This document shows, one piece after another, positions 1 to 64,000 of a DNA stretch of 64,000 nt; position 1 is the first letter of the stretch, and every line of letters starts with the position of its first letter. Source of the stretch: Cyanophora paradoxa CCMP329 (taxonomy: Eukaryota; Plantae; Glaucophyta). The notes below the pieces were generated by a model that saw only the letters and a list, made by a program, of their open reading frames with translations, searched no databases and had not been told where the DNA came from. The stretch lies in the NCBI GenBank assembly GCA_004431415.1, contig QPMI01000032.1, positions 62,001-126,000 of the forward strand. The letters are read 5' to 3'. The position numbers and the translations under genes were made by a program.

Positions 1-549
1 GAGCCGAACCGCACGTCGAAAGCGGGCCGGTCCCCTGTCGCCCGGGCGATGACGCCGGCCCGCGCCGCCCCGAAGTTCCCGTCGTCTCTTTGCATGTGAA
101 TGACTACCGATATCTGTCCTCTACAGCTCTTTCGGCCTCTGGCTGGATGTCAAGGTTGGCCGCTGACTTGCAGGGTCCGCGCGGCGGCGGGACGCTGAAA
201 GAGGCAAACTCGACTCAAGAAAGTGCTCCCAGCCGGAGCAGAGCGACTTGGGCGAGCGAGGCCGACGCCCGCTGGTCGAAGGCCGCTTTGATCAGCGTCG
301 CACATGTAGCCCCCCGCGGCTCGCCCCCCTCCCCATTGAACTCTCGCCTCGACGAGCTGGGGTCAAGCGACCAAAGGACCACGCCCAGCTCGGTTTAGCA
401 AGTCTGCTGCAAGCGCTAGCGCGCACAGCCGACCGGAGCGCGGACGTCAGGTGACCGCCAGGTGACCGCGATTCTTCTCCTCTACGCTTTATGACCATCA
501 CCCCACCATCTGACACGTTTGACACGTGACAGTGTGGCGGCCCGCTTCG

Positions 550-2370
550 ATGCCGCCGAAGAAAGATTCCGGTTGCGGGTGCGGCCCAGGCTCGAGGTGC
601 ATCCGCTGCCCGTGCAGGAGCGAGGACGAGCTTTGCAGCACGTCCAGATGCGGCTGCGATCCATCGAAGTGTGAGAACAGGCGATCCGGCCCCAGGCCCC
701 CAGCCGCAGCTTCTGGTTGCGAGTGCGGCCCGAGCTCGAAGTGCATCCGCTGCCCGTGCGGGGTGGGCGGTGTCCCTTGCAGCGAAGCCGTGTGCAGTTG
801 TAGGTCTTCCATGTGCGAGAACAGGCGGTCCAGCTTCATGCCGTCCTCGAGAGCTGCAGCAGCTGCAGCTGGGTGCGAGTGCGGCCCGAGCTCGAAGTGC
901 ATCCGCTGCCCGTGCGGGGTGGGCGGTGTCCCTTGCAGCGAAGCCGCTTGCAGCTGTAAGTCTTCCATGTGCGAGAACAGGCGGTCCAGCTTCATGCCGT
1001 CCTCGAGAGCTGCAGCAGCTGCAGCTGGGTGCGAGTGCGGCCCGAGCTCGAAGTGCATCCGCTGCCCGTGCGGGGTCGGAGGGGTTCCTTGCAGCGAAGC
1101 CGCGTGCAGCTGTAGGTCTTACATGTGCGAGAACCGACGCGCAGCCGCAGCCTCCAGCAGCTCGAGCTCGAGCTCCAGACCGGGCGCTGCCGCCGCGTCG
1201 CGCGCTCCTCCCGCGGCCGCCGGGCCCTCTCCAGGTGATCTCCGCTCAGGTTCTTTGGCCTGCGGCGCTCTCAGCCTTTGAACTTCGTTCGCACCAGGGG
1301 CGCCCGCGGCCGGAGCGCCGGCGCGGCGGATGCACACGCGAGCCGTGAAGGCACTCCCCTCGTTCCCCCGCAGTGCGGCGCTGAGCGACGCGGCGAGCGA
1401 GCTGCGGGAGGAGCTGTACGTGAACGTGTCGGGCAAGCGGGACGTGGTGCTCGCGTACCGGGGTAGAGACCTCTACACGGGGAGCGCGAGCGTACCCTCC
1501 CCGCACGTCGACCACATTGTCGAAACGCAGGCACGTACCCCCCCCCACCCCCGGCACCCTCCTGACACCCCTCTAATCCCTACCGCCCTTTCCGCTTCTC
1601 CCCCCCCCCCCTACCCCTTCCCGCTTCTCCCCTCACCCCCCACTTCTCGTCACCCTTCTACCCCCCCCCTTCCACCCCCCCCCTTCCACCCCCCCCCCCC
1701 CGGCCCACCCCACACACACATCCTACCCTTCTCAAACCCTCCCTGCCTCCCCCATCCCCCACCCACCTCCCACCCCACCCCACCCCCACCCCGCTCCCCG
1801 CCCCCGCCCCCGCCCCCGCCCCCCGCCCCCGCCCCCCGCCCCCGCCCCCGCCCTCCGCCCCCCACCCCCCGCCCCGCGCCCCCTGCCCCCTGCCCGCCCC
1901 CCGCGTCCTCCAACAGCTCGTTTCAGGTCCTGGCGCACGCGATGGCGCGGGCGAGGGTACGCCCCTCGGACCCGGGGGTACGCGACCTCCGGGGGGCGGT
2001 CAACCTGGAGGACCTCTCGAACTACAACGTGACGAGCGGGGAGGTCAACATGTCCAAGGGGCAACTTTTTAAGTACTGGCTCACGCAGCCAATCTGCGAC
2101 GGCGCCGGGATCCTCCCCGCCGCCCTCAACATGAAGTTCGCTGCCGCACTTCTAATCGAAATCCAGCGCTCGCGATTAATGCTGTACCCTTGCGTCGTCG
2201 GCAGGTGCGAGCGCTTCATGCGGAACATCGGGAGGGGTATCGCGGACGCTTTCCCGGGGGTACACGCGGCGGTGCAGGAGACGCGGCGGGGCGGCGGCCG
2301 CGTCGGGGGGTACGGCGACGTGGCAGACGCGCTGGAGACGATCTTCGCCGCCATGGACATCGGGGACTAA
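550..2370 (+). CDS. Protein with four tesmin/KIF4-type CXC cysteine repeats and a C-terminal HNH-like domain (4 exons)
   Basis: ATG 550. Inferred introns 1235-1297 (GT-AG), 1531-1926 (GC-AG) and 2136-2204 (GT-AG) all keep frame to TAA 2370. Repeats read CxCGPSSKCIRCPC..CS...CxC....CENR. The C-terminus has DHIVETQ...NYNVTSGEVNMSKG, an HNH-like His/Asn/Asn pattern. Confidence 0.7.
718..1140 (+). repeat. 156-bp coding tandem repeat (three near-identical CXC units)
   Basis: TGCGAGTGCGGCCCGAGCTCGAAGTGCATCCGC starts at 718, 874 and 1030. Confidence 0.9.
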
Positions 2371-3686
2371 TTTATTGATCTTAACGGCTGATTATTCCGT
2401 GTTATGCGTTGACGAAAATAGCGCGTTACTATCGTTCGTTGTCGACAGTAATGAATTAAATTAAAGTGCTGTACATGTGCTGCATGCTTTATTTAGGGGC
2501 CAAACGCATCGGCCGCCACTACGACGAGTACCGGATCCGGATGTCACAGTGTACATCTCATGGAACCAGCTCACCCGGCCCAGACTGGCGGCCACTTATA
2601 AATTAAGGACGACTCCGTATACGACTCGGCGACGCCGTGACGTCGACGGCCGCGGGGATCGGGATTCCGTGCACGTGGGCTGAAGGTCAGTTCGGACCCG
2701 GCCGCGCGCGCGCGGGCCCCGGGCGCGCATTAACGCATCATGGCATGCCGTCGACGTCGGACCTCGAATTTCGAAGTCCGGGGATCCATACCTTCGCGCT
2801 GCTCCGGTCCTTGATCCGGTACGCGGCAGCTGCGGCGGATCGGAAGCGCCGCCGCGGCGGTGCACGTGACCGTCGAGCTGGTGAACAAACCAAAACGGTG
2901 TACGGCCCCCGGGCCCTGAAGCACCACGGAACGGGTACAATAAACCCAACTGACCTCCGAATCACCTCCGATCCTCCATTTCGGCATTGCGGCAGCACTG
3001 CCGCAGCAGAGCCCACCGGCATCCTTATCTCAGGTCCGCCGCCGCGGCGCGCCGCGTCCTCGCAGAGATGTCAGATCTAGCTAGATCTATAGCTAGAGCT
3101 CTGCTGCTAGCGCTCCGGTCACATGTACACCGGGTGCCCGCACTGCCCGGCCCGGCCGCCGCGGGGCGTGACGTGGCGGACGTCGACGTCGGCGTTCTCG
3201 TTGGCCACGTTACGCCTTCGCGATAGCGCAGCCGTTGCCCAATCTTATGCCTTTGCCTAATGGGCCGTTACCACGTCCCTGGGCTAGCGCCGCCCGGCCC
3301 CTTTGCCTGTCCGCCGGCCGCGGGCGCCTGTCCATGTCCGGGCGCGCGCGGGACGGGGCGGCCGCGGGGCGCTGACGCGCTGTACATGTTAACGTTCGTG
3401 GTCGGGGCGCTTCCTCAGATTCTCCCGTCGTCGGCCGGGGCCGTCGAACACGCACCCTTAAGCTTCAGCATGGCTGGCTACGTGACCTGCGGAACTCCCG
3501 GCTGGCAGCCTCTCTCCGACGACGTGCGGATCCGGATAGCATGCGTTCAATTTAAACTTGCGCGCGCGACGCGACGTCGGCCCTGACGCGACGTCGGCCC
3601 CGGACCTAACCCCGGGCTGCTTATATTAGGGGGCGCGCTTCCGTACTCCGGAGTAGGCTGATGGCCGGCGGCTCGCGCACGCGCAG

Positions 3687-4028
3687 ATGGGCGGGGCGTT
3701 CTGCTGCCCCCCCGGCGCGACCTCCGTCGGCATCGTCGGGGGGAACCCCGTCTGCAGCGGGCCCGCCGGGGTCGCCGAGGCCCAGCCGGCCTTGATCAAC
3801 GGGGCGCCATCCTCGACCGGCACCTCGTCCTCGACTGCTCCCGTTCCCGACGGCGCCCAAGCCTACACGCAGTACTGGCAGCTGGACGGCGGGGTGCAGG
3901 CGTACTCCGCGGACGGCTTCGACGCCGCCGCCGACGCGGACGCCCTCGTCGACGCCCCCGAAGCCGACGCGGTCCGCCTCGCCCCCGCCCTCGCCCTCGC
4001 CCCCGCCAGGCCGCCCCGTGAGGACTGA
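3687..4028 (+). CDS. Probable last exon of a small hypothetical protein
   Basis: ORF follows a GCAG acceptor, has GC3-rich host-like codons and ends at TGA 4028. Upstream exons not resolved. Confidence 0.35.
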   Translation: MGGAFCCPPGATSVGIVGGNPVCSGPAGVAEAQPALINGAPSSTGTSSSTAPVPDGAQAYTQYWQLDGGVQAYSADGFDAAADADALVDAPEADAVRLAPALALAPARPPRED

Positions 4029-4808
4029 CCCAAGGCGCGCGGCAGGCCGACGTCGACGGCGGGGCGGCGTGGGCGGAGGACGGGGCGGGCGACCACCTCC
4101 TCGCCTCCGATCTGCCCCTTGCCGCCCCCGAGCACCTCCTCTGAGCCCGGGGCCGCCCCCGCAGAGGGCGCAGGGCCTGGGGCGCGGGGCCGGGCGTTGG
4201 GCGCGGGCTGTAGAGTAGATCGAAGCTCGAAGCCACAGCCCGCTTCTCGCGCGGCGCCCGCCGGGCCAGTATACATACGTACCGCTTCGAATTCCAGCCA
4301 TATAATGCTAGCGCTAGTGTTAGCTGCGGCTATTCGCGGTCGCAGTACGTATACGTTGTTCTTAATCCCGCTTCCGAGGCTCGGAGACCAGGCCTAGCTG
4401 CAGGCCTAGCTGCGCCGCCCCGGGCCCGCTTCACCCGATGGATTCCCGGCGCGTAGATGAGCGTCAACATTTGCACTTTTATTCCATCCGAATCGCACAC
4501 TTTAGCAACATCGGATCATGTACAGGTTCGCGATCGCGACAAAAGGAGAAGCGCTGCACGCATTCGGCTTCGAAATCAGAATCCGTCTGGTCCCACCGAG
4601 CCACCCGGTCCCGCGGCCGAGCCTTGGAGCTCGATCGCGAGCCGCCGGGTCGAAACTCGGCGAGGGGCTGCGTGCACTTAGCCTCCTACCCGGAAGCCTC
4701 GAGGGACTCGCCGGGGGCGGGGGGGATGGGAGAGGGGGTACGGTAGCCCATCGGATGAGTGCAGAGCCGGTCGGGCGGGCGGGTAGAGGCTCGCGATCGA
4801 GCTGGGAT

Positions 4809-6000
4809 TCAACGGGGGCAGGGGATACACGACTTCTTGTGCGTCTTCCAGTCCAGTTTCTGAGTCGAAGTCATATGAGCCGCAGGGGGTGAATCTGGAG
4901 CTCAGGCGCGCCGGCGCCGGCACCTGGCAGTCGCGGCCGCAGTACCAGACCTCCTCGCAGCGGCCGCAGACCTTGAGAGCCGCGCCGCCCTCGCCGCAGC
5001 GGGCGCCGCACGCGTGCGCGGCGCAGGCGGCCGTGACGCCCCGGCCCTCCAGGTCCTCGATCGCGCGGGCCTGCCTCTCCAGCTCCTCGAACGCCTCTGA
5101 GGTAGAGTCCCGCGTCAGACCAGCGCGGCTGGTTGCCCGCGGCCGGCCGGCCGCGCGCGCTCGCGCACGCACCTTCGACGGTCTTTTCGCCTCCGAAAAA
5201 GCCCTCCTCCTCAAGAGCCGGGCCGAAGGTCGTGCACTTGACGTCGTTGATGCCGGCGCCCCGGCACCGCTCGAGCAGCGCCTCCAGCGACGCGCGGTGC
5301 GCCGCAGGGTCAGCGTTGCGGGCTAGCACGAGGACCTCCTTCCCTCCCGGGACCTGCAGACGGCTCAGAATGTCTGCGCGCGCGCGCGCGCCAGGGGACG
5401 TCAGCCGGCGAGCGAGCGTTGGCTGCATGAGGATGCGGGGGCCGGCGATCATCAAGCGCACATTCACAGAAGGGAGCTGCCGGAGGGCCGCGCGGCAAAG
5501 CCGAGGGGGGCACTGCTGCTCGGCCGCGCGGTTTAGGAACCGGCTGGGGTGCGCCTGGCTGACCGTGCGCCAAGCGCCCTCCCATCTCGACGAAGACTGC
5601 AGCTGTATTAGAGGGGCATCCGAACCGGGGCGGGGCGCTGCGGCAGAACTTGCGGTGGCGTACCGGACGAGGGCGAGGGGCGGTCGACGTGGTTCGGCGC
5701 CAGGCCGCGCAGGTCATTCAGCGCGCCTGCTCGTCGTTCAGCTTTCCTTTCTAGAGCGAAGCGGCTGGCGCGCGCACGCTGCAGGCCATCGAAGGATTGG
5801 CCGGTCAGGTCAAACGGAGCCGCAGGAACGCTCGGCGCCTCTGCCATGAAGTCGCAACCCTTCAGATTCATCTTAATGTTATAGTACCGACACATCAGAA
5901 GCAAGAGCTGCAAATCGCGGTTGTGCTCTTGCGCTGTCGAACGGATGACCACCGGGCGGCCGCGAGGGTCCGCAGGGCAAAGCGTGCTGTACACGGCCAT
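4809..6000 (-). CDS. MYND zinc-finger protein, paralog 1 (multi-exon)
   Basis: Starts MAVYSTLCPADPRGR. MYND motif CAAHAC...LKVCGRCEEVWYCGRDCQ splices to KLDWKTHKKSC, stop at 4809. Confidence 0.8.
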
Positions 6001-6331
6001 CGTGCTGCGCTACTGCAAGCGTATACGTACGTATACACCGAAAACGACACGCGCCAGCAAGCTTCGAGCTTCCTTGACTTGACCGTTGAGGTCAACGTTA
6101 CCCCTCCCCCCTCCCCCCCTCCCCGCCCCCCTCCCCGCGGCCGGCCCGGGCCCATGGCCCAGCGCGGCCGGCGCCTGCGCATGCGCGCGCATGCTCCCGG
6201 CCGCGGCCGCGACGCCGCCGCGCGGCCCGGTCCCTCACTGAATCGGCAGCTGCGAATTCATGCATGCTCAGGTTTACGTATCTGGTAGACCGTCGGACAC
6301 TGCCACATGTACATGAACACTAGTACTGTCA

Positions 6332-6670
6332 AAATAACAATATTAATACGAGTACTGCATACTATGATATCGGCCAGCGCTAGCCCTGACCCGCCACGGC
6401 CAGCGCTAGCCGGGATCGGAGGCACGCACGCGCACGCTGCAGGCCATGGCCATCGCCATCGATCGAGAAGGGCCCCTACCAGGCAGCCGGGTGCGCAAGC
6501 CCCGCGGCCCGGGGATCAGAGGGGTACGACGTCGACGACGGCGGCGCCGGGGGTGCCGGCCGGGGCCCGCGGGGAGGTGCCGGCCCCGGTGGCAGGGCCG
6601 GAGGAGGCGGCGGAGGAGGAGGCGGAGGAGACGGAGGGGGAGGCGAGGGGGAGGCCGGCAGCTCGAGCTC
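6332..6670. repeat. Diverged copy of 10291-10615 (3' end of the neighbouring large gene)
   Basis: Both sites share AATAACAATATTAATAC, CAGAGGGGTACGACG and CCGGGGCCCGCGGGGAGGTGCCGGCCCCGGT...GGAGGAGGCGGCGGAGGAGGAGG. Confidence 0.75.
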
Positions 6671-7086
6671 AACGGTAGCTCGGCAGCTCGCCGAGTCGAG
6701 TGGCTCTCTGATTCAACAGTCCTGACGGGCGCGGCCGGTAGTGGGGGCTGACTCGGTAGTGGGGGAGGGAGGAGGAGGGAGGGAGAGGGGTGGGAGTGGT
6801 GGTGGGGGGGGGGGGGGGGGGGAGGGGAGGGGGGGGGGGCGAGAGAGGGGGGGAACGGGCCCACCCCCGGCCGACCGGGGGCCCTGGGAGACGAAAGAGA
6901 GGGAGGAGATGAATGGAGAGAAGCGCGAGCCAGCCCAAAGCCTGAAGGGTAAGAATTCGAAGCCGGGCCCGGGGAGGCGAAGACTCCAGAAAGGGCAGTG
7001 GCCGAGCTAGAGTCCCCTGGGGCTGAGAAGGAGAGGCAGGGGCCGGAGAGCTGCTGATCGAAGAGCACGCTCCGGCGCGGCAGAGC

Positions 7087-8233
7087 TCAGTGGCTGCACG
7101 AATCCCTGTGCGTGTCCCAGTCGCCGACCTGCGCGGCACGCAGCAGTGTCGCTCGTGTCAGCCTCCGGCCTCACGATCAGCCGGTGGGGCCAGGCCGGGG
7201 GAGGCGCCGCACCTGGCAGTCGCGGCCGCAGTACCAGACGCCTCGGCAGCGGGCACAGGTCTTCAGGAGCGCGCCGCCCTCGCCGCAGCGGGCGCCGCAC
7301 ACGGCGCAGGCGGCCGTGACGCCCCGGCGCTCCAGGTCCTCGATCGCCCGGCTCTGCTTCTGCAGCTCCTCGAACGCCTCTGAGAAGTTCACGAAGTTAG
7401 AAACGCATACAGCGGCGGTGCGGCTTCGGCGCGGCGCGGCGCGGCCGGGCGCGGCGCACTGTCGACGTGGGTCGGGTCGGCAAGATCGCGCACGGCGAAG
7501 GCGCCCTCGTCGACGCTTCTGAGGCCGATGGCGCAGGCCGCCCCGTCGATTGCGACCCCGGCGCCCCTGCAGCGCTCGAGCAGCGCATTCACGGCCGCGC
7601 GGTGGGCCTCGGCGTTCATGCTGCCGCTCTGGACGATGACGGGCTTCCCGCCGGCCACTTTCAGGCGGCTATAGAGCACTGCGTGTACGCACGCGTCGTC
7701 GTGAGCACCGCGGCACGCCAGATCGGGTTCAACTTGGCAATTGCAAGTTCACGCGCACGGTTGCGGCAGTCGACGATGCCGGGCGGGAGCTGGCCGCTTG
7801 CAGCGCTCTGGCGAAGCGCAACTAAAAGAAAGCAACTGTGTCAGGGTCGGTATTCGAGCTAGCATGCCGGGGCTCGTGGTGACGCACCGGACATTGGCGA
7901 TGGGCGGTCGACGTGGTTCGGCGCTAAGCCGCGCAGATCATTCAACGCCCCTGCCCGTCGTTTAGCTTTCCTTTGGGATCGAACGAGCGGGGCGGGAGGC
8001 GCACGCTGCAGGCCGCCGGCGTATGGGTCGCCGATGTTGTAAACATTTGCGCTCGGATCGCGCGGCGATGCAGTCATGAACGCGCTAAGGGTGGGCTCGA
8101 TCTTAATCTGATAATGTTGAACGATCGCAAACATGGTCTCGAGGTGTCTGAGGTGTTCGTCTATCGTCGCTGTCTCCAGAACCACCGTGCGGCCGCGGGG
8201 GTTCGTCGGGCATATTGTGCTGTATGCGGGCAT
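7087..8233 (-). CDS. MYND zinc-finger protein, paralog 2 (multi-exon)
   Basis: Starts MPAYSTICPTNPRGR. CAVCGARC...LKTCARCRGVWYCGRDCQ splices to VGDWDTHRDSCSH*. Collinear with paralog 1. Confidence 0.8.
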
Positions 8234-8923
8234 TCTAGATCTACTGAGTGTGTCGCAAGTACACCGCTCCAGACTGCAGCTGCAGACACCCGGCCGCGGC
8301 GCCCCAATAACTAGTCTACCCCCCCCCCCCCCCCCCCTCTCCCGGCCCGCGGCCGCTTCGATTCGAATTCTTCCCACTCTAGATCTCCTCCAGTACTAGT
8401 CCCTCGGGATCCGAGGCTCCCGCTTCGCATTCCCGGGCCCCACCTCGCGCACCCCTAGGCCTGGTTCCCCAGCTCATGCAGCCGGCTCACCCCAGCTATA
8501 TTTTAATTTTAGGCTGCAGCTGACTCTGAGCTGCAGCTGATCATGATCATGAGCCGTACGCGTACGTATACGCGTGTAACGCCAGTAAATATAACTGCCA
8601 AAATACATGGTATACGTATATATGTGTATTTACTAGCAGACCGCGCCCGGGCCTGTGCAAGTGCGGCAAGTGCGGGCCGGGCGCGGAGGTGCAAGGGGGG
8701 GTACTTGACTCATTGCAGGGTACTTGGGGGGGAAAGAGGGGGGCGGGGGGGGGGGGGTAGGCAGGCGGCCGGGCGAGGCGGGCGGGGTGTCGAGGTGGGC
8801 GGGTGGGGTGGGGAGGCGGGCGGCGGCATGCGCATGCGCACCAGGCCAGCGGGCAGGCGAGGTCGGCGGCGGGAGGGGGCACGGGAGCTAGGAGCAGCAG
8901 GTGGCTCCGGTGCCGAGGCCTCC

Positions 8924-9345
8924 GCATAGCCTGCACAGGGCCGAGGCGTCAGCTCGCCCCAGAGAGCGGCGGCGCGGGGGTGGGGCCCAACGGGGGCGGC
9001 AGGATTAGGCCTAGGTGCGCAGCATTAGCGGCGGGGCGAACTTGGAGGCGACGAAGCGAGGCAGCGGGCAGCGCGGCGGGTGGGGAAGCGGACGGAACGG
9101 CAGGTGGCGCCGGGCACTGCGCATAGCCTGCGCAGGGCCGAGGCGTCAGCTCGCCCCAGAGAGCGGCGGCGCGGGGGTGGGGCCCAACGGGGGCGGCAGG
9201 ATTAGGCCTAGGTGCGCAGCATTAGCGGCGGGGCGAACCTGGAGGCGACGAAGCGAGGCAGCGGGCAGCGCGGCGGGTGGGGAAGCGGACGGAACGGCAG
9301 GTGGCGCCGGGCACTGCGCATAGCCTGCGCAGGGCCGATGCGTCA
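8924..9345. repeat. 197-bp tandem repeat, about 2.1 copies
   Basis: GCATAGCCTGC.CAGGGCCGA at 8924, 9121 and 9318; the first two units are almost identical. Confidence 0.9.
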
Positions 9346-10299
9346 TGATCAGCGCGCCCTGTAGAGCAGCGGCGCGGGTGCGGGGCCCAGCCCGGCGCGG
9401 CGTACTAGGAGCAGCTGCGAATACTGCGACGCCGCCACCATCTGCTACGGATCCGGAGCGCTGGCCGGGGGTCAAGATAAGCGTGCTTGTGCGTGGCGCC
9501 CCGCGGCCGGCGCCGCGAGGCGTGGCCGCCGGCGCCCCGTACTTGCTCACCGGCATGGCAGCTCGTCGTGAGCTACTGATCATGAGCTGGAGTCTGCTTA
9601 AATCGGAGTCCGCGGCCGAGCGACACGCCGCCGCGCGCCCGAGCGCCGAGCGAGCGGCCGCATCCGGAAGCGCACCGGAACGCGGTGGGCGCCTTCTTTC
9701 TGCACTCTCGAGCTCTTCTTTAGTCATTCGTCATCTTTCGGTGCTCTCCGCACTGACACTCTCCGAGGCCGCTAGGAGCGCATCCTCGGATGATCAGAGC
9801 AGAACTTCAGCGCCATTGCGATCGGTCGGAGCGACGCCCTCGTCCGGGTCCACCTCGGCGGCGAGAGTCGGCGCCGGCCGGGCGCCGCGCCGGCGCGCCA
9901 TGGCGAGAACGTAGTGCTGCGTACCCAGCAATCGGCGCCAAACTCGCAGGAGCTTTTTTTCCGGCGTCCGGTACAACAGGTACTTGAGGCGGCCTAGCGC
10001 GCCACGCGCCGCTTTTCGCACCCAGGCATGTATGACATAGTTTGTAGAGAGCATTGAAAGCGTTCAGGAGCACGTGGTTTGGCGCATATAGCGATAGTAG
10101 GTGAGGCGCGACCTCGACATGTTTGCGCAGCCCCGCCCTTGCATTTTTTTCCGCCGCTCGCAGCGGCTACGATGCGATCACACCTATACGAGAGCGCATG
10201 CAAAGAATCTCATCTAACAAAAATTGCTAACACAGAAAGTACGCCGCACCAATTCACCAGGGGAGCAAGGGAGGGGGTACCCCCCCTTGCAATAACAAT

Positions 10300-13200
10300 A
10301 TTAATACTCAATAAGCTGCCATATGCAAGGCGACCGGGCCCGATGTGACGGCGATGTGGCCCAGTGGCCCGCGCCGCAGTACTGGTGGTCTCCGTGTGCC
10401 TTGCAATTGGCCGGGAAGCCCAGGCCCTGATGGAGCCCGTACCAGCCGCGGCGCGGGGCTCAGAGGGGTACGACGCCCACGATGGCGGGGCTACCGGCCG
10501 GGGCCCGCGGGGAGGTGCCGGCCCCGGTAGCCGGGCCGGAGGAGGCGGCGGAGGAGGAGGAGGAGGAGACGGAGGGGGAGGCGAGGGCGGGGAGGGGTAC
10601 AGGCGCCTCGAGCTCGGGGACGACGAGGCCGGCGGCGGCGGCCTCCTCCTCGATGGCGAGGGCGGCGGCGACAAGGCCGGCGGGGTCCGGCGTCGGGGGC
10701 GCCGGCACCGAGAGGCCGGCCGAGCGCAGGGACCGGATCGAGGCGCCCACGACCGCCGCGGCGATCTCGCTGCGCTCGCCGGCGGGGGCCCGGTGGGTAC
10801 CGAGGCGCGCGCTGAGGGAGGCGGGGCGCCCTGCGGAGTCCCTGCGAACGAAGGCTGCGATTCAGCGAACGAAGGAAAGAGCGAACGAAGGAAAGAGCGA
10901 ACGAAGGAAAGAAGGGGTACAGGAATGAAAGAGTACGCGCCTGTGCTGCTCCATGGCAGCTAGGATGAAATCCTTGACGGGGCTCCTGGGCTCCCCCTCG
11001 GGGCCGTCGCCGCCGGCGCCTTCAGCTCCGTCCGCTCCGTCCGTTCCGTCAGCGGCGGCTCCCGTGTCGCCGCCTTCGTCCGCGGGGCGCGATCGGTGCG
11101 TCGATCGGTGCGTGGAGCGGTGCGTGGAGCGGTGCGTGGAGCGGTGCGTGGAGCGGTGCGTGTGGTTGTTGTTGTTGGCGGCGCCGCCGCCGCCCGGGGA
11201 GCGCCGCGTGGCCGCCTCGAGTATGTCCGCCTCGGCGAGGGAACGGGGCCGGCTGGAGGGCGAGGCGACCACGAGGGCGCTCGGCCGCCGCGAGGAGCGC
11301 CGCGAGCTGGCGGCGCCCATCGCCGCCGCCGCCGCCGAAGCCAACGCCTCCTCCTCCTCCTCCGCTGCTGTACCCGGGAGGACTACGGGGAGCGGGATTC
11401 CGGGCACGGGCGGAGAAGAAGAGGAAGCGTCCGCGAGGTTCGCGGCGCTGCCGATCTGCAGGGCCGAGGCCATCGCCTCGATGTCGGCCATGCGCCCCGC
11501 GAGGCCGAGGCCGAGGCCGAGGCCGAGGCCCGAGGCCGGGGCGGAGGCCGTGGCGACGACGGCGGCGGCCACGTCCAAGAGCGAGTCGGCGCGGGAGCGG
11601 GGCGGGCCGGGCGAAGGGGAGACCGATCCGCTCCGGACCGCAGCGGCGAGGGACTCGCTCCGCGGGCGCGACGACGTGAGATCCGGGGCCGACGGGGCGG
11701 CCGCCGCCTGGCGGGCGATGTCCTCCATCGAGGCGGGCGGGGAGATGCCGGCGCCGGCCGCCGCCGCCTCCAGCAGTGCCGTCGCCTCCCTGAGGGCCGC
11801 CCGCCCCTCCGCCGCCTCCTCCGCCCGCACCGACGCTACCGCCGCCCGCAGCGGATCCAGCGCCTCAGACGAAGCGGCGGCGGCCGCCGCCGCCACCTCC
11901 GCCGCCGCCGCCTCGTTCAGCGGGTGCGAGAGCGACGCGCGGCGCCGCTGCTCGCGCCACTCGACGCGCTCGGCCTCCTCCTCGGCGGCCGCCTCCTCCG
12001 CGTCCTTCTCCGCGAGCTCCGCCGCGGCGCCTGCGACGCGGAGGATGACCGCCGCGGCCTGCGAGAGAGAAGGGTCAAGGCGAGAGAGAAGAAGTGGAGA
12101 AGCCGAGACACGGACCTGGGCGATGCCGCGCATGCCCTCGTCCCCGGCCTCGGCCACCTCCTCCACGGCCTCAAGGGCGCTCTGGCACCGCTTCGCCAGC
12201 GCGGCTGTCCAGGCGCAAGAGGTGATGAGGCGGGGATTAAATCCGGGATCGAATCTGGGATCAAATTGCACCGTTGGCGGCGAGCAGCGAGGCGACGGCC
12301 ACGACGCCTGCGTCCCGCATGCGGGCCGCCTCCTGCCTCGCCAGGGCGCAGGCCACGCGTATCCCCCCGCACCGCACGAACGGGCCCTGCACCTCCGCTG
12401 CGCATCCTTTCGAAAAAGGAAAAAAAGAGAAAGAAAAAAGAAAAAAAAGGAAAACGGAGTACCCGAGGTGACGACGGCGGCGAGGACGGTGGCATGAACG
12501 GGCCGCTCCTCGCCGAGCTTGCAGGCCGCCGCGAGCTCGTCGAGCAGGCGCCCCACGAAGCGCGCGTGCGCCGCCCGCTGCTGGAAGAGCTCTGCTCAGA
12601 TCAGGTCAGATCCGAGGCCGCTCGCCCGTCTTAAGAAAGAAATCGATATATCTTAATGTGATGTGAGCAAGGAGCGCACCGTGGTGGGCGGTCGCGTCCG
12701 CGATGTCGCAGAGCGCGCGGTCGTCCACCGCGCCCCAGCCGCACGAGTCCGCGAGCTGCGATGGGGGGCGGGTGGACCGGGCTCAGCTGAGCTTCGTTCG
12801 CCCCGGGCTCGAGGCGTGGGAGGGGGGGGGGTACGCCGCTCACGTCCAGGAGCTCGCCCGGGCGGACGTGCCGCCCCAGGGCCGCCCGGCCAGCCTCTGC
12901 TCAGCGAGAAATCAGCCTCGGCCAAGCACTGGAGGGGGCGGGCGGGCGGGCGGGCGGGGGCGGGCGGCCCGGCGGACCGGTGGCGGCGAGGGCGGCGAGG
13001 GCGTACACAGCGGACACCTTCTCCTCGGCAGCAGTCGGGTCCGCGAATTCGTCTGCGGGCGCGCGCGCGACTCACTGAATCAGTGACTCGTGAGCGACTC
13101 TGAGCTGAGATGAAGCCGAGCGGGCGCGCATTGGCCGAGGGGCGTGCTGGCGATGGAGAGGAGGGTCGACAGGCCCCGCGCCGCGTCCGGGTGGTTCCAC

Positions 13201-15249
13201 GGGATTCCCCCCGTCGCCTCTGCAGTGCACGCGGCGCGCCCTTAGCGAAGAAGAGAGGGGGGGGAGGGAGGGGAGAAGTGGGGGTACGGACCCTCGTCCG
13301 AGAGGAGAGCGGTCACCTCGAGGATGCGGTCGAGGCGCTCGTTCGCCCGGGACCAGCCGCCCTGGGCCCCGATCTCCTGGAGGAGCCCGAGGACCCTCTG
13401 CGCCTGCGCGCCGGCCGCCGCCGCTGGAAGCAGAAGAGACGCGTCGCCGCCGCCGGCGCCGCCGTCGCCGCCGGGGGCGCCCCCGGCGCCCACCAGCAGG
13501 CTGAGGCCCGATATGATCCCGCCCACGACGGATGCGGCGCGGCTCTTGCGCCGCATTGCCAGCAGGTCGGCACCGGAGGCCGCCGCCGAGGGCGCCGCCG
13601 CCCCCGCCGCCCCCGCCGCCGCCCCCGCCGCCGCCGCAGCCGCCGCCCCCGCCGGCGCGCTCCAGGGCCCGGCCGCCCGCCGGTCCCGCGGCAGCGGCTT
13701 CGGGCCCCGCGTGGGATCGGGTAGGCCCAGGCCGGCCCCGAGCCCCAGCACGCCCCCCTCCGCTGTGAAGTACGTCGCGTCGGAGGGGTACAGCGTCGTG
13801 GCCCGGCGGCGGGCGGCGCCGGCCCCCAGGGACTCCAGGAAGGCTCCCAGGAGGCGGGAGGGCCAGCTCTTGCGGGGGCCGCCGGCGCCCGCCTGCTCCG
13901 GGGCCGCGGCGCGCCCGCGGGACGGGGCGGAGGAGGGGGAAGAGTAGGAGGAGCCCTTTCGAGGCTCGGCGGGCAGGGTCCGCACGAGCCGCCGGGCGCG
14001 GCCGGCCTCCCCGCCCGGGGGGGCGGCCGGGTCGGCGGGGTCCTTCGCCGGGAAGAAGAGGGCAGGGACCGGCTTGGCACCCCCCCGGGGCCCGGCCTCG
14101 GGCTCCGTCGGGGGGGCCGAGGCGGGGGCAGCCTTGAGAATGCTGCTGCGCGCGCTTGGAGCTTCCTCGCTGGCGGGGCCGGTCGGACCGGGCGAGTCCC
14201 GCCCCGGCACCATAAGCGAGGTCCGGGGCGCCGGGGAGCCGCGCCCGGGGGCGGGGGCGGCCCCTTCAGGGGTAGAGTCCTCGAAGCGCGCCGAGCGGCG
14301 CATGGCGCTGGACTGCCGCCGAAGGATGCTGGCCCGGGGTACGGCCCCCGGGGAGGGCGTACCCCGCTCCCGGTCCGAGGCTCCGTCGGGGGCTGCCGGG
14401 GCGGGGGAGGGGGATGGGGACGCCCGGGGGGGAGGGCCCTCGTGGAACGAGATGAGGGAGGTGCGGCGGTTCGGGGTACCGGAATCCTGGAAGGAGGCGC
14501 GGGGGGCGGCCCAGGCTTCCCCCCCTCCGAAGGCGATGCGGCCCTTCGAACTGGACGCAGCGAGCCGCGAGGAGCGCGCGGTCGCCCCGCTCCCGTCCGG
14601 TCCCTCGGGCCCGAACGTGTCGAGCGCGCCGGCGCCGGCGCCGGCGCCGCCCGGGGCGCCGTGCAGGGACCCGCCCTCGGCCGCCGCGGCCAGCGCCCGG
14701 GCGCTCGCGACGGAGCGCCGCCGCGGCGGCTCGCCTGCCCCGGGCGCGAGCGCCGCGACAAGTCCCGGCCCCGCCGCGATGGCGCGCGCCGACGGGATGA
14801 CCGACTGCCGCCGCGAGCTGCGCCACGGGGCCGGGGCCGGGGGCGGCGGACGAGCGTGAGGCGGGGACCGCTCTGGAACCGCTTCCACCGACATCGCTTA
14901 CCGTAGGAGAGCGTTCAGCGCGCCCTGCGCGTCGTCCACCGTCTCCAGCTGCGCCGAGGAGCGCGGCCCGTGCAATGACTCGTCGGGGGCCGCGAAGTGG
15001 AACGAGGAGCGGCGCTTCGCCTGCTGCCGGAACCGCTCCGCCGCATCTGCGAGGGCGGATAGCTCTCAGAGTGTGACCGCGCGGCGCGCCGCCCAACAGG
15101 CGGGGCAGCTGGCAGCGACCAGGAGGCGGCGCAGCTAGCCCGCGCCGCGCCGCGCGCGGCCGCCGGCCATTTCCAACCCACTCACCCAGTTCTTCTTCGG
15201 TGGAGCCCTTGCGGCGGGCCCCGCCGCCGCGGCTCGCCCCGCCGCCCAT
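10300..15249 (-). CDS. Large multi-exon low-complexity hypothetical protein, possibly N-myristoylated
   Basis: Starts MGGGAS (G2/S6). Long ORFs 13242-14894 and 10862-12556 with host-like codons, separated by intron-like tracts, and an (STHR)n repeat. The 3' end is approximate. Confidence 0.5.
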
Positions 15250-15798
15250 GTTGCCCTTCTTGCCTTACTTGGAGATGTCGCTGCTGGTGGGGCGCCGGCT
15301 ACCTTGCGGGCGTTCCAACTCCAGCTCCCAGAAGCATCTCAGACCGACCGCGGCCCGATTCGGGAAAGCAGGGCGCGGTGGGGGGCAGAGAAGGCGGAGG
15401 GGTACGGTAGTGCAAATTGTGCTCTTGTACCCAAGTTTAGTCCGAAAAAGGCCCTGAGCTTGAGGAGGTTTACTGTGAACCTTACCTTTCGGGAGACGGG
15501 CCTCAGACGGCGGGTCATGAATCATGATCACGGCCCCACCGTGGCACGGGTGATCATATGTATGCATGCGCATGCGCATGATGCGCATGCGCATGCGCAG
15601 AGGCGCCGCCGCGCCGGATCGCGGAGCCCGGAGGCTCTAAATAAGCATAGAGGTGTTGCCGGCAATCTGTGTTGCATCACACCTTCCATTTACGTCCCAT
15701 TCACAGGCCCCATTCCCCATGCATCATGCAGGTGACATGATGCGGAATCCTGCTGAATCAGTGCTGATCATGATAAGTTGATAACGTACGCTTTGGCG

Positions 15799-18594
15799 TA
15801 GGCCTGCGGCTTGCCGTCAAGCGCTTGAGCCAAAGCTCAAGCCGGGCTGGGGCGGCAAGCGCTTGCCCGGCTTTTGGCCGGCTCAAGCCGGCTCAAGCCC
15901 GGCGGGGGGGGGGGGGGGGGGGGGGGGGGCGCCTGCGTTCGCATCATCGCCGGCATGCCGCCCAAGAGCAAGAGCGTGCAGACGCTGCTCGGCAAGGGGG
16001 CCGACGGCAACATCTCGTTTCAACGGCAGCCTGAAGCTGCAGCGAGATCTTCGAGCTCGCCTCCGCCCAGCGAAGGCGATGGGGGCGACACGTCAGCAGC
16101 AGCCAGGGCGGACTTCCGCCCCATGGCTGAGGAGCTGTGGGTCGTCAAGATGAGAAGGCTTCCGTCGTGGTCTGGAAACGCGGCAAGGCCATCCAGGGCT
16201 ATCGCGGCGTGAGCAGCGAGCCGAATGCAGCGATGTGCCTCCTCGACCATCCTCAGCGCAAAGGGGAGCGGTGCGGCGCTGTCTTCAACATCAAGGCCAG
16301 CACGAACCTCTCCAACCATTTCAACAATTACCACGGCATCTACGAGGAGTCCGAGCCGTCCGCGCAGCACGCGGATGGGCAGTCGACTCTCGGCCCTGCC
16401 TTCCAGAAGGTGCCGCCGCGGCCTGCGTGACTGCATGCGCAGCGACTGCATGCACAGCGACCTATAGCTAACTCGCTCCCGCGGCCCGCGAGCAGGAGGA
16501 GCCGTACGATCGGGATGAGAACCTGGCAAAGCACTACGACGTTGCGCGAGCGATCGTATGCGGCTTGCTCGCATTCGCCGTGGTCGGCGCCGCGTGGTTT
16601 CGCGGCCTTGCAGGCGCCCTGAACCCGTGCGCCCATCCCCGGCCTTCGCCTCCGCGCTTGGCCGCGCGTCGTCGCGGCTAAACTTCCTTGCTTGCAGGCG
16701 CTATCGTCCGACCGATCGCGGGACGATCCGAAAGCTCATTCTTGAAGAGGCCGCCCGCCAGCGCACGAGCCTGAAGACGGCGCTGGCGCAAGGCAAGACG
16801 CGCATAGTGGGCCGAGTGCACGGGACGTCAGACGTCTGGACGAGCGTCGCGCGCCGCGCCTACATAAGCTTTACGATCCACTGGCTCGACGAGGTGCGGG
16901 GCCAGGCTCTGCGCATATTATCATGCCCCCCTGATTCGAAATCGCTTTCAGGACTTCAACTTGCACTCGCGATGCCTGGAAGTCAAGCGCTTTATAAGCC
17001 CACACACAGCAGTGCGAATCAAGGAAGTTATCAAGAACTTCATTACCGAATGGGGACTTCAAGATCAGGCGCGTTCCCTTACGTTTCACTTCAAAGCTTT
17101 GTCCTCTACTGAATTATTCTGTGGCAGATTATGTACCTAGTGCACGACGAGGGCTCCAACTTCAAGGCAGCTTCGAGGATGGCAGAGGAGGAAGCGGTTC
17201 AGGGCGGGGCGCCAGCGCAGTTCAACCTGGAAGAAATCGAGGAGCAGGAATTCTTCGCTGATGGTGAAGCCGACCCAGAAGATGCCCAGCCCATCAGCTG
17301 GTCCCCGGCGCCCTGTGCTTCTCTGGCCCTGTGCCCCGCCCCGCCCCGCCCCGCCCCGCCCCGCCCCGCCCCCCGGGCCCGCCCCGCCCGCCCCGCCCCG
17401 CCCCGCCCGCCCCGCCCCGGGCCCGCCCCGCCCCGTCCCGCCCATTTCTTGATCATGATTTATTCGCAGAAATTCAAGAAGGAGCTGCTCTCCAACTTCG
17501 ACGCCAAGATCGGCGGCACTTACAGAACGGAGGACTTCCTCGCTTCTGCTTTCGACCCCCGCTTCAAGAGCCTCGGCTTCCTCACCTTCACCGGCACCGA
17601 CGCCACCTCTCTCGTGCGCTGCCCCTCTCTGAATTCACCACCCTCTCTGTTCCGAATTCACTGGCGCAGCGCAATGGCATTATCGCCATGCGGAACGAGC
17701 ACATCCGCCTGGAGTATGAGCGCCAGTGCGCCGAGGCCCAGAAGAAGCTGGAGGAGGCGGCGGCCAAGGCGGCCGCTGCGGCCGCCGCGGCTGCAGCCGG
17801 CGCCGGTGCCAGCACAGGCGCTGGCGCCGCTGGCGCATCTCAGTCCTCATCCCCGGCGGCCCCACTTTCTAGCTTTGAGCAGAAGCTTCTTGCAGTGACC
17901 TCTTCGAATTTTGTTTCACTTCCTGCTGCTGGGTCCTCCTCCCAGCCTCATGTTCAGGCTCCGCAGCTTAAGAGCTACCTGACAGAGATAGCCGATTGGA
18001 ATGCGCTGCAGCCCATTCTTTGGAGGGATGATCCTCTTTCCTGGTTTCGTGCCCATAAGGCCGAGTTTCCTTATGTTTCTGCGCTGTACCGTGACTACGG
18101 CTCTAGGCCAGGATCTTCCACTTTTTCTGAGCGTATCTGGTCGCACGGCGGCCTCTGTGTCAGCGAGAACAGATCTAGCCTTGCCGACGACTCTGTTTCA
18201 TCAATCATGTTACTTTACGAGTCGTGGCTAGCTGGCATTCCGATTTTCGACAAGGCAGGTATGCTCTCTACCGGTTCTGGCAAGCGCAAGGCAGATGCCA
18301 TTAGCGGTTCCAGCGAGGCTGACCCTCTTCAGCTCGATTAGATGTGCGTGTTCCTTTCGAATTCGAATTCGAAGCTGAAGCTGCTGAACGTTAACACGCT
18401 AATCGCTGCGGCGCTAAGGGCCTGTGAAAGGGTACCCCCCCTTCGGCTTGCCTCAAGCCGGGCCAAGCGCTTGACCCGGCCAAGTGGCCAAGCGCTTGTC
18501 CGGGCCGGCCGGCCGGCTTGGCTTGGCTTGGCCACGAGCGCCCCGGGCTTGGCTTGACTTGAGCCGACTTTCTGGCGGTCAAGCCGCACCCCTA
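15799..18594 (+). mobile_element. hAT-superfamily DNA transposon (2796 bp), probably internally deleted
   Basis: 15-bp TIRs TAGGCCTGCGGCTTG / CAAGCCGCACCCCTA (13/15 match). Perfect 8-bp TSD CTTTGGCG at 15791-15798 and 18595-18602. Many subterminal CAAGCC/GGCTTG motifs. Confidence 0.93.
15955..18341 (+). pseudogene. Intron-containing hAT transposase, likely defective
   Basis: BED finger (C...C...TNLSNHFNNYH), SDVWTS, VHDEGSNF, AFDPRFK and the hATC dimerisation motif DPLSWF...FPYVSALYRDY..PGSSTFSERIWS. Apparent frameshift near 16137; CxxH and RW insertion-domain motifs not found. Confidence 0.8.
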
Positions 18595-19332
18595 CTTTGG
18601 CGTACATCATGATCATGGTGATTCGTGCACGTGATTAGCTTGCAACTTGCAAGTTGCAAAAAGAGATCGTGAGATTCGTGACGTCAAACGCTGTTGCATG
18701 CGTCGTTTCGCTGCGCCGGTTCGACGATCGGTGTGCAATGAGCAATGCGCATCGCGCTCATCCGGATCCTGGGTACCGGTGCAGAGCGCACCTGCTCGCA
18801 TGTCGATATGCTTTGCGCTGATCGGATGAGCTGATAAGTGCTTAACGTACCGGCGCTCAGCGGCTGCCGCCTGCTAGCCTGCGCATGCACTGCGGCAGGG
18901 TGATGCAACCAAGTTACAGTTCAGCGTTGACAGCTGCAGCTGCACGTTTTGTGTACGCGTAGGCCGGCGCGCGAAGCTTTACGCCATCATCGGCGCAAGC
19001 CGTCAACGTCGAAGCGCCGATCAGATCAGTACTAGTCGGCCGCGACCCGCAGCTGCATTTCATCGCGCATAGCAGGCTCCACCATCGGCGCGGCACTGCC
19101 AGTCGTCGGCCGCAGCGGCCCAAAGCGCTAGCGCCATCGTTTCAAATTCGCCCGGCTCTGCATGCAGCGCACGATTGCCAACTGAAGTTGCAATCCGAGG
19201 ACGGGCCGAACCAAGAATCCATCCAAATAACTTCGGAACGCCGCGCACGACGGCGGATGCCAGCGGCAGCAGCCGGAGCAGCACGAGCGGAGAGAGGACC
19301 GAGCGCGACCGCAGCAGCGGCACCGAGCCGAC

Positions 19333-22300
19333 ATGACGGAGTTGATGCGTTGGAGTTCGTCGCCACGAGGGGCCGGATCCGCCAAGCCCGCAATTTCAAG
19401 TCCAGGAGGGCCGGCCGACATCGATGACCCGAACATGAAGTACTACGCCGGGCTGCGGAGCGCCGCTTCATCGCTTGCGTCGGCGGCGTCCGTCTGCTTC
19501 GAATACGCGAGCGCGCGGGTGCGGCGCGTGATCGACCCGCCGCCCGCCCTCGCGCCGGACCCCGTCCTGTCATCCCAGACATGGTCCGTCGACGTCGACG
19601 TCGAATTCCTCTCTCTCGCGCGCGCTGACGAACTTGCTCCAGGACCGCTCTGACGACGCTGCTCGGCATCTGCGTCTGCTCCGCACTCTCCGTCGTGCTC
19701 TACCTGGGGCACGCGCCGGTGCGCCCCGCCCGCTCGCCCGCGCCGCGTCCTCCCGTTCTTGCTTCGTTGACGAACTCTGCGGCCGCGGCCGCGCGCAGCT
19801 CCACTGGGCGGCGCTGCTGCTCGCCGCGGGCTGCCTGGTCCTCCTCCGCCGCGGCGTGGGCCCGCTGGGCCGGGACCCCGCGCTCGCCGTCGCCGCCTTT
19901 CAGAGCGCCCTCGCCGCCTCCGCGCTCGTCCTGGGGCCTGGCCCCGGCCACGCCCTCGCCGCGTACTGCGCGGCCGCGGGAGTCTGCACGTGCGGGCGGC
20001 CCCCCCTCCCGAGCTCACCTCACCTGACCCGCCTTCCTCCCGGCTCGCCTGACGCATCCGATTTCCCGCAGAGCCTCCCTGGCCCCCGCCCTCTGGACCC
20101 TCGCCTCGACTGGCTTCGCGGCGCTGGCGATGACCGCAGCGGGGGCGCCCGGGGCCGGCCCCCTCGCGGCCGCCGTCGCCGCCGCCGGCCTCGCCACTAG
20201 CGAGCTCGCCCGCCTCTGCCTCGACTTTGACGAGTGAGCAACGCAGCGGGCGAGCTCGTGAGTCACGGCTCATGAATCCGCCGCGCAGGGCCGCCAAGCT
20301 CCAGGAGGTCGTCACGGCCAACGTGACTCACGAGCTCCGCACGGTGCGGTACCCCCCCTCCCCCCTACTCCTCCCTCCCCCTGACGGTCCCTTCTTTTCT
20401 CCCGCAGCCGTTGATGGCGATCGTGGGGAGTCTGGAAGTCATGGACAAGGCCAGGTGCCCGCCCCCTCCCCCCCTCCTCCTCCTCCTCCTTGCCCCCCCA
20501 CCCCCCCCACCCCCCTCCTCCTTCCCCCCTCCTCCTCCCCCCCGCCCCGGATCAAATCTGTTTAGAGTCCAAGCCGCTCATATTTGGCTCATTCTATGAC
20601 CTGGGCCGTTCAATCTAGAGATCCACCTATCCCACCTACCCATCGAGACCGTTATATCGAGACTCACGATGCGGCGGGCTCCTCGGGCGCAGGCTGGCGG
20701 CGGAGGAGCGGCGCATGGTCTCCATCGTCTCCCTCGCCGCCGAGCGCATGCTCGGCCTCGTCAACCAGGTCCGAGAGACTCTGAGAGAAAGGGGCGAGAC
20801 CTAGACGCCCGGCGCGCTGGTGGCTGGCTTTGCTTGGCTTGGCTAGACGCCCTTTATCCGCCTCTTCTCCGCCCCCTCTTACTTCGCCCCTTCTCCTCTT
20901 CTCCGCCCCTTTGCTCACCTCCGCCCCCTCTCACTTCGCCCCTTCTCCTCTTCTCCTCCCCTTTGCTCACCTCGCCCCCCCCCCCCCCCCCCCCCCCCCT
21001 CAGCTGCTGGACGCGGCGAAGATCGACTCGGGCTCGCTCGAGATCCACGCCGAGTCCTTCGCCCTCGACGAGGCCGCCGAGTCCGCCTGCTCCCTCATGG
21101 CCGGTGCGATACGATCGCAGGAAGAAGCTTAGGAAGCATAGCAAAGGAAGAAGCATGGGAAGCATAAGATCGTAGGCATAAGAAGCCGGTTTGCTTTCTC
21201 ATGGCCGGTCCGCACGCGCGCCGTCCCCGATCACAAGATCAAGAGGGAGCATAAGATCATAAGCATAAGTTCTCTTGAGGGCGCAGCCGCCCCGCCCCGC
21301 CCCGTCTGACCGGTCGGCGGGGCCGCGCAGCGCGGGCGGCGGAGGCGCTGGTGGCGCTGGAGGTCGAGGTGGCTGCCGCCTGCCGGCGCGCCTTCCGCGG
21401 GGACGCCAGCAAGCTCAACCAGGTCCTCATGAACCTCCTCAGGTGACATCCGATCTGAGTATTCCATGTGAGGTCCTGTTCCTCGCCTCGCTGAGGAGGA
21501 ACGGTCGCCCGGCAGCAACGCGATCAAGTTCGGGCCGGGGGGAACGGTCTCCCTGCGGGTCGCCCCGCACGCCTGCGAGGCGGCGGGGGCCGGCCTCCTG
21601 TGCGGCGCCTGCTCCCTGGCCGACACCGACGGCGGAGGCAGCGCCCAGTCCGGCAGCGGCCGGCGGCGCCGCAGCCGCCGCCGGACCGGCCACGGGAGCC
21701 CCAAGTCGCCCTCGGCGGCCGGCAGCGGCGACGAGCCCGCGCCGGCCCAGGGTGGTACGTGGCTCCAAGGGCTCTCGAGCCTCGCCGCGGGCCCCGGGTC
21801 CAAGGCGGGGCCCGGGGCGGCGGCGACGGCCTCGCCGAGGGCGAGCGCCGGGCCTCGGCGCACAGCTCGGGGGGCGAGGAGCTGGAAGGGGCCGCGCGGG
21901 CCTCTCCGCCGCTGCCCGGCGGCGTCGGCTGCTGCTGCTGCGCGGCGCCGCAGCGGGCGGGGCACAGCCTCGTGGACCTCGTGGTCTCGGACTCGGGCCC
22001 GGGCGTGGCTCCCGGCGACCTCCCGCGCCTGTTCAAGCGCTTCTCGCAGCTCGAGCCGCGCCCCGGCTCCGGCGCCGGCGGGCGGCCCAAGGGCACCGGC
22101 CTCGGCCTCGCCATCGTCGCTGGCCTCCTCTCCAAAATGTGCGCCGCTCGGATTCAGACCCACCTGACCCGACCCCGCTGTGACTCACGCGCGTCTCGTG
22201 GCGCAGGGGCGGCCACGTGCGTGTCTCCTCGGAGCTCGGCCGGGGCACCTCGTTCATCGTCACCGTACCCCTCGAGCTCGACGAGCCTGCGGCGGACGTC

Positions 22301-23513
22301 GCCGCCGCCGCGCCGGACGCGCCGCTGCGCCGCGCGTGGCCGCGGAACGCGTACGCCTCCCGCCGGAGCCCCTCGATCGCCTCGACGGGTACCTCGTTCT
22401 CCGGGCTCTCGTCCTCCTGTACTCTCGTCTCCAGCGTCCCCTCCGCCTCGGCCGCCTCCTCCGCCTCCGCCTCCTCCTCCGCCTCCTCCGGGGCTGTGCT
22501 CCTGCGGGCGCCGCACCTCCGCCGCCGGCGCTTCAGCATGCCGCCGGTGCTCTTGGGCCTGGAGGGCCCCGAGCCGGCGCCGGGGCTCTCCTCGGCGCCC
22601 CCGCTTTGTGCCGGATTCGCCTCCGGCGGGCTCGTCTCTTTCTTCGGGCAGAACGCGCTGGGCGGCGCCTGCGCCTCCGACGGGGAAATCGATCCGTACG
22701 CCGCCGTGGACGCCATCGCCGTGAGCCGCAAGCTCAGCACGCTCACCATCGTCTCCGACGTGGGGCCCGCCCCGCCCGTCCCCAGCCTTCCGGCGGGCCC
22801 CCCGGCCCCCCGCGTCCTCGTCTGCGATGACGACCCGGTACCCCCTTTTCAGATTTGATAATACGAGAAGACGAAGCGCTGATTTGATCCGTCCGCTCAG
22901 GTGAACCGCCTCCTGGCCGAGCGCATGCTCAAGAGCCTCGGGGCGGCGCCCGAGGTGGCCGCCAGCGGGCCGCAGGCCTCTGCCATGTACGCCGCCGCCC
23001 TGCGTACCCCCTGCGCCCACGAGGCCCCGGGGCCCTACCGCGTCGTCATCCTCGACCTGAACGTGCGTACCCCCTCCCCCAAGACGAGAGAGCCGTTTAT
23101 ACCCCGCTGACTCCCCGCGTTAGATGCCAGGCTACTCGGGGTACGACGTGGCGAGGGAGCTGCGGCGGCTGGAGGCGAACGAAGGCGGGGTACGGGCGGC
23201 GCTGGTGGCGTGGACGGCGAGCGGGGGCGCGGACGTCGAGCCGAAAGCGGCTGCGGCGGGATTCGACCGCGTGCTCCGCAAGCCGTGCCGCCGCGCTGAG
23301 TTCCGCGAGCTCCTCGAGCAGCTCGGCGCCCTGCCCCCCGCCCCCGCCCCGGCCCCTGCCCCCGCCCCGGACCCCGCCCCCGCCCCCGCACATGAAACGC
23401 CGTACTCCCTCGAGGTCATCCTCCCCCCCGTCCCCTCCAACTCCCCCGCCGACTCCTCCCCCCCTTCCCGGGAGCGGCCGGCCCCAGCGGCCGGCCCCAG
23501 CGCCAGCGACTGA
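19333..23513 (+). CDS. Membrane-bound hybrid sensor histidine kinase (TM, HisKA, HATPase_c, receiver), multi-exon
   Basis: H-box VTHELRT/PL, LLDAAKIDSG, N-box KLNQVLMNLL/NAIKF, G1 VSDSGPGV, F-box LFKRFSQ, G2 GTGLGLAIV. Receiver VLVCDDDP..NR, ILDLN/MPGYSGYDV, AWTAS, VLRKP. Hydrophobic N-terminal exons. Start uncertain. Confidence 0.9.
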
Positions 23514-25024
23514 GAACGAAGGCCCGCTCGGTTCGGTCCGAGGCTGGGTGCCCCCCGTAGTATTAGCGCTGGCCTTCTAGTGTTGCAGTGCTCTGAAGGG
23601 TTTTGAGGGGCCGGCCTCAACTATCGTTCCGCTCTATTATCTTATTGTTTTCTTATTCGCAGATATCAGTCAGATTCATTTATTGGTTGGAGGTATTTAT
23701 TCGCAGTGCTAGTGTGTCGTGCCCGGAGTCGCTAGAGACATGCGCTCCCAATTATGTCGCAGGGTTTTGCATTCACGTTCGTATAGGTAGCTATAGCCGC
23801 ATTGTTTCTTCGTGCAGCATCCGAGCGTTTGCTGTGGCCCAGTGGCGTTTTTTACCTTAGTTGACGAATTTTGGTGTGGTTGTCATTCTTCATTTTACAG
23901 ACATGCAGGTTCGCTTCCAAAGACATGATGAAGCTTAGTTTCGTATTTCCAGTTCAACAGTAAGCTCTTGTGGTGGCCTCAATTACATAAGCATTCGTAC
24001 GGTATGCTTTCCTTGCAGCATCGATATCCTCGCGGTCGATATCGTCGTCGGTATTATCGCATTGAAATTGTATTCGCACAGTGTGCGGCTCGGTCTCGAT
24101 CTTTCTACTCTGTCAGGTTGTGGTCCCGGCCGTTGGCTCGAGCTTCTTTGGCTTAGTCCTTTCAAGTTTGGATCTGGAGCCGCTGCCAGGCGTTGAATAC
24201 TGTGATTGACCATGTTAGACAGTGCTAGCTTCGTGCTTACAATTGCAAGGTCGATTTTTAATCGCCCCTAGGGGCCCGCAGCTTTGTTTATTTGCCGCAG
24301 TTCTCTAGGGCTTCGATCTCGCAATTTCTTGACATTGATAACAGTAGTACTTTGCTTCACTCGAATCGCTTCGTCTTATTAGCTATATCTAGAGTCCCAG
24401 ATTAACAGATCAAAATTTTGACATAGTCTGTTAATTTGCAATTGGGACTCTGCAGCTGTCGACGTCACTCTGCTAATTCGCTGCTGTTCAGTCGTCGACG
24501 TCTCATACAATCTATAGCTACCCCCCAAAAGTATCGCCCCATACAAGCATAAACAAGCGAGTCCCTGCGGAGCAGGAGTGACCTTAGGTCTTGAGGCTTC
24601 AAGGCGTGAGGGTGGCCGCTCTTTGTTTTATTATCGGGGCCCGCAGCCGCGCACCGGTACCGTAAGATCTAGATTCGTCGAGACCCGCGGCCGGCCGCGG
24701 CTTGACGTCTAGCTGACGATTTCGATCTGTTAATTTAATTTGGGACTGTTATATAACCAGACTCAGATTTATATAACCCACTAATTAACGGGCTGTTAAT
24801 CGAGGGTACTTCGAGGGTACCGGCGTACGCGTTACGCGTACCGCGAAGTAGTACATATACCGGTCGGACTCCGGGAGTCCGGGCCGGGACTCCGGATCCT
24901 ATACTATACTACCGTCACTAGTACCGTCACTACTACCGTGTAACTTCAACGGTGTAAGACTTATAATTAACGCGCTGACATATCTACCGCGCTGCCAAAT
25001 TACCGCACTCAAAAATTTCTATGG

Positions 25025-25600
25025 TCTATTTTGTCTTTGGTGAATTACCGGCCACAGTCTCTAGACACCAGCACTGCGGGGGCTGCCCAGGGGGCACAGG
25101 GACAAAGAGACAAAATAACTAAGACGAGAGTACGAAGAAGGACAAGACAAAGAGCCCCCCCGCGGCCAAAATCGACAAAAAAAAGGAAAAAGACAAAGCT
25201 AAGATAGACCGAGATCGAGAAGAGACGAAAAGCGATCGCGAACGAGACCGAGCAGATGTACATGTAGCGACAGATCCGGTATCCAGAGGATGATCATGAC
25301 AGACACGAGGAAGAGCTAGAGCTAGAGATAACATCAACGTTAACTTAGTAACATTTGAAGGAACCACATCACTAACAAGCTTAAGCGGAGAGCAGAATTG
25401 ATCATGAGAAAGATAAATCACACTGATCACAGGAAGCAGACAATTGCAAGTCAGAGGAACCACAAGACGACGTGGAGGCTGAGGCGAAGCAGGACGAAGC
25501 GAAAGGGCAGAGCTACGGCAAGGGGAGGACATGTACACAGAAGGCGGATCAGGCGGATCAAGACTCAAGAGCAGGCGTCTAGATCTTTTGCTAACAATTT
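25025..25600 (-). mobile_element. 5'-truncated non-LTR retroposon/SINE-like copy A
   Basis: Conserved 3' end ...GTCTAGAGACTGTGGCCGGTAATTCACC plus A-rich tail. Flanked by the 12-bp direct repeat AAATTTCTATGG (25013-25024, 25601-25612). Confidence 0.7.
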
Positions 25601-25670
25601 AAATTTCTATGGGCGGTTAACATTTGATGAAAACGCGGTAATTCGGTACGCATACCGATATCGATATTTG

Positions 25671-25950
25671 TTTTTTGGTGAATTACCGGCCACAGTCTCT
25701 AGACACCAGCACTGCGGGGGCTGCCCAGGGGGCATATACAACAAAGAGAACGACTGAAATAAGAAAATTAAGGCAAGAGCACTAAAAGCAACAAGACAGA
25801 GAGCCAAAATCGACCGTCAGACAGCAGAGGAAGAGAGTCCGAGAAGAGACGACGGACGAGAAAATCCGAGACGGAGATCGAGCACAGAAGAGGCAAAGAA
25901 GAGGAAATAGAGAGACACGAGAAAGAGCTAGAACCAGCACAGAGAACGCG
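25671..25950 (-). mobile_element. Same retroposon family, copy B
   Basis: Essentially identical ~55-bp 3' terminus preceded on + by a T-run; CT-rich body on the element strand. 5' boundary approximate. Confidence 0.65.
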
Positions 25951-26246
25951 CTAAAGCGCCTACGTATACCGACGGGCTACCGTTACCGTAGTACCGGCGC
26001 AGAAATTGTGGAACGCGCGGCTACGCGCCGCGGCGGGCCGGCGCCGTCACCGTAGGGGCCTGTACTGTAAGGCTGTACATGTGGGCTCAGCCTACTAGGC
26101 TGTACGCCGCTGTACTACGGTAGCCTGTAGGGCCGGTACCGCCGTACCGGTAATTAATATTTGTGGCGCGGTATTAATATTGAAGTCTTACGTGCACGGT
26201 AGCTCAATCATTGAATTTCCGATCGCGATTGTTCTTTCGATTCGCG

Positions 26247-26482
26247 AGTCTGGGAAGTTGAACCGGTAAACGGTTCAACTTCCCAGACTACTCTCTAGTA
26301 CTCTGAGACTTCCTAGTACTCTGAGACTTCCCGGACACTTCCAACTTTCCGGAATTTCAAAAAGTTTACGAACGACTAATCTGTCGGATTCTGTCCGAGT
26401 CTGGGAAGTTGAACCGTTTACTTACGAGTTTAACGGTTCAACTTCCCAGACTCGGACAGATTAGTCGTTCGTAAATTCCGGA
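26247..26482. repeat. Foldback/MITE-like palindromes
   Basis: Perfect 19-bp arms 26247-26265/26271-26289. Perfect 29-bp arms 26390-26418/26432-26460 on the same core, extended by outer arms 26365-26385/26455-26475. Confidence 0.85.
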
Positions 26483-26553
26483 AATTCGAGTTCCCGCCAA
26501 CTTTTTTTTGGCAACTTCCCGGAAATTGGCCGGAATCCCGAGTCCGCCGGGCG

Positions 26554-27931
26554 CACAGCACGCCGGTCCCACAGGGGCCGCGCCGGCGGCTGCATATTAT
26601 ACAGCAAATATATGCAATTAACCGTATATTACCAAATATATAATTCTTTTAAACAAGACTTGCGTGACCTCACGCTCTTCGTGATTGGCCGGACGCACGT
26701 GTGCATCACGTGTGGCCGCCATCAGCACTACCCCCCGCCTTCGTGCGCCCAAACTTTCCGCCCAGCTAGCTCGCTCCGCTCGCTCCAGCGCTCGGCCTCC
26801 GCGCACTCCGCGTGCTCGGGAGGCATGTGTGACGCTCTCGCTCGCTTGCCGCCGCCCGCCGCAGACAAATGCTCCTCGAAGGTGATCCTGCGGCGCGCGT
26901 CTTCCGTCAACGCTCTCCCCGTGCTTTAGATGCATGCACCAAGCTCTAGACGGGCCGGTGCGCCAGGCCTGCCGCTGGATCGGTCCCGGTTGTTCGAATC
27001 GCGGTTTCCGCCCATCCGGCGCGGTTTCGCCGCCCCGGTGCACGTGCCGCTCGTCTTGTTGTGTGTGTTTTCCCATCAGGCGGCGGCGAAATGGTCGCAG
27101 AAGAGAACGGAAAGGAAGTATAACACCTGTACATCATGAAACGACGATGCGCAGCCGGCGGGCAGGCCCCCCGTCGTCAGGCGGCCGAGGAGCAGGAAGT
27201 ACTGCAGGCGCGGTTAGCAACAGCATCCTGGCAAAATGAACGGGCCGCCTGCGCACTCACCAGGAGTGAGGAAACATCCGTGCGCGTGTGTTGTATGCGC
27301 CTGGGTTGGGGTGAATGGGCGGATAGGGAGCTCTGCGGTTCAAAAGCGGGTGGTGTGAGCATCCTGGCGGAACGGGGCTGGCCGTCCGGACGCACGCTTA
27401 TACGATCAACAACATCGCTGAAAGTCTTCCGCGTGCACCCAAAGCGCACCGCGAAGCGCGACGGACATGCTGCGGTCCCGGAAGTCAGCATCACTTTCAG
27501 CCAGCCCATTGACCTCGGGGCTTGTCTATGAACAAAACATGCGCAAGCGTACTACGAAACGATACGAACCTGCTCAGCGAAGCTGATTCATTTCTGGACG
27601 GCACCCAGTTGGGTCTCGGAAGCAGCCTCGGTCTCGGGGACACTCGGTCCTCCAAGACATCCTTCTGGATGCGCTAAGAACTTTGCCTGTGCGCTTCGCT
27701 GCTCAGGCTGCTCAGGCTGCTCGCTGCCACGCACGACGGCACGGGTACGGCTCAGTTTCTAGCGCGAACGAAGGCTCGCCGTACCCACAAAGTTGAGTTG
27801 GAATTTTCGTACTACGGCGAGTTGAGTCAAAAAGTCCGAGTCAAAAACTCGAGCGATTTGCCTGATTGGTCAAAAAGGACTCGGAATTACTCAATCCACC
27901 GGCGCAGGTCCTGTTGGACCGGCGTGCTGTG
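26554..27931. mobile_element. Non-autonomous TIR DNA transposon with 3-bp TSD (superfamily uncertain: CMC or PIF/Harbinger-like)
   Basis: ~36-bp imperfect TIRs starting CACAGCACGCCGGTCC and ending GGACCGGCGTGCTGTG, with GCG on both flanks. Minus-strand coding remnants such as RFGCTRKTFSDVVDRI and YFLLLGRLTTG. Confidence 0.7.
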
Positions 27932-28435
27932 GCGGAAGTTATAAATCACGTACATATACTGCGAGTCTGCGGCATTACCGTATACGTAGTACTTAGTAGC
28001 CTAGTAGTAAATTAACGCAGTGTCAAAGTTCGCCCTCCTTTGAGCGAAATACCGCGGTACCAAATCAATTATATAACGCGGTGTAACATTTTAAAGCTTG
28101 TATGGGTCGGTGATTTTGGGGGGTAATGTATATGGGGCGACTTCGCAGCAGAGAATTAACGCGGCACCAAATTGACGCGTTAAGACCGCGGATCTCGGCG
28201 CGTTAATTTGGTACCGAGTTAATTAAGTGACCGCGGTGTTTGCCATGCGCTACTATACGGTCACCGGCCCCCCGGGTAAGTTGAAGGGATTGCCGGCGCA
28301 TCATGGCATTTTGCCGCATGCGCAGTGCAAGTTTTTGCAATTAACGTACTACGGTACGCGTCTAACGTTTCCAGGCAAAGGCTTTCGTTTCCGTATACGT
28401 ATACGTAGCTGTTGAGGAGCACGCCGTGACGAGCG

Positions 28436-30019
28436 ATGGGTGTCGGCACGCACACGTACAGCAGCCGCCGCTCGGCTGTTGACGCCCGTTGGCCTGCTCG
28501 GCCGCGGCTCTCGCCCCTCTTCGCCGTCGTCGTCCTGGCGGCCGTCCTTCTTCGAGAGCCCGCCTCCGCCGTTTGCAGCAGCAATGCTGACTGCACGCCG
28601 TTAAACGCCGGCGCTGCTTGCGAGGGCGGCGCCTGCGTGCTTGATACCGCGTGTTCAAGCGACTCGGCCTGCGACACCCTGCTCGGGCTCAAAGCAGGCT
28701 CGAGCGTATGCGGCGGACGTCCTTACTGTGCTTGGGATTTCCCGTACGAGCTTGCCCCGACCCCGTCGCCCAGCCCGAGCCCGTCGCCCAGCCCGAGCCC
28801 GTCGCCCAGCCCGAGCCCGTCGCCAAGCCCGAGCCCGTCGCCAAGCCCCAGCGCTAGCCCCTCTCCGTCTCCGTCGCCGTCCCCGTCCCCGTCGCCATCT
28901 CCGTCGCCGTCTCCGAGTCCGTCCCCGTCGCCGTCGCCGTCGTCGAGCCCCAGCAGCGCCCCGCCCATGGCCACGCCGACCCCGACGCCAGTCCCCGCCA
29001 TCCACAAGGTCTGCAATCTTTCAGAAAGCAGCGCATATGCATCATTGCTCTCGGTTCTGATAGAAGGGTCGTCAGACAATCAACATCACGCGTATCACAA
29101 TCCAGGGCATCAGTGCTGGCACGCCAGGGACCGCTCTTCAGTTCGATCAAACCAACACCGCGAGGCTTGATCGGCCTGTCATTCAAACGCCTTCGGTGCG
29201 CCATGCGAATTCACGATCTAGATCTAGAATATCTTAAATGCACGAGTTCATGAATGGACTGCAGACGGGTGGGGATGTCTCGCTGTTCGGCGAAGGCTTC
29301 CCTGTCGGCCAGCCCATCACGATTCTGATCGTCTCGTCGACCGGCGCGACCTGCCCCGCCCTGAACCCGCGTATCGTTTCCACAACTGAGATCGCCTTCC
29401 GTGCGATTTTTATGAATTCGCGAATCTTTTTCGAATATGGGCGCGAGGTGTTTGACTTTCGGCGCCGGCGCAGGCGTTCCTCCCTTCTCTGCGAACTGCA
29501 ACCGCCCGACGACGCGAGGCCTCCTGCAGTTCAACCAGGGTACAGGGTACAGCCTCCAGATCGCTAGCGTCAACAACGCTTTCCAGGTATGCGACTGAGC
29601 GAGCTCTTGCAATCGTTTTCTGATGCGTGCCCTCGTTCTCATCATGGACAGGCTTTCACCCTTGCGAACGTGCGCGAGAAAATCGCGTTCCTTTTCACCC
29701 TAATGATCATCCTTTCTTTCTTTCTTTCTTTATCTTCCCTTTCCTTTCTTTATCCTCATGATCAAGTGTTGTTCGCAGGCATTCCAGTGGGCTCCTCCGG
29801 GTGTTGCGTCAGTGTGCGTTCTCTTCTAGATCTAGATGTGCTTCGAAATTGATCGGGAGGGTTTACGTACGTATACCTGGTCTGACCTCGAATCCACATT
29901 TTCGCAGCCCGTTCATCTCCGCAAGCACTCGCACGTCCTCGCCCTTCACTGCCATCTGGGGGGCCTTCGCCGCACTGGCGTGCGCCGTGGCTGCTGCAGC
30001 ATTCGCCGGCCATCATTGA
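28436..30019 (+). CDS. Surface glycoprotein: hydrophobic leader, Cys-rich module, (Ser-Pro)n stalk, IPT/TIG-like domain, hydrophobic C-terminus (possible GPI signal)
   Basis: [12 protein letters not shown] leader, CSSNADC...CSSDSAC, ~30 SP dipeptides, [11 protein letters not shown]...IVSTTEIAF, and terminal [26 protein letters not shown] introns. Confidence 0.7.
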
Positions 30020-30702
30020 AGATGGATAAAGCGCTAGCTAGCACCATCATTAAATGTATAAAGATCTGCGCAGCGCGCGATCAAAGATTAGACTAGCTAA
30101 TATAGTTTAGCACGTGATATTGTGTGCACGTGATAGCTTTAGGGACGTACCTTTCGCATCTTTCGCCTTTCGTTTCCTATTACATCGATGAATAAATTGC
30201 AAATGATCCTGAGCGCGATGCAAGGTCCCCGGCCCGACGAACAGTGGCGGACAATTAAGCGCAATGCCGCGATACAGCTCTAGACCTGCGCATGCCACAC
30301 ATATTCACACTATATAGCTAGTACTGAGTCAGCAGCTGCATTGCGTCGATTGCATACCGCAGCCTGTCACTGCAGCTGGCAGCCCCGCATTTTACTATGT
30401 GTCCCACTGCCGCTCGCCGTTCCAAGGTTGCGAGTCCCTATTAACGTTCAGAGATTGGGCCCCAGGACAGAAGCCATGCGCTAAAGAGGCTAGACTCTGA
30501 GAGGCGGCTAAAGAGGCCCTAGCTCCGAGGACTACTTATATCTATACTGCCCCCGCCGCGCGGCGCACAAAGGCACGTACGCGTGGAGCGCAGCTCGATC
30601 AAATCTTCTTCGGGAGGGACTGGATTCCCGAGGTCCGGCGCGCGCGCGAAGCGTACCGAATGCTATTAATCTTTGCCAAGTTGAGCATTAGCCCTGCCAA
30701 TT

Positions 30703-33700
30703 TCGGGCGAAGCCTCTTCGGGCGAAGCCTCTTCGGGCGAAGCCTCTTCGGGCGAAGCCTCTTCCGTTGATCGATGGTGAACGTGCCCATTTATTTTTTT
30801 TCCTCTCGAGTCCGATTGGTCCGAGCGTCCAGATTCGCAACCTCCGCAATGAAGGCGACCGGTCTCCGACGTGACACAGAGTTACACGGCTCCACGGATT
30901 TATTTTCAGACTCATAGCTCCCCTAAAATTTGCCCAAGACGATCGCTCTCCCGTGGGCGTCGGGCGAAAAGAATTTCCCTCCAGGATCAATTCCGGTACT
31001 TATACCCCGGGGTTCGATCGCGAAACTCCAAAAAGTGGGACCCGGTCCCGCGCGGTCCCCCGACGAAAGCGCGCCAGGGACGCCCCAGAGCAATCACAAT
31101 GACAGCCGAGAGCGCGCGCATCGCGGCAAGCTCGATCTCGGCCGCCGCCGACACTCCAGTCCGAAGAGTCGGCCGAAATTTTGATCCTGCCCGTTCCAGC
31201 CGGTCCCCCGACGCACGCATTCGACGCGTACTGGCGCGCACAGACATAGCAAGGCCTGCGCACTCCAGATATCCGCTTTTCGGAGCCGGAACAGCGCAGA
31301 AAGGTACCCGACAGCAGAAATTCGATCCTCCACAGCCCCGGGCAACTTTCCGCGCGCCCACGCCGCGGCGCATGCGCGGATCAATAGCATAAGCATTTGA
31401 GATGTAGAAGAAGCCTTTCGCACGGTCTCTAATTGCGCCGGGCCGCGAGGACCCAGCCGTCCCCGAAAATTCGATTCTGGACGGACCTGCACATCTTTCC
31501 GCGCGCCGTCGTGTCCCCACGCATGCCCATCGCTACAGTATTCATTTGAGATCTAAACGAAGCCTTCCGCAAGCTCTGTGGCCACGACAGAGCACGAGAA
31601 CCCAGCCGACGCCAAATTTTCGATCCTGGACAGGCCTGCACATATTTCCGCGCGCGCTCGCCTCCACAGCCCTGGACATCGATCCTGTACGCATCCGAGA
31701 TTCTGTTTAAGCGATTGATAAGCTCTGCACATGCGCCTGGCCGCGAGAACCTCGCCTCTCCCCTCAACACTCTCCTCTCAATATCCTCAGGGCCTCGAGC
31801 TCAACTACAGCTAGCTGATTGGCAGCACCACTCCTCCCCTCATTATATTCTCTCTCAGCTGCAGCAATTCCCCTTATCACATAATAATATTCTCTCGGCA
31901 CAACTCCTCTCAAGACAACTCCTTCCATAATTATATTCCCTCTCAGCAGCCCTCCCCGCCTCTCTCCCTGCCCCACCGACCCAGCGCCTCCTCGAGCTCC
32001 TCTTAATTCTCCTCTTATTAATTATGTACCAAACCTCCCCTCCCCTCTCCCTGCCCCACCGACCCAAAGACAGCCACGACGGGCCGCGATGATTAAGGGG
32101 GGCGCGAGGTGGGCGGCAGAGGCTTCGCCCGATGTTTGGGACCCGCAGGGGCCCAGGGCTTGTCCGTTGGTCGATGGTGAACGGGCGGAATTATTTTTTT
32201 TCCACTCGAGTCCGATTGGTCCGAGCGTCGAAGTTGACAACCTCCGCAATGAAGGCGAACGGTCTCCGACGTTACATAGCTGAACACGGACATTACACTT
32301 ATTTTTGGAGTCGTGGCTCCCCTCAAATTCCGTCCGCACTCCTGGGTCCCCGCCCGAAAATCGAATTTCCCTCCAGGATCAATTCCGGTATTTATACCCC
32401 GGGGCTCGATCGCGAAACCCCAAAAAGTGGGACCCGGTCCCGCGACGAAAGCGCGCCAGAGACGCCCCAGAGCGGTCACAATCACACCCAAGAGCGCGTG
32501 CATCGCGGCGAGCTCGATTTCAGCCGCCCTTGACGGTCCAGTCCAGAGAGTCGGCCGAAATTTTGATCCACCCGGTTCCGGCCGGTCCCGCGACGCGCGC
32601 AATCGATGCGTCTCGCGCGCATAGACATAGCAAGGCCTGCGCACTCCAGAAATCCGCTTTTCGGATCCAGGACAGCGCAGGAAGGTGCCCGATGGCAAAC
32701 AATCGATCCGCCCCGGGCAACTTTCCGCGCGCCCACGCCGCGGCGCATGCGCGGAGCAATAGTATAAGCATTTGAGATGTAGAAGAAGCCTTTCGCACGG
32801 TCTCTAATTGCGCCGGGCCGCGAGGACCCAGCCGTCCCCGAAAATTCGATTCTGGACGGACCTGCACATCTTTCCGCGCGCCGTCGTGTCCCCACGCATG
32901 CCCATCGCTACAGTATTCATTTGAGATCTAAACGAAGCCTTTCGCAAGCTCTGTGGCCGCGAAAGAGCACGAGAACCCAGCCGACGCCAAATATTCGATC
33001 CTGGACAGGCCTGCACATATTTCCGCGCGCCCTCGCCTCCGCAGCTCTGGGCATCGATCCTGTATGCATCCGAGATTCTGTTCACGTGATTCATAAGCTC
33101 TACGCATGCGCCTGCCCGCCGGAACCTCGCCCGTCCCCTCAACACTCTCCCCTTAATTTCCTCAGGGCCTCGAGCTCAACTACAGCTAGCTGATTGGCAG
33201 CACCACTCCTCCCCTCATTATATTCTCCCTCAGCTGAACCAATTCCCCTAATTACAAAATTATATTCTCTCAGGAAATCTCCTCTCATGCAGGACAACTC
33301 CTCCCATAATTATATTCCGTCGCAACAGCCCTCCCCTCCCCTCTCCCTCCCCTGCCAGGCCAGCTGATTGGCAGCACCACTCCTCCCCTCATTATATTAT
33401 TCTCAAGCCCTATAATATTCCCTCTCAGCAGCCCTCCCCGCCCCTCTCCCTGCCCCGCCGACCCAGCAACAGCCGCGACGGGCCGCGATGAACAAGGGGG
33501 GCGCGAGGAGGGCGGCAGAGGCTTCGCCCGATGTTTGGGACCCGCAGGGGCCCAGGGCTTGTCCGTTGGTCGATGGCCAACTCCCGAAATTATTGTCGGA
33601 TTTGAACCGGCGTTTTTTTCACTGAACCTCCACGAACCTCCGTGATGACGTTACATGAATGTAACGTCCGTGTTACGTTATGGTCACGAATTAGTCACGT

Positions 33701-36216
33701 CCACATCACCGATCAAATTTTTCAAATTTTCGATCGCTCTCCCCTGGGCGTCGCGCGAAAATCGAATTTCCCTCCAGGATCAATTCCGGTATTTATACCC
33801 CGGGGCTCGATCGCGAAACTCCAAAAAGTGGGACCCGGTCCCGCCCGGTCCCGCGACGAAAGCGCGCCAGGGACGCCCCAGAGCGGTCAGAATGACAACC
33901 AAGAGCGCGCGCACCGCTGCAAGCTCGATTTCGGCCGCCGCCGACGCTCCAGTCCGAAGACTCGGCCGAAATTTTGATCCTGCCGGTTCCGCCCGATCCC
34001 ACGGCGCGCGCATTCAATGCGTACTGGCGCGCATAGACATAGCAGGGCCTGCGCACTCCAGATATCCGCTTTTCGGAGCCGAAACAGTGCAGGAAGGTAC
34101 CCGACAGCAAAAATTCGATCCTCCACAGCCCCGGGCAACTTTCCGCGCGCCCACGCCGCGGCGCATGCGCGGAACGATAGTATAAGCATTTGAAATGTAG
34201 AAGATAACTTTCGCACGGTCTCTAAATGCGCCGGGCCGCGAGGGCCCAGCCGACCCCGAAAATTCGATCCTGGACGGACCTGCACATCTTTCCGCGCGCC
34301 GTCGCATCCCCACGCATGCCCATCGCTACAGTTGTCATTTGAGATCTAAACGAAGCCTTCCGCAACCTCTGTGGCCGCGACAGAGCACGTGAACCCAGCC
34401 GACGCCAAATTTTCGATCCTGGACAGGCCTGCACATATTTCCGCGCGCCCTCGCCTCCGCAGCCCTGGACATCGCTCCTGTATGCATCCTAGATTCTGTT
34501 TAAGCGATTGATAAGCTCTGCGCATGCGCCTCGCCGCGAGAACCTCGCCACTCCCTTCAACAATCTCCTCTCAATTTCGTCAGGCCCTCGAGCTCAACTA
34601 CACTGACAGCCAGCTGATTAGCAGCACCACTCCTCCCCTCATTTTATTCTCTCTCATGCAGCTGCAGCAATTCCCCTCATTACATAATTATATTCTCTCA
34701 GGACAGCTCCTCTAGATCTCAGGACAGCTACTCCCATAATTATATTCCCTCTCACCAGCCCTCCCCTCCCCTCTCCCTGCCCCGCCGACCCAGAGACAGC
34801 CGCGACGGGCCGCGATGAACAAGGGGGGGGGGAAGGGGGCAGCAGAGGCTTCGCCCGATGTTTGGGACCCGCAGGGGCCCAGGGCTTGTCGGAAATCCGG
34901 ATCGGCGAACGAAATTCCTGTTCTCTCTCTGTAATGTCCGTACCCCGTGTTCATCGTGGATCAATTCACGCACACACCTCGACAGTGACGTCACGCAATT
35001 TTCCATCGAGTTCTCTCATGGATCAAATCTCAGACTTGTACGCCGACATGTCCGGACGTCTCGAGGAATTCCGATCGTGGCTTCTCGAGGGAGACCGCTC
35101 TCCCATGGCCGTCGCGCGAATATCGAATTTCGGCTCTCCCGTGGGCGTCACGCGAAAATCGAATTTCTCTCGCGAACTAATCCCGGTATTTATACCCCGG
35201 TTCGATCGCGAAACTCCAAAAAGTGGGACCCGGTCCCGCCCGGTCCCGCGACGAAAGCGCGCCAGGAACGCCCCAGAGCGGTACAAAATGAGAGCCGACG
35301 GCGCGCGCACCGCTGCAAGCTCGATTTCGGGCGCCGCCGACACTGCAGTGCGAAGAGTCGGCGGAAACTTTGACCCAGCCGGTCCCGCCCGGTCCCGCGA
35401 CGCGCGCAATCGATGCATACTCACGCGCATAGACATAGCACGGCCTGCGCACTCCAGCGATCCGCTTTTCGGAGCCAGAACAGTGCAGGAAGGCACCCGG
35501 CGGCGAAAATTCGATCCTGCACAGGCCCGGACATCTTTCCGCGCGCCCACGCCGCGGCGCATGCGCGGAACAATAGTATAAGCATTTGAGATGTAGACAA
35601 ATCCTTCCGCGCGCTTTGCAGATGCGCCGGGCCGCGAGGACCCAGCCGACCCCAAGAATTCGATCCTTGACAAACCTGCCCATCTTTCCGCGCGCCCTCG
35701 CATCCTCACGCATGCCCATCCGTACAGTATTCATTTGAGAGCTTTTCCAAGCTTTGCGCAAGCTCTCTGGGGGCGAAAGAGCACAAGAACCCAGCCGACG
35801 CCAAATTTTCGATCCTGCACAGGCCTGAACATATTTCCGTGCGCCCTCGCCTCCGCAGCCCTCCACATTGATAGTATATATATCTGCATTCTAAGAGATT
35901 CGCAAGCTCTACGCATGTGCATGCGCCTGGCCGCGGGAACCTCGCTCCTCGAGCTCCCCTTCGAATTCATGATGAGGAGCTCGAGCGCTAGCTCGAGGTG
36001 AGACCTAGGGGGGAAATATATATATATTTCCCCCCTAGATCTCACCTAGAGCTCGAGCTTCACCGACCAATATATATATTCCCCCCTAGATGTCACCTCG
36101 AGCTCGAGCTCCACCGACCAATATATGGCGGCGATGAATAAGGTGGCGGCGGGCCCGGGGGGGGCTTCGAAAAAGCCCAACCTTTCGGACACGCAAGCTT
36201 AAGGGCCCACGGCTTA
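30703..36216 (+). mobile_element. Tandem array of four ~1.4-kb non-coding units with Helentron/HINE-like ends
   Basis: Unit spacing 1392-1401 bp at internal anchors. Left end TT+(CGGGCGAAGCCTCTT)x4 is the inverse of AGAGGCTTCGCCCGA at 32118, 33517 and 34844, each followed by a hairpin and CTTGT. CT-rich tract in units 1-3; decayed fourth end at ~36130-36216. Confidence 0.55.
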
Positions 36217-36289
36217 TATATTTATTCAGTTAGGCCCGGCTCGGCGGTGTACATGTACATGTAGAGGCGCGGCGAGGGGCTGCGAGGGC

Positions 36290-36780
36290 CTGGGGCAGAA
36301 GCGCGGCGCGCAGCCGCCGGCCGCCCTGGCTGCCGGGCTCACCGGGCGGAGCGCAGCCTCGGAGCACGGCGGCCTGGCAGCATGACTTGGTGGACGGGGC
36401 GGGGGCTTGCGCAATTGCCGGGCGGAGCGGAGGCGCGCGGGGCAGCCGCCGGGCGCCGTGACTCGCCGGGTGGGGCGCAGCCTCGGAACACGGCGGCCTG
36501 GCGGCGTGGCTCAGCGGCTTGGTGGACGGAGCCGAGGCGGAGCGGAAACGCGCGGGGCAGCCGCCGGGCGCCGTGGCTCGCCGGGTGGGGCGCAGCCTCA
36601 GGGGCGGCGGCACGGCTCGCCGGGCGGAGCGGAGGCGCGCGGGGCCCGGGGCAGCCGCCGGGCGCCGTGGCTCGCCGAGTGGCCATGGGGCGCAGCCTCG
36701 GAGCGCGGTGCCGGCGGCCTGGCGGCGTGCCACGGTGGCTCAGGCCGCTCAGCGGCTTGGTGGACGGAGCCGAGGCCCCA
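36290..36780. repeat. GC-rich imperfect minisatellite
   Basis: Recurrent GCAGCCGCCGGGCGCCGTG.CTCGCCG and GGGGCGCAGCCTC blocks (3-4 copies). Confidence 0.65.
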
Positions 36781-37194
36781 CGGGCGGCGGCGAGGCTCTC
36801 ACTGAGTCAGGGCGGGGCAGAGGCATGCAGGGTGGCGCCGGCAGCTCGCGGGGGGGCTCAGCCATGGCAGAGCAGAGGAGGCCCGGCACGGATCCGGAGG
36901 CGGCGGATCCGGAGCAGCGTGCAGCCTACGGTGCAGGGCCAGGCCTAGGTCTACGCCTACCGAGCGCTGCAGCTGCCCGCTAAGCCTCATTGACGCTAAG
37001 ACAGACAGGGAGGCTGAGGGAGCAGGCATGCATTGGCAGGGCTTACCACACGTGAGTGTGGGCTTGTTATGAGCATCTTTTCATTAAAGTAAAAGGATGG
37101 ATGACGAATGGTCTACAGCTTCTCAGTATGAAAAAGAAAAATATGTGTCCTTGAAATCTAAACTCCGATAAAATCTGAGCGCTTAGAAATTCCC

Positions 37195-40100
37195 TCACGC
37201 CGAGGGGCTTGTCACGCGGCCTTGCGTGCGGGCGGCGCGCTGGTGGTACTCGTGGAGGAGAGCCGCCAGCCTGCGAACGCGCCACCGGCATCGCCCCCTC
37301 AGATGCAGCCCAGCCGGGTGGGGGGGGGGGGGGGGGGGGGGAAGGGACGGGGGGGGGAGAGGGGGAGAGGGAATTGAGGGGGGGAGGCGGGGGGGCGGGA
37401 GGAAAAGGGACGGGGGCGAGAGGGGGAGAGGGAATTGAGGGGGGGAGGGGCCCGGGGGGCGGGGGCGGGGGGGGGGGGGGGGTGGAAGGGACGGGGGGGG
37501 AGGGGGGAGAGGGAATTGAGGGGGGGGAGGGGGGGGCGGGCGCACTGCCCGGGGTCCTCCCTCAGGGCCCGGTGCGCCTCTACCAGAGACTCCAACTGAG
37601 GCGCCCGGGTCAGCGCTAAAGAAGGCAGGCTCAATAATAAAGGAGTCAAGTTAGAAGGCAGGCTCAATAAAGGAGTCAAGTTGAAGAAGGCAAGCGCAAT
37701 TAAGGAGTCAAGTTCAAAGCTTAATTTCAATTAAAGAAAGCGAAGGTGGGCTCGCCTTCGCCTTGGTCGCGGCGTGCTCGTTCCGCTCGCTCTTCAGCTC
37801 GCTCTCCTGCGCGCCCGGTCAGAAATCAAGCAGCGATGCAATATAAAGAAGCCCGGGAAAGAGATGGAAAGATGGATATAAAGAAATCAAGTGATGGATG
37901 GATGATGGAAAGATGGAAAGATACAAATCAAACAGAGATGTCATATAAAGAAATCAAGCAGAGATGCAATATAAAGAAGCCCGGGGCGCGGCGCGCGCCT
38001 TGGCGGCGATCTCCGCGTCCTTGTCCGCGATGGCGGCGCTCAGCCTCGCCGCCTCCGCCTCGCTCTCCTCCAGAGCAGAAGCCTGCGCGGGCGCACCCCG
38101 AAGACGCTCGAGTTCATGGATTTGAGGGGCTGGGGCCCGGCCCGGCCCGGCCCGGCCCGGCCCGGGGTATCTTATCCTGCCTTTTCGGCGATTTCCTCGT
38201 CCTTGGCGGCGAGCTCCGCGTCCTTGTCGGCTAGCTGCGTGCCCTTGGCGGCGACGTCCGCCCGCAGCTCCTCGGCCTCCGCCGCGCTCGCCTCGAGGCG
38301 CGAGGCCTGCGCGACGTCGACCCGGATCAGTTCCCGGTCGGAGAGGGGCCGGCCGCCCGAGGCGGCGGCCCAGCGCTAGCGCTAACGCGCCTTGTCGGCG
38401 AGCTCCTCCTCCTTGGCGGATAGCTGGGCCCGCAGCGCGCTCTCCTGCGCGCGGGCCGGATCAGTTCCCGGTCGGAGAGGGCGGAGAGGGGCCGCCCGAT
38501 CATATGAGGCGGAGGCGGCGGCCCAGCGAGCGCGCGCGCCTTGTCGGCGAGCTCCTTCTCCTTGGCGGCGAGCTCCTTCTCCTTGGCGGCGAGCTCCGCG
38601 TCCTTGGCGGCGAGCTCCTTCTCCTTGGCGGCGAGCTCCGCGTCCTTGGCGGCGAGCTCCTTCTCCTTGGCGGCGAGCTCCGCGTCCTTGGCGGCGAGCT
38701 CCTTCTCCTTGGCGGCGAGCTGCGCGTCCTTGGCGGCGAGCTCCTTCTCCTTGGCGGCGAGCTCCGCGTCCTTGGCGGCGAGCTCCTTCTCCTTGGCGGC
38801 GAGCTCCGCGTCCTTGGCGGCGAGCTCCTTCTCCTTGGCGGCGAGCTCCGCGTCCTTGGCGGCGAGCTCCTTCTCCTTGGCGGCGAGCTCCGCGTCCTTG
38901 GCGGCGAGCTCCTTCTCCTTGGCGGCGAGCTCCGCGTCCTTGGCGGCGAGCTCCTTCTCCTTGGCGGCGAGCTGCGCCCGCAGCGTGCTCTCCTGCGGGC
39001 TCGATCAGAAGAGCAACGAGATACTAATATATAAAGAGGGCGGAGGCTAAGGCCCAGCGCGCCTTGTCGACGATTTCCTTGTCCTTGGCGGCGATTTCGT
39101 TGTGCTTGGCGGCGATTTCCTTGTGCTTGGCGGCGAGCTCCGCGTCCTTGGCGGCGAGCTGGGCCCGCAGCCTCGCCACCAGCGCCGCGCTCTCCTCCAG
39201 ACCGGAGGCCTGCGCGCCACGTACCCCGTACCCCGGTCAGCACTTCGGAGGGAGGTTGCTGTACCCCTCCCCACGCCCCCCTCAAAAAGATTAGCGCACG
39301 AGCTGGCTCTTGTCCGCCTGGAGCTGCCTGTTCTGCGCCGCGCTCTCCTCCAGGCTGGAGGCCTGCGCGCCCCGCGGCCGCGCGCGTACCCCCGGTCAGC
39401 ATCTGGAGGGAGGCCGTACCCCCCAAAAAGGACGAGAAAAGCGCACGAGCTCCGCCTTGTCCGCCCGCAGCTGCTCGTTCAGCGCCTCGAGCGACCTGCA
39501 CTGACCCTCCAGCCGCCCGCTGCTCGCCTCCAGCTGCCGCACGCCGCCCTCCAGACGGGCCTGCTCCGCCTCCAGCCGCCCATTCTGCCGCTCGAGCTGT
39601 TCGTTCAGCTGCTGCAGCTGGCGCTTGTCGGCGTGGAGCTGCTTCCCGGCCTCCCGCAGCTCACACAGGGCCGACTCTGCAAGCTGAGCTCTCTCCCCCA
39701 GCCGCCCGTTGAGCTCCCGCAGCCGATCCGCCTCCTGCTTTTCCTGCTCGAGGCTGTCCTCCAGCCGCCCCTTCTGCTCCCGGAGCCGCCCGAATGCGGC
39801 CGTCTTCGCGACGAGCCGTATCCTCGAGAGGAGCCCCGCGTTCCGGAGCCGCTCCTTGTCCGCCTGGAGCTGCTCGACCCGCCCCTGCAGCTGACCGTTC
39901 TCCCACTCGAGGGGCGCCCACTGCGCCGCCCGAGTCGGGAGGGGGCGCGGGCGGGGAGCTCGAGGGGGCCCCGGCCCGGCCCGGCTTTGAGCGCACCGGG
40001 TCGGACTCGAAGGGGCCTTCGGGCGCAGCGCCGGCCTCCTCCGCCTCCTCCGAGGCGGGGGGCGCCGCGGGGGCGCCCTCCTGCCGAGTCTGCCTGTCAG

Positions 40101-40782
40101 GGCAGGCGTGGGCGCGTCGTGTGAAAGCGTCGGGCGGAGGCACCTGCGTCGTCGTCGTCGTCGTGGGGTCGGGCCAGGCCGCGGGGGCGGCGTCGACGTC
40201 CTCGTCGACGTGGGGCGAGGCCGGCCGGCCCTCGTCGAATCCGCCGAAGTCCGGCGCCTGCACGAGCGTGGGCGAGGGCGGGGGGTTGGGCGGGAGGCGG
40301 GAGGGGGGTACACGCGCACCTCGAGATCGCCGCCGGTCCCCTCGAGGGCAGCAGGTGGGGGGTGGGCCCCCGTCGGCTCGGCTAGCGCTTCCTGCATGGG
40401 CGTCAGAGCTCTGTGCGAAGGTAGCAGCAGGTTCCAGGCTCCCGGGCAGGGCGGGGCCCGAACCTGCTGATCATGAGCCGGGGGCTGCCCCGGACCCGTG
40501 CAAAGGCGCTTGCGGCCCGACTGGCGGGGCCCGGCGCTCGCCGAGCGGCCGCGGCCGCGCTCGATGGCGCTCGCCGAGCGGCCGCGCCCGGCTGCGGCCC
40601 GCCCGGCTCCCCGGCCGCGGCCCCGCCCGCGCCCGCGCCCACGCCCGCGCCCGCGCCCGCGCCCGCCGCTCCGCCCGCGGCCTACGGCAGACCGGAGGGG
40701 CTCGGCGCTCGCCGACCGACCGCGCTTCGGAACGCGCCTCGCGGCCGTCGCCGAGGCCGACCGGCCCGCAGCCCGCCCGAGT

Positions 40783-40818
<36 letters not shown>

Positions 40819-43586
40819 GACAGCTCGGGACCCGCCGAGCGGCCGCGCTTCTGGCTGCGCCGCGGCGCCGGCGCCTCCCGGGCTGCGGCGGGCTGGGCGG
40901 CGCTGCCCGCCGGCGCCCCCGCCTCCTCCTCCGCCGGTTGCTGCTCCGGGCGGGAAGCCGGCTGCTGCAGCCGCGGCGCCGGCTGCTGCAGCTGCGGCTG
41001 CTGCGCCGCGCGCCTCAGGACGAAGTCTTCGAGGCGCTGCTCGACCAGGCGGGGGGGCGCCGCGTTGGCGTTGGACGTGACGGGCTGGATGGAGCGCAGC
41101 GCCGGGAAGAGGGGCCCCGCCGCCGCCCGACCGCACGCCTCGGCCTGCGGCGCTTCTCAGACGGGTACATCATTTCAGGGAGCGCAAATTAGAGCCGCGC
41201 ACCAGGGCGGCGTAGCAGGCGGGGGAGGCCTCGAGGGTCAGGGCCTCGAGGCGGGGCAGGCGCCCGAGGGCGCGCCAGTCCGCCGCGCTCGGCTCCGGCC
41301 GCACGCCGAGGAGCGAGAGGGCGCGCAGCTGCGCGCAGGGCCGCAGGAGCGCCGGGAGCCCCGAGGCCGCCGCGTCCTCCGGGCAGAAGGGCTGCTCCGG
41401 GCCGCGGCCGCGGCCGTCGCGGCGGCCTTCTTCGGGGCCGGCGGGAGAGCTTTGGGGAGGGCGAAGGGCGCCTCGGCGAGACCCTCCAGGGTCAGCTCGC
41501 GGAGGGATCCCGCGCAGGCCGAGACGGCGAGGCGGAGGGCGGCCCGCGCGGCGCGCTCGCCGGCGGCGCTGGACGTGAAGTCGGGGAGCTGCGGGTGCCA
41601 GTGGCGTAGCCGCGCCAGGTGCAGCTGCCGGAGCGCGCGCCGCGCGGCCGCCGCGCTCAGCAGCCTCGCGAGCGAGTCGAATCTGCTCGCGCAAACAAGT
41701 GAGGGCGGGACGCGCCGCGCCGCGCGGCGCATCGCGGCGTGACTCACGTTATGTCGCAGTCCTCGAGGATCAGGCATCGCAGGGGCCGCTCGGCGTCTCC
41801 GATCAGCTTTTTGATCGCCTCCACCGCCGCCGCGTCGAGGGCGAAGAAGCGCAGCTCGAGGCGGCGCGGGCGGCAGCGGAGGCCTAGGGCGCTCGTGAGG
41901 AACGCGCTCCACGCTTTGGCCGAGTGCTCGAGCTTGATGTGGTTCTCCATGGGCAGGCCCCGGTCCCGCTTGGACGCGAAGAGGGAGCGGGCGGGGGCGA
42001 GGGCGCCGCCCACGAGGGCCCCCAGGCGCGCCAGGAACCCGGGGGCCGGGGCCGGGGCCCCGGTCCCTTTCTTGGACTTCCAGCACTCCTCCCGCAGGCC
42101 CAGCTGCCGGGACGACGCCCGTGAGGCGCCGGCGCCGGCGCGAGGGGGGGGGGGTACACGAACATCCAGGTGGACGTCGAGGAGACGCGCGCCCCCCGCG
42201 GCCTCGGCCGCGCCCGCCTCCCGCTCGATTTCGCTCAGCTTCTCTGCTTTGAGCTGCGGCCGCGAATTAGTCGAGGCGGGAGAGAGGGCGAGCGGGATGG
42301 GTACAGCACCCTCTTAAGGTTCGACAGGGGGACGGGCTTCGCGCTGCGGCCGAGGCCGGACGAGTCGAGGTCGAGGACTGGGGGGAGGGACACGAGGGGG
42401 CGTCAGTCAAGAGAGGGGCGGGGTCCGGACTCTAGGCCCCAGCAGACTGGCTAGGTCCTAGGTCCTAAGAGGGGCGGGGCCTGGACCCTCGCGGGCTCCC
42501 GAGGGGGCGGGGCGGAGCGGGGCGTGGCGGGGCGGGGCGTGGCGGGGAGCGGGCACACTGAACGAGCGGCGCTGGCCGGGATCCTAGGTCCTAACTTCAT
42601 TAGTTGTATGGATGTGCTAATGCAAATCTTTCTCGGGATCCTAGGTCCTAGGTTCTAAGGTCCTAGGTCCTAAGAGGGGCGGGGCCCGGGCCCTCGCTAA
42701 GCCCTAGGTCCAGCGGGCGGGGCCCGAAGAACATGCGGGAGGCAGGGAGCGGGGCGGGGCGGGGGGTACGCACTGAGGGAGCGGCGCTGGCCGGGGGCCC
42801 CCCGGAGGCCCTCCGCGAGCCGCCCGCCCCACTCCGCCGCGGGCACCTCGCCCTGCCCGTAGCAGCCGTCGGCGTCGTCCTCCTCCTCCTCGCCCTCCTC
42901 CTCCTCCTCGTCGTCGCCCTGGGCGGCGGGCGCGGCGAGCGAGCCGCCACCGCCCGTCGTCGCGGCGCCAGACGAGCTGCCGCTGCTGCTGCTGCCGCTG
43001 CCGAAGACGCTCGGCGAGCCGCTCCTCTCCTCCTCCTCCTCCTCCTCGCCCATCGCCGCGGGACCGCCAGGCGAGCCGCTGCTGCTGCTGCTGCCGCCGA
43101 AGCCCCCCGCCGCCCCCGGCTGCTGCTGGCCGGCCGCCCCCGCTTCCTCCTCCTCTCCGCCCAGCTCCGCATCGCCCTCCTCCTCCTCGCCCCTCTCATC
43201 CGCATCCATCGCCGCGTCCAGCGAGGGACTGAACGCCACTCCGAAGTCCTCTTCGAGCTCCGCCTCCTCCGTCGGGCGCGGGCAGCTCTCCATCATCGCC
43301 CCCTTGGGCGACGGGCTCGGCGTCTCCTCCGCGTCGAACCCCTTCACGGCTGCGGGGGGGGCCGTCGGGGGGGTACAGGGCGAGCGGGGGCCAGGGGCTC
43401 GCGTACCCCCCGGGGTGGCGTCCCGCCCGGAGATCTCAAGGGCATCGAAGCCAGGGCCCAGCCTGGGCGCCGGTCAGGTTGGGGGGTTGGGGGGTTGGGG
43501 GGAGGAGGGGGGGGTAGGGGGAAGGTGGTCGGGGGGGTACAGGGACGGACGGACCTGGCGGGGGTGCTGTCGATAAGCATATCCAT
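37195..43586 (-). CDS. Large multi-exon protein: acidic N-terminus, RNI/LRR-like repeats, RG-rich segment, long coiled coil
   Basis: LRR-like LRCLILEDC, LRELTLEG, LRALSL, LPRLEALTLE; (RG)n tracts; heptad exons; last exon LAALLHEYHQRAARTQGRVTSPSA*. Could be two genes split near 40.4 kb. Confidence 0.55.
38541..38975 (-). repeat. 21/42-bp coding repeat giving ~20 heptads (ELAAKEK/ELAAKDA)
   Basis: Alternating CTTGGCGGCGAGCTCCTTCTC and CTTGGCGGCGAGCTCCGCGTC on +. Confidence 0.9.
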
Positions 43587-44634
43587 GTGTGAGGCTCGCT
43601 CCTGCGCGAGGGGTGGTGAGCGAGTGGTAGGGGGGTACAGGTTTGAGCGAGTGGTAGGGGGGTACAGGTTTGGGGCCCGGGGTACAGGCGTGACAGCCAA
43701 AGGTAGAAGAAGGAAGAAGACCTAGGAGAACGCACAGGGAACGTGCCGAGGAGGCCTAATAGGACGGTAGGGGGCTACGGGTTTCGACCCCGGGGTACAG
43801 CTAACTTGCAAGAGAGGGCGATGGTGAGGCGTGTAGCGCTAGCGACGCTGGACGAGGGAAGTAGGAGAGAGATTCTAAAGAGCGCTCCATAGGGCGGGGA
43901 CGCCCCGGGTCCGGCCTGGCAGGTCCTAAGCCGCACGGGAAGTACCAGGTCCGACGGCTATCGCTCGCGAGGGCCGGCCGAGCGGCGCGCGGATCTCTAG
44001 CACGGGTTTGAACGTCTAAACGCGCGGCGAAGGTTCTCGTGCTCACAGGCGGCGCGGCGATGCGAGGGCGCACCGAATGACGCCGACGGACGCACGACGC
44101 CCGGCGGTCCCGATGCGACGCCCTCCGACGGAGCGGATCTGCGCGCGAATGAGCGTCAGCAATGCTTCCGTACATGCGAGTCCCCGCGGCGTCCGGCCTG
44201 GCTGCCGCCGCATTGCACTGCCCTTCCATCCCTTTTGAAAAGAGCGCCCTAGGCTCGGCCAGCCCGGCGACGGAGAATCGCGGACATACTTCTAGAGCTT
44301 TCAGAGCGACTTGCTTGCGCTTTGCGGCGCGCCGCGCGCGCCCCGGGCGGGCGCGGGCCGCCAGAGCATCTTGCGGGCACCGGGGAGACCGGCGAGCGCC
44401 CAGCGCTAGCGCAACGAACATTCATTGCGTACCTGTTACGTGCGCAGCGGCGACGGGGCCGGGACGGGCCGGACGCCGGCGCCTTCGAAAATGTTCAGGC
44501 GGGTACGTCCCACTTCGTTCGCAACGAAAACCCTGTGAGCGCTCGCCGCTCAGGGCTAGCTGGCGCCAGCAGCGACTCTGCCCGAGATCGATACCATCAG
44601 CCGGTCGCATCCTGCGGCCTCGAGCCCCAGGGCG

Positions 44635-47600
44635 ATGAGCGGGCCGAGCGAGACGCACGACGGCCACGACGAGCCGCCGCTGCCGCCGGAGGCCTTTCTG
44701 CGCACCGTTCGTTTCTCCCTGCTTCCGCTGGGTCGCGGTGCATTCCCGCTGGACCGTCCGGCCTGGATCGGTGCTAAGCGTCCGCAGGCGCCTCGGGCAC
44801 TGTCTACCGCATTCTCGCGCCGGATGGGCCCGGCACGGTCGCTGTGAAGCAGGTTCCTCGGTCGCCGGATCGCGGCGGGCGCGACTTGGACCTGTACGGC
44901 GCGAAGCTCGCTCGGTGCGCCGCGATGCTCCCCGCGGCCCGCCGGGTCGCCCGCCGACCATCCGCAGAGCGTGCGAGCATGAGCACATCGCGCCCGTCTC
45001 TGCTGTGTACGCCGTGCGTCCGATCCGCCACCGCCGGCGCCGCGCGTAGTCCGGCCGCGCGGCTGATCGGGCGGCGCCTGCGGCGGGCAGGACGCGAGCA
45101 ATACGTACATAGTGATGCCCGAGGCTACCACGAACCTCGAGCGGCTCATCCGCTCCCTCCACGCCAACCCCTGTCCGCCCCCTCCCGCCCCCGCCCGCCC
45201 GGCGTCCCTCCCCTCGACCTTGGCCGCGCCTGGCTGGCTGACCAGGGCGCGGCGCAGCGGCGGGGGCGGAGGTGGCGGCACTGACAGTGGAGTACGCGCG
45301 CCAGCTCGCGTGCGCGCTACGGTACCTCCACCACATTCGATCGTGCGCCGCCCTCGCCCGCCCCTTCCCTCGCCCAACCCGGCGCCCTCCCGGGTTCTGA
45401 CGTGCGCCCCGCCCCGCAGGCCGCCCCTGGCGCACAGGGATCTGAAGCCCTCGAACGTGTTGGTGTACCCCTCCGACGGGCGCACGCGGCCCGGGGTACC
45501 GCACCGCCTCGCCCTCGCCGACTTCGGCGTGGCGTGCGAGGTCGACGAGCTGGTACCCCTCCCTTCCCCTTCCTTACCGTACCCCTCCCCGTCCGACGGG
45601 CCGCCCCGCAGGGTGTCGGGATCGGTCCGGGGGGTACCGCAATCGCCGGAAGCCCGGGGTACCTCCCCGCCGAGCTCGTGGCGGCCAGGAGTCAGCCCGG
45701 GGTACGTCCGCGACACCCGCCCTCGCCCCCTTCCCCGCCCACCCGCGCCGAATGAAGGGTCTCGCGCAGGGAAAGGTTCCCCCGCTCTACGACGCACGGA
45801 AACAGGTACCCCCCTCCCCCACTACGGCTCTTGCCGCTTCCCTTCGTGGCCGACGGGTACGCGGCACGCAGGACGTCTACGCGTGGGGACTGCTGGCCGC
45901 GCAGCTCGCGACGAACGTGGTACCCCAGACGCAGGGGCCCGGCACCCGCAGGTCTGCAACCGTACCCCTCTTCCCCCCCCCCCCCCACTCTTCCGGCCCC
46001 TTGCGATTCTCAGCCTCGCATTGCAGGGACCGGCTGCCGCCGCGGCTCTGCGCGCTAGTCGAGCGCTGCTTGGACCCGCGGCCCGAGGCGCGGCCCACCG
46101 CCGCGGAGATCGCCGCCTCCTTCGACGGGCCCGAGGAGGGCCCCCTACCCCCCGACCTCCCCCGCAGCCCCGCCCCGTCGCCCCCGCCGCGTACCCCCTC
46201 CCCGCCCCCGCTCCTCGTACCCCTCAGCGGCGCCCCGCCCGTACCCCCCGCGGACTCCGAGGCGTTGGGGCAGCCCCCGCCCCCGCGCCTCCCGCCCCGG
46301 CGGGTCGACGTCGCCGGCCCGGCCCCAGGAACCGCCGGCGCCTCCTCCTCGTCGCCCCTGCCGCCCCTGGCCGCCCCGTCCCCCCCGCCCGTGACAGGTC
46401 CCGACGCTTCTTCTTCGTCGTCGTCCTCGGACCGGAGCGAGGCGGGCGAAAAAGAGGAGGAGGAGGAAGAAGAAGAACAGCAGGAGAGCCCGGCGGCCGT
46501 CCCCGCCTCCTCCGCCCCCTCCGCCCCCACCTCCGCCTCCTCTTTAGCGGAGCTGGAGGCGAGGCTGCAGCGGCTGGCGCCGGGGGCCCCGCCCCCCTCG
46601 GGGATGAAGGCGCGCCTCTACGTCCAGGACCTCCTCCCCTTCTACGGCGGCATCCAGGCGCGCTTTTTCAGATTAAGTCCTTCGGTTTATAGCTGTGAAT
46701 TCAGATTAGAGTGAAGTTTAGTCTGACCTTCCAAGGCCCCTTCGCTTCTTGATTAAAGTCCTCCGCTATTCTAGTCCGCTTCCTGATTAAAGTTCCTTTC
46801 TCCGCTATTCTTAGTCCTTGAAGACCTTTCGCTTCCTGATTGAAGCACTCCTTTCTGAGAGTCCTTTGCTTCTTGATTCAATTTCCTCTTGCTCAAGTTC
46901 CTCTGGAATTAAGTCCTTCTTACTGAAGCCCTTTTCTTCTTATTTAAAGTCCTTCCTGAAAGTCCTCTTAGTAGTTCCTACTTTCTTCCTACTCCGTCGG
47001 CTACTCCGTCTTCTGACTCTGCTTCGTTCGCTCTCGCAGGAGGCAGCCACGGCGTACCAGGGCGCCTCGGAGGAGGCGCGGGCCTCCGCCGCCGCCGCCC
47101 TCGCCGCCATTCTCCCCACTACGACTTCGCCGGCGCAGCCCCCCACTACTACGGACGGGGACGGGGACGGGGGCGGCGAGGCGCTGCGGCGGCTGCTCTC
47201 CTCGAGCGAGGTCCTGCTGCTCCACCTGCAGACCGAGCTGCTGGCCCCGGGCGCCCCGCCCTCCGTGCACCGCAAGGCGCGCTCGCGCTCGCGCTCCGCG
47301 CTCTCCACACCCGCGAGGGACCTAAGGCTAGAGGGGGGGTACGAGCAGCGGGCGAAGCACTCGAGGCACATGTCGGAGCCCTGCGCAGACGCTCGCTAGG
47401 CTAGAGGGGAGGGACTGCCACACCCGCGAGGGACCTAATTCCCTCGCCTCTATCCTACCTCTATGCCCTCTGCTCTCCCCTCGCGCGCGCTCTCCCTGCG
47501 GGACGGCGCAGGGGATACCGCCTGTCCCCGATAGGCTCCGGGCACACCGATAGAGCGCCGCCCCCGCCCCCGAGAGGCTAGAGGGGACACCGATACCGCC

Positions 47601-48751
47601 TGCCCCCGCCTCTACTCTACTCTACAGCCACTCCGCCTCCCCCTCACCACGCGGTCTCTCTCGTAGGACTGCGCCGTCTGCAGGAAGCGCATCAAGGGCG
47701 TCCGCCTCCGCTGCAACACCTGCAACCCGACCGTGCGCCCGAGCTCTTCTCCAGTCTCTAGTTTGGAATTTGGAGAAGGGTTCTTTCGCCAGTTTAGAAT
47801 TTGGAGAAGGCCTAGGGTTCTTTCGTCTCTCGGACTCCTTCTGGCGGAACGCGACTCGCGCTTTAGAGTGTACCCCGCGTACTTTTTTCTCCTCACTCCC
47901 GTCTGCGCAGGGCTTCGACATGTGCCTCGAGTGCTTCGCCCGCTGCTCGTACCCCCACGTCAACGGCCACGAGCTTCTCGTGAAGGGTACCCCCCTGCCG
48001 CTCGCTCCGTCCCCCTCTCCCATCCCCGACGCGTACCCCCCCCCCCAGTCGTCAGCGGCGGGGCCTACACCCTCGTGCCCCAGGGTGCGCTTTCCTCTAC
48101 CCCGCTCCCCTGCTCCCCCCCCCCCCCCCCCCCCCCGCCCGACTCCGGCGCAGACGACTGGCCGGAGGTGCGGGCGGCGGCCGAGGCGATCGCTGCGGCG
48201 GCGGCGGCGGACGCGGACCCGGGGCCGTCTTCGGGGCCCTATTGGCGAGCGGCGTGCCCCCGCGCCCCGCCGCCGCCGCCCTGCGCTTCGTGCGGCGCGC
48301 CTGCGTCGGGGGCGGGCCCTTCGCGGCCCCGCCGGCGCCCATCCAGCGTGAGTTCCACTTCTCGCCCCTCGAGATGGCCCGGCTCGCATGCTTCGCGCTC
48401 CGGCACGAGCGGGGGCCCGGCTGGCTCCCCGCCTCGCTCCTCGCGCCAAACCGCCTGCCTGAGGAGGCGGCGCTGCCCGGGATCGCCCGGGAGGCCGTCG
48501 CCGCCTGCGGGCGCCTCTTCGCGGCGCGGGGGCGGGACGCCCACAGCGTCCTGCTCGTGGAGGGCGCCACGGCGCTCTCCGTCATCGCCCGCCTCCGCGT
48601 GGCGCAGGCGGCCGCCGCCGCCGCGGCCGCCGCCTCGCCGCCGGCCTCGCCGCTCTCCTCGGCCCCTTGTTCCTCGGGGGGGGCCGGGAGCCCAGTCTCT
48701 CGCACCCGCTCCTCGCGTCCGGGGGCCCCCGGGGCCTGTCCCGTCATGTAG
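44635..48751 (+). CDS. Ser/Thr protein kinase with downstream ZZ-type zinc finger (multi-exon)
   Basis: VAVKQ, HEHI, HRDLKPSNVL, LADFG, GSPGYLPAE, DVYAWG and RCLDPRPEARPTAAEI. ZZ finger CAVCRKRIKGVRLRCNTC/FDMCLECF...H...H. Confidence 0.85.
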
Positions 48752-50956
48752 CTATATGAAGGCCCCCTAGGCCTAGGCCTGGTCATGTCCTCGCCTGCCG
48801 CGTCCAAGTACAGTCGACGTCTAGATCTGTTGTGCCGCGGGAGGATCGCAACCGAAACAGCGCTCGCAAACACCGATGATATTGATATCGACGGCATCGT
48901 GCTATGGCCATGGCCACGAGCATGCTATGGTGATCGATATCAGAGGCATGTGATCATGAATCACAGAGACGGGAGCTTGAGCTCGAGTTGGCAAGGGATC
49001 CGGAGGGCAGTGCACGTATATAGCCTGGTAGACAAAATCTAGACAGCGCCAGCCTGGCCGACGTCACGACGATCGCCATTTATTGCAAGGGGGGAAAAGA
49101 AGACCGAAGGTCTTCCCCCCCTTGCTTCCCGTTCCCTCGCTTCAGCCAAAAGTTTTCTATGAGGCCGTTTTCGAGGTCCAGTTTGCAACGAAAATGTGCC
49201 GTTATTCGCGATCTGATTGGCTCGGTGGACCGGTCAGCTCTCGACTTTCGAGCGTCGAATTCGAGGGGAAATAGTGGTTTTCGAGGGGAAAACTATTTCT
49301 AAAACTCCGGTCTTCGAATTCCTTGCGCGGTTCTGCATGGAACCAGTTCTCCTTAGCTGTCTCCTCTAGATTTCGGCTTCGTCGCAGAGCGTCGCGTACG
49401 CCTTGCTCTTCGTTGCGCGGTTCTGCATACAATCACAGTGCGTGTGTACTTCCTAGCTGTCTCCTCTAGATTTCCGCTTCGAATTCCTTGCAGTGCGCCG
49501 CGTACGCCGCACGGTATCGTACGCCGCATATGCTACTTTTGACTGCATCAAGTTTGCACCGCAGCACTAGTACTGCGTACCGAGCACGCGCCGCTGCGCG
49601 CAGCCGAGCACGCTGCCCGGCACTCGTGCTTGATAGAGCTTGCACCGCACTGCGGCAAAACGTTAACCGCTTGCACCGCTGCCTATAGCTAGCTGCCGCA
49701 GTGCGCCGCTGATCGCAGCCGAGGACGCAAGGCCGTCCAGACTGTCATCTCTTGCTGCGCCGAATACGTCTGCGAAATCGAGTTTATACCGCAGTTTTGC
49801 GTGCGCCGCTGCCCGCAGCCGAGCACGTTGGCCGCGGCCCGGCCCGGCGCTTTTGTTGCGCTCGCGCGCGGTGAACGTTGCCACTCCGCTGCGCATGCAC
49901 GGCTTCTCCGACTGGCGGCGGTGCTTGCTTCCGGCTACTAGGCTAGCAGCTTCGCGAGATTGCGCACTAGATGGGGCGGCGATCTAGATCTGCAGCCGCT
50001 TCTGTGCCCGGAGATGTCGTCCCTGGGCGAGATTTCCTGCCGTCGGACGCCCAATGCACGTTCTCATCGTCGTGCACTGGCGGAATTTGCTTACGTTGTC
50101 CGCCCGGAGTCCGTGAACACTTCTGCTATCGCAGAAGCTTGCTTCGTCATGTTCGGCAGCACAGTCGCAGCATCGCCACGCAGGGCACTTACAATTCAGC
50201 AGTGAGCATGCGTGCGCAGTCTTCAGTTGGCGTGCAGCTGTCTGAAATTATATATGTATTGCATACACAGGTCGCCGCAGCTGAAGACCACAGAAGTCCT
50301 CCCACAGGCTTATCGTCACATTTTCCTCTGGCGGTACCCTCTCGTTAGTTGACATGCATCTCCCGCCCGCATTGACGTGTACGCTTAGCCTGGAGCGTTT
50401 CAAATGCCGCACACTGAGCCTGGAGCGTTTCAAATGCCTGAGACGAACATTGGAGTAGCGCCAGCCCGTCAAATCAATCAGGTTTGCGATAGACTCATAT
50501 ATGCATTCCGAATAATGTGAATGACTTGTTGCTCCAGGCTTTGCCACCATCGTCGATCGCAGTGCGTGGATGAAACTCACGAGACTTATTCAAATTGCTG
50601 AAATACTGTGCAGGAACCCTCCTCGAAACGCGTGCGCTGCAACGGGAGATCAGCTGATCGAGGCCAGAGCGCGCTGCACGCGCCGCCGGCTCGATCGATA
50701 CAGTTCTCGAAGACGAGATGCATCACACCCTTCCGTTTCCGACTGGCGCCCGTTTCACGTGCGTGCGCATGCGCTGCAGCCGCACTCACGCATTCCTCAG
50801 CCTGACACCAAGAGGATCCGGAGCGAGCGAAGCTGACGCCGGCGCAGCCGCGCGGACCTCGAGCACAAGTGCAACGCTTCGAACCAGGTGCGACCGCCGA
50901 GCGGCCTCCGTCTCTGAAGTCAACATCATCTGAACCATCCGCAGCTCCCCTTCGCG

Positions 50957-51735
50957 ATGGAGGTGGCCAACAGTGTCTTCCGCTGCTACGTGCTGTCGCG
51001 GCCGGCTTCGAGACCGCCTCTGGCGGTTGGGGGGCTCGTCGTTGCCTCCGCCGACGACGCCTCCTGGCTCGGACTCGCGCGCGGCCGGCTTTCTGCGGGC
51101 GCCGTCGCGCTTGTGCTCCCGCCGGACGGATACCGGCACGCCGCGTCCACCTGGCCGTCTGGAGCAGCCCCCGACGTCGCCGGTCTCGTGTCTGTGCTCG
51201 GAGCGGCTGAAAGGCCCCTGCTCATCCTCGTCCGCGAGCTCCCCGACCGGCCTGGCTTCCCCCCCATCCGCGAGGAGACCGTCACCTTCGCTTTAGCAAC
51301 CGTCGAAGCACTCGCGGCTGCGCGGCAGGATCGCTTCGTCGTTCGCTTTGTCGGGTGCGCGAACATTCATTCAACTGGACTGCCCATATCTAAATCTCAC
51401 CTCTGTTTCATGATTGCCACGGCAGACCTGCAATCGAGGACCTCCACATGGGAGTCCTCACGCGCCTCCGAGACGCCGGCCTCGTGGATATCGAACTTCA
51501 AGACCTTGTCTACCAGATGCGCGGCGGAAGCGAGCAGCGCGCCAGCCGCGTGGCTCTGCAGGCGCTCGAGGCGGCGGGCCGCCTCACCATGCTCTCGCAG
51601 CAGGGCCCTCTTCAGGACCGGCGCCGCTGGCTGCCGCTCACCCGCACGGCCGACTTCCGCCCCGACCCCCTCCAGACGGCCTGGATCGCCTATGTTTACG
51701 GCGAGCCCTCTGCAGACAGCACCATCATTTTTTAG
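50957..51735 (+). CDS. Hypothetical protein (at least 2 exons; upstream exons likely)
   Basis: Host-like codon usage; intron ~51355-51426 joins ...VVRFVG to PAIEDLHMGVL...STIIF*. Confidence 0.45.
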
Positions 51736-52588
51736 CCAGCTGTTCAGGAGTAGGGGTAGGCCGTGCGAACACAGTTGATGCGCAGAGTTTTTCCGCTCCA
51801 GAACAATCTTTCATATACAGTGCACTCAATCTCGAAGTTCATTCAGGCTTTTCTTTATTCGGTTAGATCGCAGCGTCTGCTTATCAGCCCTTTTCTACTC
51901 TTTACAATCCATATAATCTGTCTCTATCTTTACTACTTCAATTGCAACCTGCCGCGCGCGCTGGGCCGGGGTCGATCTACATCTGCCCGGCGGCCCCGTG
52001 CATGTTCGTGCCACTACTACTCTTTCATTAGATCCAGATTCCCCCCTTGCACCCCCGGCGCGCCAAAACGCGGCCGGGCCACTAGTTAATCGACGCGAAA
52101 ATCATACTATGATACGTATACGGCCTGGTCGCGCGCCGCGAAATTCAGCCTGCGCAAGATCTAGATCTACCCCGCTTCAAGGCTTAAGCTTGCAGCCGCT
52201 GAGCTGGCAGTGAACTTGGAACGATCATGGTCATCGGATATCGATTTCGCAATCGATTGCAATTTCCGAAGTTCGCAACAACAAGAAGCACATGTACACA
52301 CGTACAATTTGCACAGGCAAGGGCTAAGGCGGCTTAAGCTTGTGTAATTGCAACCCCGTGCGCATGCCACGGTACCGGTGACCATGCATATGTGCGCTAT
52401 AGCTATTATTAGAAGCTTGAGGGAAACAGATATCGATCATGATCAGCGACTTGCATTTAATATATTGACATGATCACGAGCCTCGGAGCCGGGCTCATCT
52501 CAGCGGCTCGAGCTCCTGCATGCAGGAGATCTAGACCTGAACTGAAGCTAGCCGCGTGCACTGCGGCATCTGATGATTAGTGTTACGA

Positions 52589-53317
52589 TCAGAACGCAAG
52601 GCCGTCGGCGTCGGCGTCGTCTGCGACGGCAGACGCGTGGGCGGGCTCAACGCCAGTCTCGAAGAAGCCCAGGTCGTCGTCCAGCTCATAGGCCGCCGCA
52701 CCGTCGACGTCGACGTCGACGTCGTCGACGGCTTCCGCGGCGATCGAAAGGCCGCTCTGCGACCGGCCCGGCGGGCTCGAGCCCATTCCGAAAAATGGGG
52801 GCGGAGCGCGAGCTCGAGAGCGGCAGCGGGTGCGCAGCGCACGGACCGTAAGTTCGTCCCGGATAAGCTCCTGCTGCTCGGCGGTGAGGCTCCCGTAGGC
52901 CTGCACAATTGCGGCCCCCACAGCTTGCAGTTGAATCTGCGCGGAAACATTAAATTGCCGCGCTATAGCTAGCGCTGCGCTGGTTGCAATTGCCGGCGCC
53001 GTTTGCGGGGCCCGACGGTCGCGCACGTTAGAGTCGTCGATCGCTAACGCGTACGTGTCCGGGAATTCGAAGGAATTCGAAACAGCCTCTACAAGCTGCG
53101 CAAGCCCCGTGGTCAGTCGTTTATGATCATGCCCCGAAGCAATCGCGGATGCGCAATTTGCCTATGTACAGACCGCAAATATATTCGGGAATTGCGTCTT
53201 GAGGACGTGCTTGTTGCTTTCGATGAAAGTCAGCACCGCGCGCTGGGTTTCGGGCGAGCTGAGATCCAAATGGAGGAAGCTGGCCGCAGTCTGCAGCGTC
53301 TGGTCTAAGCTGTTCAT
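52589..53317 (-). CDS. Hypothetical multi-exon protein with acidic C-terminus
   Basis: Exon-like blocks MNSLDQTLQTAASF..., ...ARQFNVSAQIQLQAVG... and ...DDADADGLAF*. Confidence 0.4.
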
Positions 53318-53811
53318 GTTGTTCGAGGTCTCTGCTTTCGTGATCAATATGAATTATAATGGCAAGAGATAATCATGAGGAGCTCGAGCTCAGGCTGGGC
53401 CGGGCACTAGTACTCGCCGTGCACGCACGTGCACGTGCCACGTGGGTCGTGCTGCACAGCCGGCGCCTGCGCTAGCGCGGCAGCACTGCAGCAGTAGCCG
53501 TAGCTATAGTAGCGCTGCGCAGCTCAGGCTGCTCGAGCCTCGAGCTCAGCCGCCTCAGCGGGCTACCACTGCCTACCAGGCTGAGCCTGGCTGACCGTCG
53601 GACAGCGGCTGCTAGGCTAATACTATATATATTCGTACTAATTTCGTACTGCGGTAGTTGGCTACCGTGTACCGTCGACTTACCGACGTTACTTAGGACT
53701 CTTAAGTTAGGAGTCGGTTTTCTTGTTACCAGAAGGTGTCCATCTATGATCCATATCATGATCATATGCATCATTCGAATTGAACCACTCATGATCATAA
53801 AACATCATCAG

Positions 53812-53941
53812 ATTTTGGCTCTTTGTCTTATCTTTCTTCGTGCTCTTGTCTTAGTTATTTTGCTTTTTTGTCTTTATGCCCCCTGGGCAGCCCCCGCAGT
53901 GCTGGTGTCTAGAGACTGTGGCCGGTAATTCACCAAAAAAA
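53812..53941 (+). mobile_element. Same retroposon family as 25.0/25.7 kb, 130-bp copy C
   Basis: Ends ...GGCCGGTAATTCACC plus poly(A); flanked by ATCATCAG at 53804-53811 and 53942-53949. Confidence 0.8.
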
Positions 53942-54577
53942 ATCATCAGCAAATTAAAAAAAGCTGAAAAGGCTAGAAGGCTAGTAGAAGCCTATAGCTA
54001 GTAGTAGAAGGGCCAAAATGGGCTAGTATGAGGATACTAAGAGCTACTTCGCCAAAAAGGGGCTGCGCATGCTAGACATTGCTAGTACGTAGCTGACTCA
54101 GTGACAAGTTCACTGACAACTCAGTTGAACTAACTGTGGACGCAGAAAGTTTTCCCAGCGCCAATTGCAATCATTTTTGAATTGCAAGTTGAACCGCCCA
54201 CTTTCCGAACACTGCCAGCAGACTGGCAGCAGTACTAGTGCTGTCATTATAACGTACTCACTGAGTCATTACGTGACACGTTAAAACGTGACGTTATAAC
54301 GCGTTATAACGACCCCAGAGATCATAGTGGAGTATTACGCCATGGCTACATAAACGAAAAATCCCGAAATAATACAAATACATTCGAATTCCCCACGATA
54401 TTCAGTAATACATACTTTTCATCGATAAATTCAATCGAGATATTCCCACTGACTCACTGATATCATCAATCATTTCATTAAACCCCTGACGATATTCAGT
54501 AACAAAAACAAAAAAATCACGCCATGGCTACAATTACATCTTTATCATCTTTATCATATTTCATTTCCATTTCCCAC

Positions 54578-55642
54578 TTACCTCGATTGCTTTATCGTTT
54601 TACTTCTCAGATTATACTTCTTCCTTACAACATTCTTTCGATTCGGCTTGATCCCTTCTTTCGCTAATTTGCGATTTACTTCATTCGTTTTCGCAACTCT
54701 TATAATCCTCTTTTGATCAGGAATCTTAATAACATCAGCCTTACTCACTTTCTGTAACTCGTTCTTTTTAAAACGTCTCTTAACTTCCTTTACTTCTCCA
54801 TCCATATTTTCTAATACTTTGAACCTATTGTTATCTTTTGCACCAATTGTATATACTTTCTTGCTAAACCTTGCACCTTCTTTATCAAATATCCCTTTGG
54901 GCTCCAACACCCGAACAGTATCGCCTTGTTTCACATCAACTTGTTCAGTATCTTTCACTTGGTCGTTATGCACTGAATCCCGCAAGTAAATATATAGCTG
55001 CTTATGGTCACTATTATATACATTGTTTGGGGTGTCGTTCTTCAAAGAAGAATGAGGGGAACTGTTGTATGTGTCTAAAACTTCTTTCACTAAATCGAGC
55101 CATTTCGAGCTTCCCTTTGCAATCATTGCCTTTCTCAGATACTGCTTAAAAGAAATCGTAAATCTATCTATGATACCTAACTTGTTGCCTACCGAAATGT
55201 GGTCGTCTTTTGCTACATCTGTGTAGAGTTCCACACCATTTGCGCTGCACCATTCACGATAAACTCTCTGTGAAAACTCATTATCTCCCGCCAATCCTAC
55301 AACTTTCCCGGCATCCTGCTTAAACCTATCTAAAATGCCCTGAATTTCGGAAGACTCTTTGAAAGGATACACGAATGCTCTCCTGCTCAAAATCTCAATG
55401 AAACTAAGCGCCTCACCAATGCCTCTATTAGCTGTTTGAAATCCTCTAAAAAACATAATGTCTACTTGAAATGATCGGGGTCTCGCTACAATACGTAAAA
55501 AGCTCTTTGGTCTTTTTGGTTTCTTGAAAATCTGTTGTAGTTCCGAGTTCTCGAACTGTTTTTTTAGTTTCGCCTCGTCAAAACTTACACCTTCATTAAT
55601 TAGTTTCTGCCTGTATTTCTTGTATGATAACACTGTATCCAT
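54578..55642 (-). CDS. rve-type (Polinton-like) integrase, copy 1
   Basis: FQVDIMF, GDNEF, LGIIDRF (third acidic residue D), YNSSPHSSL..TP, and C-terminal VKQGDTVRV..KGIFDK..FSKKVYTI. ATG at 55642. Confidence 0.9.
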   Translation of the reverse strand: MDTVLSYKKYRQKLINEGVSFDEAKLKKQFENSELQQIFKKPKRPKSFLRIVARPRSFQVDIMFFRGFQTANRGIGEALSFIEILSRRAFVYPFKESSEIQGILDRFKQDAGKVVGLAGDNEFSQRVYREWCSANGVELYTDVAKDDHISVGNKLGIIDRFTISFKQYLRKAMIAKGSSKWLDLVKEVLDTYNSSPHSSLKNDTPNNVYNSDHKQLYIYLRDSVHNDQVKDTEQVDVKQGDTVRVLEPKGIFDKEGARFSKKVYTIGAKDNNRFKVLENMDGEVKEVKRRFKKNELQKVSKADVIKIPDQKRIIRVAKTNEVNRKLAKEGIKPNRKNVVRKKYNLRSKTIKQSR

Positions 55643-58600
55643 CACTGAGCCGCACAGTTACACTTAATATGAGAGAGGGAAATATTACCGATAACATGAG
55701 CGACCGCATTGTTTTCGCGGTCAACCGAGACCTCATCGTAATCCATAATTTGGAAGCATCGCCAACAAAGCCCATTCTGAATTCCGAATCTTTGCTTTAT
55801 CCATGGATAAGTAACATACATAGATTCGACGAAATCGCGACCTGCAACCTTGTCTTGATGTTTATAACCTTGAATCAGTCTATGCATTCTTGATTTGAAA
55901 GCGCCCATATCATAAATCTCGCTTCCATCCACACAAATCACGGTGTCCTTCAAATATGGTGTCCTGGTCAGTGCGACCCACAACCAATATTTGGTGACGT
56001 GGGGCGATTGCGCCTCGAAAACAACCACCCGCTTATTTTTTACGGTGTCACCTTGCACAACGTGACACGTATTTGCATAGGGAAGCGTGAAATGCTTGAT
56101 TGAATCGTATGGAAGCGTTATTTTAATGCTTTCATCTGCGTAGTCTGAAATCGTAAGCGTGGTTTCGTTCAGATCCTCGATGATATACGAGAATCCATTA
56201 TGGATGATTACACTCTCGTCATCTGCCGTCTTCCCTTTCGTCAGGCGCTGCTTTGCTATAATTTCGAGCCCTTTAAAATGAGTTGGCGTATCTATACCAT
56301 ACTTAATGCGGTGGATCATAGCATTAACCTGTGCTGCTTTGCGGTTTGTGTAAGTAATAGCTCTATCGTCAGGTCGCAACTGATCAGGCGAAATAACAGG
56401 TATGTTATGCTTTGCAAGGAATGCGGATATGTCCATGTTCTTTTCGAATAAATCTTGCTTCCATTCGAGAATCTTTTCGCGATCTTCTGGCAAAATGTGG
56501 CGCTTATTCACATGCAACTCTAACAAGCTCGGGAAGAGCTGCTCAAAGATCTCGTTATAATATTCCTTCTGATCCACACTAAGGAACTGAATAGGTGGAT
56601 TTTGCAACGGGTCACCATTCAGAATGTAGGTCTTGTCAGGGTAGGCGACTTTCATCATGTGTTTCAGTGCTGCAAGCTGTGGTATGCTAAGCTGGTAGCC
56701 TTCATCCATAACAATGCATTGATAAGGTGCAATCTTGCTTGCATTCGCACCCACAACATCATCCATTTGGGAATCATCGATTTTCAGATTGAACGCACCA
56801 TGAATGGTCATCACATTCTCCAAACCATCTTCGACTTTCATTTCTTTGACACGCTTGTTAGTGGGCGTGATATATAAGCAACTGTCGAATTTGCCACCGA
56901 TCGCCTTGCTCACATACGACTTTCCGGTTCCTGGGGCATTTCCCTCAATTCTTATGCCTTTCCCTTTGGAAAGCATCATATCACATATCGCTTTTGTGTC
57001 AAATTCATCGGGAACCGTATATGTTGTGCAATCATTCTTTCTCACAGTAACGAAATCCCTCAGTCTCTCCGGCTTGAAGAATCGAATCATTCCATTTGTC
57101 CTCTTTGTCTCAAGCTTCTTATGTAAGATCTTATTGCAATACTCATTGAAAGATATAGGTTTCGTGCTGAAACGTCCGATATTCTCATGCTTCGTGCGAT
57201 CGAATTTAACTTCTTCTACATCTAAGCTTTCGTCGATTGCCTCATAGACTGCATCAACTTTAAGAGCCATAATGACACCCTTTGATTCCCTGCACTTCTT
57301 ATACAGATCCATTCGTTGTTTTGAATAGACCATATTTTGGATTGGAAGGAATCCATCTTTTAGTAGCCTTTCTTCTATTTTCTCCACATACCAAATGTGT
57401 GGGTCTGTTATCTCGTCAGCTGCAACAATGCGATCTGGGTTTTCGTAATCTTCAATTGCATGTTCTTCTTCAATTTCGGGTTTAACCTGATTTTTCCTTT
57501 GTTTTCGTTCTTCATAAGCTTGAATCCATTTTTCGTAGTTTGAGACTTTGATTTGAGATTCGGTTTTGGCTTCTGTGGATTGATTGGGCTTCTTCTCACC
57601 GAGCCACAGTAATTTGACGTCGCCACCATGCTTTCTGGCAAACTCGATAGCATCCGATTTTAGGAAAAACGGTTTGGTTCGCGATCTCTGATTCTTTTGT
57701 TTCCCGAGCATTCCAATAATACTTACAAGAATCTGCTTCTTCTCAGTTTCGCTAAGGTTGCTCTCTAAGATCTGTTTGATAACATATTTAACAACGTTCT
57801 TGACAATTCGATATGGTTTTAAGATGTATTTTACATCGATTATGTCTATCAGGTCATCAAAGTATTCTTTGAGCATGATCCCTGGGATCAGGTTACATGG
57901 TGAATCTATGAGAATTCGCTTTGCTTTGGGATATCTGTATTGCACCCACTCCTTTCCAGTAGAGTCCTTCTTAATAAGGTATTGTCCTTTCTTCAAAGTC
58001 ACGTAGTAGAAGCTGTAAGGTTCCACATCGGCGACTGATTGTATGGACACATCCTTAAAGTCATCGAATTCGCTAAATACCGGGAAATACTCAAACGAAT
58101 TTACGTGACCTGCATAGGCTTTGCAACCATCGTGTTCGAACATTTTCAGGCACCCATCATTCAAATCCTTAATGATTTCGGCGGAATCTTCAAAGCGACC
58201 ATTTAAGGCACTCTGGGAACCGACCACGAAAGCATTTCGTGTGCTTTCGTTGTAGGAACTCTTCAAGGATCTGTTAATTAATGCTTCGTAGAACATGTTA
58301 TTATATTTGGTAAATGCATCCCGCTGCTCTGAGTTCTCGAACTGCAAGTGGTAAGCTGTCTCAACTTCGACTTCTGGGCACACAGGTATAATGATGACAT
58401 CCTTGTTCTGATACTTGAACCTTATGCTTTGGATGGATCCGAGAACCGAAATTCTGGCATCAGCTATGTAATTATGCACTGTCAGGAAGGAAGCATACAA
58501 TTTAGTCAGACCACCTGCACCACCGTAATTGATGCGGATAAGGTTCTTTTTTGTCGCCTCATCTGATTGGAGAATACCTACAATATGATCCTCATTGGCT

Positions 58601-58818
58601 GCGAAAAAACTACCACTGTTGTTATCGTTTCTTCTTAGCCTGTATCTGCAACCCAACGGCATATCTTTCTCAGTAGGCTTAGATCCATTGAAAGATTGAA
58701 TGAGGCTCTCAACATTATTATTGAGTAAATACATGTGTCCATTTTGAACTTTGACATACATGGTGGATGGTCGGAGGAATTTGTTCCTCGTTCTCTTTCC
58801 GTTTGCATCCACAGGAAT
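55642..58818 (-). pseudogene. 3' part of a vOTU-like/pPolB/SF1 helicase/HNH fusion gene, disrupted by insertion
   Basis: NGHMY; PolB-like motifs A HDGCKAY, B KQILVSIIGMLGK, C ALKVDAVY; helicase GNAPGTGKS, IVMDEG, GDPLQNPP, YANTCHVVQGDT, WVALTR; C-terminal CWRC..VDRENNAVAH...N...H..CN. Confidence 0.85.
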
Positions 58819-61640
58819 TTTTTTCACAAAGCCCATATCAAGGGCGGTGGCGATTGTATTTGTTCAGTAACATCATCGTACGCACTACCGGTTCGGAATA
58901 GGCCGAACTCTGGGTCAGAGCATAACCTGAGGCCGGAACACAGGGATAGGCGCCTCGACGCTACAGCTGAGCGTTTCTCTTGTGGGGGGAGGCGTGGGAG
59001 GGGGTCGTAGGTGTGAGTGTAGACGTACAGTTGGGAGTCGTGGCGCCATGGGGGCCAAGCTTATCAGTCAGGGGAGAGCGGGGCGGGGAGGGAGGGGGGG
59101 AGGGGAGCGGCGCGGGCTAGGGTAGCGGGCGCGCCCCCCGATTTTTATTGCGTGTGGGGCGCGGGGTGGGTGTGGGCCGGGTAGGGGCTTTATCGGGTAT
59201 GCCGCGGCCGCGGGGACGGGCGGTGGCGGGCGGGGTGGGCACCCTAGGAGGGTCAGGGGACAGAGGGGCGTGGCGGGGGCGCAGGCCGTGGAGCTAGTCT
59301 GTCGCAAGCGTCCGGGCCGGAGAGATGCTTAGGGAGGTGGGGCGAACCCGTAGGCGGGCAAGGCTTAATGCGAGGGCGGGTAGGGGGGTGTCATTGCTTC
59401 ATGGAGCTATCTAACTCAGAGAGGAGGGCGGCGGGCTTGTCACAAGGCCCCTTTCTTCGGCAGTCATGCTACCGCAAATTGTAGAGAGAGGAAAGAGAAA
59501 GAAATCGGGGGCCGAAAGGGTAAAAGTGCCGAGAGAGGAAATTTCTACGCTGCCGCGTTGTCGGCGGCGGCCGCCCGGCGGCCGGCCAGGAGGGCCTCGA
59601 TGGCGGCGGGGCCCCCGAGGGCCCAGGTGAGCTCGGCGAGCACGCGCTGGGCCGCCTGGTAGTTGGTAAGCGAGATGGTGGCCGGCCCAGGGCCGGGGGC
59701 GGGGGCCGGGCCCGGGGCGGGCGCGGGGGCGGCGGCCGGTGCCGGGGCGGCGGCGGCGGCGACGGCGGCGGCAGCGGCGGCGGCGGCAGCAGCGGCAGCG
59801 GTGGCGGCGTTGGCGGCAGCAGCGGGGGCGGCCGCGGCGGCCGCGGCGGCGGGGCGGGGGCGGCGGCACCGCCCTCGCGCTTCTTGACGGCGTCGGGGCC
59901 GAAGCGCTCGATCGCGCGCTTGTGGGACTGGGCGGCGATGTCCGCCGCGAGCTGGGCGGCCTCCTCGGGGTCTTGTCCTCGTTAAGGGCGCTGAGGCGGT
60001 TGAGCCGGCGCGCCCCCGTCGAGTGGCCGGGGCGGTAGGACGCGCGGCCACCCCGTCGGGGTAGTTGATGCGGTGCTCCCGGGATCGAGATCTTCTTGCT
60101 GTTCTTGGTGGCCTCGAGGGCCACCGAGTCGGGGCCGCCCCCTATAGCTATATATATGCAAATGATCATGAGCTCAAGGGCCTATATAGCTAGCTATGCG
60201 CTTGTACGCATGCAGTATATATATACCGTACGCGGACCCTGTCCTGGTTCTCTTGTTAAACGTTTAGACTCTGAGAGATTTGCATGCAAGTTCGAGCTCG
60301 AGCGAGGGTGCCCAGCTCCCTCGTGCAGTTAAAATCTTTCGAATCGCTCCACTAGGGGGCCAAGCTTTTAAGGGCCTCCTAAAGCAGACGGGGGCCGACT
60401 TATTCGTGTGTATATCGATATCGCAGGCGCCCCTCAAGCTCGCCGACCGTATAGGAGGCTTGCATCGCGGGGGGTGTGCAGGGGACCGGTCGCCTCGTGG
60501 GGGAGGGGCCGGCGGGCATGAGGGGCGGGCGGCGCGGGGCCTGGCAGCGACCGCCGGGGACGCACTGCCCGCCGCTGGGAAGTCTTCGACGGAGCCGGGG
60601 ATTCCGGGTCCGATAGTGGGCGAGCGCCATCAGGCTCGGACCCCACGAGGGCGGGTCCCGGCGAGGCCGGGCCCTGAGGCAGGCGAGCGCCGTCTGGCTC
60701 AGACCCCGCGGTGGTAGCTGGGCGAGCGTTTGAGTGCTCATGCGCCCGGGTAGACGTAGGGGACGTCGGCTTGCATGCCGGCGCCAGCGGCGCCAGGGGA
60801 ACGATTTGCATAGGCGCCAGCGGCGCCAGCAGAGGCGGCATCACAGCTCGGGGCTCTGTCCACTGCCGCGTCTTGGGGCGCTTGCTCCGCGTCCCGCCAG
60901 AGGCCTGCGAGCGTCGCGCACGCGTCACGGAGAGCCAAGTGAGCGGGGGGGACGCGGCCCCGTGGTTCTTGAGTGTCGTGCTGGCGCGGGCGGCCCCGCG
61001 CACGGGCCGCCGGCGCCGGCGTGCTCTGTGGCCGTACGGGTCCGGCGTCAGAGTTCATAGAGGAGGGGCGCGGGCGGAGGGCGTGAGCGACGGGCGCGGG
61101 GAGGGTCCCGCATGATCGGCGGCAGCGGAGCCGGGTGCGTTGGCGGAGCCACGCGTCCGACTGCGCGGAGTCGAGTCGAGTTGTGCGTCGTGCGCTGTGG
61201 GCGTGGGCTCAGGCGAGCCGCGCATGCGCGGGTGGCATGCGTTGGCGGGAAGGCGGGCGGAGCGAGGACGGGAGCTTAAACGGGCGTATGTTGGCTCTAG
61301 ATGTTGTGGGGCGTCTCTCGGGCGCGCTCGGAGTGGCAGGAGAAGGCGGCGGGGACCGGCCCGTTTAAACACGTTACCGCGGGAGCTGGCGCGAGTCGCG
61401 GCGCCAACAGGGGCGCAGCTGCTCTTCGAGATGTCTGTGGTGTCGCTGCGGCTGTCGTTGCCCGCCCGGCGGACCTACTTTGCGCGTTCGGGCCGTGCTG
61501 GTCGTTGGGCGTCGGCGCCGCGAGTTTTGGGACCGGCCACGTGCAGTGCTAGCAGGCACCCTCGTTGGGGAAGCCCCACTGCGCCGGCTTACTCGCTCGC
61601 GGGCCTTCGCGCAATTTTCCGGGGTACCGGAATCGCGGCC
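58819..61640 (-). mobile_element. 2822-bp GC-rich retroposed insertion (non-autonomous, no RT seen)
   Basis: Perfect 14-bp TSD GCATCCACAGGAAT at 58805-58818 and 61641-61654; short A-tail on the minus strand; frameshifted Ala-rich ORF remnant at ~59545-60140. Confidence 0.88.
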
Positions 61641-62326
61641 GCATCCACAGGAATATAGGATAGGGCATAGTCCACTTTATCATTCTCGTCTAGTACTATC
61701 ATAGAAAGCTTGTATGGCTTCAGAAATGCATCGGTAATTTGTCGTAATGATAATCCCATATCGTCCCCATCAACAGGATCCCGACCATGCACCAATTTGA
61801 ACAAGAAGGCATGATTCAGCTTGATAGAAACGTAGCGCCCATAATCTTTGGCTTTTTCAAACGCTGGTGCAAATACAGCAATGATAGCATCATGCACACA
61901 TGATTTAATTCTCAATTCCTTGTTCTTTGTTTTATCAAAGAAATCACAGAATGACTTTGAGTTAACATCAAATTCGTAAGTAAGATACTTAGATGGGATC
62001 ATAGGCGCTTGATAGTCTCGTAAGATCTGGTCGATCCTGGGGATAAAGTCGTTATCGTTCTCAGGTCTTATCTTCTCGATTGTCAGGACATCACTGTAAG
62101 TGCCTGTGTGAACGTTTTTCAGATAAATTAAATCAGGGTTTCTATTACCAAACTGCATGTTTTCGAAAATGAATTGTTTGATTGCTTTTTTTTCGAAACA
62201 TGGGACATTGGTAAATGGTCTGTTCATAAGATCGAGGGATTTTATGAAAAGGTCTTTCTTCAATTTAACCGAATGGAATGAACCGTCTTTTCTGTCTTTG
62301 AGAACTTGGTAGTATCTGTCACCAGC
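61641..62326 (-). pseudogene. 5' part of the copy 1 fusion gene
   Basis: Open from 62326 with no ATG before the copy 2 junction. Contains KSCVHDAI and joins in frame across the TSD (YALSYIPVDA|NGKRT). Confidence 0.85.
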
Positions 62327-62563
62327 TCAGCACTGCGCCGTGTCTCCAAAAAAATCCCCGCGAAAAAATCAAAAACAAATCAAAAACAAACCATTCCCAG
62401 TAACCCTATTCGTATTCAACAGTAATCTCAGTAAGCCTCAGTAACAAAAATCGAATTAATCGAAGTTATATCTTAAATCTTATTTATCGAAGTTATATCA
62501 TAATCTCGATTAATTATATTTAATCGAAGTTATTTCCTTTTTATCCGCCGTGTCTCCCATGAT

Positions 62564-63625
62564 TTAGCGTTTCGTTAAACCACTTCTCAGATTGTATCTT
62601 CTCCTTACAACATTACTTCGATTGGGTTTTATGCCTTCCTTTGCTACCAATCGATTCACTTTATTCGTCTTATTAACCTGCTGAATTCTTTTTTGCGATG
62701 GGATCTTTATGATATCATCTTTATTCACCTTTTGCAATTCTTGCTTCTTAAATCTCCTCTTCACTTCTTTCGTTTCCTCACCATCATTATCTTCAAGCAC
62801 TTTGAAACGATTCCTATCAGCCTTTGCAACAGTGTAGACCTTCTGACTGAATTGCGCACCTTCTTTTTCAAATAACCCCTTCGGTTGCAAAACTCGAACT
62901 GTGTCTCCTGGTTTCACTTGATTAGTATCAGCCTCCTTTACACGATTGTTGTGAACAGTATCTCTCATGTAAATAAATAACTGTTTATCTTCATTTGTAT
63001 ACACTGCATTCGGTGAGTCATTTTTCAATGCCGAATGGGGACTGCTATTATACAAGTCAATAACATCACTAAGTAGATCGATCCATTTCGTGGTTCCCTT
63101 TGCTGTCATCGTTTTTCTGAGATACTGTTTGAAAGTCCTAGTGAACCTATCAATAATCCCCAGTTTATCTCCTACTGTGATGTGGTCATCCTTTGCCACA
63201 TCTGTGTAAAGCATCACACCATGTTCACTGCACCAATTTCGGTATACTGCTTGGGAGAACTCATTATCCCCAGAGAGAGCATTAACTTTGCCTGCTTCTT
63301 GCTTGAACCTATTTAAAATACTCGGGATCTCACTGCTGTTTTTAAAAGGATAAACAAATCCTTTGCGACTAAGTATGTCTACGAAACTAAGCATTTTGAA
63401 AATGCCATTGTTGGCAGTCTGAAACCCTCTGAAATATGTTATATCGATTTGAAACGATCTAGGCTTTGCCACTATGCGAAGAAACGATTTGGGTTTCCTT
63501 GGTTTCTTGTAGATTTGCTGGAGTTCTGAGTTTTTGAATTTCTTTTTCAACTCTTTTTCATCAAAACTCACTTTTTCATTAATCAGTTTCTGCCTATACT
63601 TTTTGAATGATAATACACTATCCAT
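62564..63625 (-). CDS. rve-type integrase, copy 2
   Basis: FQIDITY, GDNEF, LGIIDRFTRTFK; 48 of the first 60 residues identical to copy 1; intact ORF. Confidence 0.9.
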   Translation of the reverse strand: MDSVLSFKKYRQKLINEKVSFDEKELKKKFKNSELQQIYKKPRKPKSFLRIVAKPRSFQIDITYFRGFQTANNGIFKMLSFVDILSRKGFVYPFKNSSEIPSILNRFKQEAGKVNALSGDNEFSQAVYRNWCSEHGVMLYTDVAKDDHITVGDKLGIIDRFTRTFKQYLRKTMTAKGTTKWIDLLSDVIDLYNSSPHSALKNDSPNAVYTNEDKQLFIYMRDTVHNNRVKEADTNQVKPGDTVRVLQPKGLFEKEGAQFSQKVYTVAKADRNRFKVLEDNDGEETKEVKRRFKKQELQKVNKDDIIKIPSQKRIQQVNKTNKVNRLVAKEGIKPNRSNVVRRRYNLRSGLTKR

Positions 63626-64000
63626 TATTGGGCGGCGCAGTTACACTTAATATGAGAGAGGAAACAATTTTTGGTAACGTGAGCCACAGCATTATTAATT
63701 CGATCTACCGAAATATCTTCAAAGTCCATGGCATTGTAGCATCGCAGGCAATGCCCATACTGCTTCCCATATCGCTGCTTGATCCAATCCCATGTGATGT
63801 AATCATGCTCATCGAATTGTCTGTTTGCTGCTCGGTCCTGATCCTTGTAAGTCGATATTTTCTCGTTATTCTCTCTCTTCCACACCTTCCAGTGAGCCAT
63901 TTCGAAATTATCATGGTAAATAACGACATCATCCAGCCTTGTGGTTCGTGTGAGAGCAACATAGAGCCACTTCTTTGACACAAATGGCGCCCCAGTTTCG
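63625..64000 (-). CDS. C-terminus of the helicase/HNH fusion protein, copy 2 (5'-partial)
   Basis: Frame open to the window edge: ETGAPFVSKKWLYVALTR...CLRC...VDRINNAVAHVTKNCFLSHIKCNCAAQ*. Confidence 0.88.
   Translation of the reverse strand, partial: ETGAPFVSKKWLYVALTRTTRLDDVVIYHDNFEMAHWKVWKRENNEKISTYKDQDRAANRQFDEHDYITWDWIKQRYGKQYGHCLRCYNAMDFEDISVDRINNAVAHVTKNCFLSHIKCNCAAQ

Follow-up and report, generated by a model that had tools for sequence, protein, structure and literature searches.

Two nested Tlr1-type elements, probably endogenous polinton-like viruses, the outer one split by a likely retroposed insert, in the genome of Cyanophora paradoxa

In a 64,000-nucleotide stretch of the genome of Cyanophora paradoxa CCMP329 (contig QPMI01000032.1, positions 62,001 to 126,000; hereafter the window), a mobile element lies nested within a relative, and a third element, likely retroposed, splits the outer of the two. 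Both relatives are probably endogenous polinton-like viruses (PLVs) of the Tlr1 type, whose capsid genes would lie past the window edge. These elements, unit 1 (outer) and unit 2 (inner), occupy the right part of the window and have a GC content of 0.38-0.40 vs 0.66 for positions 1-53800. As an earlier reading made from sequence only had described, they share one layout, with a terminus, 240-252 bp of non-coding DNA, an integrase gene and the C-terminal end of a fusion gene. Both units read on the minus strand, and their integrases are 72% identical.

The fusion gene encodes the putative replicase and is present in three pieces, all on the minus strand. The C-terminal 1,058 codons of the unit 1 gene (55642..58818), for which 778 homologues were found, correspond to profile positions 364-1298, and its upstream 223 codons (61655..62323), collinear with the C-terminal piece, to positions 153-356 before being cut by unit 2 at 62323|62324. 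The last 124 codons of the unit 2 gene (63625..64000; positions 1172-1298), which hold helicase motif VI and the HNH domain and are cut by the window edge, are 53% identical to unit 1 over these 124 aa. In unit 1, the C-terminal piece carries the OTU histidine (H28), polymerase motifs A, B and C (D230, K361 and D522), an SF1B helicase at about 600-965 and the HNH domain at 1018-1055, and the upstream piece carries the OTU cysteine (C142, codon 61900-61898), which is invariant in 40/40 rows. In the predicted structure (model pLDDT 81), the helicase region retrieved Pif1, RecD2 and Dda (Z 19-26) and the polymerase region aligned with phi29 polymerase (Z 12.7, rmsd 4.7, 349 aligned residues). The OTU domain was assigned on an intact homologue (P0052, residues 1-273), whose best 17/17 structural matches were OTU domains with Z-scores of 6.5-4.8, below the tool's cautionary level of 8, and its cysteine and histidine were mapped onto the two window pieces. 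Collectively, the fusion protein combines an OTU protease, a protein-primed polymerase, assigned by structure and motifs, an SF1B helicase and an HNH domain. DNA_pol_B_2 was not matched in Pfam, and a profile-profile comparison with the plain pPolBs of relatives was not significant (probability 1.3%, motif C alone aligned). The best viral-fold match in BFVD, H6WBE3, covers nearly the whole protein (999 aa, E 2e-27) and is presumably a transpoviron protein. Among viral contigs, the single fusion protein retrieved no relative, whereas alignments did, and the helicase-HNH region, used as query in a word-indexed search, returned 2 unnamed proteins.

The integrases (unit 1, 54578..55642, 354 aa; unit 2, 62564..63625, 353 aa; both on the minus strand) are of the rve type and share a D-D-D triad (D61-D120-D159 in unit 1). 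Their genes differ mostly at third codon positions (0.58 vs 0.22 and 0.17). Matches to the Pfam families rve and rve_3 were below cut-off (unit 1 rve_3, E 0.005), and 7 of 50 homologues carry PF00665. In the triad columns (36 rows), D120 and D159 are invariant and D61 nearly so; D159 aligned, weakly (E 0.35), onto the catalytic Glu of a solved retroviral-type integrase. This third site is an Asp in 49/50 homologues and in 82/83 fetched loci, the latter a biased count, as the search pattern demanded Asp. A quick tree (81 rows, with long-branch warnings) joined the two units as sisters (100) and did not settle the deeper placement; besides L024 and L040, it omitted integrases shorter than 330 aa, identical sequences and 34 of the 50 homologue proteins. 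The closest integrase relatives reach at most 45% identity, and a search of genome contigs gave 3 short contigs, in bacterial bins. In the sources consulted, no relevant literature was found on D-D-D integrases in polinton-like elements; Fig. 6 and S6-S7 of PMC11161782 and the supplements of bioRxiv 10.64898/2026.07.28.741278 may already cover the triad. The same figures and supplements may also treat an exonuclease remnant or present the lineage.

In both units, the stop codon of the fusion gene overlaps the start codon of the integrase by one base on the minus strand (TGATG at 55640..55644 in unit 1 and TAATG at 63623..63627 in unit 2). Spacing in 57 relatives ranges over gaps of 5-342 nt, with one 23-nt overlap, and the tight stop/start overlap occurs in none of them.

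The family call of the sequence-only reading, a Tlr1/Polinton-like element with an rve integrase and a protease-polymerase-helicase-HNH fusion, is thus borne out by profile and structure evidence. It had also seen no capsid or packaging ATPase gene in the window, and indeed none was found with 13 seeds in tblastn; the sequence of either unit stops at 64000. A capsid-coding virus is favoured by relatives that possess this pair of genes. Two of the 4 long, distinct relatives with both fusion and integrase genes carry capsid-like and A32 ATPase genes: in L003 and L057, the fusion gene is followed by the integrase gene, and the A32 ATPase is recognized by Pfam (E 3.6e-9 and 5.2e-17, respectively). 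In the Atlas, neighbours of the L057 capsid-like protein at 0.97-0.98 have DJR/Capsid_N members; its recognition value, 1911, is under the tool threshold of 2300. The capsid-like protein of L003 matches the L057 protein (E about 1e-11 to 1e-13). Since the pair follows the virion genes in L003, those of the window units are expected to the right of 64000. Gene neighbours predict gene content loosely, however, as the relatives are distant and members of the integrase group (L007, L011 and L017) also adjoin plain pPolB genes.

It is conceivable, at rather long odds, that both units are instead capsid-less self-synthesising transposons, similar to transpovirons with an added rve integrase, in which a replicase and an integrase between inverted ends are spread within the genome or inside the particles of other viruses. 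The window is without virion gene, the tight stop/start overlap sets the units apart from the 57 measured relatives, and L002 (11.6 kb) and L001 (17 kb), from a giant-virus bin, contain both genes and no confirmed virion gene; transpovirons, moreover, are described as having the same kind of replicase without capsids in the part of PMC5499653 consulted. However, both units end before the region that holds the virion genes in L003, virion modules occur together with this replicase type in L003, the L057 group, L004 and L006, and the completeness of L001 and L002 is not established, no end-to-end inverted repeats having been found in either. A minimal capsid-less family, whose replicase would be translationally coupled via TRATG to a D-D-D integrase and which would still be multiplying and landing in its relatives, is a doubtful proposition; if true, it would be the integrating, nuclear counterpart of transpovirons.

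That both units are endogenous virophages which acquired the replicase and integrase is less likely again and appears quite improbable. In L004, a fusion homologue is accompanied by major and minor capsid genes of the Sputnik type (Pfam E 1e-37 and 1e-6), and the consulted text of bioRxiv 10.64898/2026.07.28.741278 reports that PLVs and virophages in one host share replication and integration modules. Yet L004 has no integrase within the 8.4 kb available, and L003 and L057, the two relatives that combine a capsid with fusion and integrase, have non-virophage capsid proteins, without any Sputnik match in Pfam.

Unit 1 and unit 2 are therefore probably capsid-coding PLVs, and likely a new example of the already known Tlr1 type, of which the pPolB-S1H fusion and the rve-type integrase are found here. 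From the parts of PMC11161782 and PMC5499653 consulted, Tlr1 combines an rve integrase, capsids, an ATPase and a pPolB-S1H replicase, and this fusion architecture is already published (PMC11161782), as is an HNH domain at the fusion C-terminus in other PLVs (PMC11161782, PMC5499653). As far as these sources go, Tlr1 of Tetrahymena thermophila and PLVs with a 'Tlr1-like helicase' share with the units the rve integrase, the vOTU-palm-SF1 helicase order and a C-terminal homing nuclease; the vOTU Cys and His and motifs A and B are likewise kept, the first Asp of motif C is lost (KVD), and the elements are multi-copy in a eukaryotic genome. In contrast, going by the published description of Tlr1, its C-terminal nuclease is GIY-YIG instead of HNH, the third integrase residue of the units is Asp, and Tlr1 has capsid, penton and ATPase genes, whereas the units are cut before any could show. 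The 5'-AG ends of the units are of the kind found in Mavericks/Polintons. Further features in common with these are the rve integrase and a polymerase of the protein-primed type, to which inverted termini and duplications of short length can probably be added (PMC12220804, in the part consulted). Strict members of that group, however, possess a full pPolB, unfused to a helicase and with intact exonuclease motifs, while the units represent a helicase-fused derivative, and no maturation protease or ATPase was seen in the window. The transpovirons of Mimiviridae have a replicase fusion of the same kind (PMC11161782), but, as described there, they are ~7-kb giant-virus episomes for which no integrase is described; the units have an integrase and lie integrated in nuclear DNA, alongside host repeats and intron-type genes of the host.

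The ends of both units were mapped with public DNA runs, which place the left end of unit 1 at 54326 (AGTGGAGTAT...) and that of unit 2 at 62324 (AGCTCAGCAC...). At 62324, read depth jumps and the end is joined by at least 4 different flanks; unit 2 is a multi-copy element, and the occurrence of one constant end next to many flanks demonstrates its integration. For unit 1, a single-copy flank contig (53915-54355) stops 30 nt beyond 54326 in 4/4 DNA runs, a stop that can be read as a fork in the 31-mer graph. Both ends lie 5 nt to the left of those first proposed (54331 and 62329). The TGA at 62329-62327, whose use of the first base of unit 2 had been the original argument for nesting, therefore falls wholly inside unit 2, and the duplications predicted at that time, CAGCTC and TAGTGG, have to be replaced by GTCACC (62318..62323, within the unit 1 gene; from sequence and fork position) for unit 2 and by the host flank GATCAT (54320..54325; from sequence, assuming a length of 5-6 bp) for unit 1, each as the predicted left target-site duplication.

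The terminus and non-coding end of unit 1 (54326..54577), in which GCCATGGCTACA is repeated 182 nt inward, and those of unit 2 (62324..62563), in which CCGTGTCTCC is repeated 210 nt inward, both start with 5'-AG, as Polinton ends do. The two have 15/24 terminal bases in common. A degenerate 24-nt pattern matched 2 places in the window and none in 100 shuffles; because it was derived from both ends, the two-place match shows only the absence of a third copy. Each terminus probably represents an arm of a terminal inverted repeat. In the runs X1 and X3, the terminal 37-mer of unit 2 has a depth of 2714 and 2371 vs 1333 and 1009 for the unit 2 body, about twofold, with one arm in the window. No viral contig matched the unit 2 end exactly. 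Of two possible RNA runs compared with 62230-62366, one gave no match and the other a single contig, with the unit 2 end and a flank also seen in DNA.

Unit 2 sits within the replicase gene of unit 1, with its fixed end at 62324. In siblings, the unit 1 gene continues beyond the insertion point: in 3/4 DNA runs, a contig matching 61641-62323 extends past 62323 by 304 letters unlike those of the window, and in the fourth (X10), a contig matching unit 1 ends exactly at 62323. Uninterrupted siblings of unit 1, without either insert, thus exist, and tandem fragments were rejected because the gene carries on in them. The nesting first proposed consequently stands, on sibling contigs and multiple flanks, but unit 1 is not the uninterrupted element then assumed, being broken by the 69% GC insert at 58819-61640. 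That the junction 62323|62324 is an assembly chimera of two repeat families is hardly credible: run support for it is limited to the X10 contig, none of the listed contigs of X1 and X3 spans it and 3/4 runs assemble straight across the empty site, but contigs omit minor branches, the join coincides with the first base of the independently mapped unit 2 end, beyond 62323 the two paths have nothing in common by which an assembler could be misled, and the X10 contig stops just where a graph fork requires.

The GC-rich insert (58819..61640, minus strand; 2,822 bp, GC 0.69) is multi-copy and separates the Cys from the His of the unit 1 OTU protease. It has an A6 at its 3' end and no terminal repeats, and is flanked by a 14-bp duplication, GCATCCACAGGAAT, with its left copy at 58805..58818 and its right copy at 61641..61654, both identified from the sequence and the sibling joint. 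In siblings, the empty site joins 58804 to 61641, with 14 letters fitting both sides (2/4 DNA runs). No Pfam domain was found in the 16 frames scanned, of 28 frames of at least 70 aa, no reverse transcriptase was detected, and the one Rfam match was at chance level. The target duplication, short tail, lack of terminal repeats and empty site are features of non-LTR retroposons, and the insert is probably a non-autonomous retroposon that was mobilized by a LINE. The reading as a spliceosomal intron was discarded, as no cut within the 14-bp duplication gives a GT..AG pair and DNA contigs without the insert exist; searches gave no support for a tRNA-derived SINE, an LTR element or a TIR element. 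Nesting of such elements is already published (bioRxiv 10.64898/2026.07.28.741278), and PLVs or virophages within one another, or split by retroelements, are described in the consulted parts of reports on Halocafeteria (bioRxiv 10.64898/2026.07.28.741278), cryptophytes (PMC12220804) and Cafeteria (PMC8547959). As described there, GC-rich retroelements interrupt viral genes, as the insert does here; the insert differs by being shorter (2.8 kb), by showing neither long direct repeats nor a detected reverse transcriptase, and by its 14-bp duplication and short A tail.

As a rough guide, depth relative to the single-copy flank is ~13-16x for unit 2, ~2-3x for unit 1 and ~10x for the GC-rich insert. 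Unit 1 at this locus differs by ~1-1.5% from its own siblings and has no stops, so that unit 2 and the GC-rich insert are likely both recent insertions into it. Having lost an intact replicase, the outer copy is likely inert on its own.

A mechanism can be proposed in which each unit would exist as linear DNA with inverted ends, and the rve integrase, through its D-D-D site, would join the 5'-AG ends to a target with little sequence preference, generating a duplication of 5-6 bp. Replication would fall to the fusion protein: the OTU protease would free a priming domain at the N-terminus, the palm of the polymerase would copy the DNA and the SF1B helicase would unwind it, whereas the HNH domain would likely be a passenger of the homing type. 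Translation of the integrase may be coupled to that of the replicase through the one-base stop/start overlap.

The locus thus provides a base-exact nest of three layers, in which each inner element has a matching empty site, together with two diverged Tlr1-type lineages that seem to have moved recently within a single genome (~15 and 2-3 copies, roughly estimated from depth). For the replicase, the part of PMC11161782 consulted predicts activity for a palm that lacks the first Asp of motif C and self-cleavage of the polyprotein by the OTU domain, and the intact siblings would allow both predictions to be tested. The finding would gain in importance if full copies were capsid-less, or if the overlap were to bring about reinitiation in a DNA element of the nucleus.

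The interval 54326–64000 contains two AT-rich units (GC 0.38–0.40, vs 0.66 in the GC-rich, intron-type eukaryotic surroundings), an outer unit 1 starting at 54326 and an inner unit 2 starting at 62324 and cut at the window edge. Each comprises a short non-coding end, an integrase gene and the 3' end of a large gene encoding a protease (OTU)-polymerase-helicase-HNH replicase fusion, all on the minus strand. GC content, gene order and identity bear out this common layout, which had been recognized in the sequence-only reading: the DNA of the two units is 70% identical across 1.2 kb, the integrases are 72% identical and the fusion ends 53%. Coding differences fall mostly at third codon positions, which indicates that both lineages have been selected as working proteins since their split. 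Elsewhere in the window, domain matches include a histidine-kinase ATPase domain, a kinase, a MYND finger and a hAT transposase C-terminal dimerisation domain (17268–18341, E 9e-12), the last marking a piece of host DNA transposon; together they would suit a microbial eukaryote. Four diverged tandem units of ~1.4 kb, 80–91% identical and with internal 149-nt subrepeats, occupy 30763–35945, and a 42-nt coding tandem repeat at 38180–39216 specifies an (AAKEKEL/AAKDAEL)n coiled-coil.

At least half of the words were contained in 14 of the 24 public runs listed, and the contigs of four DNA runs (X1, X3, X10 and X14), all under one organism label and one of which may be the source of the window itself, were compared with the window. 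Single-copy flanks have a depth of 76–113 in these contigs, and in 4/4 runs the single-copy contig terminates at 54355, 30 nt beyond 54326, a stop read as the place where shared sequence starts. Depth climbs from 200 to more than 2,700 on entry into unit 2 at 62324, where at least four different flanks attach among the pieces listed. The ends at 54326 and 62324 both read AG-N3-AG and have 15 of 24 bases in common. Contig stop, depth jump and flank joins show the ends proposed earlier to lie 5 nt too far in; therefore, the duplications predicted from them and the stop-codon argument for nesting fall. The terminal 37-mer reaches about twice the depth of the unit 2 body (2714/1333 and 2371/1009, depth not being equal to copy number), as would be expected if each copy had two inverted ends. 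The unit 2 end also contains a 27-nt AT-rich repeat present three times (62448–62538), in a region that differs between copies. Outside the units, a short repeat of ~130 bp (53811–53940) precedes unit 1 by 390 bp, with inverted copies at 25036–25156 and 25671–25811; its mean bin depth of ~1e5, vs 90, probably corresponds to thousands of copies.

The claim that unit 2 is nested inside unit 1 stands, as sibling contigs of unit 1 go past 62323 and many flanks join at 62324. In X1, X3 and X14, the contig matching 61641–62323 continues into 304 letters that do not match the window; that of X10 ends at 62323. The first 30 of the extra letters, identical in X1 and X3, keep the fusion frame stop-free when read by hand. 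On a fusion profile of 1,312 positions made from 109 of 150 homologues, the upstream piece present in the window covers positions 153–356, leaving ~150 front positions missing. An assembly chimera at 62323/62324 would fit the fact that no contig listed for X1 or X3 spans this junction, but is highly improbable, since the join falls on the exact end base of unit 2 and the two paths have no common sequence beyond it.

A third layer interrupts the unit 1 fusion gene at 58819–61640. This insert (69% GC) is flanked by two copies of GCATCCACAGGAAT, with six more T at its left end that form an A tail when the minus strand is read, and its depth is ~10x that of the flank. Contigs in two of the four DNA runs connect 58804 directly to 61641, 14 letters fitting both sides; in the other two, the contig stops 16 letters further on. 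Neither a Pfam domain (16 of 28 frames scanned) nor an RNA family or terminal repeats were found in the insert, which is likely a non-autonomous retroposon. The gene pieces on either side share one phase through the duplication and follow each other in order along the profile (153–356, then 364–1298), the insert separating the invariant protease Cys and His (each in 40/40 rows). Other copies of the insert have internal deletions and indels, and bins at both ends are deeper than the middle; shorter derivatives may exist.

The C-terminal 1,058 residues of the unit 1 fusion have 778 homologues and a predicted structure with pLDDT 81. In this model, structural matches to the helicases Pif1, RecD2 and Dda span residues 602–967 (Z up to 25.7), and a match to phi29 polymerase spans residues 68–566 (Z 12.7, rmsd 4.7, 349 aligned). 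Polymerase motifs A (D230), B (K361) and C (D522, as KVD) are invariant, and Walker A/B, the motif VI Arg and the HNH residues C1018, C1021, H1041 and N1045 are conserved. An Atlas lead to DNA_pol_B_2 (0.94) concerns a family found on 11% of members, with recognition under threshold, and profile comparison with protein-primed polymerases (pPolBs) was not significant. For the OTU protease, a whole homologue was modelled, and its best 17 structural matches are all OTU domains, with modest Z of 6.5–4.8. This architecture corresponds to the vOTU-palm-S1H-HNH arrangement published for Tlr1-like helicases, for which polymerase and protease activities are predicted (PMC11161782); PMC12721341 describes a reverse-order fusion and gives the order seen here as known. 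The phi29 match begins at phi29 residue 5, in the exonuclease domain (fusion residues 68–200, ~58220–58620), and the palm region by itself could not supply all 349 aligned residues; the model suggests that a degenerate exonuclease remnant may lie between OTU and palm. The Tlr1-like replicase is described as devoid of exonuclease (PMC11161782).

Pfam rve matches of the integrases fall under the cut-off, and PF00665 is assigned to 7 of 50 homologues. The triad is D61-D120-D159; its third site is Asp in 49/50 homologues and, in a weak alignment to a solved integrase, corresponds to the catalytic Glu. The stop codon of the fusion and the ATG of the integrase share one base in each unit (TGATG, TAATG), an overlap found in none of the 57 relatives measured. 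In a hypovirus, UAAUG is reported to bring about termination-reinitiation (PMC2699510); coupled translation of fusion and integrase is a guess here, and plain compaction is just as possible.

Among 86 loci examined, 17 have a fusion profile match and 14 carry both genes, fusion first; with duplicates removed, four distinct two-gene relatives of at least 9 kb remain. Integrases of this group are found after plain pPolB genes as well (Pfam match in 3/10 scanned), in agreement with reported module swapping (bioRxiv 10.64898/2026.06.19.733378). Two of the four relatives (L003 and L057) have A32 ATPase, capsid-like and penton-like genes, the penton label being our own reading without a Pfam match, and a further locus (L006) combines the fusion with an ATPase and a capsid-like gene, the latter a weak match. 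Capsid-less transposons are an unlikely identity for the two units, although no confirmed A32 ATPase, capsid or penton gene was found in the other two of the four, L001 and L002. In the window the integrase adjoins the unit end, so any virion genes would lie past 64000. L001 (2273–7097) and L002 (1621–7657), very AT-rich (16–17% GC) and from the same giant-virus bin, carry a fusion with HNH in the middle and a related integrase; they possibly represent transpoviron-like elements of a giant virus, or integrated ones. Virophages are still less probable, even with a fusion homologue found alongside virophage capsids in L004, where (3–8276) the homologue adjoins a capsid of virophage type, a penton, an ATPase and a protease-like gene.

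Of the features of Tlr1-type polinton-like viruses (PLVs), the replicase fusion and the integrase were found here, and with these the units would work like such viruses. Nesting of PLVs and virophages, and GC-rich retroelements inside them, have been reported (bioRxiv 10.64898/2026.07.28.741278; PMC12220804; PMC8547959), and endogenous PLVs are described as common among protists (PMC10120064). In Cyanophora paradoxa, these nested units, the outer one split by a likely retroposon, are likely endogenous Tlr1-type PLVs whose capsid genes would lie beyond the window edge.
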